A stretch of 64,000 nucleotides of DNA from Eledone cirrhosa. Lineage: Eukaryota. Positions 1-64,000 of the stretch are shown here, one piece after another. The DNA is taken from NCBI GenBank assembly GCA_964016885.1, contig OZ024744.1:116188001-116252000 (forward strand), in the 5' to 3' direction. The notes under the pieces are model-generated. The model saw nothing but the letters and a program-made list of their open reading frames with translations, was not told the DNA's origin and did not search any database. The position numbers were made by a program, and so were the translations under genes. Numbering within the stretch: position 1 is the stretch's first letter; every line of letters begins with the position of its first letter.

Positions 1-803
1 TGTTGCTAAAAAATATTGTAATCATTATATATCGTACATTCTGTGGCATCCTTTATAAAAATAGCTTAAACCAACGAAGCCTTTATTTTTACGCTATTTC
101 ACTTAGTTAATTCTTAGAGTGTAACATATAAAAATAAATACATCTATGTTTAATGTAATAACAGCTATAAATAATTACGTAATATTATTATCATATACTC
201 ATAGTAACAAAATAATTGTGTTGAAACTTAATATGATGCTTATATGAACGATCAAATCTATAATGATAATTTCTTAAATATACTAATAGTAAAATAATTT
301 AGTTATCTATTGTTACATTTTCATAGAACTATAATATTAACAATCGTATTGCATTATCAAATTTTTATCACTACAAACTTTCATATTGGAATTACCTTAA
401 GCCACTTATTATTACTTCGCTTTCGTACTTTTACAGCTGTAGATATTGCGCTGTATCTTATATCTAATATCAATATCTCGTGGTAATTTGCATGAAGTGT
501 AAAATAGGTTTATTAATAACTTTAATATGAAATGTATTATACAGGGCTGCGGAGTCGGCCAAAAATTGACTGGCTCCAACTCAGGATCCGATACTCCATT
601 ATTTCCTAAATTTCAGCTCCGCAGCTCTGTTATTATATTAATTAATTTATTTTATAGTTGTAAATGATATTTTTATATGTTACACTCTAAGAATTAACTA
701 AGTGAAATAGCGTAAAAATAAAGGCTTCGTTGGTTTAAGCTATTTTTATAAAGGATGCCACAGAATGTACGATATATAATGATTACAATATTTTTTAGCA
801 ACA
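1..803. repeat. Long inverted repeat (foldback/MITE-like); arms 1-136 and 668-803, left arm cut by the window edge
   Basis: 1-136 (tgttgctaaaaaatattgtaatc...gtaacatataaaaata) is the reverse complement of 668-803; the spacer is AT-rich with no ORF. Confidence 0.85.
542..629. mobile_element. 88-bp hAT-type MITE
   Basis: TIRs cagggctgcggag / ctccgcagctctg; flanks gtattata (534-541) and ttattata (630-637) are a 7/8 match to an 8-bp TSD. Confidence 0.65.
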
Positions 804-880
804 ACTCTAGTCCCACACTTTTGAAGGTTTATTATAACATTCTGTGGCACTTTTGAGCTTGCGCATTTTTCATGTCTAGT

Positions 881-3604
881 ATATAATGTCTCTCATATCT
901 TGTCTCTCTCTCTATATATATATAATGTCACTCATATCTTGTCTCTCTCTCTATATATATAATGTCTCTCATATCTTGTTTCTCTCTCTATATATATATA
1001 ATGTCTCTCATATCTTGTCTCTCTCTCTATATATATAATGTCTCTCATATCTTGTCTCTCTCTCTCTATATATATATATAATGTCTCTCATGTCTTGTCT
1101 CTCTCTCTCTATATATATATAATGTCTCTCATATCTTGTCTCTCTCTCTATTTATATAATGTCTCTCATATCTTGTCTCTCTCTCTATATATATAATGTC
1201 TCTCATATCTTGTCTCTCTCTCTCTATATATATAATGTCTCTCATATCTTGTCTCTCTCTCTATATATAATGTCTCTCATATCTTGTCCCTCTCTCTCTA
1301 TATATATAATGTCTCTCATATCTTGTCTCTCTCTCTCTATATATAATGTCTCTCATATCTTGTCTCTCTCTCTATATATATATAATGTCTCTCATATCTT
1401 GTCTCTCTCTCTCTATATATATAATGTCACTCATATCTTGTCTCTCTCTATATATATATATAATGTCTCTCATATCTTGTCTCTCTCTCTATATATATAT
1501 AATGTCTCTCATATCTTGTCTCTCTCTCTATATATATAATGTCTCTCATATCTTGTCTCTCTCTCTATTTATATAATGTCTCTCATATCTTGTCTCTCTC
1601 TCTATATATATATATATAATGTCTCTCATATCTTGTCTCTCTCTCTATATATATAATGTCTCTCATATCATGTCTCTCTCTCTATATATAATGACTCTCA
1701 TATCTTGTCTCTCTCTCTATATATATAATGTCTCTCATATCTTGTCTCTCTCTCTCTATATATATAATGTCTCTCATATCTTGTCTCTCTCTCTATATAT
1801 AATGTCTATAATATCTTGTCTCTCTCTCTATATATATAATGTCTCTCATATCTTGTCTCTCTCTCTATATATATATAATGTCACTCATATCTTGTCTCTC
1901 TCTCTATATATATAATGTCTCTCATATCTTGTTTCTCTCTCTCTATATATATATATATAATGTCTCTCATATCTTGTCTCTCTCTCTCTATATATAATGT
2001 CTCTCATATCTTGTCTCTCTCTCTCTCTATATATATATAATGTCTCTCATATCTTGTCTCTCTCTCTCTCTATATATATAATGTCTCTCATATCTTGTCT
2101 CTCTCTCTATTTATATAATGTCTCTCATATCTTGTCTCTCTCTCTATATATATATAATTTCTCTCATATCTTGTCTCTCTCTCTATATATATATAATGTC
2201 TCTCATATCTTGTCTCTCTCTCTCTATATATATAATGTCTCTCATATCTTGTCTCTCTCTATATATATATATAATGTCTCTCATATATTGTCTCTCTCTC
2301 TATATATATAATGTCTCTCATATCTTGTCTCTCTCTATATATATATATAATGTCTCTCATATCTTGTCTCTCTCTCTCTATATATATAATGTCTCTCATA
2401 TCTTGTCTCTCTCTCTCTCTATATATATATAATGTCTCTCATATCTTGTCTCTCTCTCTATATATATAATGTCTCTCATATCTTGTCTCTCTCTATATAT
2501 ATATATAATGTCTCTCATATCTTGTCTCTCTCTCTATATATATATAATGTCTCTCATATCTTGTCTCTCTCTCTATATATATATATAATGTCTCTCATAT
2601 CTTGTATCTCTCTCTCTATATATATATAATGTCTCTCATGTCTTGTCTCTCTCTCTCTCTCTATATATATAATGTCTCCCATATCTTGTCTCTCTCTCTC
2701 TATATATATAATGTCTCTCATATCTTGTCTCTCGCTCTATATATATAATGTCTCTCATATCTTGTCTCTCTCTATATATATATAATGTCTCTCATTTCTT
2801 GTCTCTCTCTCTCTATATATATATAATGTCTCTCATATCTTGTCTCTCTCTCTATATATATATAATGTCTCTCATATCTTGTCTCTCTCTCTATATATAT
2901 ATATAATGTCTCTCATATCTTGTCTCTCTCTCTATATATATATAATGTCTCTCATAACTTGTCTCTCTCTCTATATATATATATAATGTCTCTCATATCT
3001 TGTCTCTCTCTCTCTCTCTATATATAATGTCTCTCATATCTTGTCTCTCTCTATATATATATAATGTCTCTCATTTCTTGTCTCTCTCTCTCTATATATA
3101 TAATGTCTCTCATATCTTGTCTCTCTCTCTATATATATATATAATGTCTCTCATATCTTGTCTCTCTCTCTCTATATATATAATGTCTCTCATATCTTGT
3201 CTCTCTCTCTCTCTATATATATATATATAATGTCTCTCATATCTTGTCTCTCTCTCTCTATATATATATATAATGTCTCTCATATCTTGTCTCTCTATAT
3301 ATATATATAATGTCTCTCATATCTTGTCTCTCTCTCTCTATATATATAATGTCTCTCATAACTTGTCTCTCTCTCTATATATATATATAATGTCTCTCAT
3401 ATCTTGTCTCTCTCTCTATATATATATAATGTCTCTCATAACTTGTCTCTCTCTCTATATATATATATAATGTCTCTCATATCTTGTCTCTCTCTCTATA
3501 TATATATAATGTCTCTCATATCTTGTCTCTCTCTCTATATATATATAATGTCTCTCATTTCTTGTCTCTCTCTGTCTATATATAATGTCTCTCTCTCTAT
3601 ATAT
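881..3604. repeat. ~40-bp compound minisatellite aatgtctctcatatcttgt(ct)n(at)n
   Basis: Directly visible tandem units with variable CT and AT tract lengths. Confidence 0.97.
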
Positions 3605-3607
3605 TTA

Positions 3608-3865
3608 ATGGTATAGACATGTGATGTGTATAGATGATGATTGTTGGGAGAAGAAGTGTCAGGAGTTCCCAGTGGAAGGTAGCTACAGTAGAGGATGACC
3701 TGGGTAGAGAGAGACGATTGCACTGCTATAGACATGTGATGTGTATGGATGCTGATTGTTGGGTGAAGAAGTGTCAGGAGTTCCCAGTGGAAGTTAGCTA
3801 CAGTAGAGGTAGGCTGCCGTATAGAGAGAAGACTGCACTGGTATAGACATGTGATGTGTATAGAT
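3608..3865 (+). repeat. 116-bp satellite, left part (interrupted by the hAT element)
   Basis: Same monomer as 6831-10087 (ggtatagacatgtgatgtgta...gagaagactgcact). Confidence 0.93.
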
Positions 3866-4065
3866 CAGGGTTTCGGCAACTTTTTAGAGAGAGAGGGCCA
3901 AACAGCTATGCAGTGTCATGGAGAAGGGCCATGTTATTAAATATGTAAATAAATTTTCTGGAGGTTTAAAGCAAAACAAGGATTTTAATATAATTTTATT
4001 TTAATATAATTTTATTTTATTTTACTGCAGCAATAACAAAAAAAAAAGAAAACAAACTACAAACT

Positions 4066-4789
4066 TTTAGCAGCATTGTATATAAATGTTATTGGAACAT
4101 GATTAACATAATGATGTCAACAGCTGAAATTAGAGATGAAATGTATGTTTATTTTTGTTGTAGCACAAATAATTGTTTCTACTTTAGGCACAAGGCCAGA
4201 AATTACGCAGTACATTACTGGTACTTTATTTTATCGACCCCGTAAGGATGAAAGACAAAGTTAACCTTGATGGGATTTGAACTCAGATCGTAAAGGGATG
4301 TAACTATGCTGGAAAGCATGGCGTCCGACCCTCTACTGATACTGCCAATCCACATGTTTGTCAATTTGTATGGTTGAAGTTACACATAAAATGAGGTACT
4401 TTATTTTATCGACTCCGTAAGGATGAAAGGCAAAGTTAACCTCGGCGGGATTTGAACTCAGATCATAAAGGGGCGTAACTCTATATTGTAGCACAAATAA
4501 TGTTTGTCAATTTGTATGGTTGAAGTTACACATGAAATGAGGTTATAAAAGGGAATGTGCCAGGCCCAAGGAAGGCCGGCAGCCCAAAGTGCAAAATCTC
4601 ACCGTTACATGTTGTACGTGCTACTCCTTCGAAGTTCAGGATGCGAGAGGCTGATTCTTCAAATCAACGCGGGAATTTTTCCCTCAGGGCGCGTAGAGAT
4701 ATATTCTCTTCTACTGGCGCTGATTGGCTGAGCTGGGCCAAATCACGCACAGAGAATGTATGTGAGCCCGCGGAATGTAGGTCACTACA
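4066..4789 (-). mobile_element. Solo LTR (family A) nested in the hAT element, carrying a SINE and an internal partial duplication
   Basis: Homologous to the LTRs at 12143, 13992, 16582 and 18618; minus strand reads TGTAGTGACC...GCTGCTAAA; 4-bp TSD aact (4062-4065, 4790-4793). Confidence 0.88.
4174..4352 (-). mobile_element. tRNA-derived SINE inside the solo LTR (partial second copy ~4394-4484)
   Basis: Minus strand has A box TGGCAGTATCAG, B box GAGTTCAAATCC and central TTTCATCCTTACGGGGTCGATAAAATAAAGTACC, resembling the Deu/Nin-domain core. Confidence 0.8.
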
Positions 4790-4930
4790 AACTCATTCAA
4801 CAAAAAAAAAAGCAAATTCCTTATTTTACTGCAGGAATAACAGAAAAACAATTACTATCACAATCAACAAAAAAAAAAAAAAAGCAAATTCCTTGCTACA
4901 TACGAAATACAGTTAGAAATGGTAAATGAT

Positions 4931-6733
4931 TTAATGAGACACTTGTTTCTGCTTATTGATCGATAACTTCTCCACATCAGGTGAAATATTTGTCGATGAC
5001 AGGAGCAAAACATCATCCAGGTGGTCGTCACAAAACCTTGTTCTTAAATGACTTTTAGTATATTTTATTTTGGAAAAAAGTTGTTCACAAGCATATGTAC
5101 TTCCAAATAATGATATCATCATAGCATTAGTCAAGATGTTTTTATATTTTCTGCTTGGCAATATATATTTCTTGTAAAAGTCAGCAGTGGATTCGAACTG
5201 AAATTTCGATTTCAAAGATTCGTCGCACTGTAAGTCAATTAACTCCAACTGATATTCTTCTGCCACAGATATCCAACTGATATTCTTCTCCACACCTGTT
5301 TCGTAAGGAGTACCAAATAACTTAAATAGAGTTCCATATTGCCGCAAGTCAGCAAAACGAGAGGAAAACTCGCTTCTCAAATCCTTAATAGAGCTCACAA
5401 AGATGTCTGGTATTATATCTCTCTTGTGATTTTGGAGACTTGGGAAATGAGAGTAGTTTCCTTTTTGAAGTTGTGATTCCCACAGTCGAAGTTTTCACTC
5501 AAAAGCAGTAATTTGACCAAACATCTCAAATACAACCTTGTTCTTTCCTTGAAGCTCAAGATTCAAAGTGTTCATGTGGGTTGTGATGTCCACTAAAAAA
5601 ACTAACTTGACAACCCACTGTGGATCCTGAAAGTAAGAATTATCTTGGTCTTTGCTCTCTAAAAACATAGAAATCTCTTCTCACAATGCATATACCCGTT
5701 CTATCATTTTTCCGTGGCTAAGCCATCGAACATTTGAAAAATATGTAAGGTTGCCATACTCTGCTTCAATTTGTTTTAGAAATTCTTGAAACTGGCGGTG
5801 ATTTAATCCTCTTGACAGTATAACATTCACTGTTTTCACGACCACTGCCATGATGTCCTTAAAATTCAGTGACTTTGCACATAATGCTTCTTGATGAATA
5901 ATGCAATGAAGTTTGATTAGTTTTTTATCAATACCGATGTGGTTTTGGAGCAATGCAACAAACCCCTCTTTCTCTCCAATCATTGCTGGTGCTCCATCTG
6001 TGATTACTCCAGAAAGCTTTGATAAATCCAGATTCATTTCGGTAATCCATTTTATTATGCTTTCCAAAATATCTGCTCCAGTGCTAGTGTCCTTCATAGG
6101 AATCAATTGTACAAATTCTTCCACAATATCAAATGTTGGTGTTACACCCCTCACAAACACTGCAGCTTGACAAGTATCCTTCATATCTGTGGTTTCATCG
6201 GTAGCAATGGAATAATACTCCAGATTATTTAAAATGTCCTCCAAGCCAGTTCTGACATTTGCTGCCAGCTCTTCAATTCGCCTTGTTACTGTTCTTGCCG
6301 ATAAGCTGATCGCAGAAAATAATTCCCTTTTTTCTGGACAAACAACATTTGCTACCTTCAACAATAATTCTTTGAAGAAATCTCCATTAGTAAAAGGTTT
6401 CAGCCTTTCTGCAATTAGTTTTGACACCTCGTAGCTAACACGAGTGTTCCGGTCACTTTCTTCAACTTTTCTAGTGAAAAAGGCTGATTGCTTTGTTACA
6501 TTATTTCTCAGCCATGCAACTTCGTTTACTCGTGCTTTTCCAGTAAAACTGTTCTAAGGATTATGACGAGTTTCATAGTGCCGTTTAATATTTGAAACTT
6601 TCTTCACGGCAATGGTTTCTTGGCAAATTAAGCAAATACATTTTCCGAAGTGCTCAATGAAAAAATAGCTAAGTGTCCAGCCATCGTTAAAAGTTTGGCA
6701 CTTCAAATCCACTTTTCTTTTCTTAGATTCCAT
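4931..6733 (-). pseudogene. hAT transposase (GTF2IRD2/EPM2AIP1-like), ~600 codons with nonsense stops
   Basis: Three ORF-track pieces lie in one frame, with stops at 6554-6556, 5681-5683 and 5495-5497. Motifs: BED-like CLIC..RHY..H, ATDETTD, TDGAPAM, HCIIHQEAL, VRWLS, FGSTYACEQLFS. Confidence 0.92.
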
Positions 6734-6830
6734 GGGCTTGTTTTTGTTCAAACAAAAAAGATTTATGGAAAGGAAAAAGAACAAAATGTATAATAATCAG
6801 AATGAAGAAATAAGAAACAATGAAAACAAA

Positions 6831-9800
6831 TGCTACAGTAAAGGAAGTTACCTGTGTGTAGAGAGAAGACTGAACTGGTATAGACATGTGATGTGTATGA
6901 ATGGTAATTGTTGGGTGAAGAAGTGTCAGGAGCTCCCAGTGGAAGGTAGCTACAGTAGAGGAAGACCTGGGCAGAGAGAGAAGACTGCACTGGTATAGAC
7001 ATGTGATGTGTATAGATGATAATTGTTGGGTGAAGAAGTGTCAGGAGCTCCCAGTGGAAGGTAGCTACAGTAGAGGAAGACCTGGGTAGAGAGAGAAGAC
7101 TGCACTGGTATAGACATGTGATGTGTATGGATGGTGATTGTGGGGTGAAGAGGTATCAGGAGCTCCCAGTGGAAGGTAGCTACAGTAGAGGAAGACCTGG
7201 GCAGAGAGAGAAGACTGCACTGGTATAGACATGTGATGTGTATGGATGGTGATTGTGGGGTGAAGAAGTGTCAGGAGTTCCCAGTGGAAGGTAGCTACAG
7301 CAGAGGCACACCGGGGTAGAGAGAGAAGACTGCACTGGCATAGACATGTGATGTGTATGGATGGTGATTGTTGGGTGAAGAAGTGTCAGGAGTTCCCAGT
7401 GGAAGGTAGCTACAGTAGAGGAAGACCTGGGGAGAGAGAGAAGACTGCACTGGTATAGACATGTGATGTGTATAGATGGTGATTGTGGGGTGAAGAAGTG
7501 TCAGGAGTTCCCAGTGGAAGGTAGCTACAGTAGAGGAAGACCTGGGTAGAGAGAGAAGACTGCACTGGTACAGACATGTGATGTGTATGGATGGTGATTG
7601 TGGGGTGAAGAAGTGTCAGGAGTTCCCAGTGGAAGGTAGCTACAGTAGAGCAAGTTAACTGGGTAGAGAGAGAAGAGTGCACTGGTATAGACATGTGATG
7701 TGTATGGATGATGAGTGTTGGGTGAAGAAGTGTCAGGAGCTCCCAGTGGAAGGTAGCTACAGTAGAGGAAGACCTGGGTAGAGAGAGAAGACTGCACTGG
7801 TACAGACATGTGATGTGTATGGATGGTGATTGTGGGGTGAAGAAGTGTCAGGAGTTCCCAGTGGAAGGTAGCTACAGTAGAGCAAGTTAACTGGGTAGAG
7901 AGAGAAGAGTGCACTGGTATAGACATGTGATGTGTATAGATGGTGATTGTTGGGTGAAGAAGTGTCAGGAGTTCCCAGTTGAAGGTAGCTACAGTAGAGG
8001 AAGATCTGGGGAGAGAGAGAAGACTGCATTGGTATAGACATGTGATGTGTATGAATGGTCATTGTTGGGTGAAGAAGTGTCAGGAGTTCCTAGAGGAAGA
8101 TAGCTACAGTAGAGGAAGACCAGGGTAGAGAGAGAAGAATGCACTGGTATAGACATGTGATGTGTACGGGTGGTGATTGTTGGGTGAAGAAGTGTCAGGA
8201 GTTCCCAGTGGAAGGTAGCTACAGTAGAGGAAGACCAGGGTAGAGAGAGAAGACTGCACTGGTATAGACGTGTGATGTGTATGGATGGTGATTGTTGGGT
8301 GAAGAAGTGTCAGGAGCTCCCAGTGGAAGGTAGCTACAGTAGAGGAAGACCAGGGTAGAGAGAGAAGACTGCACTGGTATAGACATGTGATGTGTATGGA
8401 TGGTGATTGTTGGGTGAAGAAGTGTCTGGAGTTCCTAGAGGAAGGTAGCTACAGTAGAGGAAGTTACCTGGGTAGAGAGAGAAGACTGCACTGGTATAGA
8501 CGTGTGATGTGTATGGATGGTGATTGTTGGGTGAAGAAGTGTCAGGAGCTCCCAGCGGAAGATAGCTACAGTAGAGGAAGACCTGGGTAAAGAGAGAAAA
8601 CTGCACTGGTATAGACATGTGATGTGTATGGATGGTGATTGTTGGGTAAATTATGTCAGGAGTTCCCAGTGGAAGGCAACTACTGTAGAGGAAGACTTGG
8701 GCAGATAGAGAAGACTGCACTGGTATAGACATGTGATGTGTATGGATGGTGATTGTTGTGTGTAGTAGTGTCAGGAGTCCCAGTGGAGGGTAGCAACAGT
8801 ACAGGAAGACCTGGACAGAAAGAGAAGACTGCACTGGTATAGACATCTGATGTGTATAGATGGTGATTGTTGGCTAAAGAAGTGCCTGGAGTTCCCAGTG
8901 GAGGGTAACTACAGTAGAGGAAGACCTGGGCAGATAGAGAAGACTGTACTGGTATAGACATGTGATGTGTATGGATGGTGATTGTTGGGTGAAGTAGTGC
9001 CAGGAGTTCTCAGCGAAAGGTTGCTGCAGTAGAGGACTGCACTGGTATAGACATGTAATCTGTATAGATGGTGATTGTTGGGTGAAGAAGTGTCAGGAGC
9101 TCCCAGTGGAAGGTAGCTACAGTAGAGGAAGACCTCGGTAGAGAGAGATAACTGCACTGGTATAGACATGTGATGTGTATGGATGGTGATTGTTGGGTGA
9201 AGAAGTGTCAGGAGTTCCCAGTGGAAGATAGCTACAGTAGAGGAAGACCTGGGTAAAGAGAGAAAACTGCATTGGTATAGACATGTGATGTGTATGGATA
9301 GTGATTGTTGGGTGAAGAAGTGTCAGGAGTTCCCAGTGGAAGGTAGCTACAGTAGAGGAAGACCTCGGTAGAGAGAGAAGACTGCATTGGTATAGACATG
9401 TGATGTGTATGGATGGTGATTGTTGGGTGAAGAAGTGTCAGGAGTTCCCAGTGGAAGGTAGCTACAGTAGAGGAAGACATGGGTAGAAAGAGATGACTGC
9501 ACTGATATAGACATGTGATGTGTATGGATGGTGATTGCTGGGTGAAGAAGTGTCAGGAGTATCCAGTGGTGGGGAGCTACAAAAGAGGTACACTGGGGTA
9601 GAGAGAGAAGACTGCACTGGTATAGACATGTGATGTGTATGGATGGTGATTGTTCTGTGAAGTAGTGTGAGGAGTTCCCAGTGGAAGGTAGCTACAGCAG
9701 AGGAAGACCTGGCTAAAGAGAGAAGACTGCACTGGTATAGACATGTGATGTGCATGGATGGTGATTGTTGGGTGAAGATGTGCCAGGAGTTCTCAGTGAA

Positions 9801-10087
9801 AGGTCGCTGCAGTAGAGGATGTCCAAGGAAGACCTCCGCAGAGAGAGAAGACTGCACTGGTATAGAAATGTGATGTGTATGGATGGTGATTGCTGCGGGA
9901 ACAAGGGTCAGGAGTTCCAAGTGGAGGGTAGCTACAGCAGAGGTACACCGGGGTAGAGAGAGAAGTCGACACGTGTATAAATTTATGATTTGTATGGTTG
10001 GTGATTGTTGGGTGAAGAAATGTCAGGAGTTCCCAGTGGAAGGTAGCTACAGTAGAGGAAGACCTGGGTAAAGAGAGAAGACTGCAT
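6831..10087 (+). repeat. 116-bp satellite derived from the RTE-clade LINE ORF C-terminus (~28 units)
   Basis: Tandem 116-bp units. The monomer translates as ERRLHWYRHVMCMDGDCWVKKCQEFPVEGSYSRGRP, matching the RTE/BovB motif RRLRW.GHV.RM...G.R.RGRP. Confidence 0.9.
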
Positions 10088-12142
10088 TCAAGAACACAAC
10101 ACAACCCACTCTAACACCCTTATCACTATGCCACCACATACCTCCACTGTTGTATACTGGAGTAATGTGAAATGTGTTTTGTTCAAGAACACAACACAAC
10201 CCAGTCTAACACCCTTACCACTAGGCCACCACATACCTCCACTGTAGTATACTGGAGTAATGTGAAATGAAGTGTCTTGTTCAAGAACACAACACAACCC
10301 AGTCTAACACCCTTACCACTAGGCCACCACATACCTACACTGTAGTATACTGGAATAATGTGAAATGTAGTGTTTTGTTTAAGAACACAACACACAACCC
10401 AGTCTAACACCCTTACCACTAGGCCACCACATACCTCCACTGTAGTATACTGGAGTAATGTGAAATGAAGTGTTTTGTTCAAGAACACAACACAACCCAG
10501 TCTAACACCCTTACCACTAGGCCACCACATACCTCCACTGTAGTATACTGGAGTAATGTGAAATGTAGTGTTTTGTACAAGAACACAACACACAACCCAG
10601 TCTAACACCCTTACCACTAGGCCATCACATACCTCAACTGTAGTATACTGGAGTAATGTGAAATGAAGTATCTTGTTGGAGAACACAACACACAACCCAG
10701 TCTAACACTCTTACCACTAGGCCACCCCATACCTCCACTGGAGTAATGTGAAATGAAGTGTCTTGTTCAAGCACAAAACATACAACCCAGTCTAACACAC
10801 TTACCACTAGGTCATCACATACCTCCACTGTAATATACTGGAGTAATGTGAAATGTTTGGTACAAGAACACAACACACAACCCAGTCTAACACCCTTACC
10901 ACTAGGCCACCCCATACCTCCACTGTTGTATACTGGAGTGATGTGAAATGAAATGTTTTGTTCAAGCACACAACACAGATTCCAGTCTAACACCCTTACC
11001 ACTAGGCTACCACATACCTCCTCTGTACTTTACTTGTGTAATGTGAAATGTTTTGTTCAAGAACACCACACACAACACAGTCTAACACCCTTACCACTAG
11101 GCCACCACATACCTCCACGGTAGTATACTGGAATACTGTGAAATGTAGTGTTTTGTTCAAGAACACAACACACAACCCAGTCTAACACCCCTACCACTAG
11201 GCCACCACAGACCTCCACTGTAGTAAACTGGAATAATGTGAAATGTAGTGTTTTGTTCAAGAACACAACACACAACCCAGTCTAACACCCTTACCACTAG
11301 GCCACCACATACCCCCACTGTAGTATACTGGAATAATGTGAAATGTAGTGTTTTGTTCAAGAACACAACACACAACCCAGTCTAACACCCTTGCCACTAG
11401 GCCACCACATACCTCCACTGTAGTATACTGGAGTAATGTGAAATGAAGTGTTTTGTTCAAGAACTCAACACACAACCCAGTCTAACACCCTTGCCACTAG
11501 GCCACCACATACCTCCACTGTAGTATACTGGAATAATGTGAAATGTAGTGTTTTGTTCAAGAACACAACACACAACCCAGTCTAACACCCTTACCACTAG
11601 GCCACCACATACCTCCACTGTTCTATACTGGAGTAATGTGAATTGAAGTGTTCAAGAACACAACACACAACCCAGTCTAACACCCTTACCATTAGGCCAC
11701 TACATACCTCCACTGTAGTATACTGGAGTAATGTGAAATGTAGTGTTTTGTTCAAGAACACAACACACAACCCAGTCTAAAACCTTTACCAGTAGGCCAC
11801 CACATACCTCCAGTGTAGTATACTGGAATAATGTGAAATGAAGTGTTTTGTTCAAGAACACCAGAAAGAACCCAGTCTAACACCATTACCACTAGGCCAC
11901 CCCATACCTCCACTGTAGTATAGTGGAGTAATGTGAAATGTAGTGTTTTGTTCAAGAACACAACACAACCCAGTCTAACACCCTTACCACTAGGCCATTA
12001 CATACCTCCACTGTAGTTTACTTGAGTAATGTGTTATGAAGTGCTTTGTTTAAGAACACAACACACAACCCACTCTAACACCCTTACCACTAGGCACCAC
12101 ACACCTCCACTGTAGTTTACTGCAGTAATGTGAAAGGAAATG

Positions 12143-14398
12143 TTTAGCAGCATAGTGTATAAATGTTATTGAGACACGAGTAACATAATAATGATGTCAA
12201 CTGCAGAAATTAGAGATGAAATGTATGTTTATTTTTGTTGTAGCACAAATAATGTTTGTTAACTTGTATGGTTGAAGTTACACATAAAATGAGGTTACAA
12301 AAGGGAATGTGCCATTGTGCCAGGCCCAAGCAAGGCCGGCAGGTCAAAGTGCAAAATCTCACCGTCACATGTTGTACGTGTTGCTGATTCGAAGTTTAGG
12401 GTGTGAGAGCGAGATTCTTCAAATCCTCACAGGGAATTTCTCCCTCAGGGCGCGTAGGGATACATCCTCTTCTACTGGCGTTGATTGGCTGAGCTCAGCC
12501 ACTTCACGCACAGAGAATGTATGTGAGCCCGTGGAATGTAGGTCACTACAAGACTCCCCCTCTAGACGTAAGACGATACAGATTATTGAATCAGCAGGAA
12601 AAAAATACTGAAAGAACACATCAGTGAAAAAATAATTGAGCAGAAGGATGTATGCAAGAAAAAAATGAGGCGCTAAGTGCCGTGTTGAGCCACTGTGTCA
12701 AATGACTAGCTGTTTTGTAGTTTATACGTGACCACCAAAGGTCTAACAGAAAACGGATAAAGTCTGATATGGCCGAAGTTGCTGTTCTTGCATTAAATGT
12801 TAATGGTAAGTGTTGTACCAGTAGCTGTGGTAGAAGTTATTATGGTAGGTTACCGGTGCTGGCAAGAAGATGATGGGTAGGCGAGAAAATGTCGGCCTCC
12901 CAGATGTATTGCCGAAAGTGCTAGGCAGCCAGGAAAAAATGGCTGGTTGCTTTGAAAAGAAAAAAGCAAGTTGAATCTGTAGGTGGGTAGTAGTTGCAGT
13001 GTAAAATCCATAATTCTGGCGAATCCACAGAAGTGGTGGAAATGCTGACAAGTCCAGTTCTATTTGTTGTTTTCCAAGTGAGTCAGGTAAGGTAACAAGA
13101 TGGAGGTTGTTATGGACGATGAGTGTGTAAGGAGATGCGAAACTGTTTGAGTTCAGCTGCAATTAGCATTCTCGTGTTGCGGTGCCTGTTTGAATCCAGG
13201 TGAATTAAGCTCTATGAGTCGCTAGCATGTGACGGCACCTCAACCAGGTGAAAAGGGATCTTGCAGAATACTACGTTTGAAGAACATATACTAAGAACAA
13301 TAACATGTTGGTGGGTGACAAAGAAATGTGTACATATGCAGGCATGTAATGCAGCAAAGAAAATGTGTGGGTGCAGTCATATATACAATGATAAAAAAAT
13401 GATGCAGTCATATATACAATGATAGAAAAAAATGAATTTCCATATAATACAGTTTAGAAAAAATAAATGTCCAAAATAAATGCCTGAAAAAAATAAAAGG
13501 AAGAAAGAAAGAATTGTTTCTTTTCTTTTAACAAAAAGTGCGCTTTTCTTTTCTTTGAAATTTCTTTGGGATCGCTCTTACTAGGCAGCTAGCAGTGTTG
13601 TTGTTAAAGCAAAGTCACAATGAATCTTCTGTAGAATCGGAGTCGAGCGTTGAAGAGCCTAGAGTCACCAATATGGCAGTCACGTCTGACGCCATAGTGG
13701 TGAGAAGACTGATGTCTTAATTTCTCGAGTCCCTGTGGTAACGAGACAGAAGGTATGGTGGTTGCGTCGTTAAAGTTACAAGCTGCCACATCGCCATTCC
13801 CTGGTGTTGGTTAGTAGTTAGCCATGTGTTGCTGCTGATGGCTGGTAGTAGAGAAGTACTTGGTGGTAGCCGTTTTTAGATTTCCCCGTGGCGTAAATTT
13901 TTTTATTTTTTGCACATACACTGCCAATTTTAATATTATTTCAAAAGGAATATTTTGAACTGAAAATATTCATCACGTCGGGGTCACCACTTTTAGCAGC
14001 ATAGTGTATAAATGTTATTGAGACACGAGTAACATAATAATGATGTCAACAGCAGAAATTAGAGATGAAATGTATGTTTATTTTTGTTGTAGCACAAATA
14101 ATGTTTGTTAACTTGTATGGTTGAAGTTACACATAAAATGAGGTTACAAAAGGGAATGTGCCATTGTGCCAGGCCCAAGGAAGGCCGGCAGGGCAAAGTG
14201 CAAAATCTCACCGTCACATGTTGTACGTGTTGCTGGTTCGAAGTTCAGGGTGCGAGAGCGAGATTCTTCAAATCCTCACGGGGAATTTCTCCCCCAGGGC
14301 GCGTGGGGTACATCCTCTTCTACTAGCGTTGATTGGCTGAGCTGAGCCAAATCACGCACAGAGAATGTATATGAGCCCGCGGAATGTAGGTCACTACA
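12143..14398 (-). mobile_element. Non-autonomous LTR retroelement, family A, copy 1 (LTRs 13992-14398 and 12143-12550)
   Basis: Two ~408-bp direct repeats, TSD aatg on both sides, PBS next to the 5' LTR, PPT AGAGGGGGAG next to the 3' LTR. The 1.44-kb internal region has no pol motifs. Confidence 0.92.
13972..13989 (-). promoter_or_regulatory. Primer-binding site, tRNA-Trp (also 18598-18615 on - and 61977-61994 on +)
   Basis: TGGTGACCCCGACGTGAT is the complement of the 3' 18 nt of metazoan tRNA-Trp (ATCACGTCGGGGTCACCA), 1-2 nt from the LTR end. Confidence 0.9.
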
Positions 14399-16692
14399 AA
14401 TGTTTTGTGCAAGAACACAACACACAACCCAGGCTAAAGCCCTTACCACAAGGCCACCACACACCTCTACTGGAGTATTGTGAAATTAAGAGTTTTGTTC
14501 AAGAACACAGCACACAACCCAGTCTAACACCCTTACCACTAAGACACCACATACCTCCACTGTAGTATACTGGTGTAATGTGAAATCTTTTGTTCAAGAA
14601 CACAACACACAACCCAGTCTAACACCCTTACCACTAGGCCACCACATACCTCCACAGTTGTATGCTGGAGTAATGTGAAATGAAGTGTCTTGTTCAAGAA
14701 CACAGCACACAACCCAGTCTAACACCCTTACCACTAAGACACCACATACCTCCACTGTAGTATACTGGAGTAATGTGAAATCTTTTGTTCAAGAACACAA
14801 CACACAACCCAGTCTAACGCCCTTACCACTAGGCCACCACATACCTCCACAGTTGTATGCTGGAGTAATGTGAAATGAAGTGTCTTGTTCAAGAACACAA
14901 CACACAACCTAGTCTAACACCCTTACCACTAGGCCACCACATACCTCCACTGTAGTATACCGGAGTAATGTGAAATGAAGTGTCTTGTTCAAGAACACAA
15001 CACACAACCCAGTATAACACCCTTACCACTAGGCCACCACATACCTCCAATGTAGTATACTGGAGTAATGTGAAATGTAGTGTCTTGTTCAAGAACACAA
15101 CACACAACCCAGTCTAACACACTTACCACTAGGCCACCACATACCTCCACTGTAGTATACTGGAGTAATGTGAAATGTAGTGTTTTGTTCAAGAACTCAA
15201 CACACAACCCAGTCTAACACCCTTACCACTAGGCCACCACATACCTCCAATGTAGTATACTGGAGTAATGTGAAATGTAATGTCTTGTTCAAGAACTCAA
15301 CACACAACCCAGTCTAACACCCTTACCACTAGGCCACCACATACCTCCAATGTAGTATACTGGAGTAATGTGAAATGTAGTGTCTTGTTCAAGAACACAA
15401 CACACAACCCACTCTAACACCCTTACCACTCGGTCACCACTTACCTTCACTGTAGTATACTGGGGCAATGTGAAATGTAGTGTTTTGTTCAAGAACACAA
15501 CACCCAACCCAGTCTAACACCCTTACCACTAGGCCACCACATACCTCCACTGTAGTATACTGGAGTAATGTGAAATGTAGTGTTTTGTTCAAGAACACAA
15601 CACACAACCCAGTCTAACACCCTTACCACTAGGCCACCCCATACCTCCACTGTAGTATACTGGAGTAATGTGAAATGAAGTGTCTTGTTCAAGAACACAA
15701 CACACAACCCACTGTAACACCCTCACCACTAGGCCACCACATACCTACACTGTAGTATACTGGAGTAATGTGAAATGAAGTGTTTTGTTCAAGAACACAA
15801 CACACAACCCAGTCTAACACCCTTACCACTAGGCCACCCCATACCTCCACTGTAGTATACTGGAGTAATGTGAAATGAAGTGTCTTGTTCAAGAACACAA
15901 GACACAACCCAGTCCAACACCCTTACCACTAGGCCACCGCATACCTCCACTGTAGTATACTGGAGTAATGTGAAATGAAGTGTCTTGTTCAAGAACACAA
16001 CACACAACCCAGTCTAACAACCTTACCATTAGGCCGCCACATACCTCTACTGTAGTATACAGGAGTAATGTGAAATGAAGTGTCTTGTTCAAGAACACAA
16101 CACACAACCCAGTCTAATAACCTTACCACTAGGCCACCACATACCTCCACTGTAGTATACTGGAGTAATGTGAAATGAAGTGTTTTGTTCAAGAACACAA
16201 CACACAACCCAGTCTAACACCCTTACCACTAGGCCACCACAGACCTCCACTGTAGTATACTGTAGTAATGTGAAATGAAGTGTTTTGTTCAAGCACACAA
16301 CACACAACCCAGTCTAATACCCTTACCACTAGGCCACCACATACCTCCACTGTAGTATACTGGAGTAATGTGAAATGTAGTGTTTTGTTCAAGCACACAA
16401 CACACAACCCAGTCTAACACCCTTACCACTAGGCCACCCTGTACCTCCACTGTAGTATACTGGAGTAATGTGAAATGTAGTGTTTCGTTCAAGAACACAA
16501 CACATAACCTAGTCTAACACCCTTACCACTACGCATCACACACCTCCACTGTAGTTTACTGGAGTAATGTGAAAGGAAATCTTTAGCAGCATAGTGTATA
16601 AATGTTATTGAGACACGTGTAACATAATAATGATGTCAACTGCAGAAATTAGAGATGAAATGTATGTTTATTTTTGTTGTAGCACAAATAAT

Positions 16693-16871
16693 TGTTTCTA
16701 CTTTTGGCACAAGGCCAGCAAATACCCAGTGTATTACTGGTACTTTATTTTATCGACCCCATAAGGATGAAAGGCAAAGTTAACCTCGGCGGGATTTGAA
16801 CTCAGAATGGCAAGGGCCGTAACTCTATGCGTCAAAGCATGGCGTCCGACTCTCTACCGATACTGCCAATC
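16693..16871 (-). mobile_element. tRNA-derived SINE in LTR
   Basis: A box TGGCAGTATCGG, B box GAGTTCAAATCC; flanked by the 12-bp direct repeat agcacaaataat. Confidence 0.85.
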
Positions 16872-18728
16872 AGCACAAATAATGTTTGTTAACTTGTATG
16901 GTTGAAGTTACACGTAAAATGAGGTTACAAAAGGGAATGTGCCATTGTGCCAGGCCCAAGGAAGGCTGGCAGCGCAAAATGCAAAATCTCACCGTCACAT
17001 GTTGTACGTGTTGCTGGTTCGAAGTTTAGGGTGCGAGAGCGAGATTCTTCAAATCCTCACAGGGAATTTCTCCCTCAGGGCACGTAGGGATACATCCTCT
17101 TCTACTGGCGTTCATTGGCTGAGCTCAGCCACATCACGGACAGAGATGTATGTGAGCCCATGGAATGTAGGTCACTACAATACTCCCCCTCTAGACGTAA
17201 GACGATACAGATTATTGAATCAGCAGGAAAAAAATACTGAAAGAACACATCAGTGAAAAAATAATTGAGCAGAAGGATGTAAGCAAGAAAAAAAATGAGG
17301 CGCTAAGTGCCGTGTTGAGCTGCTGTGTCAAATGACTAGCTGTTTTGTAGTTTATACGTGACCACCAAAGGTCTAACAGAAAACGGATAAAGTCTGATAT
17401 GGCCGAAGTTGCTGTTCTTGCATTAAATGTTAATGGTAAGTGTTGTACCAGTAGCTGTGGTAGAAGCTATTATGGTAGGTTACCGGTGCTGGCAAGAAGA
17501 TGATGGGTAGGCGAGAAAATGTCGGCCTGCCAGATGTATTGCCGAAAGTGCTAGGCAGCCAGGAAAAAATGGCTGGTTGCTTTGAAAAGAAAAATGCAAG
17601 TTGAATCTGTAGGTGGGTAGTAGTTGCAGTGTAAAATCCATAATTCTGGCGAATCCACAGAAGTGGTGGAAATGCTGACAAGTCCAGTTCTATTTGTTGT
17701 TTTCCCAGTGAATCAGGTAAGGTAACAAGATAGAGGTTGTTATGGACGATGAGTGTGCAAGGAGATGCGAAACTGTTTGAGTTCAGCTGCAATTAGCATT
17801 CTCGTGTTGCGGTACCTGTTTGAATCCAGGTGAATTAAGCTCTATGAGTCGCTAGCATGTGACGGCACCTCAACCAGGTGAAAAGGGATCTCGCAGAATA
17901 CTACGTTTGAAGAACATATACTAAGAACAACAACATGTTGGTGGGTGACAAAGAAATGTGTACATATGCAGGCATGTAATGCAGCAAAGAAAATGTGTGG
18001 GTGCAGTCATATATACAATGATAAAAAAATGATGCAGTCATATATACAATGATAGAAAAAAATGAATTTCCATATAATACAGTTTAGAAAAAATAAATAT
18101 CCAAAATAAATGCCTGAAAAAAATAAAAGAAAGAAAGAATTGTTTCTTTTCTTTTAACAAAAAGTGCGCTTTTCTTTTCTTTGAAATTTCTTTGGGATCG
18201 CTCTTACTAGGCAGCTAGCAGTGTTGTTGTTAAAGCAAAGTCACAATGAATCTTCTGTAGAATCGGAGTCGAGCGTTGAAGAGCCTAGAGTCACCAATAT
18301 GGCAGTCACGTCTGACGCCATAGTGGTGAGAAGACTGATGTCTTAATTTCTCGAGTCCCTGTGGTAACGAGACAGAAGGTATGGTGGTTGCGTCGGTAAA
18401 GTTACAAGCTGCCACATCGCCATTCCCTGGTGTTGGTTAGTAGTTAGCCATGTGTTGCTGCTGATGGCTGGTAGTAGAGAAGTACTTGGTGGTAGCCGTT
18501 TTTAGATTTCCCCGTGGCGTAAATTTTTTTATTTTTTGCACATACACTGCCAATTTTAATATTATTTCAAAAGGAATATTTTGAACTGAAAATATTCATC
18601 ACGTCGGGGTCACCACTTTTAGCAGCATAGTGTATAAATGTTATTGGTACATGAGTAACATAATAATGATGTCAACAGCAGAAATTAGAGATGAAATGTA
18701 TGTTTATTTTTGTTGTAGCACAAATAAT

Positions 18729-18909
18729 TGTTTCTACTTTAGGCACAAGACCAGCAAATACCCAGTGCATTACTGGTACTTTATTTTATCGACCCCGTAA
18801 GGATGAAAGGCAAAGTCAACCTCGGCGGGATTTGAACTCAGATCGTAAAGGGACGTAACTATGCTGGAAAGCATGGCGTCCGACCCTCTACCGATACTGC
18901 CAATCCACC
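18729..18909 (-). mobile_element. tRNA-derived SINE in LTR
   Basis: Same SINE at the same LTR position; direct repeat gcacaaataat. Confidence 0.85.
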
Positions 18910-21900
18910 GCACAAATAATGTTTGTTAACTTGTATGGTTGAAGTTACACATAAAATGAGGTTACAAAAGGGAATGTGCCATTGTGCCAGGCCCAAGGAA
19001 GGCCGGCAGGGCAAAGTGCAAAATCTCACCGTCACATGTTGTACGTGTTGCTGGTTCGAAGTTCAGGGTGCGAGAGCGAGATTCTTCAAATCCTCACGGG
19101 GAATTTCTCCCCCAGGGCGCGTGGGGTACATCCTCTTCTACTGGCGTTGATTGGCTGAGCTGAGCCAAATCACGCACAGAGAATGTATATGAGCCCGCGG
19201 AATGTAGGTCACTACAAATGTTTTGTGCAAGAACACAACACACAACCCAGGCTAACACCCTTACCACACGGTCACCACTTACCTTCACTGTAGTATACTG
19301 GAGTAATGTGAAATGAAGTGTCTTGTTCAAGATCACAACACACAACCCAGTATAAAACCCTTACCACAAGGCCACCACACACATCTACTGGAGTATTGTG
19401 AAATTAAGAGTTTTGTTCAAGAACACAGCACACAACCCAGTCTAACACCCTTACCACTAAGACACCACATACCTTCACTGTAGTATACAGGAGTAATGTG
19501 AAATCTTTTGTTCAAGAACACAACACACAACCCAGTCTAACACCCTTACCACTAGGCCACCCCATACCTCCACTGTAGTATACTGGAGTAATTTGAAATG
19601 TTTTGTTCAAGAACACAACACACAACCCAGTCTAAAACACCCTTACCACTAGGCCACCACATACCTCCACTGTAGTATACTGGAGTAATGTGAAATGAAG
19701 TGTTTTGTTCAAGAACACAACACACAACCCAGTCTAACACCCTTACCACTAGGCCACCACATACCTCCACTGTAGTATACTGGAGTAATATGAAATGAAG
19801 TGTTCAAGAACACAACACACAACCCAGTCTAACACACTTACCACTAGGCCACCACATACCACCACAATTCTATATTGGAGTAATGTGAAATGTAGTATGT
19901 TGTTCAAGAACGCAACACACAACCCAGTCTAACACCCTTACCACTAGGCCACCACATACCTCCACTGTAGTATATGGAGTAATGTGAAATGAAGTGTTTT
20001 GTTCAAGAACACAACACACAACCCAGTCTAACACCCTTACCACTAGGCAACCACATACCTCCACTGTAGTATATTGGAGCAATGTGAAATGTAGTGTTTT
20101 GTTCAAGAACACAACACACAACCCAGTCTAACACCCTTACCACTAGGTCACCCCATACCTCCACTGTAGTATGCTAGAGTAATGTGAAATATGTGTTTTA
20201 TTCAAGCACTCAACACACAACCCAGTCTAAAACCCTTACCACTAGGCCACCACACACCTCCACTGTAGTCTGCTGGGGTAACGTGAAATGAAGTGGTTTG
20301 TTAAAAACATGAAACACAACCCAGTCTAACACCCTTACCACTAGGCCACCACATACCTCCACTGTAGTATACTGGAATAATGTGAAATGAAGTGTTTTGT
20401 TCAAGAACACAACACACAACCCAGTCTAACACCCTTACCACTAGGCCACCACATACCTCCACTGTAGTATACTGGAATAATGTGAAATGTAGTGTTTTGT
20501 GCAAGAACACAACACACAACCCAGTCTAACACAGTTACCACTAGGCCACCACATACCTCCACTGTAGTATATTGGAGCAATGTGAAATGTAGTGTTTTGT
20601 TTAAGAACACAACACACAACCCAGTCTAACACACTTACCACTAGGCCACCACATACCTCCACTGTAGTATACTGGAGTAATGTGAAATGTAGTGTTTTGT
20701 TCAAGAACACAACACACAACCCAGTCTAACACCCTTACCACTAGGCCACCACATACCTCCACTGTAGTATACTGGAGTAATGGGAAATGTAGTGTTTTGT
20801 TCAAGAACACAACACACAACCCAGTCTAACACCCTTACCACTAGGCCACCACATACCTCCACTGTAGTATACTGGAGTAATGTGAAATGAAGTGTTTTGT
20901 TCAAGAACTCAAAATATAATTCACGACCTAGTCTAACACCCTTACCAAGAGGCAAGCCCATACCTCCACTGTAGTATACTGGAGTAATGTGCAATGAAGT
21001 GTTTTGTTCAAGAACACAACACAAAACACAACCCAGTCTAACACCCTTACCACTAGGCCACCACATACCTCCACTGTAGTATACTGGAATAATGTGAAAT
21101 GAAGTGTTTTGTTCAAGAACACAACACACAACCCAGTCTAACACCCTTACCACTAGGCCACCACATACCTCCACTGTAGTATACTGGAATAATGTGAAAT
21201 GAAGTGTTTTGTTCAAGAACACATCACGCAACCCAGTCTAACACCCTTACCACTAGGCCACCACATACCTCCACTGTTCTATACTGGAGTAATGTGAATT
21301 GAAGTGTTCAAGAACAGAACACACAACCCAGTCTAACACACTTAACATTAGGCCACCAGATACCTCCACTGTAGTATACTGGTGTAATATGAAATGAAGT
21401 GTTTTGTTCAAGAACGCAACACACAAGGCAGTCTAACACCCTTACCACTAGGCCACCACACACCTCCACTGTAGTATACTGGAGTAAGGTGAAATGTAGT
21501 GTTTTGTTCAAGAACACAACACACAACCCACTCTAGCACCCTTACCACTAGGCCACCACATACCTGCCCTGTAGTATACTGGAGTAATGTGAAATGTAGT
21601 GTGTTTTTCAAGAACACAACACACAACCCAGTCTAACACCCTTACCACTAGGCCACCACATACCTGCACTGTAGTATACTGGAGCAATGTGAAATGTTTT
21701 TTTCAAGAACACAACACACAACCCAGTCTAACACCCTTACCAATAGGCAACCGCATACCTCCACTGTAGTATACTGGTGTAATATGAAATGAAGTGTTTT
21801 GTTCAAGAACACAAAACACAAGCCAGTCTAACACCCTTACCACTAGGCCACAACATACCTCCACTGTAGTATACTGGAGTAATGTAAAATGTAGTGTTTT

Positions 21901-24900
21901 ATTCAAGAACACAACACACAAACCAGTCTAACACCCTTACCACTAGGCCACCACATACCCCCACTGTAGTATACTGGAGCAATATGAAATGTTTTGTTCA
22001 AAAACACAAGACACAACCCAGTCTAACACCCTTACCACTAGGCCACCACACACCTGCACTGTAGTATACTGGAGTAATGTGAAATGTAGGGTTTTGTTCA
22101 AGAACACAACACACAACCCACTCTAGCACCCTTACCACTAGGCCACCACATACCTGCTCTGTAGTATACTGGAGTAATGTGAAATGTAGTGTTTTTTTCA
22201 AGAACACAACACACAATCCAGTACAACACCCTTACCACTATGCCACCACATACCTCCACTGTAGGATACTGCAGCAATGTAAAATGTTTTGTTCAAGAAC
22301 ACAACATACAAGCCAGTCTAACACCCTTACCAATAGGCCACCACATACCTCCAGTGTAGTTTACTGGAGTAATGTGAAATGAAATGTTTTGTTCAAGAAC
22401 ACAACACACAACCCAGTCTAACACCCTTACCACTCGGTCAATTTTACCTTCACTGTAGTATAGTTGGGTAATGTGAAATGTAGTGCTTTGTTCGAGAACA
22501 CAATACACAACCCATTCTAACACCCTACCACTAGGCCACCACAAACCTCCACTGTAGTATACTGGAGCAATGTGAAATCTTTTGTCAAGAACACAACACA
22601 CAACCCAGTCTAATACCCTTGCCACTAGGCCACCACATACCTGCACTGTAGTATACTGTAGTAATGTGAAATGTTTTTTTATAGAAAACAACACACAACC
22701 CAGTCTAACACCATTACCAATAGGCCACCACATAACTCCACTGTAGTATACTGGAGTAATATGAAATGAAGTGTTTTGTTCAAGAACACAAAACACAAGC
22801 CAGTCTAACACCCTTACCACTAGGCCACGACATACCTCCAGTGTAGTATACTGGAGTAATGTGAAATGTAGTGTTTTATTCAAGAACACAACACACAATC
22901 TAGTCTAACACCCTTACCACTAGGCCACCCCATACCTCCACTGTAGTATACTGGAGTAACGTGAAATGAAGTGTCTTGTTCAAGAACACAACACACAATC
23001 TAGTCTAACACCCTTACCACAATGCCACCACATACCGCCACTGTAGTATACTGGTGCAATGTGAAATGTTTTGTTCAAGAACACAAGACACAATCCAGTC
23101 TAACACCCTTACCACTAGGCCACCACATACCTCCACTGTAGTATACTGGAGTAATGTGAAATGAAGTGTTTTTTTCAAGAACACAACACACAACCCAGTC
23201 TAACACCCTTACCACTAGGCCACCCCATACCTCCACTGTAGTATACTGGAGTAACGTGAAATGAAGTGTCTTGTTCAAGAACACAACACACAACACAGTC
23301 TAACACCATTAACAATAGGCCATCACATACCTCCACTGTAGTATACTGGAGTAATGTGAAATGAAGTGTTTTATTCAAGAACACAAGACACAACCCAGTC
23401 TAACACCCTTACCACTATGCCACCACATACCTCCACTGTAGGGTACTGGAGCAATGTAAAATGTTTTGTTCAAGAACACAACACACAACCCAGTCTAACA
23501 CCCTTACCAATAGGCCACCACATACCTCCAGTATAATATACTGGTGTAATATGAAATGAAGTGTTTTGTTCAAGAACACAACACACAACCCATTCAAACA
23601 CCCTACCACTAGGCCACCACATACCTCCACTGTAGTATACTGGAGCAATGTGAAATCTTTTGTCAAGAACACAACACACAACCCTGTCTAACACCCTTAC
23701 CTCTAGGCCACCACATACCTCCACTGTAGTATAGTGTAGTAATGTGAAATGAAGTGTTTTTTTCAAGAACACAACACACAACCCAGTCTAAGACCCTTAC
23801 CGCTAGGCCACCACATACCTCCACTGTAGTATACTGGAATAATGTGAAATGAAGTATCTTGTTCAAGAACACAACACACAACCCAGTCTAATACCCTACC
23901 ACTAGGCCACCACATACCTCCACGGCAGTATACTGGAGTAACGTGAAATGTAGTGTTTTTTTCAAGAACACAACACAGAACCCAGTCTAACACCCTTACC
24001 ACTAGGCCATCACATAACTCCACTGTAGTATACTGGTGTAATATGAAGTGAAGTGTTTTGTTCAAGAACACAACAAACAAACCTGTCTAACACCCTTACC
24101 ACTCGGCCACCACATACCGCCACTGTAGTATACTGGAGTAATGGAAAATGAAGTGTCTTGTTCAAGTACACAACACACAACCCAGTCTAACAACCTTGCC
24201 ATTAGGCCACCACATACCTCCACTGTAGTATACTGGAGTGATGTGAAATGAAGTGTTTTGTTCAAGAACACAACACCGCCCAACCCAGTCTAACACCCTT
24301 ACCACTAGGCCACCACATACCACCGCGGTAGTATACTGGAGTAATGTGAAATGAAGTGTTTTGTTCAAGAACACAACACACAACCCAGTCTAACACCCTT
24401 ACCACTCGGTCACCACATAGCTCCCCTGTAGTATACTGGAGTAATGTGAAATGAAGTGTCTTGTTCAAGAACACAACACACAACACAGTCTAACACCCTT
24501 ACCACTAGGCCACCACATACCCCCACTGTAGTATACTGGAGTAATGTGAAATGAAGTGTTTTTTTCAAGAACACAACACACAACCCAGTCTAACACACTT
24601 ACCACTAGGCCACCACATACCTCCACTGTAGTATACTGGAGTAATGTGAAATGTAGTGCTTTGTTCAAGAACACGATACACAACCCATTCTAACACCCTA
24701 CCACTTGGCCACCACATACCTCCACTGTAGTATACTGGTGTTATGTGAAATGAAGTGTCTTGTTCAAGAACACAACACACAACCCAGTCTAACACCCTTA
24801 CCACTCGGGCACCACTTACCTTCACTGTGGTATAGTGGGGTAATGTGAAATGTAGTGTTTTGGTCAAGAACACAAAACACAACCCAGTCTAACACCCTTA

Positions 24901-27900
24901 CCCCTAGGCCACCACACAACTCCACTGTAGTATACGTGAGTAATGTAAATGAAGTGTCTTGTTCAAGAACACAACACACAACCCATTCTAACACCCTTAC
25001 CACTAGGTCACATACCTCCACTGTAGTATACTGGAGCAATGTGAAATGTTTTGTTCAAGAACACAACACTGAACCCAGTCTAACACCCTTACCACTAGGC
25101 CACCACATACCTCCACTGTAGTATACTGGAGTGATGTGAAATGAAGTGTTTTGTTCAAGAACACAACACCGCCCAACCCAGTCTAAAACCCTTACCACTA
25201 GGCCACCACATACCTCCACTGTAGTATACTGGAGTAATGTGAAATGAAGTGTCTTGTTCAAGAACACAACACACAACCCAGTCTAACACCCTTACCACTA
25301 GGCCACCACATACCTCCACTGTAGTATACTGGAGTAATGTGAAATGCAGTGTTTTGTTCAAGAACACAACACACAACCCAGTCTAACACCCTTACCACTA
25401 GGCCACCACATACCCCCACTGTAGTATACTGGAGTAATGTGAAATGAAGTGTTTTTTTCAAGAACACAACACACAACCCAGTCTAACACACTTACCACTA
25501 GGCCACCACATACCTCCACTGTAGTATACTGGAGTAATGTGAAATGTAGTGCTTTGTTCAAGAACACGATACACAACCCATTCTAACACCCTACCACTTG
25601 GCCACCACATACCTCCACTGTAGTATACTGGTGTTATGTGAAATGAAGTGTCTTGTTCAAGAACACAACACACAACCCAGTCTAACACCCTTACCACTCG
25701 GGCACCACTTACCTTCACTGTGGTATAGTGGGGTAATGTGAAATGTAGTGTCTTGTTCAAGAACACAACACACAACCCATTCTAACACCCTTACCACTAG
25801 GCCACATACCTCCACTGTAGTATACTGGAGCAATGTGAAATGTTTTGTTCAAGAACACAACACTGAACCCAGTCTAACACCCTTACCAATAGGACACCAC
25901 AGACCTCCACTGTAGTATACTGGAGTGATGTGAAATGAAGTGTTTTGTTCAAGAACACAACACCGCCCAACCCAGTCTAAAACACTTACCACTAGGCCAC
26001 CACATACCTCCACTGTAGTATACTGGAGCAATGTGAAATGAAGTGTCTTGTTCAAGAACACAACACACAACCCAGTCTAACACCCTTACCACTAGGCCAC
26101 CACATACCTCCACTGTAGTATACTGGAGTAATGTGAAATGAAGTGTCTTGTTCAAGAACACAACACACAACCCAGTCTAACACCCTTACCACTAGGCCAC
26201 CACATACCTCCACTGTAGTATACTGGAGTAATGTGAAATGAAGTGTTTTGGTCAAGAACACAAAACACAACCCAGTCTAACACCCTTACCACTAGGCCAC
26301 CACACAACTCCACTGTAGTATACTGGAGTAATGTAAATGAAGTGTCTTGTTCAAGAACACAACACACAACCCAGTCTAACACCCTTACCACTAGGCCACC
26401 ACATACCTCCACTGTAGTATACTGGAGTAATGTGAAATGAAGTGTTTTGGTCAAGAACACAAAACACAACCCAGTCTAACACCCTTACCACTAGGCCACC
26501 ACACAACTCCACTGTAGTATACTGGAGTAATGTAAATGAAGTGTCTTGTTCAAGAACACAACACACAACCCAGTCTAACACCCTTACCACTAGGCCACCA
26601 CATACCTCCACTGTAGTATACTGGAGTAATGTGAAATGAAGTGTTTTGTTCAAGAACACAACACACAACCCGGTCTAACACCCTGACCACTAGGCTACCA
26701 CATACTTCCACTGTAGTATACTGGAGTAATGTGAAATGTAGTGTTTTGTTCAAGAACACAACACACGATCCAGTCTAACACCCTTACCACTAGGCCACCA
26801 CATACCTCCACGGCAGTATAATGGAGTAATGTGAAATGTAGTGTTTTGCTCAAGAACACAACACACAACCCAGTCTAACACCCTTACCACTATGCCACCA
26901 CATACCTCCATTGTAGTATACTGGAGTAATGTGAAATGAAGTGTCTTGTTCAAGAAAACAACACACAACCTAGTCTAACACCCTTACCACTATGCCACCA
27001 CATACCTCCACTGTAGTATACTGGAGTAATGTGAAATGAAGTGTCTTGTTCAAGAACACAACACACAACCCAGTCTAACACCCTTACCACTATGCCACCA
27101 CATACCTCCACTGTAGTATACTGGAGTAATGTGAAATGTAGTCTTTTGTTCAAGAACACAACACACAAACCAGTCCACACCCTTACCACTAGGCCACCAC
27201 ATACCTCCACTGTAGTATACTGGAGTAATGTGAAATGTAGTGTTTTGTTCAAGAACACAACACACGATCCAGACTAACACCCTTACCATTAGGCCACCAC
27301 ATTCCGCCACTGTAATATACTGGAATAATATGAAATGAAGTGTTTTGTTTTGAAGAACACAACACACAACCCAGTCTAACACCCTTACCACTAGGCCACC
27401 ACATACTTCCACTGCAGTATACTGGAGTAACGTGAAATGAAGTGTCTTGTTCAAGAACACAACACACAACCCAGTCTAACACCCTTACCACTAGGCCACC
27501 ACATACCTCCACTGTAGTATACTGTAGTAATGTGAAATGAAGTGTTTTGTTCAAGAACACAACACACAAACCAGTCTAACACCCTTACCACTAGGCCACT
27601 ACATACCTCCACTGTAGTATAGTGGAGTAACGTGAAATGAAGTGTTTTGTTCAAGAACACAACACACCACCCAGTCTAACACCCCTACCACTAGGCCACC
27701 ACATACCTCCACTGTAATATACTGAAGTGATGTGAAATGTAGTGTTTTGTTCAAGAACACAACACACAACACAGTCTAACACCCTTACCCCTAGGCCACC
27801 ACATACCTCTACTGTAGTATACTGGTGTAATATGAAATGAAGTGTTTAATTCAAGAACACAACACACAAACCAGTCTAACACCCTCACCACTAGGCCACC

Positions 27901-29731
27901 ACATACCTCCACTGTAGTATAATGGAGTAATGTGAAATGTAGTGTTTTGTTCAACAACACAACACACAACCCAGTCTAACACCCTCACCACTAGGCCACC
28001 ACATACCTCCACTGTAGTATAATGGAGTAATGTGAAATGTAGTGTTTTGTTCAACAACACAACACACAACCCAGTCTAACACCCTTACCACAATGCCACC
28101 ACATACCTCCACTGTAGTATACTGGAGTAATGTGAAATGTTTTGTTCAAGAACACAACACTGCACCCAGTCTAACACCCTTACCACTAGGCCACCACATA
28201 CCTCTACTGTAGTATACTGGTGTAATGTGAAATGTAGTGTTTTGTTCAAGAACACAACACACAACCCAGTCTAACACCCTTACCACTAGGCCACCACATA
28301 CCTCCACTGTAGTATACTGGAGTAATGTGAAATATAGTGCTTTGTTCAAGAACACAATACACAACCCATTCTAACGCCCTACCACTTGGCCACCACATAC
28401 CTCCACTATAGTATACTGGTGTTATGTGAAATGAAGTGTCTTGTTCAAGAACACAACACACAACCCAGTCTAACACACTTACCACTAGGCCACCACATAC
28501 CTCCACTGTAGTATACTGGTGTTACGTGAAATGAAGAGTTTTGTTCAAGAACACAACACACAAACCAGTCTAAGACCCTTACCACTAGGCCACCACATAC
28601 CTCCACTGTAGTATACTGGTGTTACGTGAAATGAAGTGTTTTGTTCAAGAACACAAGACACAACCCAGTCTAACACCCTTACCACTAGGTCACCACATAC
28701 CTCCACTGTTGTATACTGGATTAATGTGAAATGAAGTGTTTTGTTCAAGAACACAAAACACAAACCAGTCTAAGACCCTTACCACTAGGCCACCACACAC
28801 CTCCACTGTAGTATACTGGAGTAATGACAAATGAAGTGTTTTGTTCAAGAACACAACACACAACACCCTTACCACTAGGCCACCACACACCTCCACTGTA
28901 GTATACTGGAGTAATGTAAATGAAGTGTCTTGTTCAAGAACACAACACACAACCCAGTCTAACACCCTTACCACTAGGCCACCACATACCTCCACTGTAG
29001 TATACTGGAGTAATGTGAAATGAAGTGTTTTGTTCAAGAACACAAAACACAAACCAGTCTAAGACCCTTACCACTAGGCCACCACACACCTCCACTGTAG
29101 TATACTGGAGTAACGTGAAATGAAGTGTTTTGTTCAAGAACACAACACACAACCCGGTCTAACAGCCTTACCACTAGGCCACCACATACCTCCACTGTAG
29201 TATACTGGAGTAATGTAAAATGAAGTGTTCTGTTCAAGAACACAACACACAACCCAGTCTAACACCCTTACCACTAGGTCACCACACCCCTCCACTGTAG
29301 TATACTGGAGTAATGTGAAATGAAGTGTTTTGTTCAAGAACACAACACACAACCCAGTCTAACACCCTTACCACTAGGCCACCACACACCTCCACTGTAG
29401 TATACTGGAGTAATGTGAAATGAAGTGTTTTGTTCAAGAACACAACACACAACCCGGTCTAACACCCTTACCACTAGGCCACCACATACCTCCACTGTAG
29501 TATACTGGAGTAATGACAAATGAAGTGTTTTGTTCAAGAACACAACACACAACACCCTTACCACTAGGCCACCACACACCTCCACTGTAGTATACTGGAG
29601 TAATGTAAATGAAGTGTCTTGTTCAAGAACACAACACACAACCCAGTCTAACACCCTTACCACTAGGCCACCACATACCTCCACTGTAGTATACTGGAGT
29701 AATGTGAAATGAAGTGTTTTGTTCAAGAACA

Positions 29732-30046
29732 TTTAGCAGTATTAGTTGTAGATGTTATCGAGATGCAAGTGACATAATAACAGCAGAAATTAGAGATGAA
29801 ATATACGTTTATTTTTTGTTCTAGCACAAACAATGGTGTTGTAAAGAGGCTGGTATCTGGCGTGTGATCCGTCGGCTTTCCAGTGGCTTTCTGTCTTTTC
29901 TTTCTGGCGTTCTCAACCGGCGTTGTTCTATCAAGGAGCGTGAGGCGTCTTACTACAGTACCTCGAGCCAGATTTTCAAATTATCGAAAATCGATGTCAT
30001 TACTCACATGTGGAGTAAGATGGCGAACAATGCAACAATGGGGAGC
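29732..30046 (-). mobile_element. Inverted 3' end (3'UTR, decayed PPT, LTR 29732-29957) of the Gypsy family
   Basis: Diverged reverse complement of ~32992-33315; minus-strand LTR TGTAGTAAGACG...CTGCTAAA. Confidence 0.85.
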
Positions 30047-30049
30047 AAC

Positions 30050-32844
30050 TGTTGTTGGCAAGGCAGCAGGAGTTCCAACGGTTAGCCCGACATTTTTTCT
30101 TGCTAACACCGGTGATCCTTTCCCTGCGCTGTTGAACTCGTTCCCGCAACTGACTCGGGGAAATTTTCGATTTGATGAACCAACTCATACCACGGAGCAC
30201 TTCATATCTACAACTGGTGCTCCCGCTTTTTCTCGTCCTCGTCGCTTGCCTCCGGACAAACTCAAAGCAGCACGATCAGAGTTTGATCATATGCTGCAAA
30301 TGGGGATTATTCGTCCGTCCACGAGCCCGTGGGCGTCCCCATTACACATGGTACCGAAAGCGAATGGCGATTGGAGACCTACTGGAGATTATCGACGCCT
30401 GAATTCGATAACGGTACCGGACCGTTATCCTATCCCTCATCTGCAAGACTTTGCGTCTTCGTTGCAGGGAAGCAAGATATTCTCCAAACTGGATTTAATT
30501 GGTGCGTACCATCAAATTCCTGTCCATAAAAATGACATTCCAAAAACGGCTATAGTTACACCATTTGAGTCTTTCGAGTTTTTGACTATGCCGTTCGGAT
30601 TAAGGAATGCCGCTAGTACTTTTCAGCGGTTTATGGATGAGGTTACTCGCGGCCTCGATTTCGTCTATACCTATATTGACGATCTGCTCATTGCTAGTTC
30701 TTCTCCAGAGCAGCATACGTACCATTTGAATCTTGTTTTCCGCCGATTGAAGGCGTATAACGTGCAGCTTAATGCACCCAAATGTGTTTTTGGTGCTGAG
30801 TCGCTGACTTTCTTGGGTCACGTCATCGATGCTGACGGTATTCGACACCGGCCTGAGCGAGTTAAGGTCATAGAGGATTTGCCTCCACCGACCTCACTAC
30901 GTCAGTTACGCCAGTTCTTAGGTCTGGTTAATTTTTATAGGCGTTTCGTGCCAAATTGTGCAAAATTGCTTTTCTCCCTGACAGAAATTTTGAAAAATTG
31001 TCGGAGGAAGAACAAAGATATTTCTTTGACAGACACTCAACTTGCTGATTTTCAGCACGCCAAAACTGTTTTGGCTAATGCTTCGTTACTGACTCACCCG
31101 GTACCCCGTGCAAAGCTAATGCTTTGTGTTGATGCATCGGATATCGCTGTGGGCGCAGTACTACAGCAAAACATCAATGGTTACCAGCAACCGCTGGAGT
31201 TTTTTTCCAAAAAGCTAAATCCTGCTGAGACGCGCTACAGCACCTTTGGAAGAGAGCTTTTAGCCATCTATTTGGCCATGAAACATTTTTCACATATGCT
31301 AGAGGGTAGACAATTTACTATCCTCACTGACCATAAACCATTGACTTTTGCTTTGAGAGCGAAGGCTGATAAATACTCGCCCAGAGAGACGAGACACCTT
31401 GATTTCATCTCGCAATATACGAGTGATATCCAGCACATTCCGGGTTCACTAAATACAGCGGCCGATGCTTTGTCCCGCTTACCCGTGACAGCGATCTCGT
31501 CATCCTCTGACATAGATCTGACTCGTTTGGCTGCGGTTCAGCCTCCCCTTGAGTCATTGGATGTCACATCGCCCGAGTTTGCGAATTGCGAGATGAAATA
31601 CTTGCCTCTGTCAACTGCAGTTGGACAAATTTTCTGCAACGTCTCTTTGGGCGTGCCTAGGCCCTTCGTTCCACAGAATCATCGTCGGACCGTGTTTCTG
31701 GGATTACATTGTATCTCGCATCCAGGATCTTCTGCCACAGCAAAGCTCATATCAGCTAGATTTTTCTGGCCAAATATGAGGCGTGAAATTGCTGCTTGGT
31801 GCCGTTCCTGTGTCGCTTGCCAGAGATCAAAGGTCCATCGACACGTCAAGGCTCCCCTGGGTACCTTTGCTAACCCAGATGCGCATTTTTCACATTCATA
31901 TTGACATAGTGGGACCTTGGCCTGTCAGCGATGGTTTTTCTTATCTACTTACCGTCATTGACCGTTTTTCGAGATGGCCTGAGGCCATCCCCTTGAAAAA
32001 CATCACCGCGGAGACAACAGCACGTGCTCTTGTGTCTAGATGGATCTCTCGTTATGGAGTTCCATCCACAATAACTACCGACCGTGGACGACAGTTCGAG
32101 TCGAGCCTTTTCCTCGAACTGTCAAATTTAATTTGTGCTAAACGCATTAGAACTACGGCATACCATCCCGCTTCGAATGGTATGGTGGAGCGTTTTCACC
32201 GCCAACTGAAGGCCTCCTTAATGGCCTCAATGGACTCGGCGCATTGGAGCGAGTACCTCCCTATTGTGCTACTAGGGATTCGGTCAACGGTGAAGGTCGA
32301 CTTTGGATTTTCACCGGCCGAAGTACTGTACGGTGCCCCTCTGACGTTGCCCGGGCAAATGCTTGCCCCTATCGATCTTGATGCCCAAGATCACGCTTCC
32401 CACATGTCCCGTTTGTGCTCCTATTTCCAGGATTTGCCGCCAATGGACACTAGGAAACAAACTGTCAAGACTGCTGTCCCGAGGGATATTGCCTCGTGGA
32501 CGCATGTCTTTGTAAGGAATGATACGGTGAAGCCCCCGCTCACACAGCCTTACACTGGACCTTACCGTGTCTTAGCGCGCTCGGCTAAGCATTTCACATT
32601 AGATATTAAAGGGTCCAGGGAGACAGTTACAATAAACAGGCTTAAGCAGGCGCACCTTGACACGGACGCTGTGGTTCCTGATCCACGAACCCCTTCGTAT
32701 TTGCCTGTTGAGCGAACGACTGTTCCTGAACCACCATCATCGCCTGTCCCTACACCACCACCATCGCCACGTTACAAGACCAGGACCCGTTCAGGTCGTA
32801 GGGTCCACTGGCCCAAAAAATTTTGCAGCACCGTCTATATTTAG
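30050..32844 (+). pseudogene. Ty3/Gypsy pol (RT-RNase H-integrase), 5'-truncated, one frameshift; CsRn1/Kabuki-like by inference
   Basis: [28 protein letters not shown]; RNase H DAS/ELLA/TDHKPL/ADALSR; integrase [27 protein letters not shown]. Frameshift near 31891 ([11 protein letters not shown]). No gag or protease is present. Confidence 0.93.
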
Positions 32845-33079
32845 ACTATGTTAGCTGCACCTTTTTTTTGCCTCTGTGTTTCTGCTTTTTCTTTGCCTTG
32901 TTTTTTTTTTATGCATGCATGTCGTTTTTTTTTCTTCTCTAAACATTTTTCAAATCCTTATTCTGGATTCAATTTTTGGTAGAGCGGATAGCTCCCCCTT
33001 GTTGCATTGTTCGCCATCTTACTCCACATGTGAGTAATGACATCGATTTTCGATAATTTGAAAATCTGGCACGAGTTAC

Positions 33080-33315
33080 TGTAGTAAGACGCCTCACGGC
33101 CCTTGATAGAACAACGCCGGTTGAGAACTCCAGAAAGAAAAGACAGACAGCCACTGGAAAGCCGACTGATCACACGCTAGAAACCAGCCTCTGTAGAACA
33201 CCATTGTTTGTGCTACATCAAAAAAATAAACGTATATTTCATCTCTAATTTCTGCTGTTGAAATAATTATTATGTCACTCGTATCTCGATAACATCTATA
33301 ACTAATACTGCTACA
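33080..33315 (+). mobile_element. 3' LTR of the Gypsy element
   Basis: TGTAGTAAGACG...CTGCTACA downstream of integrase; contains AATAAA; preceded by a decayed PPT (aaaatctggcacgag). Confidence 0.85.
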
Positions 33316-34687
33316 TATATACATGTACGTATGGATTCACCGAAAATTTATTATAATGCTCGGTGTGTTTGTAAACAAACATCCCGTATTAAGCCGTATT
33401 GTCTAGCAACCATCGCTGCTCGTTTGTTTAACACTGACAAAGAACGCTGTACTAGTTTCAAGCTTATTAGCTATCGTCAGCAACGTATAGCTTCCTGCCA
33501 GATTGTGGTACGTATATACTTACCTTATGCATATTAACGGGTGAGTAGCCCAATTTGCATATCGAGCGGGTTAATCGGCTGGATGCACCTAAAACGATAA
33601 ACGGAAAAAAATGAAACGAAATTTCATTTCCCACTCTTAGAACGACTGTTACTTAAATATAAGTATGTACACATACATACACATATGTATACAGACGTAC
33701 AGTAGTGTGTATATATATATACATGCATACATATATACATGTACGTATGGATTCACCGAACATTTATTATAATGCTCGGTGTGTTTATAAACAAACATCC
33801 CGTATTAAGCCGTAGTGTCTAGCTACCATCGCTGCTCGTTTGTTTAACACTGACAAAGGAACGCTGTACTAGTTTCAAGCTTATTAGCTATAATCAGCAA
33901 CGTTTACCTTTCTGCTAGATTGTTGAACGTATATACTTACCTTATGCATATTAACAGCTGAGTAACCCAATTTGCATATCGAGTGGGTTAATCGGCCGGG
34001 TGCACCTAAAACGTTAAACGGAAAAAAATGAAAGGAAATTTCATTTCCCTCTCTTAGTACGGCTGTTACTTAAATATAAGTATGTACACGTACATACACA
34101 TATGTATACAGACGTACAGTAGTATGTATATATATATATACATACATGCACACATATATACATGTACGTATGGATTCATCGAACATTTATTATAATGCTC
34201 GGTGTCTTTGTAAACAAACATGCCGTATTAAGCCGTAGTGTCTAGCAACGATCGCTGCTCGTTTTTTTAACACTGACAAAGGAACGCTGTACTAGTTTCA
34301 AGCTTATTAGCTATCGTCAGCAACGTATACCTTCCTGCCAGATTGTTGACCGTATATACTTACCATATGCATATTAACGGCTGAGCAGCCCAATTTGCAT
34401 ATCGAGTGGGTTAATCGGCCGGGTGCACCGAAAACGATAAACAGAAAAAAATGCAACGAAATTTCATTTCCCACTCTTAGAACGGCTGTTACTTAAATAT
34501 AAGTATGTACACGTACATAGACTTATGTTTTCAGACGTACAGTATTATGTATATATATATATACATACATGCACACATATATACATGTACGTATGGATTC
34601 ACCGAACATTTATTATAATGCTCGGTGTCTTTGTAAACAAACATCCCGTATTAAGCCGTATTGTCTAGCAACCATCGTTGCTCGTTT

Positions 34688-34774
34688 GTTCAACACTGAC
34701 AAAGGAACGCTGTACTAGTTTCAAGCTTATTAGCTATCGTCAGCAACGTATACCTTCCTGGCAGATTGTTGAAC
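34688..34774 (-). ncRNA. Type I hammerhead ribozyme (representative copy; core 34707-34749)
   Basis: Core CUGACGA...GAAA...GUA; stem II AGCU/AGCU with loop AAUA; palindromic minimal stem III ACUAGU; stem I ACGUUG/CAGCGU extended to GUUCAACA/UGUUGAAC. Confidence 0.78.
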
Positions 34775-37700
34775 GTATATACTTAACTTAATGCATATTA
34801 ATGGCTGAGTAGCCCAACTTGCATATCGAGTGGGTTAATCGGCCGGGTGCACCTAAAGCGATAAAGGAAAAAAAAAATGAAACGAAATTTCATTTCCCAC
34901 TCGTAGTACGGCTGTTACTTAAATATAAGTATGTACACGTACATACACATATGTACACAGACGTACAGTATTATGTATATATATATACATACATGCACAC
35001 ATATATACATGTACGTATGGATTCACCGAACATTTATTATAATGCTCGGTGTGTTTGTGAACAAACATCCGGTATCAAGCCGTAGTGTCTAGCAACCATC
35101 GTTGCTCGTTTGTTCAACACTGACAAAGGAACGCTGTACTAGTTTCAAGCTTATTAGCTATTGTCAGCAACGTATACCTTCCTGCCAGATTGTGGAACGT
35201 ATATACTTACCTTATGCATATTAACAGGTGAGTATCCCAATTTGCATATCGAGTGGGTTAATCGGCCGGGTGCACCGAAAACGATAAACGAAAAAATGAA
35301 ACGAAATTTCATTTCCCACTCTTAGTACGGCTGTTACTCAAATATAAGTATGTACACGTACATACACATATGTATACAGACGTACAGTAAGGTGTATATA
35401 TATATACATAAATGCACACATATATACATGTACGTATGGATTCACCGAATATTTATTATAATGCTCGGTGTGTTTGTGAACAAACATCCGGTATTAAGCC
35501 GTAGTGTCTAGCAACCATCGTTGCTCGTTTGTTCAACACTGACAAAGGAACGCTGTATTAGTTTCAAGCTTATTAGCTATCGTCAGCAACGTATACCTTC
35601 CTGCCAGATTGTTGAACGTATATACTTACCTTATGCATATTAACGGCTGAGTGGCCCAATTTGCATATCGAGTGGGTTAATCGACCGGGTGCACCTAAAT
35701 CGATAAACGGAAAAAAATGAAACGAAATTTCATTTCCCTCTCTTAGTACGGCTGTTACTTAAATATAAGTATGTACACGTACATACACATATGTATACAG
35801 ACGTACAGTAGTATGTATATATATACACATACATACACACATATATACATGTACGTACGGATTCACCGAACATTTATTATAATGCTCGGTGTGTTTGTAA
35901 ACTAACATCCCGTATTAAGCCGTAGTGTCTAGCAACCATCGTTGCTCGTTTGTTCAACACTGACAAAGGAACGCTGTACTAGTTTCAAGCTTATTAGCTA
36001 TCGTCAGCATCGTATACCTTCCTGCAAAATTGTTGAACGTATATACTTACCTTATGCATATTAACGGGTGAGTAGCCCAATTTGCATATCGAGTGGGTTA
36101 ATCGGCCGGATGCACCTAAAACGATAAACGGAAAAAAATGAAACGAAATTTCATTTCCCACTCTTAGAACGGCTGTTACTTAAATATAAGTATGTACACG
36201 TACATACACTTATGTTTTCAGACGTACAGTATTATGTATATATATATATATACATGCACACATATATACATGTACGTATGGATTCACCGAACATTTATTA
36301 TAATGGTCGGTGTGTTTGTGAACAAACATCCGGTATCAAGCCGTAGTGTCTAGCAACCATCGTTGCTCGTTTGTTCAACACTGACAAAGGAATGCTGTAC
36401 TAGTTTCAAGCATATTAGCTATCGTCCGGATGCACCTACATCGATAAACGGAAAAAAATGAAACGAAATTTCATTTTCCACTCTTAGTACGGCTGTTACT
36501 TAAATATAAGTATGTACACGTACATACACATATGTATACAGACGTACAGTAGTGTGTGTATATATATACATACATGCACACATATATACATGTACGTATG
36601 GATTCACCGAACATTTATTATAATGCTCGGTGTGGTTTGTAAACAAACATCCCGTATTAAGCCGTATTGTCTAGCAACCATCGTTGCTCGTTTGTTCAAC
36701 ACTGCCAAAAAAACGCTGTACTAGTTTCAAGCTTATTAGCTATCGTCAGCAACGTATACCTTCCTGCCAGATTGTGGAACGTATATACTTAACTTAATGC
36801 ATATTAATGGCTGAGTAGCCCAATTTGCATATCGAGTGGGTTAATCGGCCGGGTGCACCTAAAGCGATAAACGAAAAAAAAAAAGAAAAGAAATTTCATT
36901 TCCCACTCTTAGTACGGCTGTTACTTAAATATAAGTATGTACACGTACATACACATATGTACACAGACGTACAGTATTATGTATATATATATACATACAT
37001 GCACACATATATACATGTACGTATGGATTCACCGAACATTTATTATAATGCTCGGTGTGTTTGTGAACAAACATCCAGTATCAAGCCGTAGTGTCTAGCA
37101 ACCATCGTTGCTCGTTTGTTCAACACTGACAAAGGAACGCTGTACTAGTTTTAAGCATATTAGCTATCATCAGCAACGTATACCTTCCTGCCAGATTGTT
37201 GAACGTATATACTTACCTTATGCATATTAACGGCTGAGTGGCCCAATTTGCATATCGAGTGGGTTAATCGGCCGGGTGCACCGAAAACGATAAATGGAAA
37301 AAAATGAAACGAAATTTCATTTCCCACTCTTAGTACGGCTGTTACTTAAATATAAGTATGTACACGTACATACACATATGTATACAGACGTACAGTAGCA
37401 TGTATATATATACACATACATACACACATATATACATGTACGTACGGATTCACCGAACATTTATTATAATGCTCGGTGTGTTTGTAAACTAACATCCCGT
37501 ATTAAGCCGTAGTGTCTAGCAACCATCGTTGCTCGTTTGTTCAACACTGACAAAGGAATGCTGTACTAGTTTCAAGCTTATTAGCTATCGTCAGCATCGT
37601 ATACCTTCCTGCAAAATTGTTGAATGTATATACTTACCTTATGCATATTAACGGGTGAGTAGCCCAATTTGCATATCGAGTGGGTTAATCGGCCGGATGC

Positions 37701-40700
37701 ACCTAAAACGATAAACGGAAAAAAATGAAACGAAATTTCATTTCCCACTCTTAGAACGGCTGTTACTTAAATATAAGTATGTACACGTACATACACTTAT
37801 GTTTTCAGACGTACAGTAGTGTGTATATATATATACATACATGCCCACATATATACATGTACGTATGGATTCACCGAACATTTATTATAATGCTCGGTGT
37901 GTTTGTGAACAAACATCCGGTATTAATCCGTAGTGTCTAGCCACCATCGTTGCTCGTTTGTTCAACACTGACAAAGGAACGCTGTACTAGTTTCAAGCTT
38001 ATTAGCTATCGTCAGCAACGTATATCTTCCTGCCAGATTGTTGAACGTATATACTTACCTTATGCATATTAACGGGTGAGTAGCCCAATTTGCATAACGA
38101 GTGGGTTAATCGGCCGGGTGCACCTAAAGCGATAAACGAAAAAAAATGAAACGAAATTTCATTTCCCACTCTTAGTACGGCTGTTACTTAAATATAAGTA
38201 TGTACACGTACATACACATATGTACACAGACGTACAGTATTATGTATATATATATACATACATGCACACATATATACATGTACGTATGGATTCACCGAAC
38301 ATTTATTATAATGCTCGGTGTGTTTGTAAAGAAACATCCCGTATGAAGCCGTAGTGTCTAGCAACCATCGTTGCTCATTTGTTCAACACTGACAAAGAAA
38401 CACTGTACTAGTTTCAAGCTTATTAGCTATCGTCAGCAACTTATACCTTCCGGCCAGATTGTTGAACGTATACACTTACATTATGCATATTAACGGGTGA
38501 GTAGCCCAATTTGATATCAAGTGGGTTAATCGGCCGGGTGCACCTAAAGCAATAAACGAATAAAAAATGAAACGAAATTTCATTACGCACTCTTAGTACG
38601 GCTGTTACTTAAAAATAAGTATGTACACGTACATACACATATGTATACAGTCGTACAGTAGTGTGTATATATATATACATACATGCACACATATATACAT
38701 GTACGTATAGATTCACCGAACATTTATTATAATGGTCGGTGTGTTTGTAAACAAACATGCCGTATTAAGCCTTAGTGTCTAGCAACCATCGCTGCTCGTT
38801 TGTTTAACACTGACAAAGAACGATGTACTGGTTTTCAGCTTATTAGCTATCGTCAGCAACGTATACCTTCCTGCCAGATTGTGGAACGTATATACTTACC
38901 TTATGCATATTAACGGGTGAGTAGCCCAATTTGCATATCGAGTGGGTTAATCGGATGGGTGCACCGAAAACGACAAACGAAAAAAATGAAACGAAATTTC
39001 ATTTCCTACTCTTAGTACGGCTGTTACTTAAATATAAGTATGTACACGTACATACACATATGTAAACAGACGTACAGTAGTGTGTGTATATATATACATA
39101 CATGCACACATATATACATGTGCGTATGGATTCACAGAACATTTATTATAATGCTCGGTGTGTTTGTAAACAAACATCCCGTATTAAGCTGTATTCTCAA
39201 GCAACCATCGTTGCTCGTTTGTTCAACACTGACAAAGGAACGCTGTACTAGTTTCAAGCTTATTAGCTATCGTCAGCAATGTATACCTTCCTGCCAGATT
39301 GTTGAACGTATATACTTACCTTATGCATATTAACGGCTGGGTAGCCCAATTTGCATATCGAGTGGGTTAATCGGCCGGGTGCACCTAAGACGATAAACGG
39401 AAAAAAAATGAAACGAAATTTCATTTCCCACTCTTAGTACGGCTGTTACTTAAAAATAAGTATGTACACGTACATACACATATGTATACAGACGTACAGT
39501 AGTGTGTTTATATTTATATACATACGTGCACACGTATATACATACATGTATGGTTTCAACGAACATTTATTATAATGCTCGGTGTGTTTGTAAACAAACA
39601 TGCCGTATTAAGCCGTAGTGTCTAGCAACCATCGCTGCTCGTTTGTTTAACACTGACAAAGAACGCTGGACTAGTTTCAAGCTTATTAGCTATCGTCAGC
39701 AACGTATACCTTCCTGCCAGATTGTGGAAGGTATATACTTACCTTATGCATATTAACGGGTGAGTAGCCCAATTTGCATATCGAGTGGGTTAATCGGCCG
39801 GGTGCACCGAAAACGATAAACGGAAAAAATGAAACGAAATTTCATTTCCCACTCTTAGTACGGCTGTTACTTAAATATAAGTATGTACACCTACATACAC
39901 ATATGTATACAGACGTACAGTAGTATGTATATATATATATATACATACATACACACATATATACATGTACGTATGGATTCACCGAACATTTATTATAATG
40001 CTCGGTGTGTTTGTGAACAAACATCCCGTATTAAGACGTAGTGTCTAGCAACCATCGTTGCTCGTTTGTTCAACACTGACAAAGGAACGCTGTATTAGTT
40101 TCAAGCTTATTAGCTATCGTCAGCAACGTATACCTTCCTGCCAGATTGTTGAACGTATATACTTACCTTATGCATATTAACGGCTGAGTAGCCCAATTTG
40201 CATATCGAGTGGGTTAATCGGCCGGGTGCACCGAAAACGATAAACGGAAAGAAATGAAACGAAATTTCATTTCCCTCTCTTAGTACGGCTGTTACTTAAA
40301 TATAAGTATGTACACCTGCATACACATATGTATACAGACGTACAGATGTATGTATATATATATATATACATACAAACACACATATATACATGTACGTACG
40401 GATTCACCGAACATTTATTATAATGCTCGGTGTGTTTGTAAACAAACATCCCGTATTAAGCCGTAGTGTCTAGCAACCATCGTTGCTCGCTTGTTCAACA
40501 CTGACAAAGGAACGCTGTACTAGTTTCAAGCTTATTAGCTATCGTCAGCATCGTATACCTTCCTGCAAAATTGTTGAACGTATATACTTACCTTATGCAT
40601 ATTAACGGGTGAGTAGGCCAATTTGCATATCGAGTGGGTTAATCGGCCGGATGCACCTAAAACGATAAACGAAAAAAAATGAAACGAAATTTCATTTCCC

Positions 40701-41761
40701 ACTCTTAGAACGGCTGTTACTTAAATATAAGTATGTACACGTACATACATTTATGATTTCAGACATACAGTATTATGTATATATATATATACATACATGC
40801 ACACATATATACATGTACGTATGGATTCACAGAATATTTATTATAATTGTCGGTGTGTTTGTAAACAAACATCCCGTATTAAGCCGTAGTGTCTAGCAAC
40901 CATCGTTGCTCGTTTGTTCAACACTGACAAAGGAACGCTGTACTAGTTTCAAGCTTATTAGCTATTGTCAGCAACGTATACCTTCCTGCCAGATTGTGGA
41001 ACGTAATTAATTACCTTATGCATATTAACGGGTGAGTAGCCCAATTTGCATATCGAGTGGGTTAATCGGCTGGATGCACCTAAATCGATATACGGAAAAA
41101 AATGAAACGAAATTTCATTTCCCACTCTTAGTACGGCTGTTACTGAAATATAAGTATGTACACGTACATACACATATGTACACAGACGTATAGTAGTGTG
41201 TATATATATATACATACATACATGCACACATATATACATGTACGTATGGATTCACCGAACATTTATTATAATGCTCGGTGTGTTTGTGAACAAACATCCG
41301 GTATTAAGCCGTAGTGTCTAGCAACCATCGTTGCTCGTTTGTTCAACACTGAAAAAGGAACGCTGTACTAGTTTCAAGCATATTAGCTATCGTCAGCAAC
41401 GTATACCTTCCTGCCAGATTGTTGAACGTATATACTTACCTTATGCATATTAACGGCTGAGTAGCCCAATTTGCATATCGAGTGGGTTAAACGGCCGGGT
41501 GCACCTAAAACGATAAACGGAGAAAAATGAAACGAAATTTCATTTCCCACTCTTAGTACGGCTGTTACTGAAATATAAGTATGTACACGTACATACACAT
41601 ATGTATACAGACGTACAATAGTATGTATACATATATACATACATTCACACATATATACATGTACGTATGGATTCACCAAACATTTATTATGATGCTCGGT
41701 GTGTTTGTAAACAAACATCCCGTATTAAGCCGTAGTGTCTTGCAGCCATTGTTGCTCGTTT

Positions 41762-41848
41762 GTTCAACACTGACAAAGGAACGCTGTACTAGTTTCAAGC
41801 TTATTAGCTATCGTCAGCAACGTATATCTTCCTGCCAGATTGTTGAAC
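41762..41848 (-). ncRNA. Type I hammerhead ribozyme (second representative copy)
   Basis: Same core and helices; the adjacent splice-bounded cassette 41861-41925 is intact. Confidence 0.78.
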
Positions 41849-44800
41849 GTATATACTTACCTTATGCATATTAACGGGTGAGTAGCCCAATTTGCATAAC
41901 GAGTGGGTTAATCGGCCGGGTGCACCTAAAACGATAAACGAAAAAAAATGAAACGAAATTTCATTTCCCACTCTTAGTACGGCTGTTACTTAAAAATAAG
42001 TATGTACACGTACATACACTTATGTTTTCAGACGTACAGTATTATGTATATATATATATACATACGTGCACACATATATACATGTACGTATGGATTCACA
42101 GAACATTTATTATAATGCTCGGTGTGTTTGTGAACAAACATCCCGTATTAAGCCGTAGTGTCTAGCAACCATCGTTGCTCGTTTGTTCAACACTGACAAA
42201 GGAACGCTGTACTAGTTTCATGCTTATTAGCTATCGTCAGCAACGTATACCTTCCTGCCAGATTGTTGAACGTATATACTTATGCATATTAACGGGTGAG
42301 TAGCCCAATTTGCATATCGAGTGGGTTAAACGGCCGGGTGCACCTAAAACGATAAACGGAGAAAAATGAAATGAAATTTCATTCCCCACTCTTAGTACGG
42401 CTGTTACTTAAATATAAGTATGTACACGTACATACACATATGTACACAGACGTACAGTATTATGTATATATATATACATACATGCACACATATATACATG
42501 TACGTATGGATTCACCCAACATTTATTATAATGCTCGGTGTGTTTGTAAAGAAACATCCCGTATGAAGCCGTAGTGTCTAGCAACCATCGTTGCTCGTTT
42601 GTTCAACACTGACAAAGAAACGCTGTACTAGTTTCAAGCTTATTAGCTATCGTCAGCAACTTATACCTTCCGGCCAGATTGTTGAACGTATACACTTACA
42701 TTATGCATATTAACGGGTGAGTAGCCCAATTTGATATCGAGTGGGTTAATCGGCCGGGTGCACCTAAAGCAATAAACGAAAAAAAAATGAAACGAAATTT
42801 CATTACGCACTCTTAGTACGGCTGTTACTTAAATATAAGTATGTACACGTACATACACATATGTATACAGTCGTACAGTAGTGTGTATATATATATACAT
42901 ACATGACACATATATACATGTACGTATAGATTCACCGAACATTTATTATAATGCTCGGTGTGTTTGTAAACAAACATCCCGTATTAAGCCGTATTGTCAA
43001 GCAACCATCGTTGCTCGTTTGTTCAACACTGACAAAGGAACGCTGTACTAGTTTCAAGCTTATTAGCTATCGTCAGCAACGTATACCTTCCTGCCAGATT
43101 GTTGAACGTTTATACTTACCTTATGCATATTAACGGGTGAGTAGCCCAATTTGTATATCGAGTGGGTTAATCGGCCGGATGCACCTAAATCGATAAACTG
43201 AAAAAAATGAAACGAAATTTCATTTCCCACTCTTAGTACGGCGTTTACTTAAATATAAGTACGTACACGTACATACACATATGTATGCAGTCGTAAAGTA
43301 GTGTGTATATATATATACATACATGCACACATATATACATGTACGTATAGATTCACCGAACATTTATTATAATGCTCGGTGTGTTTGTAAACAAACATGC
43401 CGTATTAAGCCGTAGTGTCTAGCAACCATCGTTGCTCGTTTGTTCAACACTGACAAAGGAATGCTGTACTAGTTTCAAGCTTATTAGCTATCGTCAGCAA
43501 CGTATACCTTCCTGGCAGATTGTTGAACGTATATACTTAACTTATGCATATTAATGGCTGAGTAGCCCAACTTGCATATCGAGTGCGTTAATCGGCCGGG
43601 TGCACCTAAAGCGATAAACGAAAAAAAAATGAAACGAAATTTCATTTCCCACTCTTAGTACGGCTGTTACTTAAATATAAGTATGTACACGTACATACAC
43701 ATATGTACACAGACGTACAGTATTATGTATATATATATACATACATGCACACATATATACATGTACGTATGGATTCACCGAACATTTATTATAATGCTCG
43801 GTGTGTTTGTAAACAAACATGCCGTATTAAGCCGTAGTGTCTAGCAACCATCGTTGCTCGTTTGTTCAACACTGACAAAGGAACGCTGTACTAGTTTCAA
43901 GCTTATTAGCTATCGTCAGCAACGTATACCTTCCTGGCAGATTGTTGAACGTATATACTTAACTTATGCATATTAATGGCTGAGTAGCCCAACTTGCATA
44001 TCGAGTGGGTTAATCGGCCGGGTGCACCGAAAACGATAAACGGAAAGAAATGAAACGAAATTTCATTTCCCTCTCTTAGTACGGCTGTTACTTAAATATA
44101 AGTATGTACACCTACATACACATATGTATACAGACGTACAGTAGTATGTATATATATATATACATACATACACACATATATACATGTACGTACGGATTCA
44201 CCGAACATTTATTATAATGCTCGGTGTGTTTATAAACAAACATCCCGTATTAATCCGTAGTGTCTAGCAACCATCGTTGCTCGTTTGTTCAACACTGACA
44301 AAGGAACGCTGTACTAGTTTCATGCTTATTAGCTATCGTCAGCAACGTATACCTTCCTGCCAGATTGTTGAACGTATATACTTATGCATATTAACGGGTG
44401 AGTAGCCCAACTTGCATATCGAGTGGGTTAATCGGCCGGGTGCACCTAAAACGATAAACGGAGAAAAATGAAACGAAATTTCATTTCCCACTCTTAGTAC
44501 GGCTGTTACTGAAATATAAGTATGTACACGTACATACACATATGTATACAGACGTACAATAGTATGTATACATATATACATACATTCACACATATATACA
44601 TGTACGTATGGATTCACCAAACATTTATTATGATGCTCGGTGTGTTTGTAAATAAACATCCCGTATTAAGCCGTAGTGTCTTGCAGCCATTGTTGCTCGT
44701 TTGTTCAACACTGACAAAGGAACGCTGTACTAGTTTCAAGCTTATTAGCTATCGTCAGCAACGTATATCTTCCTGCCAGATTGTTGAACGTATATACTTA

Positions 44801-46482
44801 CCTTATGCATATTAACGGGTGAGTAGCCCAATTTGCATAATGAGTGGGTTAATCGGCCGGGTGCACCTAAAGCGATAAACGAAAAAAAATGAAACAAAAT
44901 TTCATTTCCCACTCTTAGTACGGCTGTTACTTAAATATAAGTATGTACACGTACATACACATATGTACACAGACGTACAGTATTATGTATATATATATAC
45001 ATACATGCACACATATATACATGTACGTATGGATTCACCGAACATTTATTATAATGCTCGGTGTGTTTGTAAAGAAACATCCCGTATGAAGCCGTAGTGT
45101 CTAGCAACCATCGTTGCTCGTTTGTTCAACACTGACAAAGAAACGCTGTACTAGTTTCAAGCTTATTAGCTATCGTCAGCAACTTATACCTTCCGGCCAG
45201 ATTGTTGAACGTATACACTTACATTATGCATATTAACGGGTGAGTAGCCCAATTTGATATCGAGTGGGTTAATCGGCCGGGTGCACCTAAAGCAATAAAC
45301 GAAAAAAAAATGAAACGAAATTTCATTACGCACTCTTAGTACGGCTGTTACTTAAATATAAGTATGTACACGTACATACACATATGTATACAGTCGTACA
45401 GTAGTGTGTATATATATATACATACATGCACACATATATACATGTACGTATAGATTCACCGAACATTTATTATAATGCTCGGTGTGTTTGTAAACAAACA
45501 TCCCGTATTAAGCCGTATTGTCAAGCAACCATCGTTGCTCGTTTGTTCAACACTGACAAAGGAACGCTGAACTAGTTTCAAGCTTATTAGCTATCGTCAG
45601 CAACGTATACCTTCCTGCCAGATTGTTGAACGTTTATACTTACCTTATGCATATTAACGGGTGAGTAGCCCAATTTGTAAATCGATTGGGTTAATCGGCC
45701 GGATGCACCTAAATCGATAAACGGAAAAAAATGAAACGAAATTTCATTTCCCACTCTTAGTACGGCGTTTACTTAAATATAAGTACGTACACGTACATAC
45801 ACATATGTATACAGTCGTAAAGTAGTGTGTATATATATATACATACATGCACACATATATACATGTACGTATAGATTCACCGAACATTTATTATAATGCT
45901 CGGTGTGTTTGTAAACAAACATGCCGTATTAAGCCGTAGTGTCTAGCAACCATCGTTGCTCGTTTGTTCAACACTGACAAAGGAACGCTGTACTAGTTTC
46001 AAGCTTATTAGCTATCGTCAGCAACGTATACCATCCTGGCAGATTGTTGAACGTATATACTTAACTTATACATATTAATGGCTGAGTAGCCCAACTTGCA
46101 TATCGAGTGCGTTAATCGGCCGGGTGCACCTAAAGCGATAAACGAAAAAAAAATGAAACGAAATTTCATTTCCCACTCTTAGTACGGCTGTTACTTAAAT
46201 ATAAGTATGTACACGTACATACACATATGTACACAGACGTACAGTATTATGTATATATATATACATACATGCACACATATATACATGTACGTATGGATTC
46301 ACCGAACATTTATTATAATGCTCGGTGTGTTTGTAAACAAACATGCCGTATTAAGCCGTAGTGTCTAGCAACCATCGTTGCTCGTTTGTTCAACACTGAC
46401 AAAGGAACGCTGTACTAGTTTCAAGCTTATTAGCTATCGTCAGCAACGTATACCTTCCTGGCAGATTGTTGAACGTATATAC

Positions 46483-46650
46483 GAGGTTGGTGTTAGGAAG
46501 GGCATCCAGCTGTAGAAATCAAGCCAGATCAGTTCCTGTATGAGCAAGGCATGGTCAGCCGACCAGACACTGCCCACAACAGGACAACCCGTCTAACCCA
46601 TGCTAGCGTGGAAGAACGGACGTAAAACGGTGATGATGATGATGATGATG
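46483..46650 (+). mobile_element. 5'-truncated SINE/RTE-type retroposon 3' end with (TGA)n tail
   Basis: Interrupts a monomer; TSD atatac; ends aacccatgctagcgtggaagaacggacgtaaaacgg(tga)n. Confidence 0.8.
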
Positions 46651-49600
46651 ATATACTTAACTTATGCATATTAATGGCTGAGTAGCCCAACTTGCATATC
46701 GAGTGGGTTAATCGGCCGGGTGCACCTAAATCGATATACGGAAAAAATGAAAGGAAATTTCATTTCCCACTCTTAGTACGGCTGTTACTTAAATATAAGT
46801 ATGTACACGTACATACACATATGTATAAAGACGTACAGTAGTATGTATATATATACATACATGCACACATATATACATGTACGTATGGATTCACCAAACA
46901 TTTATTATGATGCTCGGTGTGTTTGTAAACAAACATCCCGTATTAAGCCGTAGTGTCTTGCAGCCATTGTTGCTCGTTTGTTCAACACTGACAAAGGAAC
47001 GCTGTACTAGTTTCAAGCTTATTAGCTATCGTCAGCAACGTATATCTTCCTGCCAGATTGTTGAACGTATATACTTACCTTATGCATATTAACGGGTGAG
47101 TAGCCCAATTTGCATAACGAGTGGGTTAATCGGCCGGGTGCACCTAAAACGATAAACGAAAAAAAATGAAACGAAATTTCATTTCCCACTCTTAGTACGG
47201 CTGTTACTTAAAAATAAGTATGTACACGTACATACACTTATGTTTTCAGACGTACAGTATTATGTATATATATATATACATACGTGCACACATATATACA
47301 TGTACGTATGGATTCACAGAACATTTATTATAATGCTCGGTGTGTTTGTGAACAAACATCCCGTATTAAGCCGTAGTGTCTAGCAACCATCGTTGCTCGT
47401 TTGTTCAACACTGACAAAGGAACGCTGTACTAGTTTCATGCTTATTAGCTATCGTCAGCAACGTATACCTTCCTGCCAGATTGTTGAACGTATATACTTA
47501 TGCATATTAACGGGTGAGTAGCCCAATTTGCATATCGAGTGGGTTAAACGGCCGGATGCACCTAAAACGATAAACGGAGAAAAATGAAATGAAATTTCAT
47601 TCCCCACTCTTAGTACGGCTGTTACTTAAATATAAGTATGTACACGTACATACACATATGTACACAGACGTACAGTATTATGTATATATATATACATACA
47701 TGCACACATATATACATGTACGTATGGATTCACCCAACATTTATTATAATGCTCGGTGTGTTTGTAAAGAAACATCCCGTATGAAGCCGTAGTGTCTAGC
47801 AACCATCGTTGCTCGTTTGTTCAACACTGACAAAGAAACGCTGTACTAGTTTCAAGCTTATTAGCTATCGTCAGCAACTTATACCTTCCGGCCAGATTGT
47901 TGAACGTATACACTTACATTATGCATATTAACGGGTGAGTAGCCCAATTTGATATCGAGTGGGTTAATCGGCCGGGTGCACCTAAAGCAATAAACGAAAA
48001 AAAAATGAAACGAAATTTCATTACGCACTCTTAGTACGGCTGTTACTTAAATATAAGTATGTACACGTACATACACATATGTATACAGTCGTACAGTAGT
48101 GTGTATATATATATACATACATGACACATATATACATGTACGTATAGATTCACCGAACATTTATTATAATGCTCGGTGTGTTTGTAAACAAACATCCCGT
48201 ATTAAGCCGTATTGTCAAGCAACCATCGTTGCTCGTTTGTTCAACACTGACAAAGGAACGCTGTACTAGTTTCAAGCTTATTAGCTATCGTCAGCAACGT
48301 ATACCTTCCTGCCAGATTGTTGAACGTTTATACTTACCTTATGCATATTAACGGGTGAGTAGCCCAATTTGTATATCGAGTGGGTTAATCGGCCGGATGC
48401 ACCTAAATCGATAAACTGAAAAAAATGAAACGAAATTTCATTTCCCACTCTTAGTACGGCGTTTACTTAAATATAAGTACGTACACGTACATACACATAT
48501 GTATGCAGTCGTAAAGTAGTGTGTATATATATATACATACATGCACACATATATACATGTACGTATAGATTCACCGAACATTTATTATAATGCTCGGTGT
48601 GTTTGTAAACAAACATGCCGTATTAAGCCGTAGTGTCTAGCAACCATCGTTGCTCGTTTGTTCAACACTGACAAAGGAATGCTGTACTAGTTTCAAGCTT
48701 ATTAGCTATCGTCAGCAACGTATACCTTCCTGGCAGATTGTTGAACGTATATACTTAACTTATGCATATTAATGGCTGAGTAGCCCAACTTGCATATCGA
48801 GTGCGTTAATCGGCCGGGTGCACCTAAAGCGATAAACGAAAAAAAAATGAAACGAAATTTCATTTCCCACTCTTAGTACGGCTGTTACTTAAATATAAGT
48901 ATGTACACGTACATACACATATGTACACAGACGTACAGTATTATGTATATATATATACATACATGCACACATATATACATGTACGTATGGATTCACCGAA
49001 CATTTATTATAATGCTCGGTGTGTTTGTAAACAAACATGCCGTATTAAGCCGTAGTGTCTAGCAACCATCGTTGCTCGTTTGTTCAACACTGACAAAGGA
49101 ACGCTGTACTAGTTTCAAGCTTATTAGCTATCGTCAGCAACGTATACCTTCCTGGCAGATTGTTGAACGTATATACTTAACTTATGCATATTAATGGCTG
49201 AGTAGCCCAACTTGCATATCGAGTGGGTTAATCGGCCGGGTGCACCGAAAACGATAAACGGAAAGAAATGAAACGAAATTTCATTTCCCTCTCTTAGTAC
49301 GGCTGTTACTTAAATATAAGTATGTACACCTACATACACATATGTATACAGACGTACAGTAGTATGTATATATATATATACATACATACACACATATATA
49401 CATGTACGTACGGATTCACCGAACATTTATTATAATGCTCGGTGTGTTTATAAACAAACATCCCGTATTAATCCGTAGTGTCTAGCAACCATCGTTGCTC
49501 GTTTGTTCAACACTGACAAAGGAACGCTGTACTAGTTTCATGCTTATTAGCTATCGTCAGCAACGTATACCTTCCTGCCAGATTGTTGAACGTATATACT

Positions 49601-51700
49601 TATGCATATTAACGGGTGAGTAGCCCAACTTGCATATCGAGTGGGTTAATCGGCCGGGTGCACCTAAAACGATAAACGGAGAAAAATGAAACGAAATTTC
49701 ATTTCCCACTCTTAGTACGGCTGTTACTGAAATATAAGTATGTACACGTACATACACATATGTATACAGACGTACAATAGTATGTATACATATATACATA
49801 CATTCACACATATATACATGTACGTATGGATTCACCAAACATTTATTATGATGCTCGGTGTGTTTGTAAATAAACATCCCGTATTAAGCCGTAGTGTCTT
49901 GCAGCCATTGTTGCTCGTTTGTTCAACACTGACAAAGGAACGCTGTACTAGTTTCAAGCTTATTAGCTATCGTCAGCAACGTATATCTTCCTGCCAGATT
50001 GTTGAACGTATATACTTACCTTATGCATATTAACGGGTGAGTAGCCCAATTTGCATAATGAGTGGGTTAATCGGCCGGGTGCACCTAAAGCGATAAACGA
50101 AAAAAAATGAAACAAAATTTCATTTCCCACTCTTAGTACGGCTGTTACTTAAATATAAGTATGTACACGTACATACACATATGTACACAGACGTACAGTA
50201 TTATGTATATATATATACATACATGCACACATATATACATGTACGTATGGATTCACCGAACATTTATTATAATGCTCGGTGTGTTTGTAAAGAAACATCC
50301 CGTATGAAGCCGTAGTGTCTAGCAACCATCGTTGCTCGTTTGTTCAACACTGACAAAGAAACGCTGTACTAGTTTCAAGCTTATTAGCTATCGTCAGCAA
50401 CTTATACCTTCCGGCCAGATTGTTGAACGTATACACTTACATTATGCATATTAACGGGTGAGTAGCCCAATTTGATATCGAGTGGGTTAATCGGCCGGGT
50501 GCACCTAAAGCAATAAACGAAAAAAAAATGAAACGAAATTTCATTACGCACTCTTAGTACGGCTGTTACTTAAATATAAGTATGTACACGTACATACACA
50601 TATGTATACAGTCGTACAGTAGTGTGTATATATATATACATACATGCACACATATATACATGTACGTATAGATTCACCGAACATTTATTATAATGCTCGG
50701 TGTGTTTGTAAACAAACATCCCGTATTAAGCCGTATTGTCAAGCAACCATCGTTGCTCGTTTGTTCAACACTGACAAAGGAACGCTGAACTAGTTTCAAG
50801 CTTATTAGCTATCGTCAGCAACGTATACCTTCCTGCCAGATTGTTGAACGTTTATACTTACCTTATGCATATTAACGGGTGAGTAGCCCAATTTGTAAAT
50901 CGATTGGGTTAATCGGCCGGATGCACCTAAATCGATAAACGGAAAAAAATGAAACGAAATTTCATTTCCCACTCTTAGTACGGCGTTTACTTAAATATAA
51001 GTACGTACACGTACATACACATATGTATACAGTCGTAAAGTAGTGTGTATATATATATACATACATGCACACATATATACATGTACGTATAGATTCACCG
51101 AACATTTATTATAATGCTCGGTGTGTTTGTAAACAAACATGCCGTATTAAGCCGTAGTGTCTAGCAACCATCGTTGCTCGTTTGTTCAACACTGACAAAG
51201 GAACGCTGTACTAGTTTCAAGCTTATTAGCTATCGTCAGCAACGTATACCATCCTGGCAGATTGTTGAACGTATATACTTAACTTATACATATTAATGGC
51301 TGAGTAGCCCAACTTGCATATCGAGTGCGTTAATCGGCCGGGTGCACCTAAAGCGATAAACGAAAAAAAAATGAAACGAAATTTCATTTCCCACTCTTAG
51401 TACGGCTGTTACTTAAATATAAGTATGTACACGTACATACACATATGTACACAGACGTACAGTATTATGTATATATATATACATACATGCACACATATAT
51501 ACATGTACGTATGGATTCACCGAACATTTATTATAATGCTCGGTGTGTTTGTAAACAAACATGCCGTATTAAGCCGTAGTGTCTAGCAACCATCGTTGCT
51601 CGTTTGTTCAACACTGACAAAGGAACGCTGTACTAGTTTCAAGCTTATTAGCTATCGTCAGCAACGTATACCTTCCTGGCAGATTGTTGAACGTATATAC

Positions 51701-51868
51701 GAGGTTGGTGTTAGGAAGGGCATCCAGCTGTAGAAATCAAGCCAGATCAGTTCCTGTATGAGCAAGGCATGGTCAGCCGACCAGACACTGCCCACAACAG
51801 GACAACCCGTCTAACCCATGCTAGCGTGGAAGAACGGACGTAAAACGGTGATGATGATGATGATGATG
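51701..51868 (+). mobile_element. Duplicate of the 46483-46650 insertion
   Basis: Same sequence and site, exactly 5218 bp downstream. Confidence 0.8.
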
Positions 51869-54800
51869 ATATACTTAACTTATGCATATTAATGGCTGAG
51901 TAGCCCAACTTGCATATCGAGTGGGTTAATCGGCCGGGTGCACCTAAATCGATATACGGAAAAAATGAAAGGAAATTTCATTTCCCACTCTTAGTACGGC
52001 TGTTACTTAAATATAAGTATGTACACGTACATACACATATGTATAAAGACGTACAGTAGTATGTATATATATACATACATGCACACATATATACATGTAC
52101 GTATGGATTCACCGAACATTTATTATAGTGCTCGGTGTGTTTGTAAACAAACATGCCGTATTAAGCCGTATTGTCTAGCAACCATCGTTGCTCGTTTGTT
52201 CAACACTGACAAAGGAACGCTGTACTAGTTTCAAGCTTATTAGCTATCGTCAGCAACGTATACCTTCCTGGCAGATTGTTGAACGTATATACTTAACTTA
52301 TACATATTAATGGCTGAGTAGCCCAACTTGCATATCGAGTGCGTTAATCGGCCGGGTGCACCTAAAGCGATAAACGAAAAAAAAATGAAACGAAATTTCA
52401 TTTCCCACTCTTAGTACGGCTGTTACTTAAATATAAGTATGTACACGTACATACACATATGTACACAGACGTACAGTATTATGTATATATATATACATAC
52501 ATGCACACATATATACATGTACGTATGGATTCACCGAACATTTATTATAATGCTCGGTGTGTTTGTAAACAAACATGCCGTATTAAGCCTTAGTGTCTAG
52601 CAACCATCGCTGCTCGTTTGTTTAACACTGACAAAGAACGATGTACTGGTTTTCAGCTTATTAGCTATCGTCAGCACCGTATACCTTCCTGCCAGATTGT
52701 GGAACGTATATACTTACCTTATGCATATTAACGGCTGAGTAGCCCAATCTGCATATCGAGTGGGTTAATCGGCCGGATGCACCTAAAATGATAAACGGAA
52801 AAAAATGAAACGAAATTTCATTTCCCACTCTTAGTACGGCTGTTACTTAAATATAAGTATGTACACGTACATACACATATGTATACAGAGGTACAGTAGT
52901 GTGTATATATATATACATACATGCACACATATATACATGTACGTATGGATTCACCGAACATTTATTATAATGCTCAGTGTGTTTGTAAGCCAATATCCAG
53001 TATTATGCCGTAGTGTCTAGCAACCATCTTTGCTCGTTTGTTCAACACTGACAAAGAAACGCTGTACTAGTTTTAAGCTTATTAACTATCGTCAGCAACG
53101 TATACCATCCTGCCAGATTGTTGAACGTATATACTTACCTTATGCATATTAACAGCTGAGTAGCCCAATTTGCATATCGAGTGGGTTAATCGGACGGGTG
53201 CACCTAACATCATAAATGGAAAAAAATGAAACGAAATTTCATTTCCCACTCTTAGTACGGCTGTTACTTAAATATAAGTATGTACACGTACATACACATA
53301 TGTATACAGACGTACAGTAGTACGTGTATATATATACATACATGCACACATATATACATGTACGTATGGATTCACCGAAGATTTATTATATTGCTCGGTG
53401 TGTTTGTAAACAAACATCCCGTATTAAGCCGCAGTGTCTAGCAACCATCGTTGCTCGTTTGTTCAACACTGACAAAGGAACGCTGTACTAGTTTCAAGCT
53501 TATTAGCTATCGTCAGCATCGTATACCTTCCTGCAAAATTGTTGAACGTATATACTTACCTTATGCATATTAACGGGTGAGTAGGCCAATTTGCATATCG
53601 AGTGGGTTAATCGGCCGGGTGCCCCTAAAACGATAAACGAAAAAAAATGAAACGAAATTTCATTTCCCACTCTTAGAACGGCTGTTACTTAAATATAAGT
53701 ATGTACACGTACATACACTTATGATTTCAGACATACAGTATTATGTATATATATATATACATACATGCACACATATATACATGTACGTATGGATTCACAG
53801 AATATTTATTATAACTGTCGGTGTGTTTGTAAACAAACATCCCGTAATCAAGCCGTAGTGTCTAGCAACCATCGCTGTTCGGTTGTTTAACACTGACAAA
53901 GGAACGCTGTACTAGTTTCAAGCTTATTAGCTATCGTTAGCAACGTATACCTTCCTGCCAGATTGTTGAACGTATATACTTACCTTATGTATATTAACGG
54001 CTGAGTAGTCCAATTTGCATATCGAGTGGGTTAATCGGCCGGGTGCACCTAAAACGATAAACGAAAAAAAATGAAACGAAATTTCATTTCCCACTCTTAG
54101 TACCGCTGATACTTAAATATAAGTATGTACACGTACATACACATATGTATACAGACGTAGAGTAGTGTGTATATATATATACATACATGCACACATATAT
54201 ACATGTACGTATGGATTCACCGAACATTTATTATAATGCTCGGTGTGTTTGTAAACTATCATCCCGTATTAAGCCGTAGTGTCTAGCAACCATCGCTGCT
54301 CGTTTGCTCAACACTGACAAAGGAACGCTGTACTAGTTTCAAGCTTATTAGCTATCGTCAGCAACGTTTACCTTCCTGCCAGATTGTTGAACATATATAC
54401 TTACCTTATGCATATTAACAACTGAGTAGCCCAATTTGCATATCGAGTGGGTTAATCGGCCGGGTGCACCTAAGATCATAAACGGAAAAAAATGAAACGA
54501 AAAACATTTCCCACTCTTAGTACGGCTGTTACTTAAATATAAGTATGTACACGTACATACACATATGTATACAGACGTACAGTAGTATGTATATATATAT
54601 ACATACATGCACACATATATACATGTACGTATGGATTCACCGAAGCTTTATTATAATGCTCGGTGTGTTTGTAAACAAACATGCCGTATTAAGCCGTAGT
54701 GTCTAGCAACCATCGTTGCTGGTTTGTTCAACACTGACAAAGGAACGCTGTACTAGTTTCAAGCTTATTAGCTATCGTCAGCAACGTTTACCTTCCTGCC

Positions 54801-55496
54801 AGATTGTTGAACATATATACTTACCTTATGCATATTAACGGCTGAGTAGCTCAATTTGCATATCGAGTGGGTTAATCGGCCGGGTGCACCGAAAACGATA
54901 AAATGAAAAAATGAAACGAAATTTCATTTCCCACTCTTAGTACGGCTGTTACTCAATTATAGGTATGTACACGTACATACACATATGTATACAGACGTAC
55001 AGCATTATGTATATATATATATATATACATACATGCACACGTATATACATGTACGTATGGATTCACCGAACATTTATTATAATGCTCGGTGTGTTTGTAA
55101 ACACATATCCCGTATTAAGCCGTAGTGTCTAGCAACCATCGCTGTTCGTTTGTTCAACACTGACAAAGGAACGCTGTACTAGTTTCAAGCTTATTAGCTA
55201 TCGTCAGCAACGTATACCTTCCTGCCAAATTGTTGAACGTATATACTTACCTTATGCATATTATCGGCTGAGTAGCCCAATTTGCATATCGAGTGGGTTA
55301 ATCGGCCGGGTGCACCGAAAACGATAAACGGAAAAAATGAAACGGAATTTCATTCCCCACTCTTAGTACGGCTGTTACTTAAATATAAGTATGTATACGT
55401 ACATACACATATGTATACTGATGTACAGTATTATGTATATATATATATATACATTATGAGAGTAAAACAAAGAATCCTTTAATACATCAAAAGTTT

Positions 55497-55546
55497 TTAT
55501 TAGCAGACAATGTTTCGTCCTATTAAGGACTCATCAGGGCAATCAA
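55497..55546 (-). ncRNA. Minimal type I hammerhead in the downstream pLTR (stem I mismatch)
   Basis: TTGATTGCC CTGATGA GTCC TTAATA GGAC GAAAC ATT GTC TGCTAATAA. Confidence 0.8.
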
Positions 55547-57198
55547 AACAACAAGAGGTAATATTGGCAGATACAAGCCAGAAACTCTGAAGAATATGGA
55601 GTGTACATACACTAATGTCTTACAAAAATATATGATAATAAAAATGAAAATAAAGATAAAAATAATAAAATTATATAATAAGAATAACTAAGGATGTAGA
55701 TAACATTAAGAACCATATTACAAATATAGTCCAAAGCAACTACCTAAATCTAAACAAATTTGGTTATATAGAGCAGGAATTATATATAACACAATATAAT
55801 ACATTATAATAATAATATACTTTTACCAACATTAAAATTCCAAATTAAAAATCAAAAGGTACAATATATACATGTATATATGTGCGCGCGCACACACACA
55901 CACACATATAACAACCCACACATCTATGTTCGACTACACAAAAATTAAGCCCTATTAGAAGTTTGAATATTAAAAATAAGCATGGTAAGAGTGAAAATAA
56001 TACTAATACATCTACCCAATATACATGAGGCAATAATATGATATAATTACAAGAAACACATATAACAAATAATAAACAACAAAATTATATAATTCAATAT
56101 AATATAATAATAAAATAGATAGATAATCCCCGGTTAATTTACAGAAACAATATAGATGTCACAATAAAATACAATGATAAAACGTTAACAGTGTATTAAC
56201 ATATATCATAAACAATATATACAAATTGATTCATACTGGGTTACAGAATAAATGAGGAAATATAAATTATATAATACTAAAAAAAACTATAATGGTACAG
56301 GGGAAAATTATGATGTTCCAGAAAAAAATATGATGCTACAGAAAAAAAATATATACAGACATCTAACATGATATGTAAAGTCTAAATATCATAATGTTAC
56401 ATATTACAATATTACAAAAATCCAGACATCTTACATGATATATAAAGTTTAAATATCATAATGTTACATATAATGAACAGTAAGTAATAAGGATCAATAA
56501 TACATATAATATAATATAATATATTATAAAATTGGCATAAAATAAATACTTATAATTACAAGGTTAGTAGACAGACATATGTGGATGAGTGAGCGAAGCC
56601 AGACAGTGAATAGTAAATAGAATATAGAATAAAACAAATAAATACAATCAACCGGAAATTACAAAACAAAAGCAAATGTATACACATTTAGGCCTCGCGT
56701 GCATTTAAGAAATTAGGTAAACACTAAGGAAAGCAATCACTTTAATTGACTCCAAACCCTATTTGATAAATTAATATTAAAAATATCGAACCCGTCCAAT
56801 AAGGTAGTATAATATTAGCTGTAGTTTAAGTCATTAAAGTATATAAACTTTAATGTATCGTTACAAATGTTTACAAAAAGGAATAAAATTATACTATCAT
56901 ATACGCAACGATATCTAAAAAACTGACTTAAGTAGAATTAAGGTAGGCTAATGGGGACAGAATTGACGAAATATATGGAGGGTGCGAAGTGGCATAAAAT
57001 ATATTCGATATACTATAATAAATAACAGAACGGAGCATAAAAGAGGCGGGGGTTAAATATAATCATATTCAATCTGGAGGGGTTGACAATAAGTTTATGT
57101 GCGCATGGGGGGGGGGAGGGGGGTTGTCGATAGATAAATCAGAATAGACTTAGAAATAAAAATAGAATTAAAAATAAAATTAAAATTAAAGTTAATAA

Positions 57199-57233
<35 letters not shown>

Positions 57234-57437
57234 TATAAAGATAATAGAATAACGTAAGTGGCGTAAAGTGTGTAATCTTATGTATACTAACAAGGTGTAA
57301 TAGTGAAGACATAGATATGGTACAGTAGCCAAATGATTATGAGAGCTAGAATGAAGAGTCATCAAAAACCAATGGTAACATTAATGTTGGCAAACCAAAA
57401 GAACCCAAACAAAAAACTAAGTAATGGAATATATCTG

Positions 57438-60131
57438 CTAATGGGTACAATTTGTACTACTAGAACATTTGGGTTTATAATAAAAATAAGAATTAGAAAT
57501 GGCATGGGGGCAAGAAGAGAATATCTCAGACTTTCTATTCAGTAAGGGTACGCTAGAGAAAATAATAGAGTGTGTCTCAAGTATACAGAGATTACAAAAC
57601 TTACTATGTGCAGAAAGGTGGTTAGATCGTGCTACTAAACCCCAGTTAAGGCTATATGGTATATAAGCTCCCTTAAGATCCCAGATATAATGCGCTAAAG
57701 AGGTAGAATTCTTAAACCTAACATGTTTGAAGTTAGAGATATGAGAGTTAAACCTAGTCTTAAAAGTGTTTGAAGTAGATCCTATATACGTTCTTTTAGA
57801 GGAATTAGTTATAACCTCGCAAGCGTAGACAATGTTCTTAGAAAGGCAGTTACCGTTTAGAGGGCAGTTAGCACTCACTCTACAATTGCACTTCCGGGTG
57901 TTATTGGTTGGCTCGAGTGGTGATGTATTACACGTAGGACCTCTATTAGATAAGGACTGTTCTGGTGGTAAAGCATTGTCCGATCCATTCAGACTAGTAG
58001 TATGTAGAGAGGAGAATCCATCCCTAATTTTCCTATTATTAGTGCTAGCTAAATGAGAACTAATATTAGGGGTGGTAGAGAATGAGAGTTTAATAACATT
58101 TTTATTAAAAATACCAAGGTATTTGTGAGAAGGGGGGAAATTTTTCTCTAAGATAGTGAAGAAAGACCTAGGGATATTAGTTGATACATCCTGATTATAT
58201 GGCGGGTTGAAATAAGTATTTAATCGCCTTCTATTTTTATTTTTATTCTTATCGACCCTACCTCTATCAAAAGTCCCACCGTCGAGACTAGGGTTACTAT
58301 CGGGAATAGTTGAAGCCACATTCATAGAATCAGCCATAATTTCGTTATGCCTATTATAGTTTCTACCTCCAGTAGATCCGCTGTTGTCCGGAATCCCTAC
58401 AAGAGGATTAAGGCCAATGATAGGAGCAGTAGGAGCAACATTATTAGAATAAGATCTAGCCAAACCAACACCAATGCGTGAGCGCACAAGGGGCTCGACT
58501 TGTCTCCTAGAGGTATTATATTTGCTATTACGAGTCAGGTGGGATAACTTATGGGTGGGTTCAGATACTCCTATATAAGTTCTACGGTTACTATGTTTGC
58601 TACTCCCATTCATGGCCATGTTATGTGATATAATGTTATTATTATTAAGAGTAAGCGGAGACTTTCTAAGGTTACTATTATTATAATTTATTTTACTAGA
58701 GTGACCTGAATTTGCTAGGGCATTATTGTAGTACTCCGCATGTTCATTAAAAGTTCCTATGTCCTTAGATAGTGTGGAAATCCTATTAGAAACGCCCTTA
58801 ATTATAGAGTTTATCATAGACTTAGGGTGGTTAGAGTTGGGGCTAACATAAGAAAGAATTTTATTAGGCTTATGGAAGGGTTTAAAATTATTAGTGGCCA
58901 AGTCCAAAGTCACATCTAAAAAGTTAACCGCTCTATCATTTCTATCTATCGTGATTGAAAGGTTGTAGCTTTTAAAAAACCTATAAAGCTTCTTCTTATT
59001 ATGTTCTACATTGTTGGTGCTAGAGTTAATTACAAACAATGCATCATCACGATATAGTCCGCCTATAAGGTGCGGGAAGGTAGCGTATAGTTCATTAAGG
59101 AGGAACAACCCAACAAGATCAGTAACCTGGGCCGAATCACTCGAACCCATTGTAACGTCGAAATTATTGGGCGTGTTTTTACGGGTCCAAAATATGTCCT
59201 CAAATTTAATAATAGTTTTACGGGCTGCTAGTATAATATCTACCTGCGGTCGTGTAAGGCTGGACACTCTCATGGCCATCATTAAGGCTTTATTGAGGAG
59301 GATGGGTGAAATTGATGTGTAGTAGGCATCAATATCGAATTGGATAAACTTATTAGATTCAAGTCTATTAATCCCAGAGAACCAATCTATAACTTCCCTA
59401 GTGTTCCCCCATAGGTTAAAATTAACCTTATCCCTAACATCTGGTATAATAAGGTCAAGGATTTTTTTACTGATAATGGCTATATCCGACTTAGAAGGAC
59501 AGATAAGTCTAACTGAGGGGTTACTAATAAAATCAACCTTATGGTCCTTAAGTGTGAATCTCGGTTCTCGAGGGTAATATGGCTGGGTATACTTATCGAG
59601 TCCGAGGTCAGAGACTATTCTAAGGCCCTCACTGTTGATGTGGTTCAAATTCTCAAGCGTAGTTTTTTTATAGTTTCTATATAACTCTTTATAAATAAAA
59701 TCGCGGTATGTACTATAGTCCATGGAGTATAGATTCTTAGTCTTATCTGCCGGGACCAGAATGGACTTATTCTCACCGAAACCCTTAACAATATTTTAAA
59801 GTCTGGACTGGAATTTATCAAAATTACTATTGTTTCAATGTCTATTATTTGGCCTAAGCCTAACATTTTTGACCAGAGAGAGTAAGTCACCTTCGAAACT
59901 ATCTAATAGTATGTTGTGTGGTGGGCTCTTATAAGTTTTGAAGCCGTAGTTATTAAAATTTGTTCTATTCCTGGGGTCCTTCCTATTCTTATTATTATCG
60001 TAGTGGAACGCACGCCATCTAATACTTTTTACAAATGAGTTAACACTAGCTATCAGTAGTTTTTGGTAAGTATTCTTAGAGGGGGTGGGAATATTTTTCA
60101 GAGATAAAGGCAAGTAACTCTTTGTTAGCAT
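57438..60131 (-). pseudogene. Penelope-like reverse transcriptase plus C-terminal GIY-YIG endonuclease, two in-frame stops
   Basis: ORFs 59835-60131 and 57438-59723 share a frame (TGA 59835-37, TAA 59796-98). Motifs: LKNIP, RWRA, PADKT, LKDHK, FDIDAYY, VTMGS, LYRDD, FLDV, HKP, SNHP, FNPPY, CNCR..CPLNGNC, IVY..YIG..F..R..H, CNLC..E, LLN..SE. Confidence 0.92.
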
Positions 60132-60351
60132 ACTGTCAGATAAAAATATATAGAGGCCAAAATACCAGTATATATGTGAGTAAGCTCAACCTGTCGGGAG
60201 CAGTTACAAGGATTAGAATACTGGAGCGTGTTTGAGTCAAACACCCTCTTCGTATTATAGAAATGACAGTAAAGGTATAGCTCAATGCAGTTAAACAGAG
60301 CCAAAAAATTAAGAGAGTAAAACAAAGAATCCTTTAATACATCAAAAGTTT

Positions 60352-60401
60352 TTATTAGCCGACAATGTTTCGTCCTATTAAGGACTCATCAGGGCAATCA
60401 A
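60352..60401 (-). ncRNA. Minimal type I hammerhead in the upstream pLTR (intact)
   Basis: TTGATTGCC CTGATGA GTCC TTAATA GGAC GAAAC ATT GTC GGCTAATAA: canonical core, GUC triplet, stem I GCC/GGC. Confidence 0.88.
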
Positions 60402-61998
60402 AACAACAAGAGGTAATATCGGCAGATACAAGCCAGAAACTCTGAAGAATATGGAGTGTACATACACTAATGTCTTACAAAAATATATGATAATAAAAAT
60501 GAAAATAAAGATAAAAATAATAAAAATATATAATAAGAATAACTAAGGATGTAGATAACATTAAGAACCATATTACAAATATAGTCCAAAGCAACCAACC
60601 TAAATCTAAACAAATTTGGTTATATAGAGCAGGAATTATATATAACACAATATAATACATTATAATAATAATATACTTTTACCAACATTAAAATTCCAAA
60701 TTAAAAATCAAAAGGTACAATATATACATGTATATATGTGCGCGCACACACACACACACACACACACATATAACAACCCACACATCTATGTTCGACTACA
60801 CAAAAATTAAGCCCTATTAGAAGTTTGAATATTAAAAATAAGCATGGTAAGAGTGAAAATAATACTAATACATCTACCCAATATACATGAGGCAATAATA
60901 TGATATAATTACAAGAAACACACATAACAAATAATAAACAACAAAATTATATAATTCAATATAATATAATAATAAAATAGATAGGTAATCCCCGGTTAAT
61001 TTACAGAAACAATATAGATGTCACAATAAAATACAATGATAAAACGTTAACAGTGTATTAACATATATCATAAACAATATATACAAATTGATTCATACTG
61101 GGTTACAGAATAAATGAGGAAATATAAATTATATAATACTCAAAAAAACTATAATGGTACAGGGAAAAATTATGATGTTCCAGAAAAAAATATGATGCTA
61201 CAGAAAAAAATATATACAGACATCTAACATGATATGTAAAGTCTAAATATCATAATGTTACATATTACAATATTACAAAAATCCAGACATCTTACATGAT
61301 ATATAAAGTTTAAATATCATAATGTTACATATAATGAACAGTAAGTAATAAGGATCAATAATACATATAATATAATATAATATATTATAAAATTGGCATA
61401 AAATAAATACTTATAATTACAAGGTTAGTAGACAGACATATGTGGATGAGTGAGCGAAGCCAGACAGTGAATAGTAAATAGAATATAGAATAAAACAAAT
61501 AAATACAATCAACCGGAAATTACAAATCCACAAACATCCACATATGTCTGTAGTAAGAGTTGCCTCCCCTGCCACGACAATCGAATCGCTGTTCTCTAGA
61601 CAGGAAGTAGGTGGAGTTGCTTCCCTTTGGGATTGACCAAACTCCCTAGTGGTCACTTCCGGTCAACAGAGATAAAAGGAGCGATTAACCGCGAAATCTC
61701 TCTCTCGCCTCCTGATTCCTGAAGTGGTAACATCTTCGACCATAGCTGGTGATTCTTTCTGGACGACCCTTTCGTTACCAGCACAATGCAGCTCACCAGC
61801 CTGAGATGAGAGCGCCAAGATATTTCTACCAACTTCACAATGGTATTATTGCCATCGGGTAACAACCCTTTACATTATACACCTTTGACTTCTATGAAGT
61901 AAAACTTTATCACACACACCAGTACTCTTTGTCTTTTATATTATGTTGCATGTGCACCGATATCTATTTCCTAAAGTGGTGACCCCGACGTGATGAAC

Positions 61999-62030
61999 GG
62001 CTGCGTGTTCGTATCACGTTAAGGTTACCA
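61999..62030 (+). other. 3' 32 nt of mature tRNA-Trp including CCA (the extended PBS of the inverted LTR)
   Basis: GGCTGCGTGTTCGTATCACGTTAAGGTTACCA versus recalled tRNA-Trp GGCTGCGTGTTCGAATCACGTCGGGGTCACCA. Confidence 0.75.
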
Positions 62031-62031
62031 A

Positions 62032-62397
62032 TATAGCGAGGATACTGGATTGTATGGATGTAACAAAACGAGACATGGTTTGTATGTATAATATTTAATT
62101 AACGGTAGATAGTATACTTGACATGTCAAAGATAGATGTTAGAATGAAACAAAGTTAGTAGTTACCGTTTTGATTGCCAGGCAAACGCGGCTGGCAGAGG
62201 ACGCCTGGCTAAGGCCAGGCGCCTGTTGGCCAAATTAATGGCAGAGCCAAATGTGAGGCTCTTGACCAGGTGCCGAAAAGGCAATGAGAGAAAGGAAGCT
62301 TAAAGTTGTTAGTTTTATAGGGCTCTGACCGGAAGTCGCAGAAAGGGTTCCACCTCCCGTCTAGATCCCAATCAAAACAAGGGAGACAACCGCTACA
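62032..62397 (-). mobile_element. Inverted related LTR inside the TRIM, with its own PPT/3'UTR (62398-~62485)
   Basis: Minus strand reads AAAATTCTGGCGGGAGGTTA|TGTAGCGG...CCTCGCTATA|T TGGTAACC; shares TCTAGAC and ACTTCCGGTCA..ATAAAA with the outer LTR. Confidence 0.75.
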
Positions 62398-63560
62398 TAA
62401 CCTCCCGCCAGAATTTTAGTGTATAAAAATCGAAATGAAAATATGTAGCAAGTTGGCGAGAATGTTGTAACAGGCATGAAAATTACGACAAAAGAATGTT
62501 CGGAAAAATCAATGATAGATATCAAGGTAGCCAACCGCTCTTGGCCAGCAACAGCAATACAGCAGCAGCAGCAACAGCAACAGCAATACAGCAACTCAGC
62601 TTCACCAACAACCAAAGCCAGAGAATTAATTTTTGCAGCACTCTTCCTGTGAGAAAATCCATTTGGATGTTGGAAATTTCACGATATACCACATAACAGA
62701 AACCACCTGCATTCATTCTCTGGAACACACTTTCTTTCCTGCTGTCATGTGATTGCACACCTGTGAACTATATTTTGTACATTTGAACTTTTGACTTTTC
62801 TTACTTCCATTACTCTGTACCATATTTTTCATGCCTCTTACATGCTCGCCATCTTACTCCATGCATGCTTCTTTCGATTTTTTATGTTTTAAAAATCTGG
62901 CGGGGGATACTGTAGTAAGAGTTGCCTCCCCTGCCACGACAATCGAATCGCTGTTCTCTAGACAGGAAGTAGGTGGAGTTGCTTCCCTTTGGGATTGACC
63001 AAACTCCCTAGTGGTCACTTCCGGTCAACAGAGATAAAAGGAGCGATTAACCGCGAAATCTCTCTCTCGCCTCCTGATTCCTGAAGTGGTAACATCTTCG
63101 ACCATAGCTGGTGATTCTTTCTGGACGATCCTTTCGTTACCAGCACAATGCAGCTCACCAGCCTGAGATGAGAGCGCCAAGATATTTCTACCAACTTCAC
63201 AATGGTATTATTGCCATCGGGTAACAACCCTTTACATTATACACCTTTGACTTCTATGAAGTAAAACTTTATCACACACACCAGTACTCTTTGTCTTTTA
63301 TATTATGTTGCATGTGCACCGATATCTATTTCCTAAATGTCTGTCTACTAACCTTGTAATTATAAGTATTTATATATTTTATAATATATTATATTATATT
63401 ATATGTATTATTGATCCTTATTACTTACTGTTCATTATATGTAACATTATGATATTTAAACTTTATATATCATGTAAGATGTCTGGATTTTTGTAATATT
63501 GTAATATGTAACATTATGATATTTAGACTTTACATATCATGTTAGATGTCTGTATATATA

Positions 63561-64000
63561 TGTCAGCAACGTATACCTTCCTGCCAGATTGTTGATCGTA
63601 TATACTTACCTTATGCATATTAACGGGTGAGTAGCCCAATTTGCATAGCGAGTGTGTTAATCGGTCGGGTGCACCGTAAAAGATAAACGGAAAAAAAGGA
63701 AACAAAATTTCATTTCCCACTCTTAGTAAGGCTGTTACTTAAATATAAGTATGTACACGTACATACACATATGTATACAGACGTACGGTTGTATGTATAT
63801 ATATATACATACATGCACACATATATACATGTACGTATGGATTCACCGAACATTTATTATAATACTCGGTGTGTTTGTAAACACACATCCCGTATTAAGC
63901 CGTAGTGTCTAGCAATCATCGTTGCTGGTTTGTTCAACACTGACAAAGGAACGCTGTACTAGTTTCAAGCTTATTAGCTATCTTCAGCAACGTATACCTT
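63561..64000 (-). repeat. ~422-bp hammerhead satellite resumes
   Basis: Same monomer as 33316-55457, running to the window edge. Confidence 0.93.

What the first reader, a model, noticed from the sequence alone, without database searches (positions are those of the whole stretch)
33316..55457. A 22-kb satellite of ~50 hammerhead ribozymes (retrozyme-like array)
Seen: most monomers carry, on the minus strand, ACGUUG-CUGACGA-UAGCUAAUAAGCUU-GAAAC-UA-GUA/CAGCGU. A long bulged stem I extension (GUUCAACA..CUGGCAGGAAGG against CCUUUGUCAG.UGUUGAAC) uses G-U pairs that work only on the minus strand. Stem III is the palindrome ACUAGU. The rest of the monomer is hairpin-rich (caccgagcatt/aatgttcggtg, agcaac/gttgct, atgcaaatt/aatatgcat). 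Known: tandem type I hammerheads with palindromic stem III cleave as dimers and define newt satellite 2 and metazoan non-LTR retrozymes, which yield monomeric circRNAs and are proposed to be moved by Penelope-like RTs. Inference: this is such a family, amplified to satellite scale. The U-U at the base of stem II, in place of the usual G-C, is atypical.
Basis: partly seen in the sequence, partly recalled or inferred. Interest (0 to 1): 0.9.

Follow-up and report, generated by a model that had tools for sequence, protein, structure and literature searches.

The report
Ribozyme repeat carrying Penelope insertion signature
This is a tandem array of a 421-base repeat with a hammerhead-ribozyme motif in almost every unit, one of thousands of copies in the genome whose fixed ends show they were likely pasted in by a Penelope-type retrotransposon enzyme; self-cutting and RNA circles are predicted but untested.

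Summary
Observation confirmed. Window 33313-55454 holds 52 units of about 421 bp; 50 carry a minus-strand type I hammerhead motif (36 exact; chance 0). Two sister families in the genome (about 85% and 62% identical) keep the core invariant with compensatory stem changes. The genome has 5,299 exact cores, mostly at scattered short insertions. It is a new member of a known class, metazoan non-LTR retrozymes. Long arrays and the U-U pair are both published. What I did not find in print is the insertion anatomy. In 56 dispersed loci, 69 of 82 outer 3' ends fall at two sites about 60 nt apart, and 60 of these 69 abut (TA)n. 26 loci have an inverted arm, and 18 of 19 double-ended loci have one end at each site. 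The 62% family and the Hydra-type Penelope-like element beside the array show the same pattern. This is direct structural support for the proposed mobilisation by Penelope-like elements. Against: the helper family was not identified, the core is no better conserved than the rest among copies of this family, and cleavage and expression are untested. The array itself likely grew by DNA duplication.

The parts
33313..55454 (-). Tandem array of 52 retrozyme units (about 421 bp); both native ends overwritten by later insertions into TA-rich tracts of a unit
34690..34780 (-). One hammerhead with extended stem I (core 34713-34743; predicted cut after GUA at 34713). The same motif occurs 50 times from 33450 to 55207
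   Evidence: covariation across families
35760..35767 (-). Site 1 in one example unit (RNA position 210-217 after the cut site, ACUUAUAU in a small hairpin): fixed 3' end of dispersed copies, inferred start of reverse transcription
35703..35735 (-). Hairpin and site 2 in the same unit (RNA position 274, CCGUUUAU): second fixed 3' end; the stretch between the two sites is a Penelope-type tail of about 60 nt
41646..52113 (.). Duplication of a 12-unit block (offset 5,218 bp, one difference), itself built from related 6-unit blocks
46483..46650 (.). 168-bp foreign insertion in one unit, copied with the block to 51701-51868; SINE-like by recall only
55459..61527 (-). Penelope-like element with Hydra-clade motifs inserted into the (TA)n tract of a unit: two pseudo-LTRs (55459-56660, 60313-61527), each with its own hammerhead; ORF in two frames (59835-60185 and 57438-59795; RT motifs and a weak GIY-YIG match)
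63337..63560 (+). Inverted, truncated piece of the same pseudo-LTR, separated from the element by a pair of LTR-like direct repeats (about 61545-62000 and 62911-63337)
63562..64000 (-). Continuation of the array (same strand; about 3.6 units in all, ending 1.07 kb beyond the window at another LTR)
29868..33314 (+). LTR retrotransposon remnant (RT, RNase H, integrase in two frames) whose LTR forms the left border of the array; bystander

Best explanation
The array is a locally amplified locus of a genome-wide, non-coding repeat family with a hammerhead motif in each unit (a metazoan non-LTR retrozyme), and the family's dispersed copies end at two fixed sites joined to (TA)n, so it is likely copied in trans by the enzyme of a Hydra-type Penelope-like element. 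Steps: (1) inferred: minus-strand tandem transcripts are made from some loci. (2) predicted: two adjacent hammerheads pair through ACUAGU and cut after GUA, probably slowly, and the pieces may be circularised by a host ligase as in axolotl and mussel. (3) inferred from ends that are shown directly: the enzyme cuts both strands of a (TA)n tract and primes reverse transcription inside the RNA at site 1 on one strand and at site 2 on the other, which gives head-to-head insertions with a tail at one end only. (4) shown: the copies read through the ribozyme site, so the template is a circle or an uncut multimer; mixed alleles within insertions make multimers likely at least part of the time. (5) shown for the last step, inferred for the rest: a short insertion then grew into this array by DNA-level duplication and was later hit by other elements that also favour TA tracts.
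For: Motif real and structured: (95% of cells paired, 6 pairs with changes on both sides, all slid controls at most 52%). Double hammerhead 2.9 kcal/mol above the free fold and 11.5 below two single hammerheads in 6 of 6 adjacent pairs tested. 5,299 exact cores genome-wide. Ends: 69 of 82 at two sites, 60 of 69 next to (TA)n, 26 of 56 loci inverted, 18 of 19 with one end at each site, P=3e-5; 2,374 and 3,962 exact junctions genome-wide, the second count including the 85% sister family. Same two homologous sites in the 62% family, 10 of 10 double-ended loci with one of each. The neighbouring element ends at +50 and +153 after its own hammerhead, in (TA)n. Tail, inverted copy and two internal start sites are described Penelope traits (PMC8557442; PMC11167929); Hydra elements insert into (TA)n. 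0 of 30 5' ends at the cut site, 17 of 30 read through it. Other long arrays keep such ends.
Against: No helper identified: the unit shows no similarity beyond microsatellite to the neighbouring element or to flanking stretches of about eight Penelope-like families held, and its tail (about 60 nt) differs from the neighbour's (about 100 nt). In 30 loci chosen without regard to the core, core (5/214) and stems (14/474) vary as much as the rest (189/6777). Rfam misses the motif. The motif joins two weakening features, and only 1 of 9 Xenopus dimers cleaved in vitro in the 2026 preprint. In the free fold C3-U4-G5 pairs with loop III. One large array has site 1 at both ends. This array's own native ends are gone, so its origin is inferred from its relatives.
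Confidence: 0.82

Rival explanations
1. The unit is the detached terminal repeat of a Penelope-like family not yet found in this genome, i.e. a truncated derivative rather than a long-independent parasite.
For: The 2026 preprint finds pseudo-LTR homology for 24 of 57 Xenopus families. The order hammerhead, site 1, hairpin, site 2 is that of a pseudo-LTR and tail. Many Hydra-like families co-occur and only a few were inspected.
Against: No coding sequence was seen attached to any family A, B or C unit as part of it; nearby ORFs are separate insertions in TA tracts. Three families have diverged to 62% while staying full-length tandem units.
Confidence: 0.25
2. The hammerhead of this family is crippled; the element spreads as an uncut multimeric transcript and the motif is a relic.
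For: U-U at the base of stem II plus a one-pair stem III; inactive pairing in the free fold; no 5' ends at the cut site; mixed alleles within insertions; hammerhead mutants did not block insertion of the anole element in vitro (PMC11167929); 8 of 9 Xenopus dimers did not cleave.
Against: Core invariant and stems compensated across three families, including a U-G to G-U switch in stem I between the two closest; none of the 12 common family polymorphisms lies in core or stems I-III (but those loci were picked by an intact core); a U-U hammerhead cleaves in axolotl.
Confidence: 0.25
3. Ordinary satellite DNA with a chance hammerhead-like motif, spread by DNA processes only.
For: Block duplication within the array; the window holds other plain satellites; Rfam gives no hit.
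Against: Thousands of short dispersed copies with fixed 3' ends, ragged 5' ends and inversions; covariation.
Confidence: 0.02
4. Mobilised by a LINE or a rolling-circle DNA transposon that also targets (TA)n.
For: 5' truncation and 5' inversion also occur with LINEs (recalled); TA tracts here attract several element types.
Against: Two internal start sites with one at each end of an insertion, copies longer than one unit, and no poly(A) or repeat tail match the Penelope description and the co-resident Penelope-like element.
Confidence: 0.05

Closest known systems
Metazoan non-LTR retrozymes (coral, mussel, axolotl; PMC7229834)
   Same: Small AT-rich non-coding tandem units with one type I hammerhead each, thousands of copies, strongly self-paired predicted circle, arrays from dimers to dozens of units, co-resident Penelope-like elements.
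   Different: Unit slightly longer (421 nt vs about 170-400). Expression, cleavage and circles are shown there and untested here. Fixed ends, (TA)n targets and inverted arms are not mentioned in that paper's main text.
Axolotl HHR_Amex1 / newt satellite 2 and HHR_Amex2 hammerheads
   Same: Amex1: one-pair helix III with a palindromic tetraloop; Amex2: U-U at the base of helix II; both cleave much better as dimers.
   Different: This motif combines both weakening features; cleavage triplet GUA; its activity is untested.
Hydra-clade Penelope-like elements (PMC8557442) and the anole Poseidon element (PMC11167929)
   Same: (TA)n targets, partial tandems, inverted 5'-truncated arm, tail at one end, two internal start sites of reverse transcription, hammerhead upstream of those sites.
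   Different: The repeat encodes no protein; tail about 60-70 nt rather than 30-40; no sequence homology to the pseudo-LTRs examined; its hammerhead has the long stem I of retrozymes.
Vertebrate retrozymes as derivatives of Penelope-like elements (bioRxiv 10.64898/2026.07.22.740005)
   Same: Monomers dispersed, multimers clustered, arrays up to hundreds of units, Penelope link proposed.
   Different: That link rests on co-occurrence and pseudo-LTR homology; here it rests on insertion anatomy, and homology was not found.

Membership tests
Type I hammerhead ribozyme | Core CUGANGA, GAAA, NUH around three helices, open end at stem I | tested here: met
Type I hammerhead ribozyme | G10.1-C11.1 pair at the base of stem II | tested here: not met
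   U-U in this family, C-A in family C, G-C in family B; U-U is tolerated in axolotl HHR_Amex2, so the feature is typical, not obligatory
Type I hammerhead ribozyme | Metazoan architecture: helix I 6 bp, helix II 4 bp, helix III 1-2 bp with palindromic loop | tested here: met
   description in PMC4209133
Type I hammerhead ribozyme | Match to Rfam RF00163 | tested here: not met
Type I hammerhead ribozyme | Self-cleavage | not testable with these tools
   only folding energies of the dimer
Metazoan non-LTR retrozyme | Short non-coding tandem units, one type I hammerhead per unit, GC below 50%, no LTR structure | tested here: met
Metazoan non-LTR retrozyme | Many dispersed loci as monomers to multimers | tested here: met
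Metazoan non-LTR retrozyme | Unit predicted to fold into a stable self-paired circle | tested here: met
   -131.2 kcal/mol, z -5.5 against 30 shuffles
Metazoan non-LTR retrozyme | Expressed as linear and circular RNA | not testable with these tools
   no RNA holder listed
Non-autonomous client of a Penelope-like element | Fixed 3' ends at two internal sites (tail), ragged 5' ends | tested here: met
Non-autonomous client of a Penelope-like element | Inverted 5'-truncated arm; tail at one end only | tested here: met
   26 of 56 loci; 18 of 19 one of each site; one large array is an exception
Non-autonomous client of a Penelope-like element | Target shared with a co-resident autonomous element | tested here: met
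   (TA)n for both
Non-autonomous client of a Penelope-like element | Sequence homology with the helper's terminal repeat | tested here: inconclusive
   none with the families held; most families not sampled in full
Hydra clade (neighbouring element) | RWK-like, DKT, CxCx5C linker, CxxC and CxH motifs, C-terminal GIY-YIG, hammerhead, (TA)n target | tested here: met
   RWR, DKT, CNCRVSANC, CNLC, CPH read in the translation against the description; GIY-YIG match weak, E 0.003
Hydra clade (neighbouring element) | Placement in an RT phylogeny | not tested
   no reference RT set held

The most novel reading that the evidence does not exclude
These retrozymes carry a portable docking signal (hairpin, spacer, hairpin, UUUAU) that recruits a Hydra-clade Penelope enzyme without sharing its terminal sequence. 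The enzyme acts as an asymmetric pair, priming one cDNA at site 1 and the other at site 2 on opposite strands of a cut (TA)n tract. That would explain both how animal retrozymes move and why Penelope insertions have an inverted arm and a tail at one end only, and single insertions of this kind seed satellites of 20-110 kb.
Probability: 0.45. Interest if true: 0.75.

Novelty: new member of a known kind. Interest (0 to 1): 0.55.

Why it matters
A 2020 review states that animal retrozymes show no motif that reveals which retrotransposon moves them (PMC7761336); the Penelope link has rested on co-occurrence and, in a 2026 preprint, on homology. Here three related families show the full Penelope insertion signature at base resolution, with named start sites on a small RNA and co-resident Hydra-type elements that have long open frames. 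That makes the helper question, and the origin of the Penelope tail and inversion, testable in vitro. It also shows a route from single retro-insertions to long satellites. The array alone is an ordinary example of a known class.

Tried and rejected
Rfam: no hit for the array motif; miRNA hits are to the TA-rich hairpin and are below threshold. Expression: no RNA holder listed; the three runs of one study laid on two units are contigs of unknown kind and tell nothing on transcription. A loose-end motif from those contigs had no exact match in the genome. The neighbouring element as parent of the unit: no homology. Other Penelope-like families as parent: only microsatellite hits; this covered partial flanks of about eight families. 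A shared hairpin UGUUUG..CAAAC in the unit and in the neighbour's tail lies at different distances from the start sites and was set aside as unproven. Conservation of the core among dispersed copies looked strong, but those loci were picked by an intact core; the unbiased set removed the effect. A first reading that units within one insertion are unrelated (4.3% vs 5.5% between loci) was softened: they mostly share a subfamily. One search used a mis-numbered structure and is void; one search is the correct count. The bacterial promoter scan is not informative for this genome. Target-site duplications could not be read inside (TA)n. Look-ups of earlier findings returned nothing. Lünse et al. 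2017 was not held.
Full report
1. Observation. A 421-bp array spans 33313-55454 with 52 unit anchors. The 48 units of regular length are 93% identical on average (three units of odd length and the last partial one left out). The hammerhead pattern matches 50 times in the array with up to two mismatches, 36 exactly, all on the minus strand; none is expected by chance. Rfam does not see it. The block 41646-46895 recurs 5,218 bp downstream with one difference, so part of the array is a very recent DNA duplication or an assembly artefact.

2. Is it a hammerhead? The core is complete. A search for the same stem III palindrome with another base at 10.1 gave 11,285 matches against 3 in the control. 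The loci inspected belong to two sister families: C, about 85% identical, with C-A at the base of stem II, and B, about 62% identical over the whole unit, 466-470 nt, with the canonical G-C. In 14 sequences chosen from the three families the core is invariant, 95% of cells pair, 6 of 16 pairs change on both sides, and slid controls reach at most 52%. These rows stand for few independent events. Stem III has one pair capped by CUAG. In the free fold C3-U4-G5 pairs with that loop, an inactive state. A double hammerhead of two adjacent units lies 2.9 kcal/mol above the free fold and 11.5 below two single hammerheads (the first 6 adjacent consensus pairs). So a dimer ribozyme is predicted; activity is untested. 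Axolotl has each weakening feature separately, and both motifs cleave better as dimers (PMC7229834). Only 1 of 9 Xenopus dimers cleaved in the 2026 preprint. I put activity of this family's dimer at about 0.65.

3. The family in the genome. A 36-nt core has 5,299 exact matches. I fetched the places of the first 100 listed, all on contig C1. Leaving out one long array, 56 loci remain. Counting from the predicted cut site, 82 outer 3' ends were scored: 31 at site 1 (about 213), 38 at site 2 (258-276, mostly 274), 13 elsewhere; several of the 13 are alignments broken at internal TA tracts. 60 of the 69 run into (TA)n, with UUAU as overlap. 5' ends are ragged. 26 of 56 loci have an inverted arm. 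Of 19 with both ends at a site, 18 have one of each and one has site 2 twice (P=3e-5 if independent). Exact junctions number 2,374 for site 2 and 3,962 for site 1, which family C shares. Family B has the same two sites at homologous places (228-234 and 302), with one of each in 10 of 10 double-ended loci among 22 examined. Both families have a small hairpin at site 1 and a long one just before site 2.

4. The neighbour. Window 55459-61527 is a Penelope-like element with two pseudo-LTRs, each with its own hammerhead, and RT motifs plus a weak GIY-YIG match. Its motifs fit the Hydra clade as described; no tree was made. Its family has many copies with open frames near 915 aa and 1,088 exact hammerheads. 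Its copies end at +50 or +153 after the hammerhead, in (TA)n, with one of each in the four clean double-ended loci L117, L119, L121 and L134. Here it has landed in the TA tract of a unit. It shares no sequence with the unit, and neither do the partial flanks of other families held. It shows that a suitable enzyme is present, not that this family is the helper.

5. Mechanism. Partial tandems, an inverted arm and a tail at one end are the described structure of Penelope insertions (PMC8557442). The tail is the stretch between two internal start sites of reverse transcription (PMC11167929). The retrozyme copies show all of this, so copying by such an enzyme is the likely route; priming of one strand at each site is my inference from the 18 of 19. 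In 30 loci picked by the site 2 junction (overlapping the first set), none ends at the cut site, 17 read through it and 16 have an inverted arm. The template is therefore not a cut linear monomer. Units within an insertion differ at 55 of 446 comparisons at family-polymorphic sites (same strand) and 34 of 367 (inverted). The figures are 45% between loci and 2.8-2.9% at other sites within loci. One source locus with some mixing fits best: multimeric transcripts or circles, or template switching. Mutation hot spots could inflate this.

6. The array. Other long arrays keep insertion ends. One on C12 of about 39 kb starts at site 2 in (TA)n. One on C28 spans about 111 kb (only its ends were read) and has an inverted arm with site 1 at both ends, against the one-of-each rule. 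This array is of one subfamily throughout. Its ends are replaced by an LTR on the left and, beyond the Penelope-like element and 3.6 more units, by an LTR of the same family. Growth from one insertion by DNA duplication is inferred.

7. Results against. Among copies of this family the core is not better conserved: 5/214 core, 14/474 stems, 189/6777 rest, Fisher P=1.0 (one deletion contributes). Within arrays, distinct alleles per site give no steady signal. No helper was found. No expression data could be had.

8. Literature. Seen: 10.64898/2026.07.22.740005, parts 1-3 of 5 and term search (its supplements are closed and may list such ends); PMC7229834, parts 2-4 of 6 and term search (supplement not opened); PMC11167929, parts 1-2 of 4; PMC8557442, passages and section 11; PMC4209133 and PMC7761336, passages. 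Newt satellite 2 and Lünse 2017 only as cited in these. Retrozyme arrays of 62, 180 and 300 units are in print. I found no description of tails, inverted arms or microsatellite targets for animal retrozymes in searches, or in the two main papers. The library lacks most subscription journals. Craig et al. note non-autonomous Chlamys elements with head-to-tail copies, so non-autonomous Penelope clients as such are known. The host is not given; repeats in the flanks resemble octopus SINEs by recall only, and searches listed no paper on hammerheads or retrozymes in that group.

9. Verdict. Real; a new member of a known kind. The array is ordinary for its class. The end anatomy of its family is the part a specialist would want, because it ties retrozymes to Penelope-type priming and names testable sites. 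Interest 0.55.

Noticed in passing
L189:3225 (-), L207:1148 (+), L006:2057 (+), L003:167 (+): The 3' repeat of another Penelope-like family holds a hammerhead-like motif with core CAGAAGA (A in place of U4) and U-U at the base of stem II, the same in four loci; possibly a natural core variant.
   Followed up: no
G000:C1:5738326-5752444 (L151-L170, L190) and many other loci: Sister retrozyme family B (466-470 nt, canonical stem II) accounts for most of the 100 listed matches of 11,285; an array of about 31 units ends in an inverted arm with site 2 in (TA)n, units 99-100% alike.
   Followed up: partly
L286:3168 (-) and 9092 (+): A further subfamily between A and C (stem I of C, U-U and GUA of A).
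   Followed up: no
window 33080-33314 and L014:2074-9888: The array is bracketed by LTRs of one retrotransposon family in the same orientation, each inserted in the TA-rich tract of a unit about 10 nt apart in unit coordinates; tandem copies of that element follow on the right.
   Followed up: partly
window 29731-30040: Inverted copy of the 3' end of the LTR element, making about 300-bp inverted repeats around 29731-33314.
   Followed up: no
window 880-3593, 6832-10086, 10087-29731: Three unrelated satellites (39, 115 and 100 bp units) fill the left half of the window; this is a satellite-dense region.
   Followed up: no
L036, L070: Alternating two-unit (ABAB) arrays with identical alternates; either a dimer template or later duplication of a dimer.
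   Followed up: partly
L016-L019 (G000:C12:20.397-20.436 Mb): Array with recurring deleted units, forming higher-order repeats.
   Followed up: no
window 36398-36430: Unit 8 has lost about 100 bp, including the start of the core and the 5' strand of stem I.
   Followed up: yes
L285-L289: A second Hydra-like family (about 52% identical in RT) also ends at two sites in (TA)n but showed no clear hammerhead in its repeat.
   Followed up: partly

What the first reader, a model, noticed from the sequence alone, without database searches (positions are those of the whole stretch)
61977..62030. Head-to-head PBS pair, one running 32 nt into tRNA-Trp with an A58>T change
Seen: the outer PBS (61977-61994) is followed 4 nt later by GGCTGCGTGTTCGTATCACGTTAAGGTTACCA, the T-arm, acceptor strand and CCA of tRNA-Trp. 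The two can fold into a hairpin. T-loop position 58 (62012) is T rather than A. Known: plus-strand synthesis normally stops at m1A58 after 18 nt, and RT read-through of m1A often gives A>T. Inference: a fossil of primer read-through that was captured and then transposed inside a young element with near-identical LTRs and an intact TSD. The fold-back could block tRNA priming or act as a cis-encoded primer.
Basis: partly seen in the sequence, partly recalled or inferred. Interest (0 to 1): 0.72.

Follow-up and report, generated by a model that had tools for sequence, protein, structure and literature searches.

The report
Back-to-front retrotransposon chimera, overlong primer site
This jumping gene is a splice of two related retrotransposons joined back to front at their primer sites, and the longer site carries 14 extra letters of host tRNA shared by over 500 copies, likely left when the copying enzyme once ran past its normal stop and misread a modified base.

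Summary
The sequence is as described, but it is not one element folding back on its primer. The outer 18-nt site belongs to a coding CsRn1-type Ty3/gypsy family (A). The 32-nt arm is the primer site of a second, non-coding family (B), lying inverted with its own LTR (62032-62397). B carries this 32-nt site in 532 exact matches; 7 lack T58, all with C, none with A. Two B copies keep the tell-tale duplication of LTR end plus PBS behind the tRNA copy, so read-through happened once in B's ancestor and was amplified. Among 23 separate captures, 8 differ at position 58, against 2 of 81 host tRNA-Trp copies; those two have T58, so B's own T is probably, not certainly, a misread m1A. The head-to-head joint recurs at the same nucleotide at 10 loci with different partners and breakpoints; the window's structure is single-copy. 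Likely cause: plus-strand strong-stop DNA mis-priming on B's leader. No evidence for self-priming. tRNA read-through inserts are known from defective HIV proviruses; fixation and amplification were not found in my searches. The scan earlier noted stacked primer sites elsewhere in this genome.

The parts
61545..61548 (.). left target-site duplication TGTC
61549..61975 (+). 5' LTR of family A (427 bp, TGT...AAA)
   Evidence: 99% to the LTR of a 6.1-kb coding copy; one difference from the 3' LTR
61977..61994 (+). outer primer-binding site, exact 18-nt complement of tRNA-Trp; last 3 nt (61992-61994) are shared with family B's leader
61995..61998 (-). 4 nt of family B's leader (start of the duplicated LTR end)
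   Evidence: present in native B copies
61999..62012 (-). family B's 14-nt PBS extension, a copy of tRNA-Trp positions 45-58, with T at position 58 (62012)
62013..62030 (-). family B's 18-nt primer-binding site, four differences from the host tRNA
   Evidence: this variant occurs in native B copies
62032..62397 (-). complete LTR of family B (366 bp, TGT...ATA), inverted
   Evidence: 97.5% to a native B copy; B copies have paired LTRs and 4-bp duplications
62398..62548 (-). family B purine tract and 151 nt of its 3' interior, inverted; 62546-62548 (CAG) shared with family A
   Evidence: 98% to B positions 1576-1726
62549..62910 (+). 3' interior and purine tract of family A
   Evidence: 97-98% to coding A copies from position 5313 on
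62911..63337 (+). 3' LTR of family A
63338..63341 (.). right target-site duplication TGTC

Best explanation
The 1.8-kb element is a chimera of family-A LTRs around an inverted piece of family B, likely made in one reverse-transcription round when A's plus-strand strong-stop DNA primed on B's leader, and the 32-nt arm is B's fixed primer site, likely left by an older read-through of tRNA-Trp that misread m1A58. Step 1 (inferred, old): in B's ancestor plus-strand synthesis copied the primer to position 45, put A opposite position 58, then re-annealed at the LTR end, duplicating about 13 nt of LTR end plus the start of the PBS; B then spread to hundreds of sites (shown). Step 2 (shown by folding only): the duplicated stretch is partly complementary to any tRNA-Trp PBS, 5 pairs at the PBS 3' end and 7 at its near-palindromic 5' end. 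Step 3 (inferred, recent): in a particle holding A and B RNA, DNA made of LTR-A plus 18 nt of primer copy annealed there, copied B's PBS and LTR, made B's first strand transfer into U3 and the purine tract, and returned to A's minus strand at a 3-nt microhomology; integrase inserted the product with a 4-bp duplication. The hairpin is a by-product; the element is probably a one-off.
For: Anatomy: window = A 1-447, B 406->1 and 1726->1576 inverted, A 5313->end, with 3-nt overlaps at both joints. B site: 532 exact matches; non-T58 in 7, all C. Intact duplication behind the tRNA copy in L181 and L192. The same layout (32 nt, 12-nt spacer, second partial PBS) stands before gag-pol in two metagenome contigs, L268 and L274. 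Position 58: not A in 8 of 23 separate captures versus 2 of 81 host gene-like copies (Fisher p 6e-5) and versus 5 of 289 letters at unconstrained positions below 50 (p 2.5e-7); 3 of 11 metagenome hits are also not A. Joint: 14 matches at 10 loci, outer LTR from A (4 loci), B or B-like (4) or a third family (2), each with its own inner breakpoints; 7 of 10 are bounded by a 4-bp duplication. The outer arm is always 18 nt; a search leaving its first 11 letters free gave 12 matches, 11 exact tRNA complements and one with a single change, whereas only 9 of the first 100 B genomic sites are exact. The leader is the best pairing site for the PBS 18-mer in all of B (-16.3 versus -13.6 kcal/mol next; best of 28 ATC sites). 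A and B pieces are mixed in L102, L103, L120, L165. In L111 six A>G changes lie on the B arm only, not on the opposite arm or in the 3' LTR, as expected if an edited RNA was the template (one locus).
Against: No intermediate was observed; steps 1 and 3 rest on anatomy. Two of 81 host copies have T58, so a gene source or a plain mutation for B's T cannot be excluded; m1A58 was not measured in this host. Most captures (15 of 23) have A58. For m1A followed by A, PMC4787781 reports low C signal, yet 2 of the 8 changes are C. The 23 captures were called separate by their different downstream letters; most have no second LTR within 4 kb, 45 of the 70 listed T58 rows and 24 unlisted rows were not opened. 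A purine tract-LTR-PBS order also occurs in L103, so a tandem B DNA template is possible. A switch of the growing B minus strand onto a tRNA-primed strand would give the same joint and cannot be told apart. L106 and L108 have no determined ends and L109's flanks match at 3 of 4 letters.
Confidence: 0.66

Rival explanations
1. Same chimera, but B's T58 is an ordinary point mutation in B's ancestor or was copied from a host tRNA-Trp variant with U58 (concerns the base only).
For: 2 of 81 host gene-like copies have T58 and ARAGORN calls both tRNA-Trp; B's 18-nt site has gathered other changes; one fixed event cannot be typed by itself.
Against: One host copy has A57, the other A49; the arm has G57 and G49. 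The 14-nt extension has no other difference from the tRNA. C58 and G58 captures have no host counterpart among 81 copies, and position 58 is the one hot position across captures.
Confidence: 0.25
2. The joint arose in the chromosome: a tandem B inserted or recombined backwards into an A copy and two deletions trimmed it.
For: Both joints have 3-nt microhomology; tandem purine tract-LTR-PBS order exists (L103); B is abundant.
Against: Neither end of the B piece is an LTR terminus and no inner duplication flanks it; the joint falls at the same nucleotide at 10 loci with three kinds of partner; outer arms are exact primer copies even behind B LTRs; the outer LTRs differ at one letter, leaving little time.
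Confidence: 0.12
3. One reading: read-through and fold-back inside this element created the pair, which then transposed as a family.
For: Stable hairpin; intact LTRs and duplication; true fold-back captures exist elsewhere (L174/L265, L114/L263).
Against: The arm continues into a whole second LTR of another family; it has B's variant letters, not the primer's; the inner breakpoint is single-copy.
Confidence: 0.04
4. The hairpin is functional: the inner arm, cut after CCA, primes minus-strand synthesis without tRNA.
For: Geometry allows it: the arm's CCA pairs with the start of the PBS.
Against: No head-to-head structure has a sibling among the 10 loci; tRNA 18-mer:PBS pairing (-36.3 kcal/mol) is stronger than arm:arm (-22.1); native B lacks the perfect arm yet has hundreds of copies.
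Confidence: 0.04

Closest known systems
CsRn1 clade of Ty3/gypsy LTR retrotransposons (PMC2582038; passages and section 6 read)
   Same: tRNA-Trp PBS, 4-bp duplication, LTR ends TGT...AAA or TGT...ATA, Gag CX2HX9CX3C in family A.
   Different: The text read describes a short PBS only; no 32-nt site, duplicated leader or head-to-head joint (its alignment figure, Additional file 1, is an image I did not see).
Delayed second-strand transfer with tRNA-Lys3 inserts in HIV-1 proviruses (PMC12657518; passages and section 11 read)
   Same: Integrated DNA with primer tRNA copied past position 58; 44 sequences, inserts of 7-54 nt, 5 of 44 changed at position 58.
   Different: All were defective somatic proviruses with deletions. 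Here the insert is germline, followed by a duplication that kept the element mobile, and amplified to more than 500 copies.
Primer over-extension sequence of lentiviruses and spumaviruses (PMC13191261; passages and section 10 read; PMC8599865 introduction and passages)
   Same: Genomic complementarity to the primer just past the 18-nt PBS.
   Different: There it reaches only the stops at positions 54-55 and aids transfer; here it runs to position 45 and no such role is shown.
RT signature of m1A (PMC4787781; abstract and section 27 read)
   Same: Arrest plus misincorporation at m1A58, dependent on the 3' neighbour.
   Different: In vitro library signature; here read from integrated genomic copies.
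Recombination between co-packaged autonomous and non-autonomous LTR elements (PMC6894440; passages read)
   Same: Mosaic progeny from two RNAs in one particle.
   Different: Passages read describe same-sense mosaics, not an antisense piece joined exactly at the PBS end.

Membership tests
CsRn1 clade (family A, donor of the window's LTRs) | PBS complementary to tRNA-Trp | tested here: met
CsRn1 clade (family A, donor of the window's LTRs) | 4-bp target-site duplication | tested here: met
   window and 3 of 4 A copies checked
CsRn1 clade (family A, donor of the window's LTRs) | Gag CHCC signature CX2HX9CX3C | tested here: met
   present near the end of the first frame of L147
CsRn1 clade (family A, donor of the window's LTRs) | Gypsy-order Pol (RT, RNase H, integrase) | tested here: met
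   Pfam RVT_1, RT_RNaseH, Integrase_H2C2, rve in that order
CsRn1 clade (family A, donor of the window's LTRs) | LTR ends TGT...AAA or TGT...ATA | tested here: met
   A: TGT...AAA, B: TGT...ATA
CsRn1 clade (family A, donor of the window's LTRs) | RT phylogeny groups with CsRn1 | not tested
   no reference RT sequences were fetched
Non-autonomous LTR retrotransposon (family B) | paired LTRs, PBS, purine tract, target duplication | tested here: met
   LTR pairs in L151-L164; 4-bp duplication in 11 of 13 copies checked
Non-autonomous LTR retrotransposon (family B) | no gag-pol coding | tested here: met
   no tblastn hit of A's Gag or Pol in L151's element; longest stop-free stretch 171 aa (one copy)
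Primer over-extension sequence (works-like only) | genomic complementarity to primer beyond 18 nt | tested here: met
   14 nt in B and in coding family D
Primer over-extension sequence (works-like only) | over-extended plus strands are used in normal transfer | tested here: not met
   if so, base 58 would be re-sampled; no B match has A58 or G58, although 19 of the first 100 have the tRNA-type letter at PBS position 5; indirect
Tf1-type self-priming elements (definition recalled) | PBS pairs with the RNA's own 5' end and matches no tRNA | tested here: not met
   PBS is an exact tRNA-Trp complement and the pairing arm lies downstream
Autointegration or nested insertion product | an LTR terminus at the joint, with a target duplication | tested here: not met
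   joints lie at B positions 406 and 1576, inside leader and interior

The most novel reading that the evidence does not exclude
CsRn1-type reverse transcriptases regularly run through m1A58, and animal genomes keep the products as a readable in-vivo record of the primer's modifications (mixed bases at 58; ends grouped at positions 44-46, 35-41 and 27-29). At least three lineages (B, D and a metagenome element) fixed a 32-nt site ending at G45, and in B the duplication left by that event forms a built-in trap that catches the strong-stop DNA of co-packaged elements and turns it into head-to-head chimeras.
Probability: 0.4. Interest if true: 0.68.

Novelty: new variant of a known kind. Interest (0 to 1): 0.5.

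Why it matters
Read-through of the primer tRNA is treated as a dead end: PMC8599865 states it prevents completion of the plus strand, and the HIV cases in PMC12657518 are all defective. Here such a product was rescued by a short duplication and became one of hundreds of copies, and the same layout appears in another organism's element. The set of captures gives an in-vivo readout of stops and misreading on a native tRNA by a retrotransposon enzyme, which tRNA sequencing can check directly. The recurring joint shows a defined route by which LTR elements gain antisense pieces and long hairpins. The window's copy itself is probably an inert one-off.

Tried and rejected
ARAGORN found no tRNA gene in the window; Rfam at E up to 1 listed no tRNA match in 55000-64000. 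The tRNA family search of the genome scored 63 of 552,091 candidates and gave no tRNA-Trp among 14 hits opened. A pattern for the tRNA-Trp 3' end gave 12 hits that were PBS extensions, not genes. A 5-bp duplication (ATGTC) was considered and dropped because A's 3' LTRs all end in one more A. The base-57/58 tally printed used a wrong index and was redone; the Fisher test against 1 of 61 is replaced by 2 of 81. No RNA holder listed. Contigs of two other organisms cover LTR parts only and say nothing on the joint; RAD reads of another sample show T at 62012 and B's native leader but do not cover the joint. Viral contigs: 0 matches to the 32-nt pattern. A second joint type through the 7-bp match occurs once (L112). 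Ten literature searches found no report of a fixed 32-nt tRNA-copy PBS or of this joint; the library lacks most subscription papers, including older retroviral work on read-through. Two Ty1 papers on non-inheritance of the primer sequence were not held, so that point is recalled only. PMC6088434, PMC7197481 and 10.1101/2025.05.12.650695 were seen as passages only; the last mentions a conserved PBS mismatch at the m1A position in MusD.

Full report
Observation. 61977-61994 is the exact complement of the last 18 nt of a host tRNA-Trp; after GAAC, 61999-62030 matches tRNA positions 45-76 at 27 of 32 letters, with T for A at 62012 (position 58) and four more differences at positions 66, 67, 68 and 72. 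The stretch folds at -30.3 kcal/mol, z -4.18, better than all 200 shuffles. It sits in a 1,789-bp element with LTRs that differ at one letter and a 4-bp duplication TGTC. The host is a 3.0-Gb genome, G000.

Two families. A search with the joint gave 1,797 candidates, most matching only from 61992 on. These are family B: 2.1-kb elements with 366-bp LTRs, 4-bp duplications in 11 of 13 copies checked and no Gag or Pol match in the copy tested. Read on the minus strand, the window holds B's LTR (62397-62032), then B's PBS and extension. The outer LTRs belong to family A, whose 6-kb copies carry Gag with CX2HX9CX3C and Pol with RT, RNase H and integrase, the marks of the CsRn1 clade in PMC2582038 (section 6 and passages read). 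Native A copies have an 18-nt PBS and no extension (11 of 30 loci show the native leader). The window is A 1-447, then B 406 to 1 and B 1726 to 1576 inverted, then A 5313 to the end, with 3-nt overlaps at both joints. The inner joint occurs once in the genome.

The 32-nt site. It is a family trait of B: 532 exact matches to a 35-letter pattern. With a near-identical pattern, 7 matches lack T58, all with C, none with A. In L181 and L192 the LTR end, AG and the first 11-12 letters of the PBS stand both before and after the tRNA copy. This is what read-through followed by re-annealing at the LTR end would leave (inference). In most B copies the second PBS has decayed. A coding family D has a fixed 32-nt site with A58, and two of 11 metagenome hits show 32 nt, a 12-nt spacer and a second partial PBS before gag-pol.

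Is T58 a misread m1A? A 30-letter pattern gave 65 tRNA-Trp-like matches; four of those opened are CCA-bearing captures behind LTR-like ends. In the two gene clusters plus five single loci, 79 of 81 gene-like copies have A58 and 2 have T58, one with A57, one with A49; the arm has G57 and G49. CCA-bearing extensions: 124 matches, 100 listed (A 25, T 70, C 3, G 2). I opened all 30 rows with A, C or G and 25 of the 70 with T (24 were B). Merging B and D each to one event and adding two captures gives 23 events: A 15, T 4, C 2, G 2. Non-A at 58 is 8 of 23, against 2 of 81 genes (p 6e-5) and 5 of 289 letters at positions below 50 (p 2.5e-7). Ends fall at positions 44-46 (5), 35-41 (13) and 27-29 (5); the last two groups lie near positions 37 and 26, which I recall as commonly methylated. 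Metagenome hits: A 8, G 2, C 1. So misreading at 58 is well supported for the set and likely, not proven, for B. Against: most captures have A; C is not the expected product for m1A followed by A (PMC4787781, section 27); most captures have no second LTR within 4 kb, so they were not all shown to be whole elements.

The head-to-head joint. The same joint occurs 14 times at 10 loci. The outer LTR is from A at 4 loci, B or B-like at 4, a third family at 2. Inner breakpoints differ at each locus, and 7 of 10 units have their own 4-bp duplication. The outer arm always ends at letter 18. With its first 11 letters left free, 12 matches came back, 11 exact and one with a single change, while only 9 of the first 100 B genomic sites are exact; three B-LTR loci all exact would have a chance near 0.0007 by my own arithmetic, with the caveat that one is a diverged subfamily. 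[quoted passage not shown] B's duplicated leader is the best site on B for that DNA end to pair (-16.3 kcal/mol, next -13.6, RNA parameters). One locus uses the other half of that site. A single B LTR with PBS on one side and purine tract on the other, as in the window, is what copying B RNA through its first strand transfer would give (inference). In L111 six A>G changes are confined to the B arm, which fits an RNA template.

Function of the hairpin. None is shown. Each structure is single, but with 10 loci among hundreds of B copies that is expected whether or not the hairpin blocks priming. tRNA pairing (-36.3) exceeds arm pairing (-22.1). A role of the extension in normal strand transfer is not supported: base 58 is not re-sampled in B.

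Known and new. tRNA inserts of 7-54 nt, 5 of 44 changed at position 58, are known from defective HIV-1 proviruses (PMC12657518, section 11 and passages). Short complementarity past the PBS is known in lentiviruses (PMC13191261). Mosaics of co-packaged elements are known (PMC6894440, passages). Ten searches found no fixed, amplified 32-nt site and no such joint; older subscription papers are not covered, and the PBS figure in the supplement of PMC2582038 was not seen.

Verdict. Real feature, partly right first reading. New variant of a known kind; interest 0.5. The window's copy is a likely one-off; the value lies in the family-level record.

Noticed in passing
window 55456-63559: Penelope-like element: 785-aa minus-strand frame 57438-59795 with a weak GIY-YIG hit, direct repeats each with a type I hammerhead match below the Rfam cut-off (55499-55543, 60354-60398), and an inverted partial repeat into which the LTR chimera inserted.
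   Followed up: partly
window 40002-55457 and 63560-64000: Tandem array of about 421-bp units with a higher-order period.
   Followed up: no
family B genome-wide: 81 of the first 100 listed PBS keep A at position 5, and the commonest form matches none of 81 host tRNA-Trp copies, so the primer sequence is seldom inherited; similar to what I recall for Ty1.
   Followed up: partly
L046, L047, L049, L051, L052, L055: Family D: gag-pol-bearing elements with a fixed 32-nt PBS, A58, from the T47 isodecoder.
   Followed up: partly
L268:1501-1532, L274:254-285: Metagenome contigs with a coding CsRn1-like element: 32-nt PBS, 12-nt spacer, second partial PBS, and a decayed extended PBS 67 nt upstream.
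   Followed up: partly
L111:3945-4012: Six A>G changes in about 40 nt of one arm, like RNA editing; B's 7 C58 copies may have the same cause.
   Followed up: partly
L114:216-340: A different head-to-head pair: two tRNA extensions of 38 and 50 nt joined in the anticodon arm, both T58.
   Followed up: partly
L177, L180, L025: Tandem 46-nt repeats of B's LTR end plus 32-nt PBS.
   Followed up: no
window 62548; L103, L110, L112: Inner breakpoints cluster at B positions 1558-1594, about 150 nt before the purine tract.
   Followed up: no
G000:C4:353.39-353.49 Mb and 277.40-277.45 Mb: Two tandem clusters with 68 ARAGORN tRNA-Trp calls.
   Followed up: partly
L174:1501-1549: A 49-nt capture with a change at position 37 as well as 58, followed by a fold-back onto its own LTR end.
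   Followed up: partly
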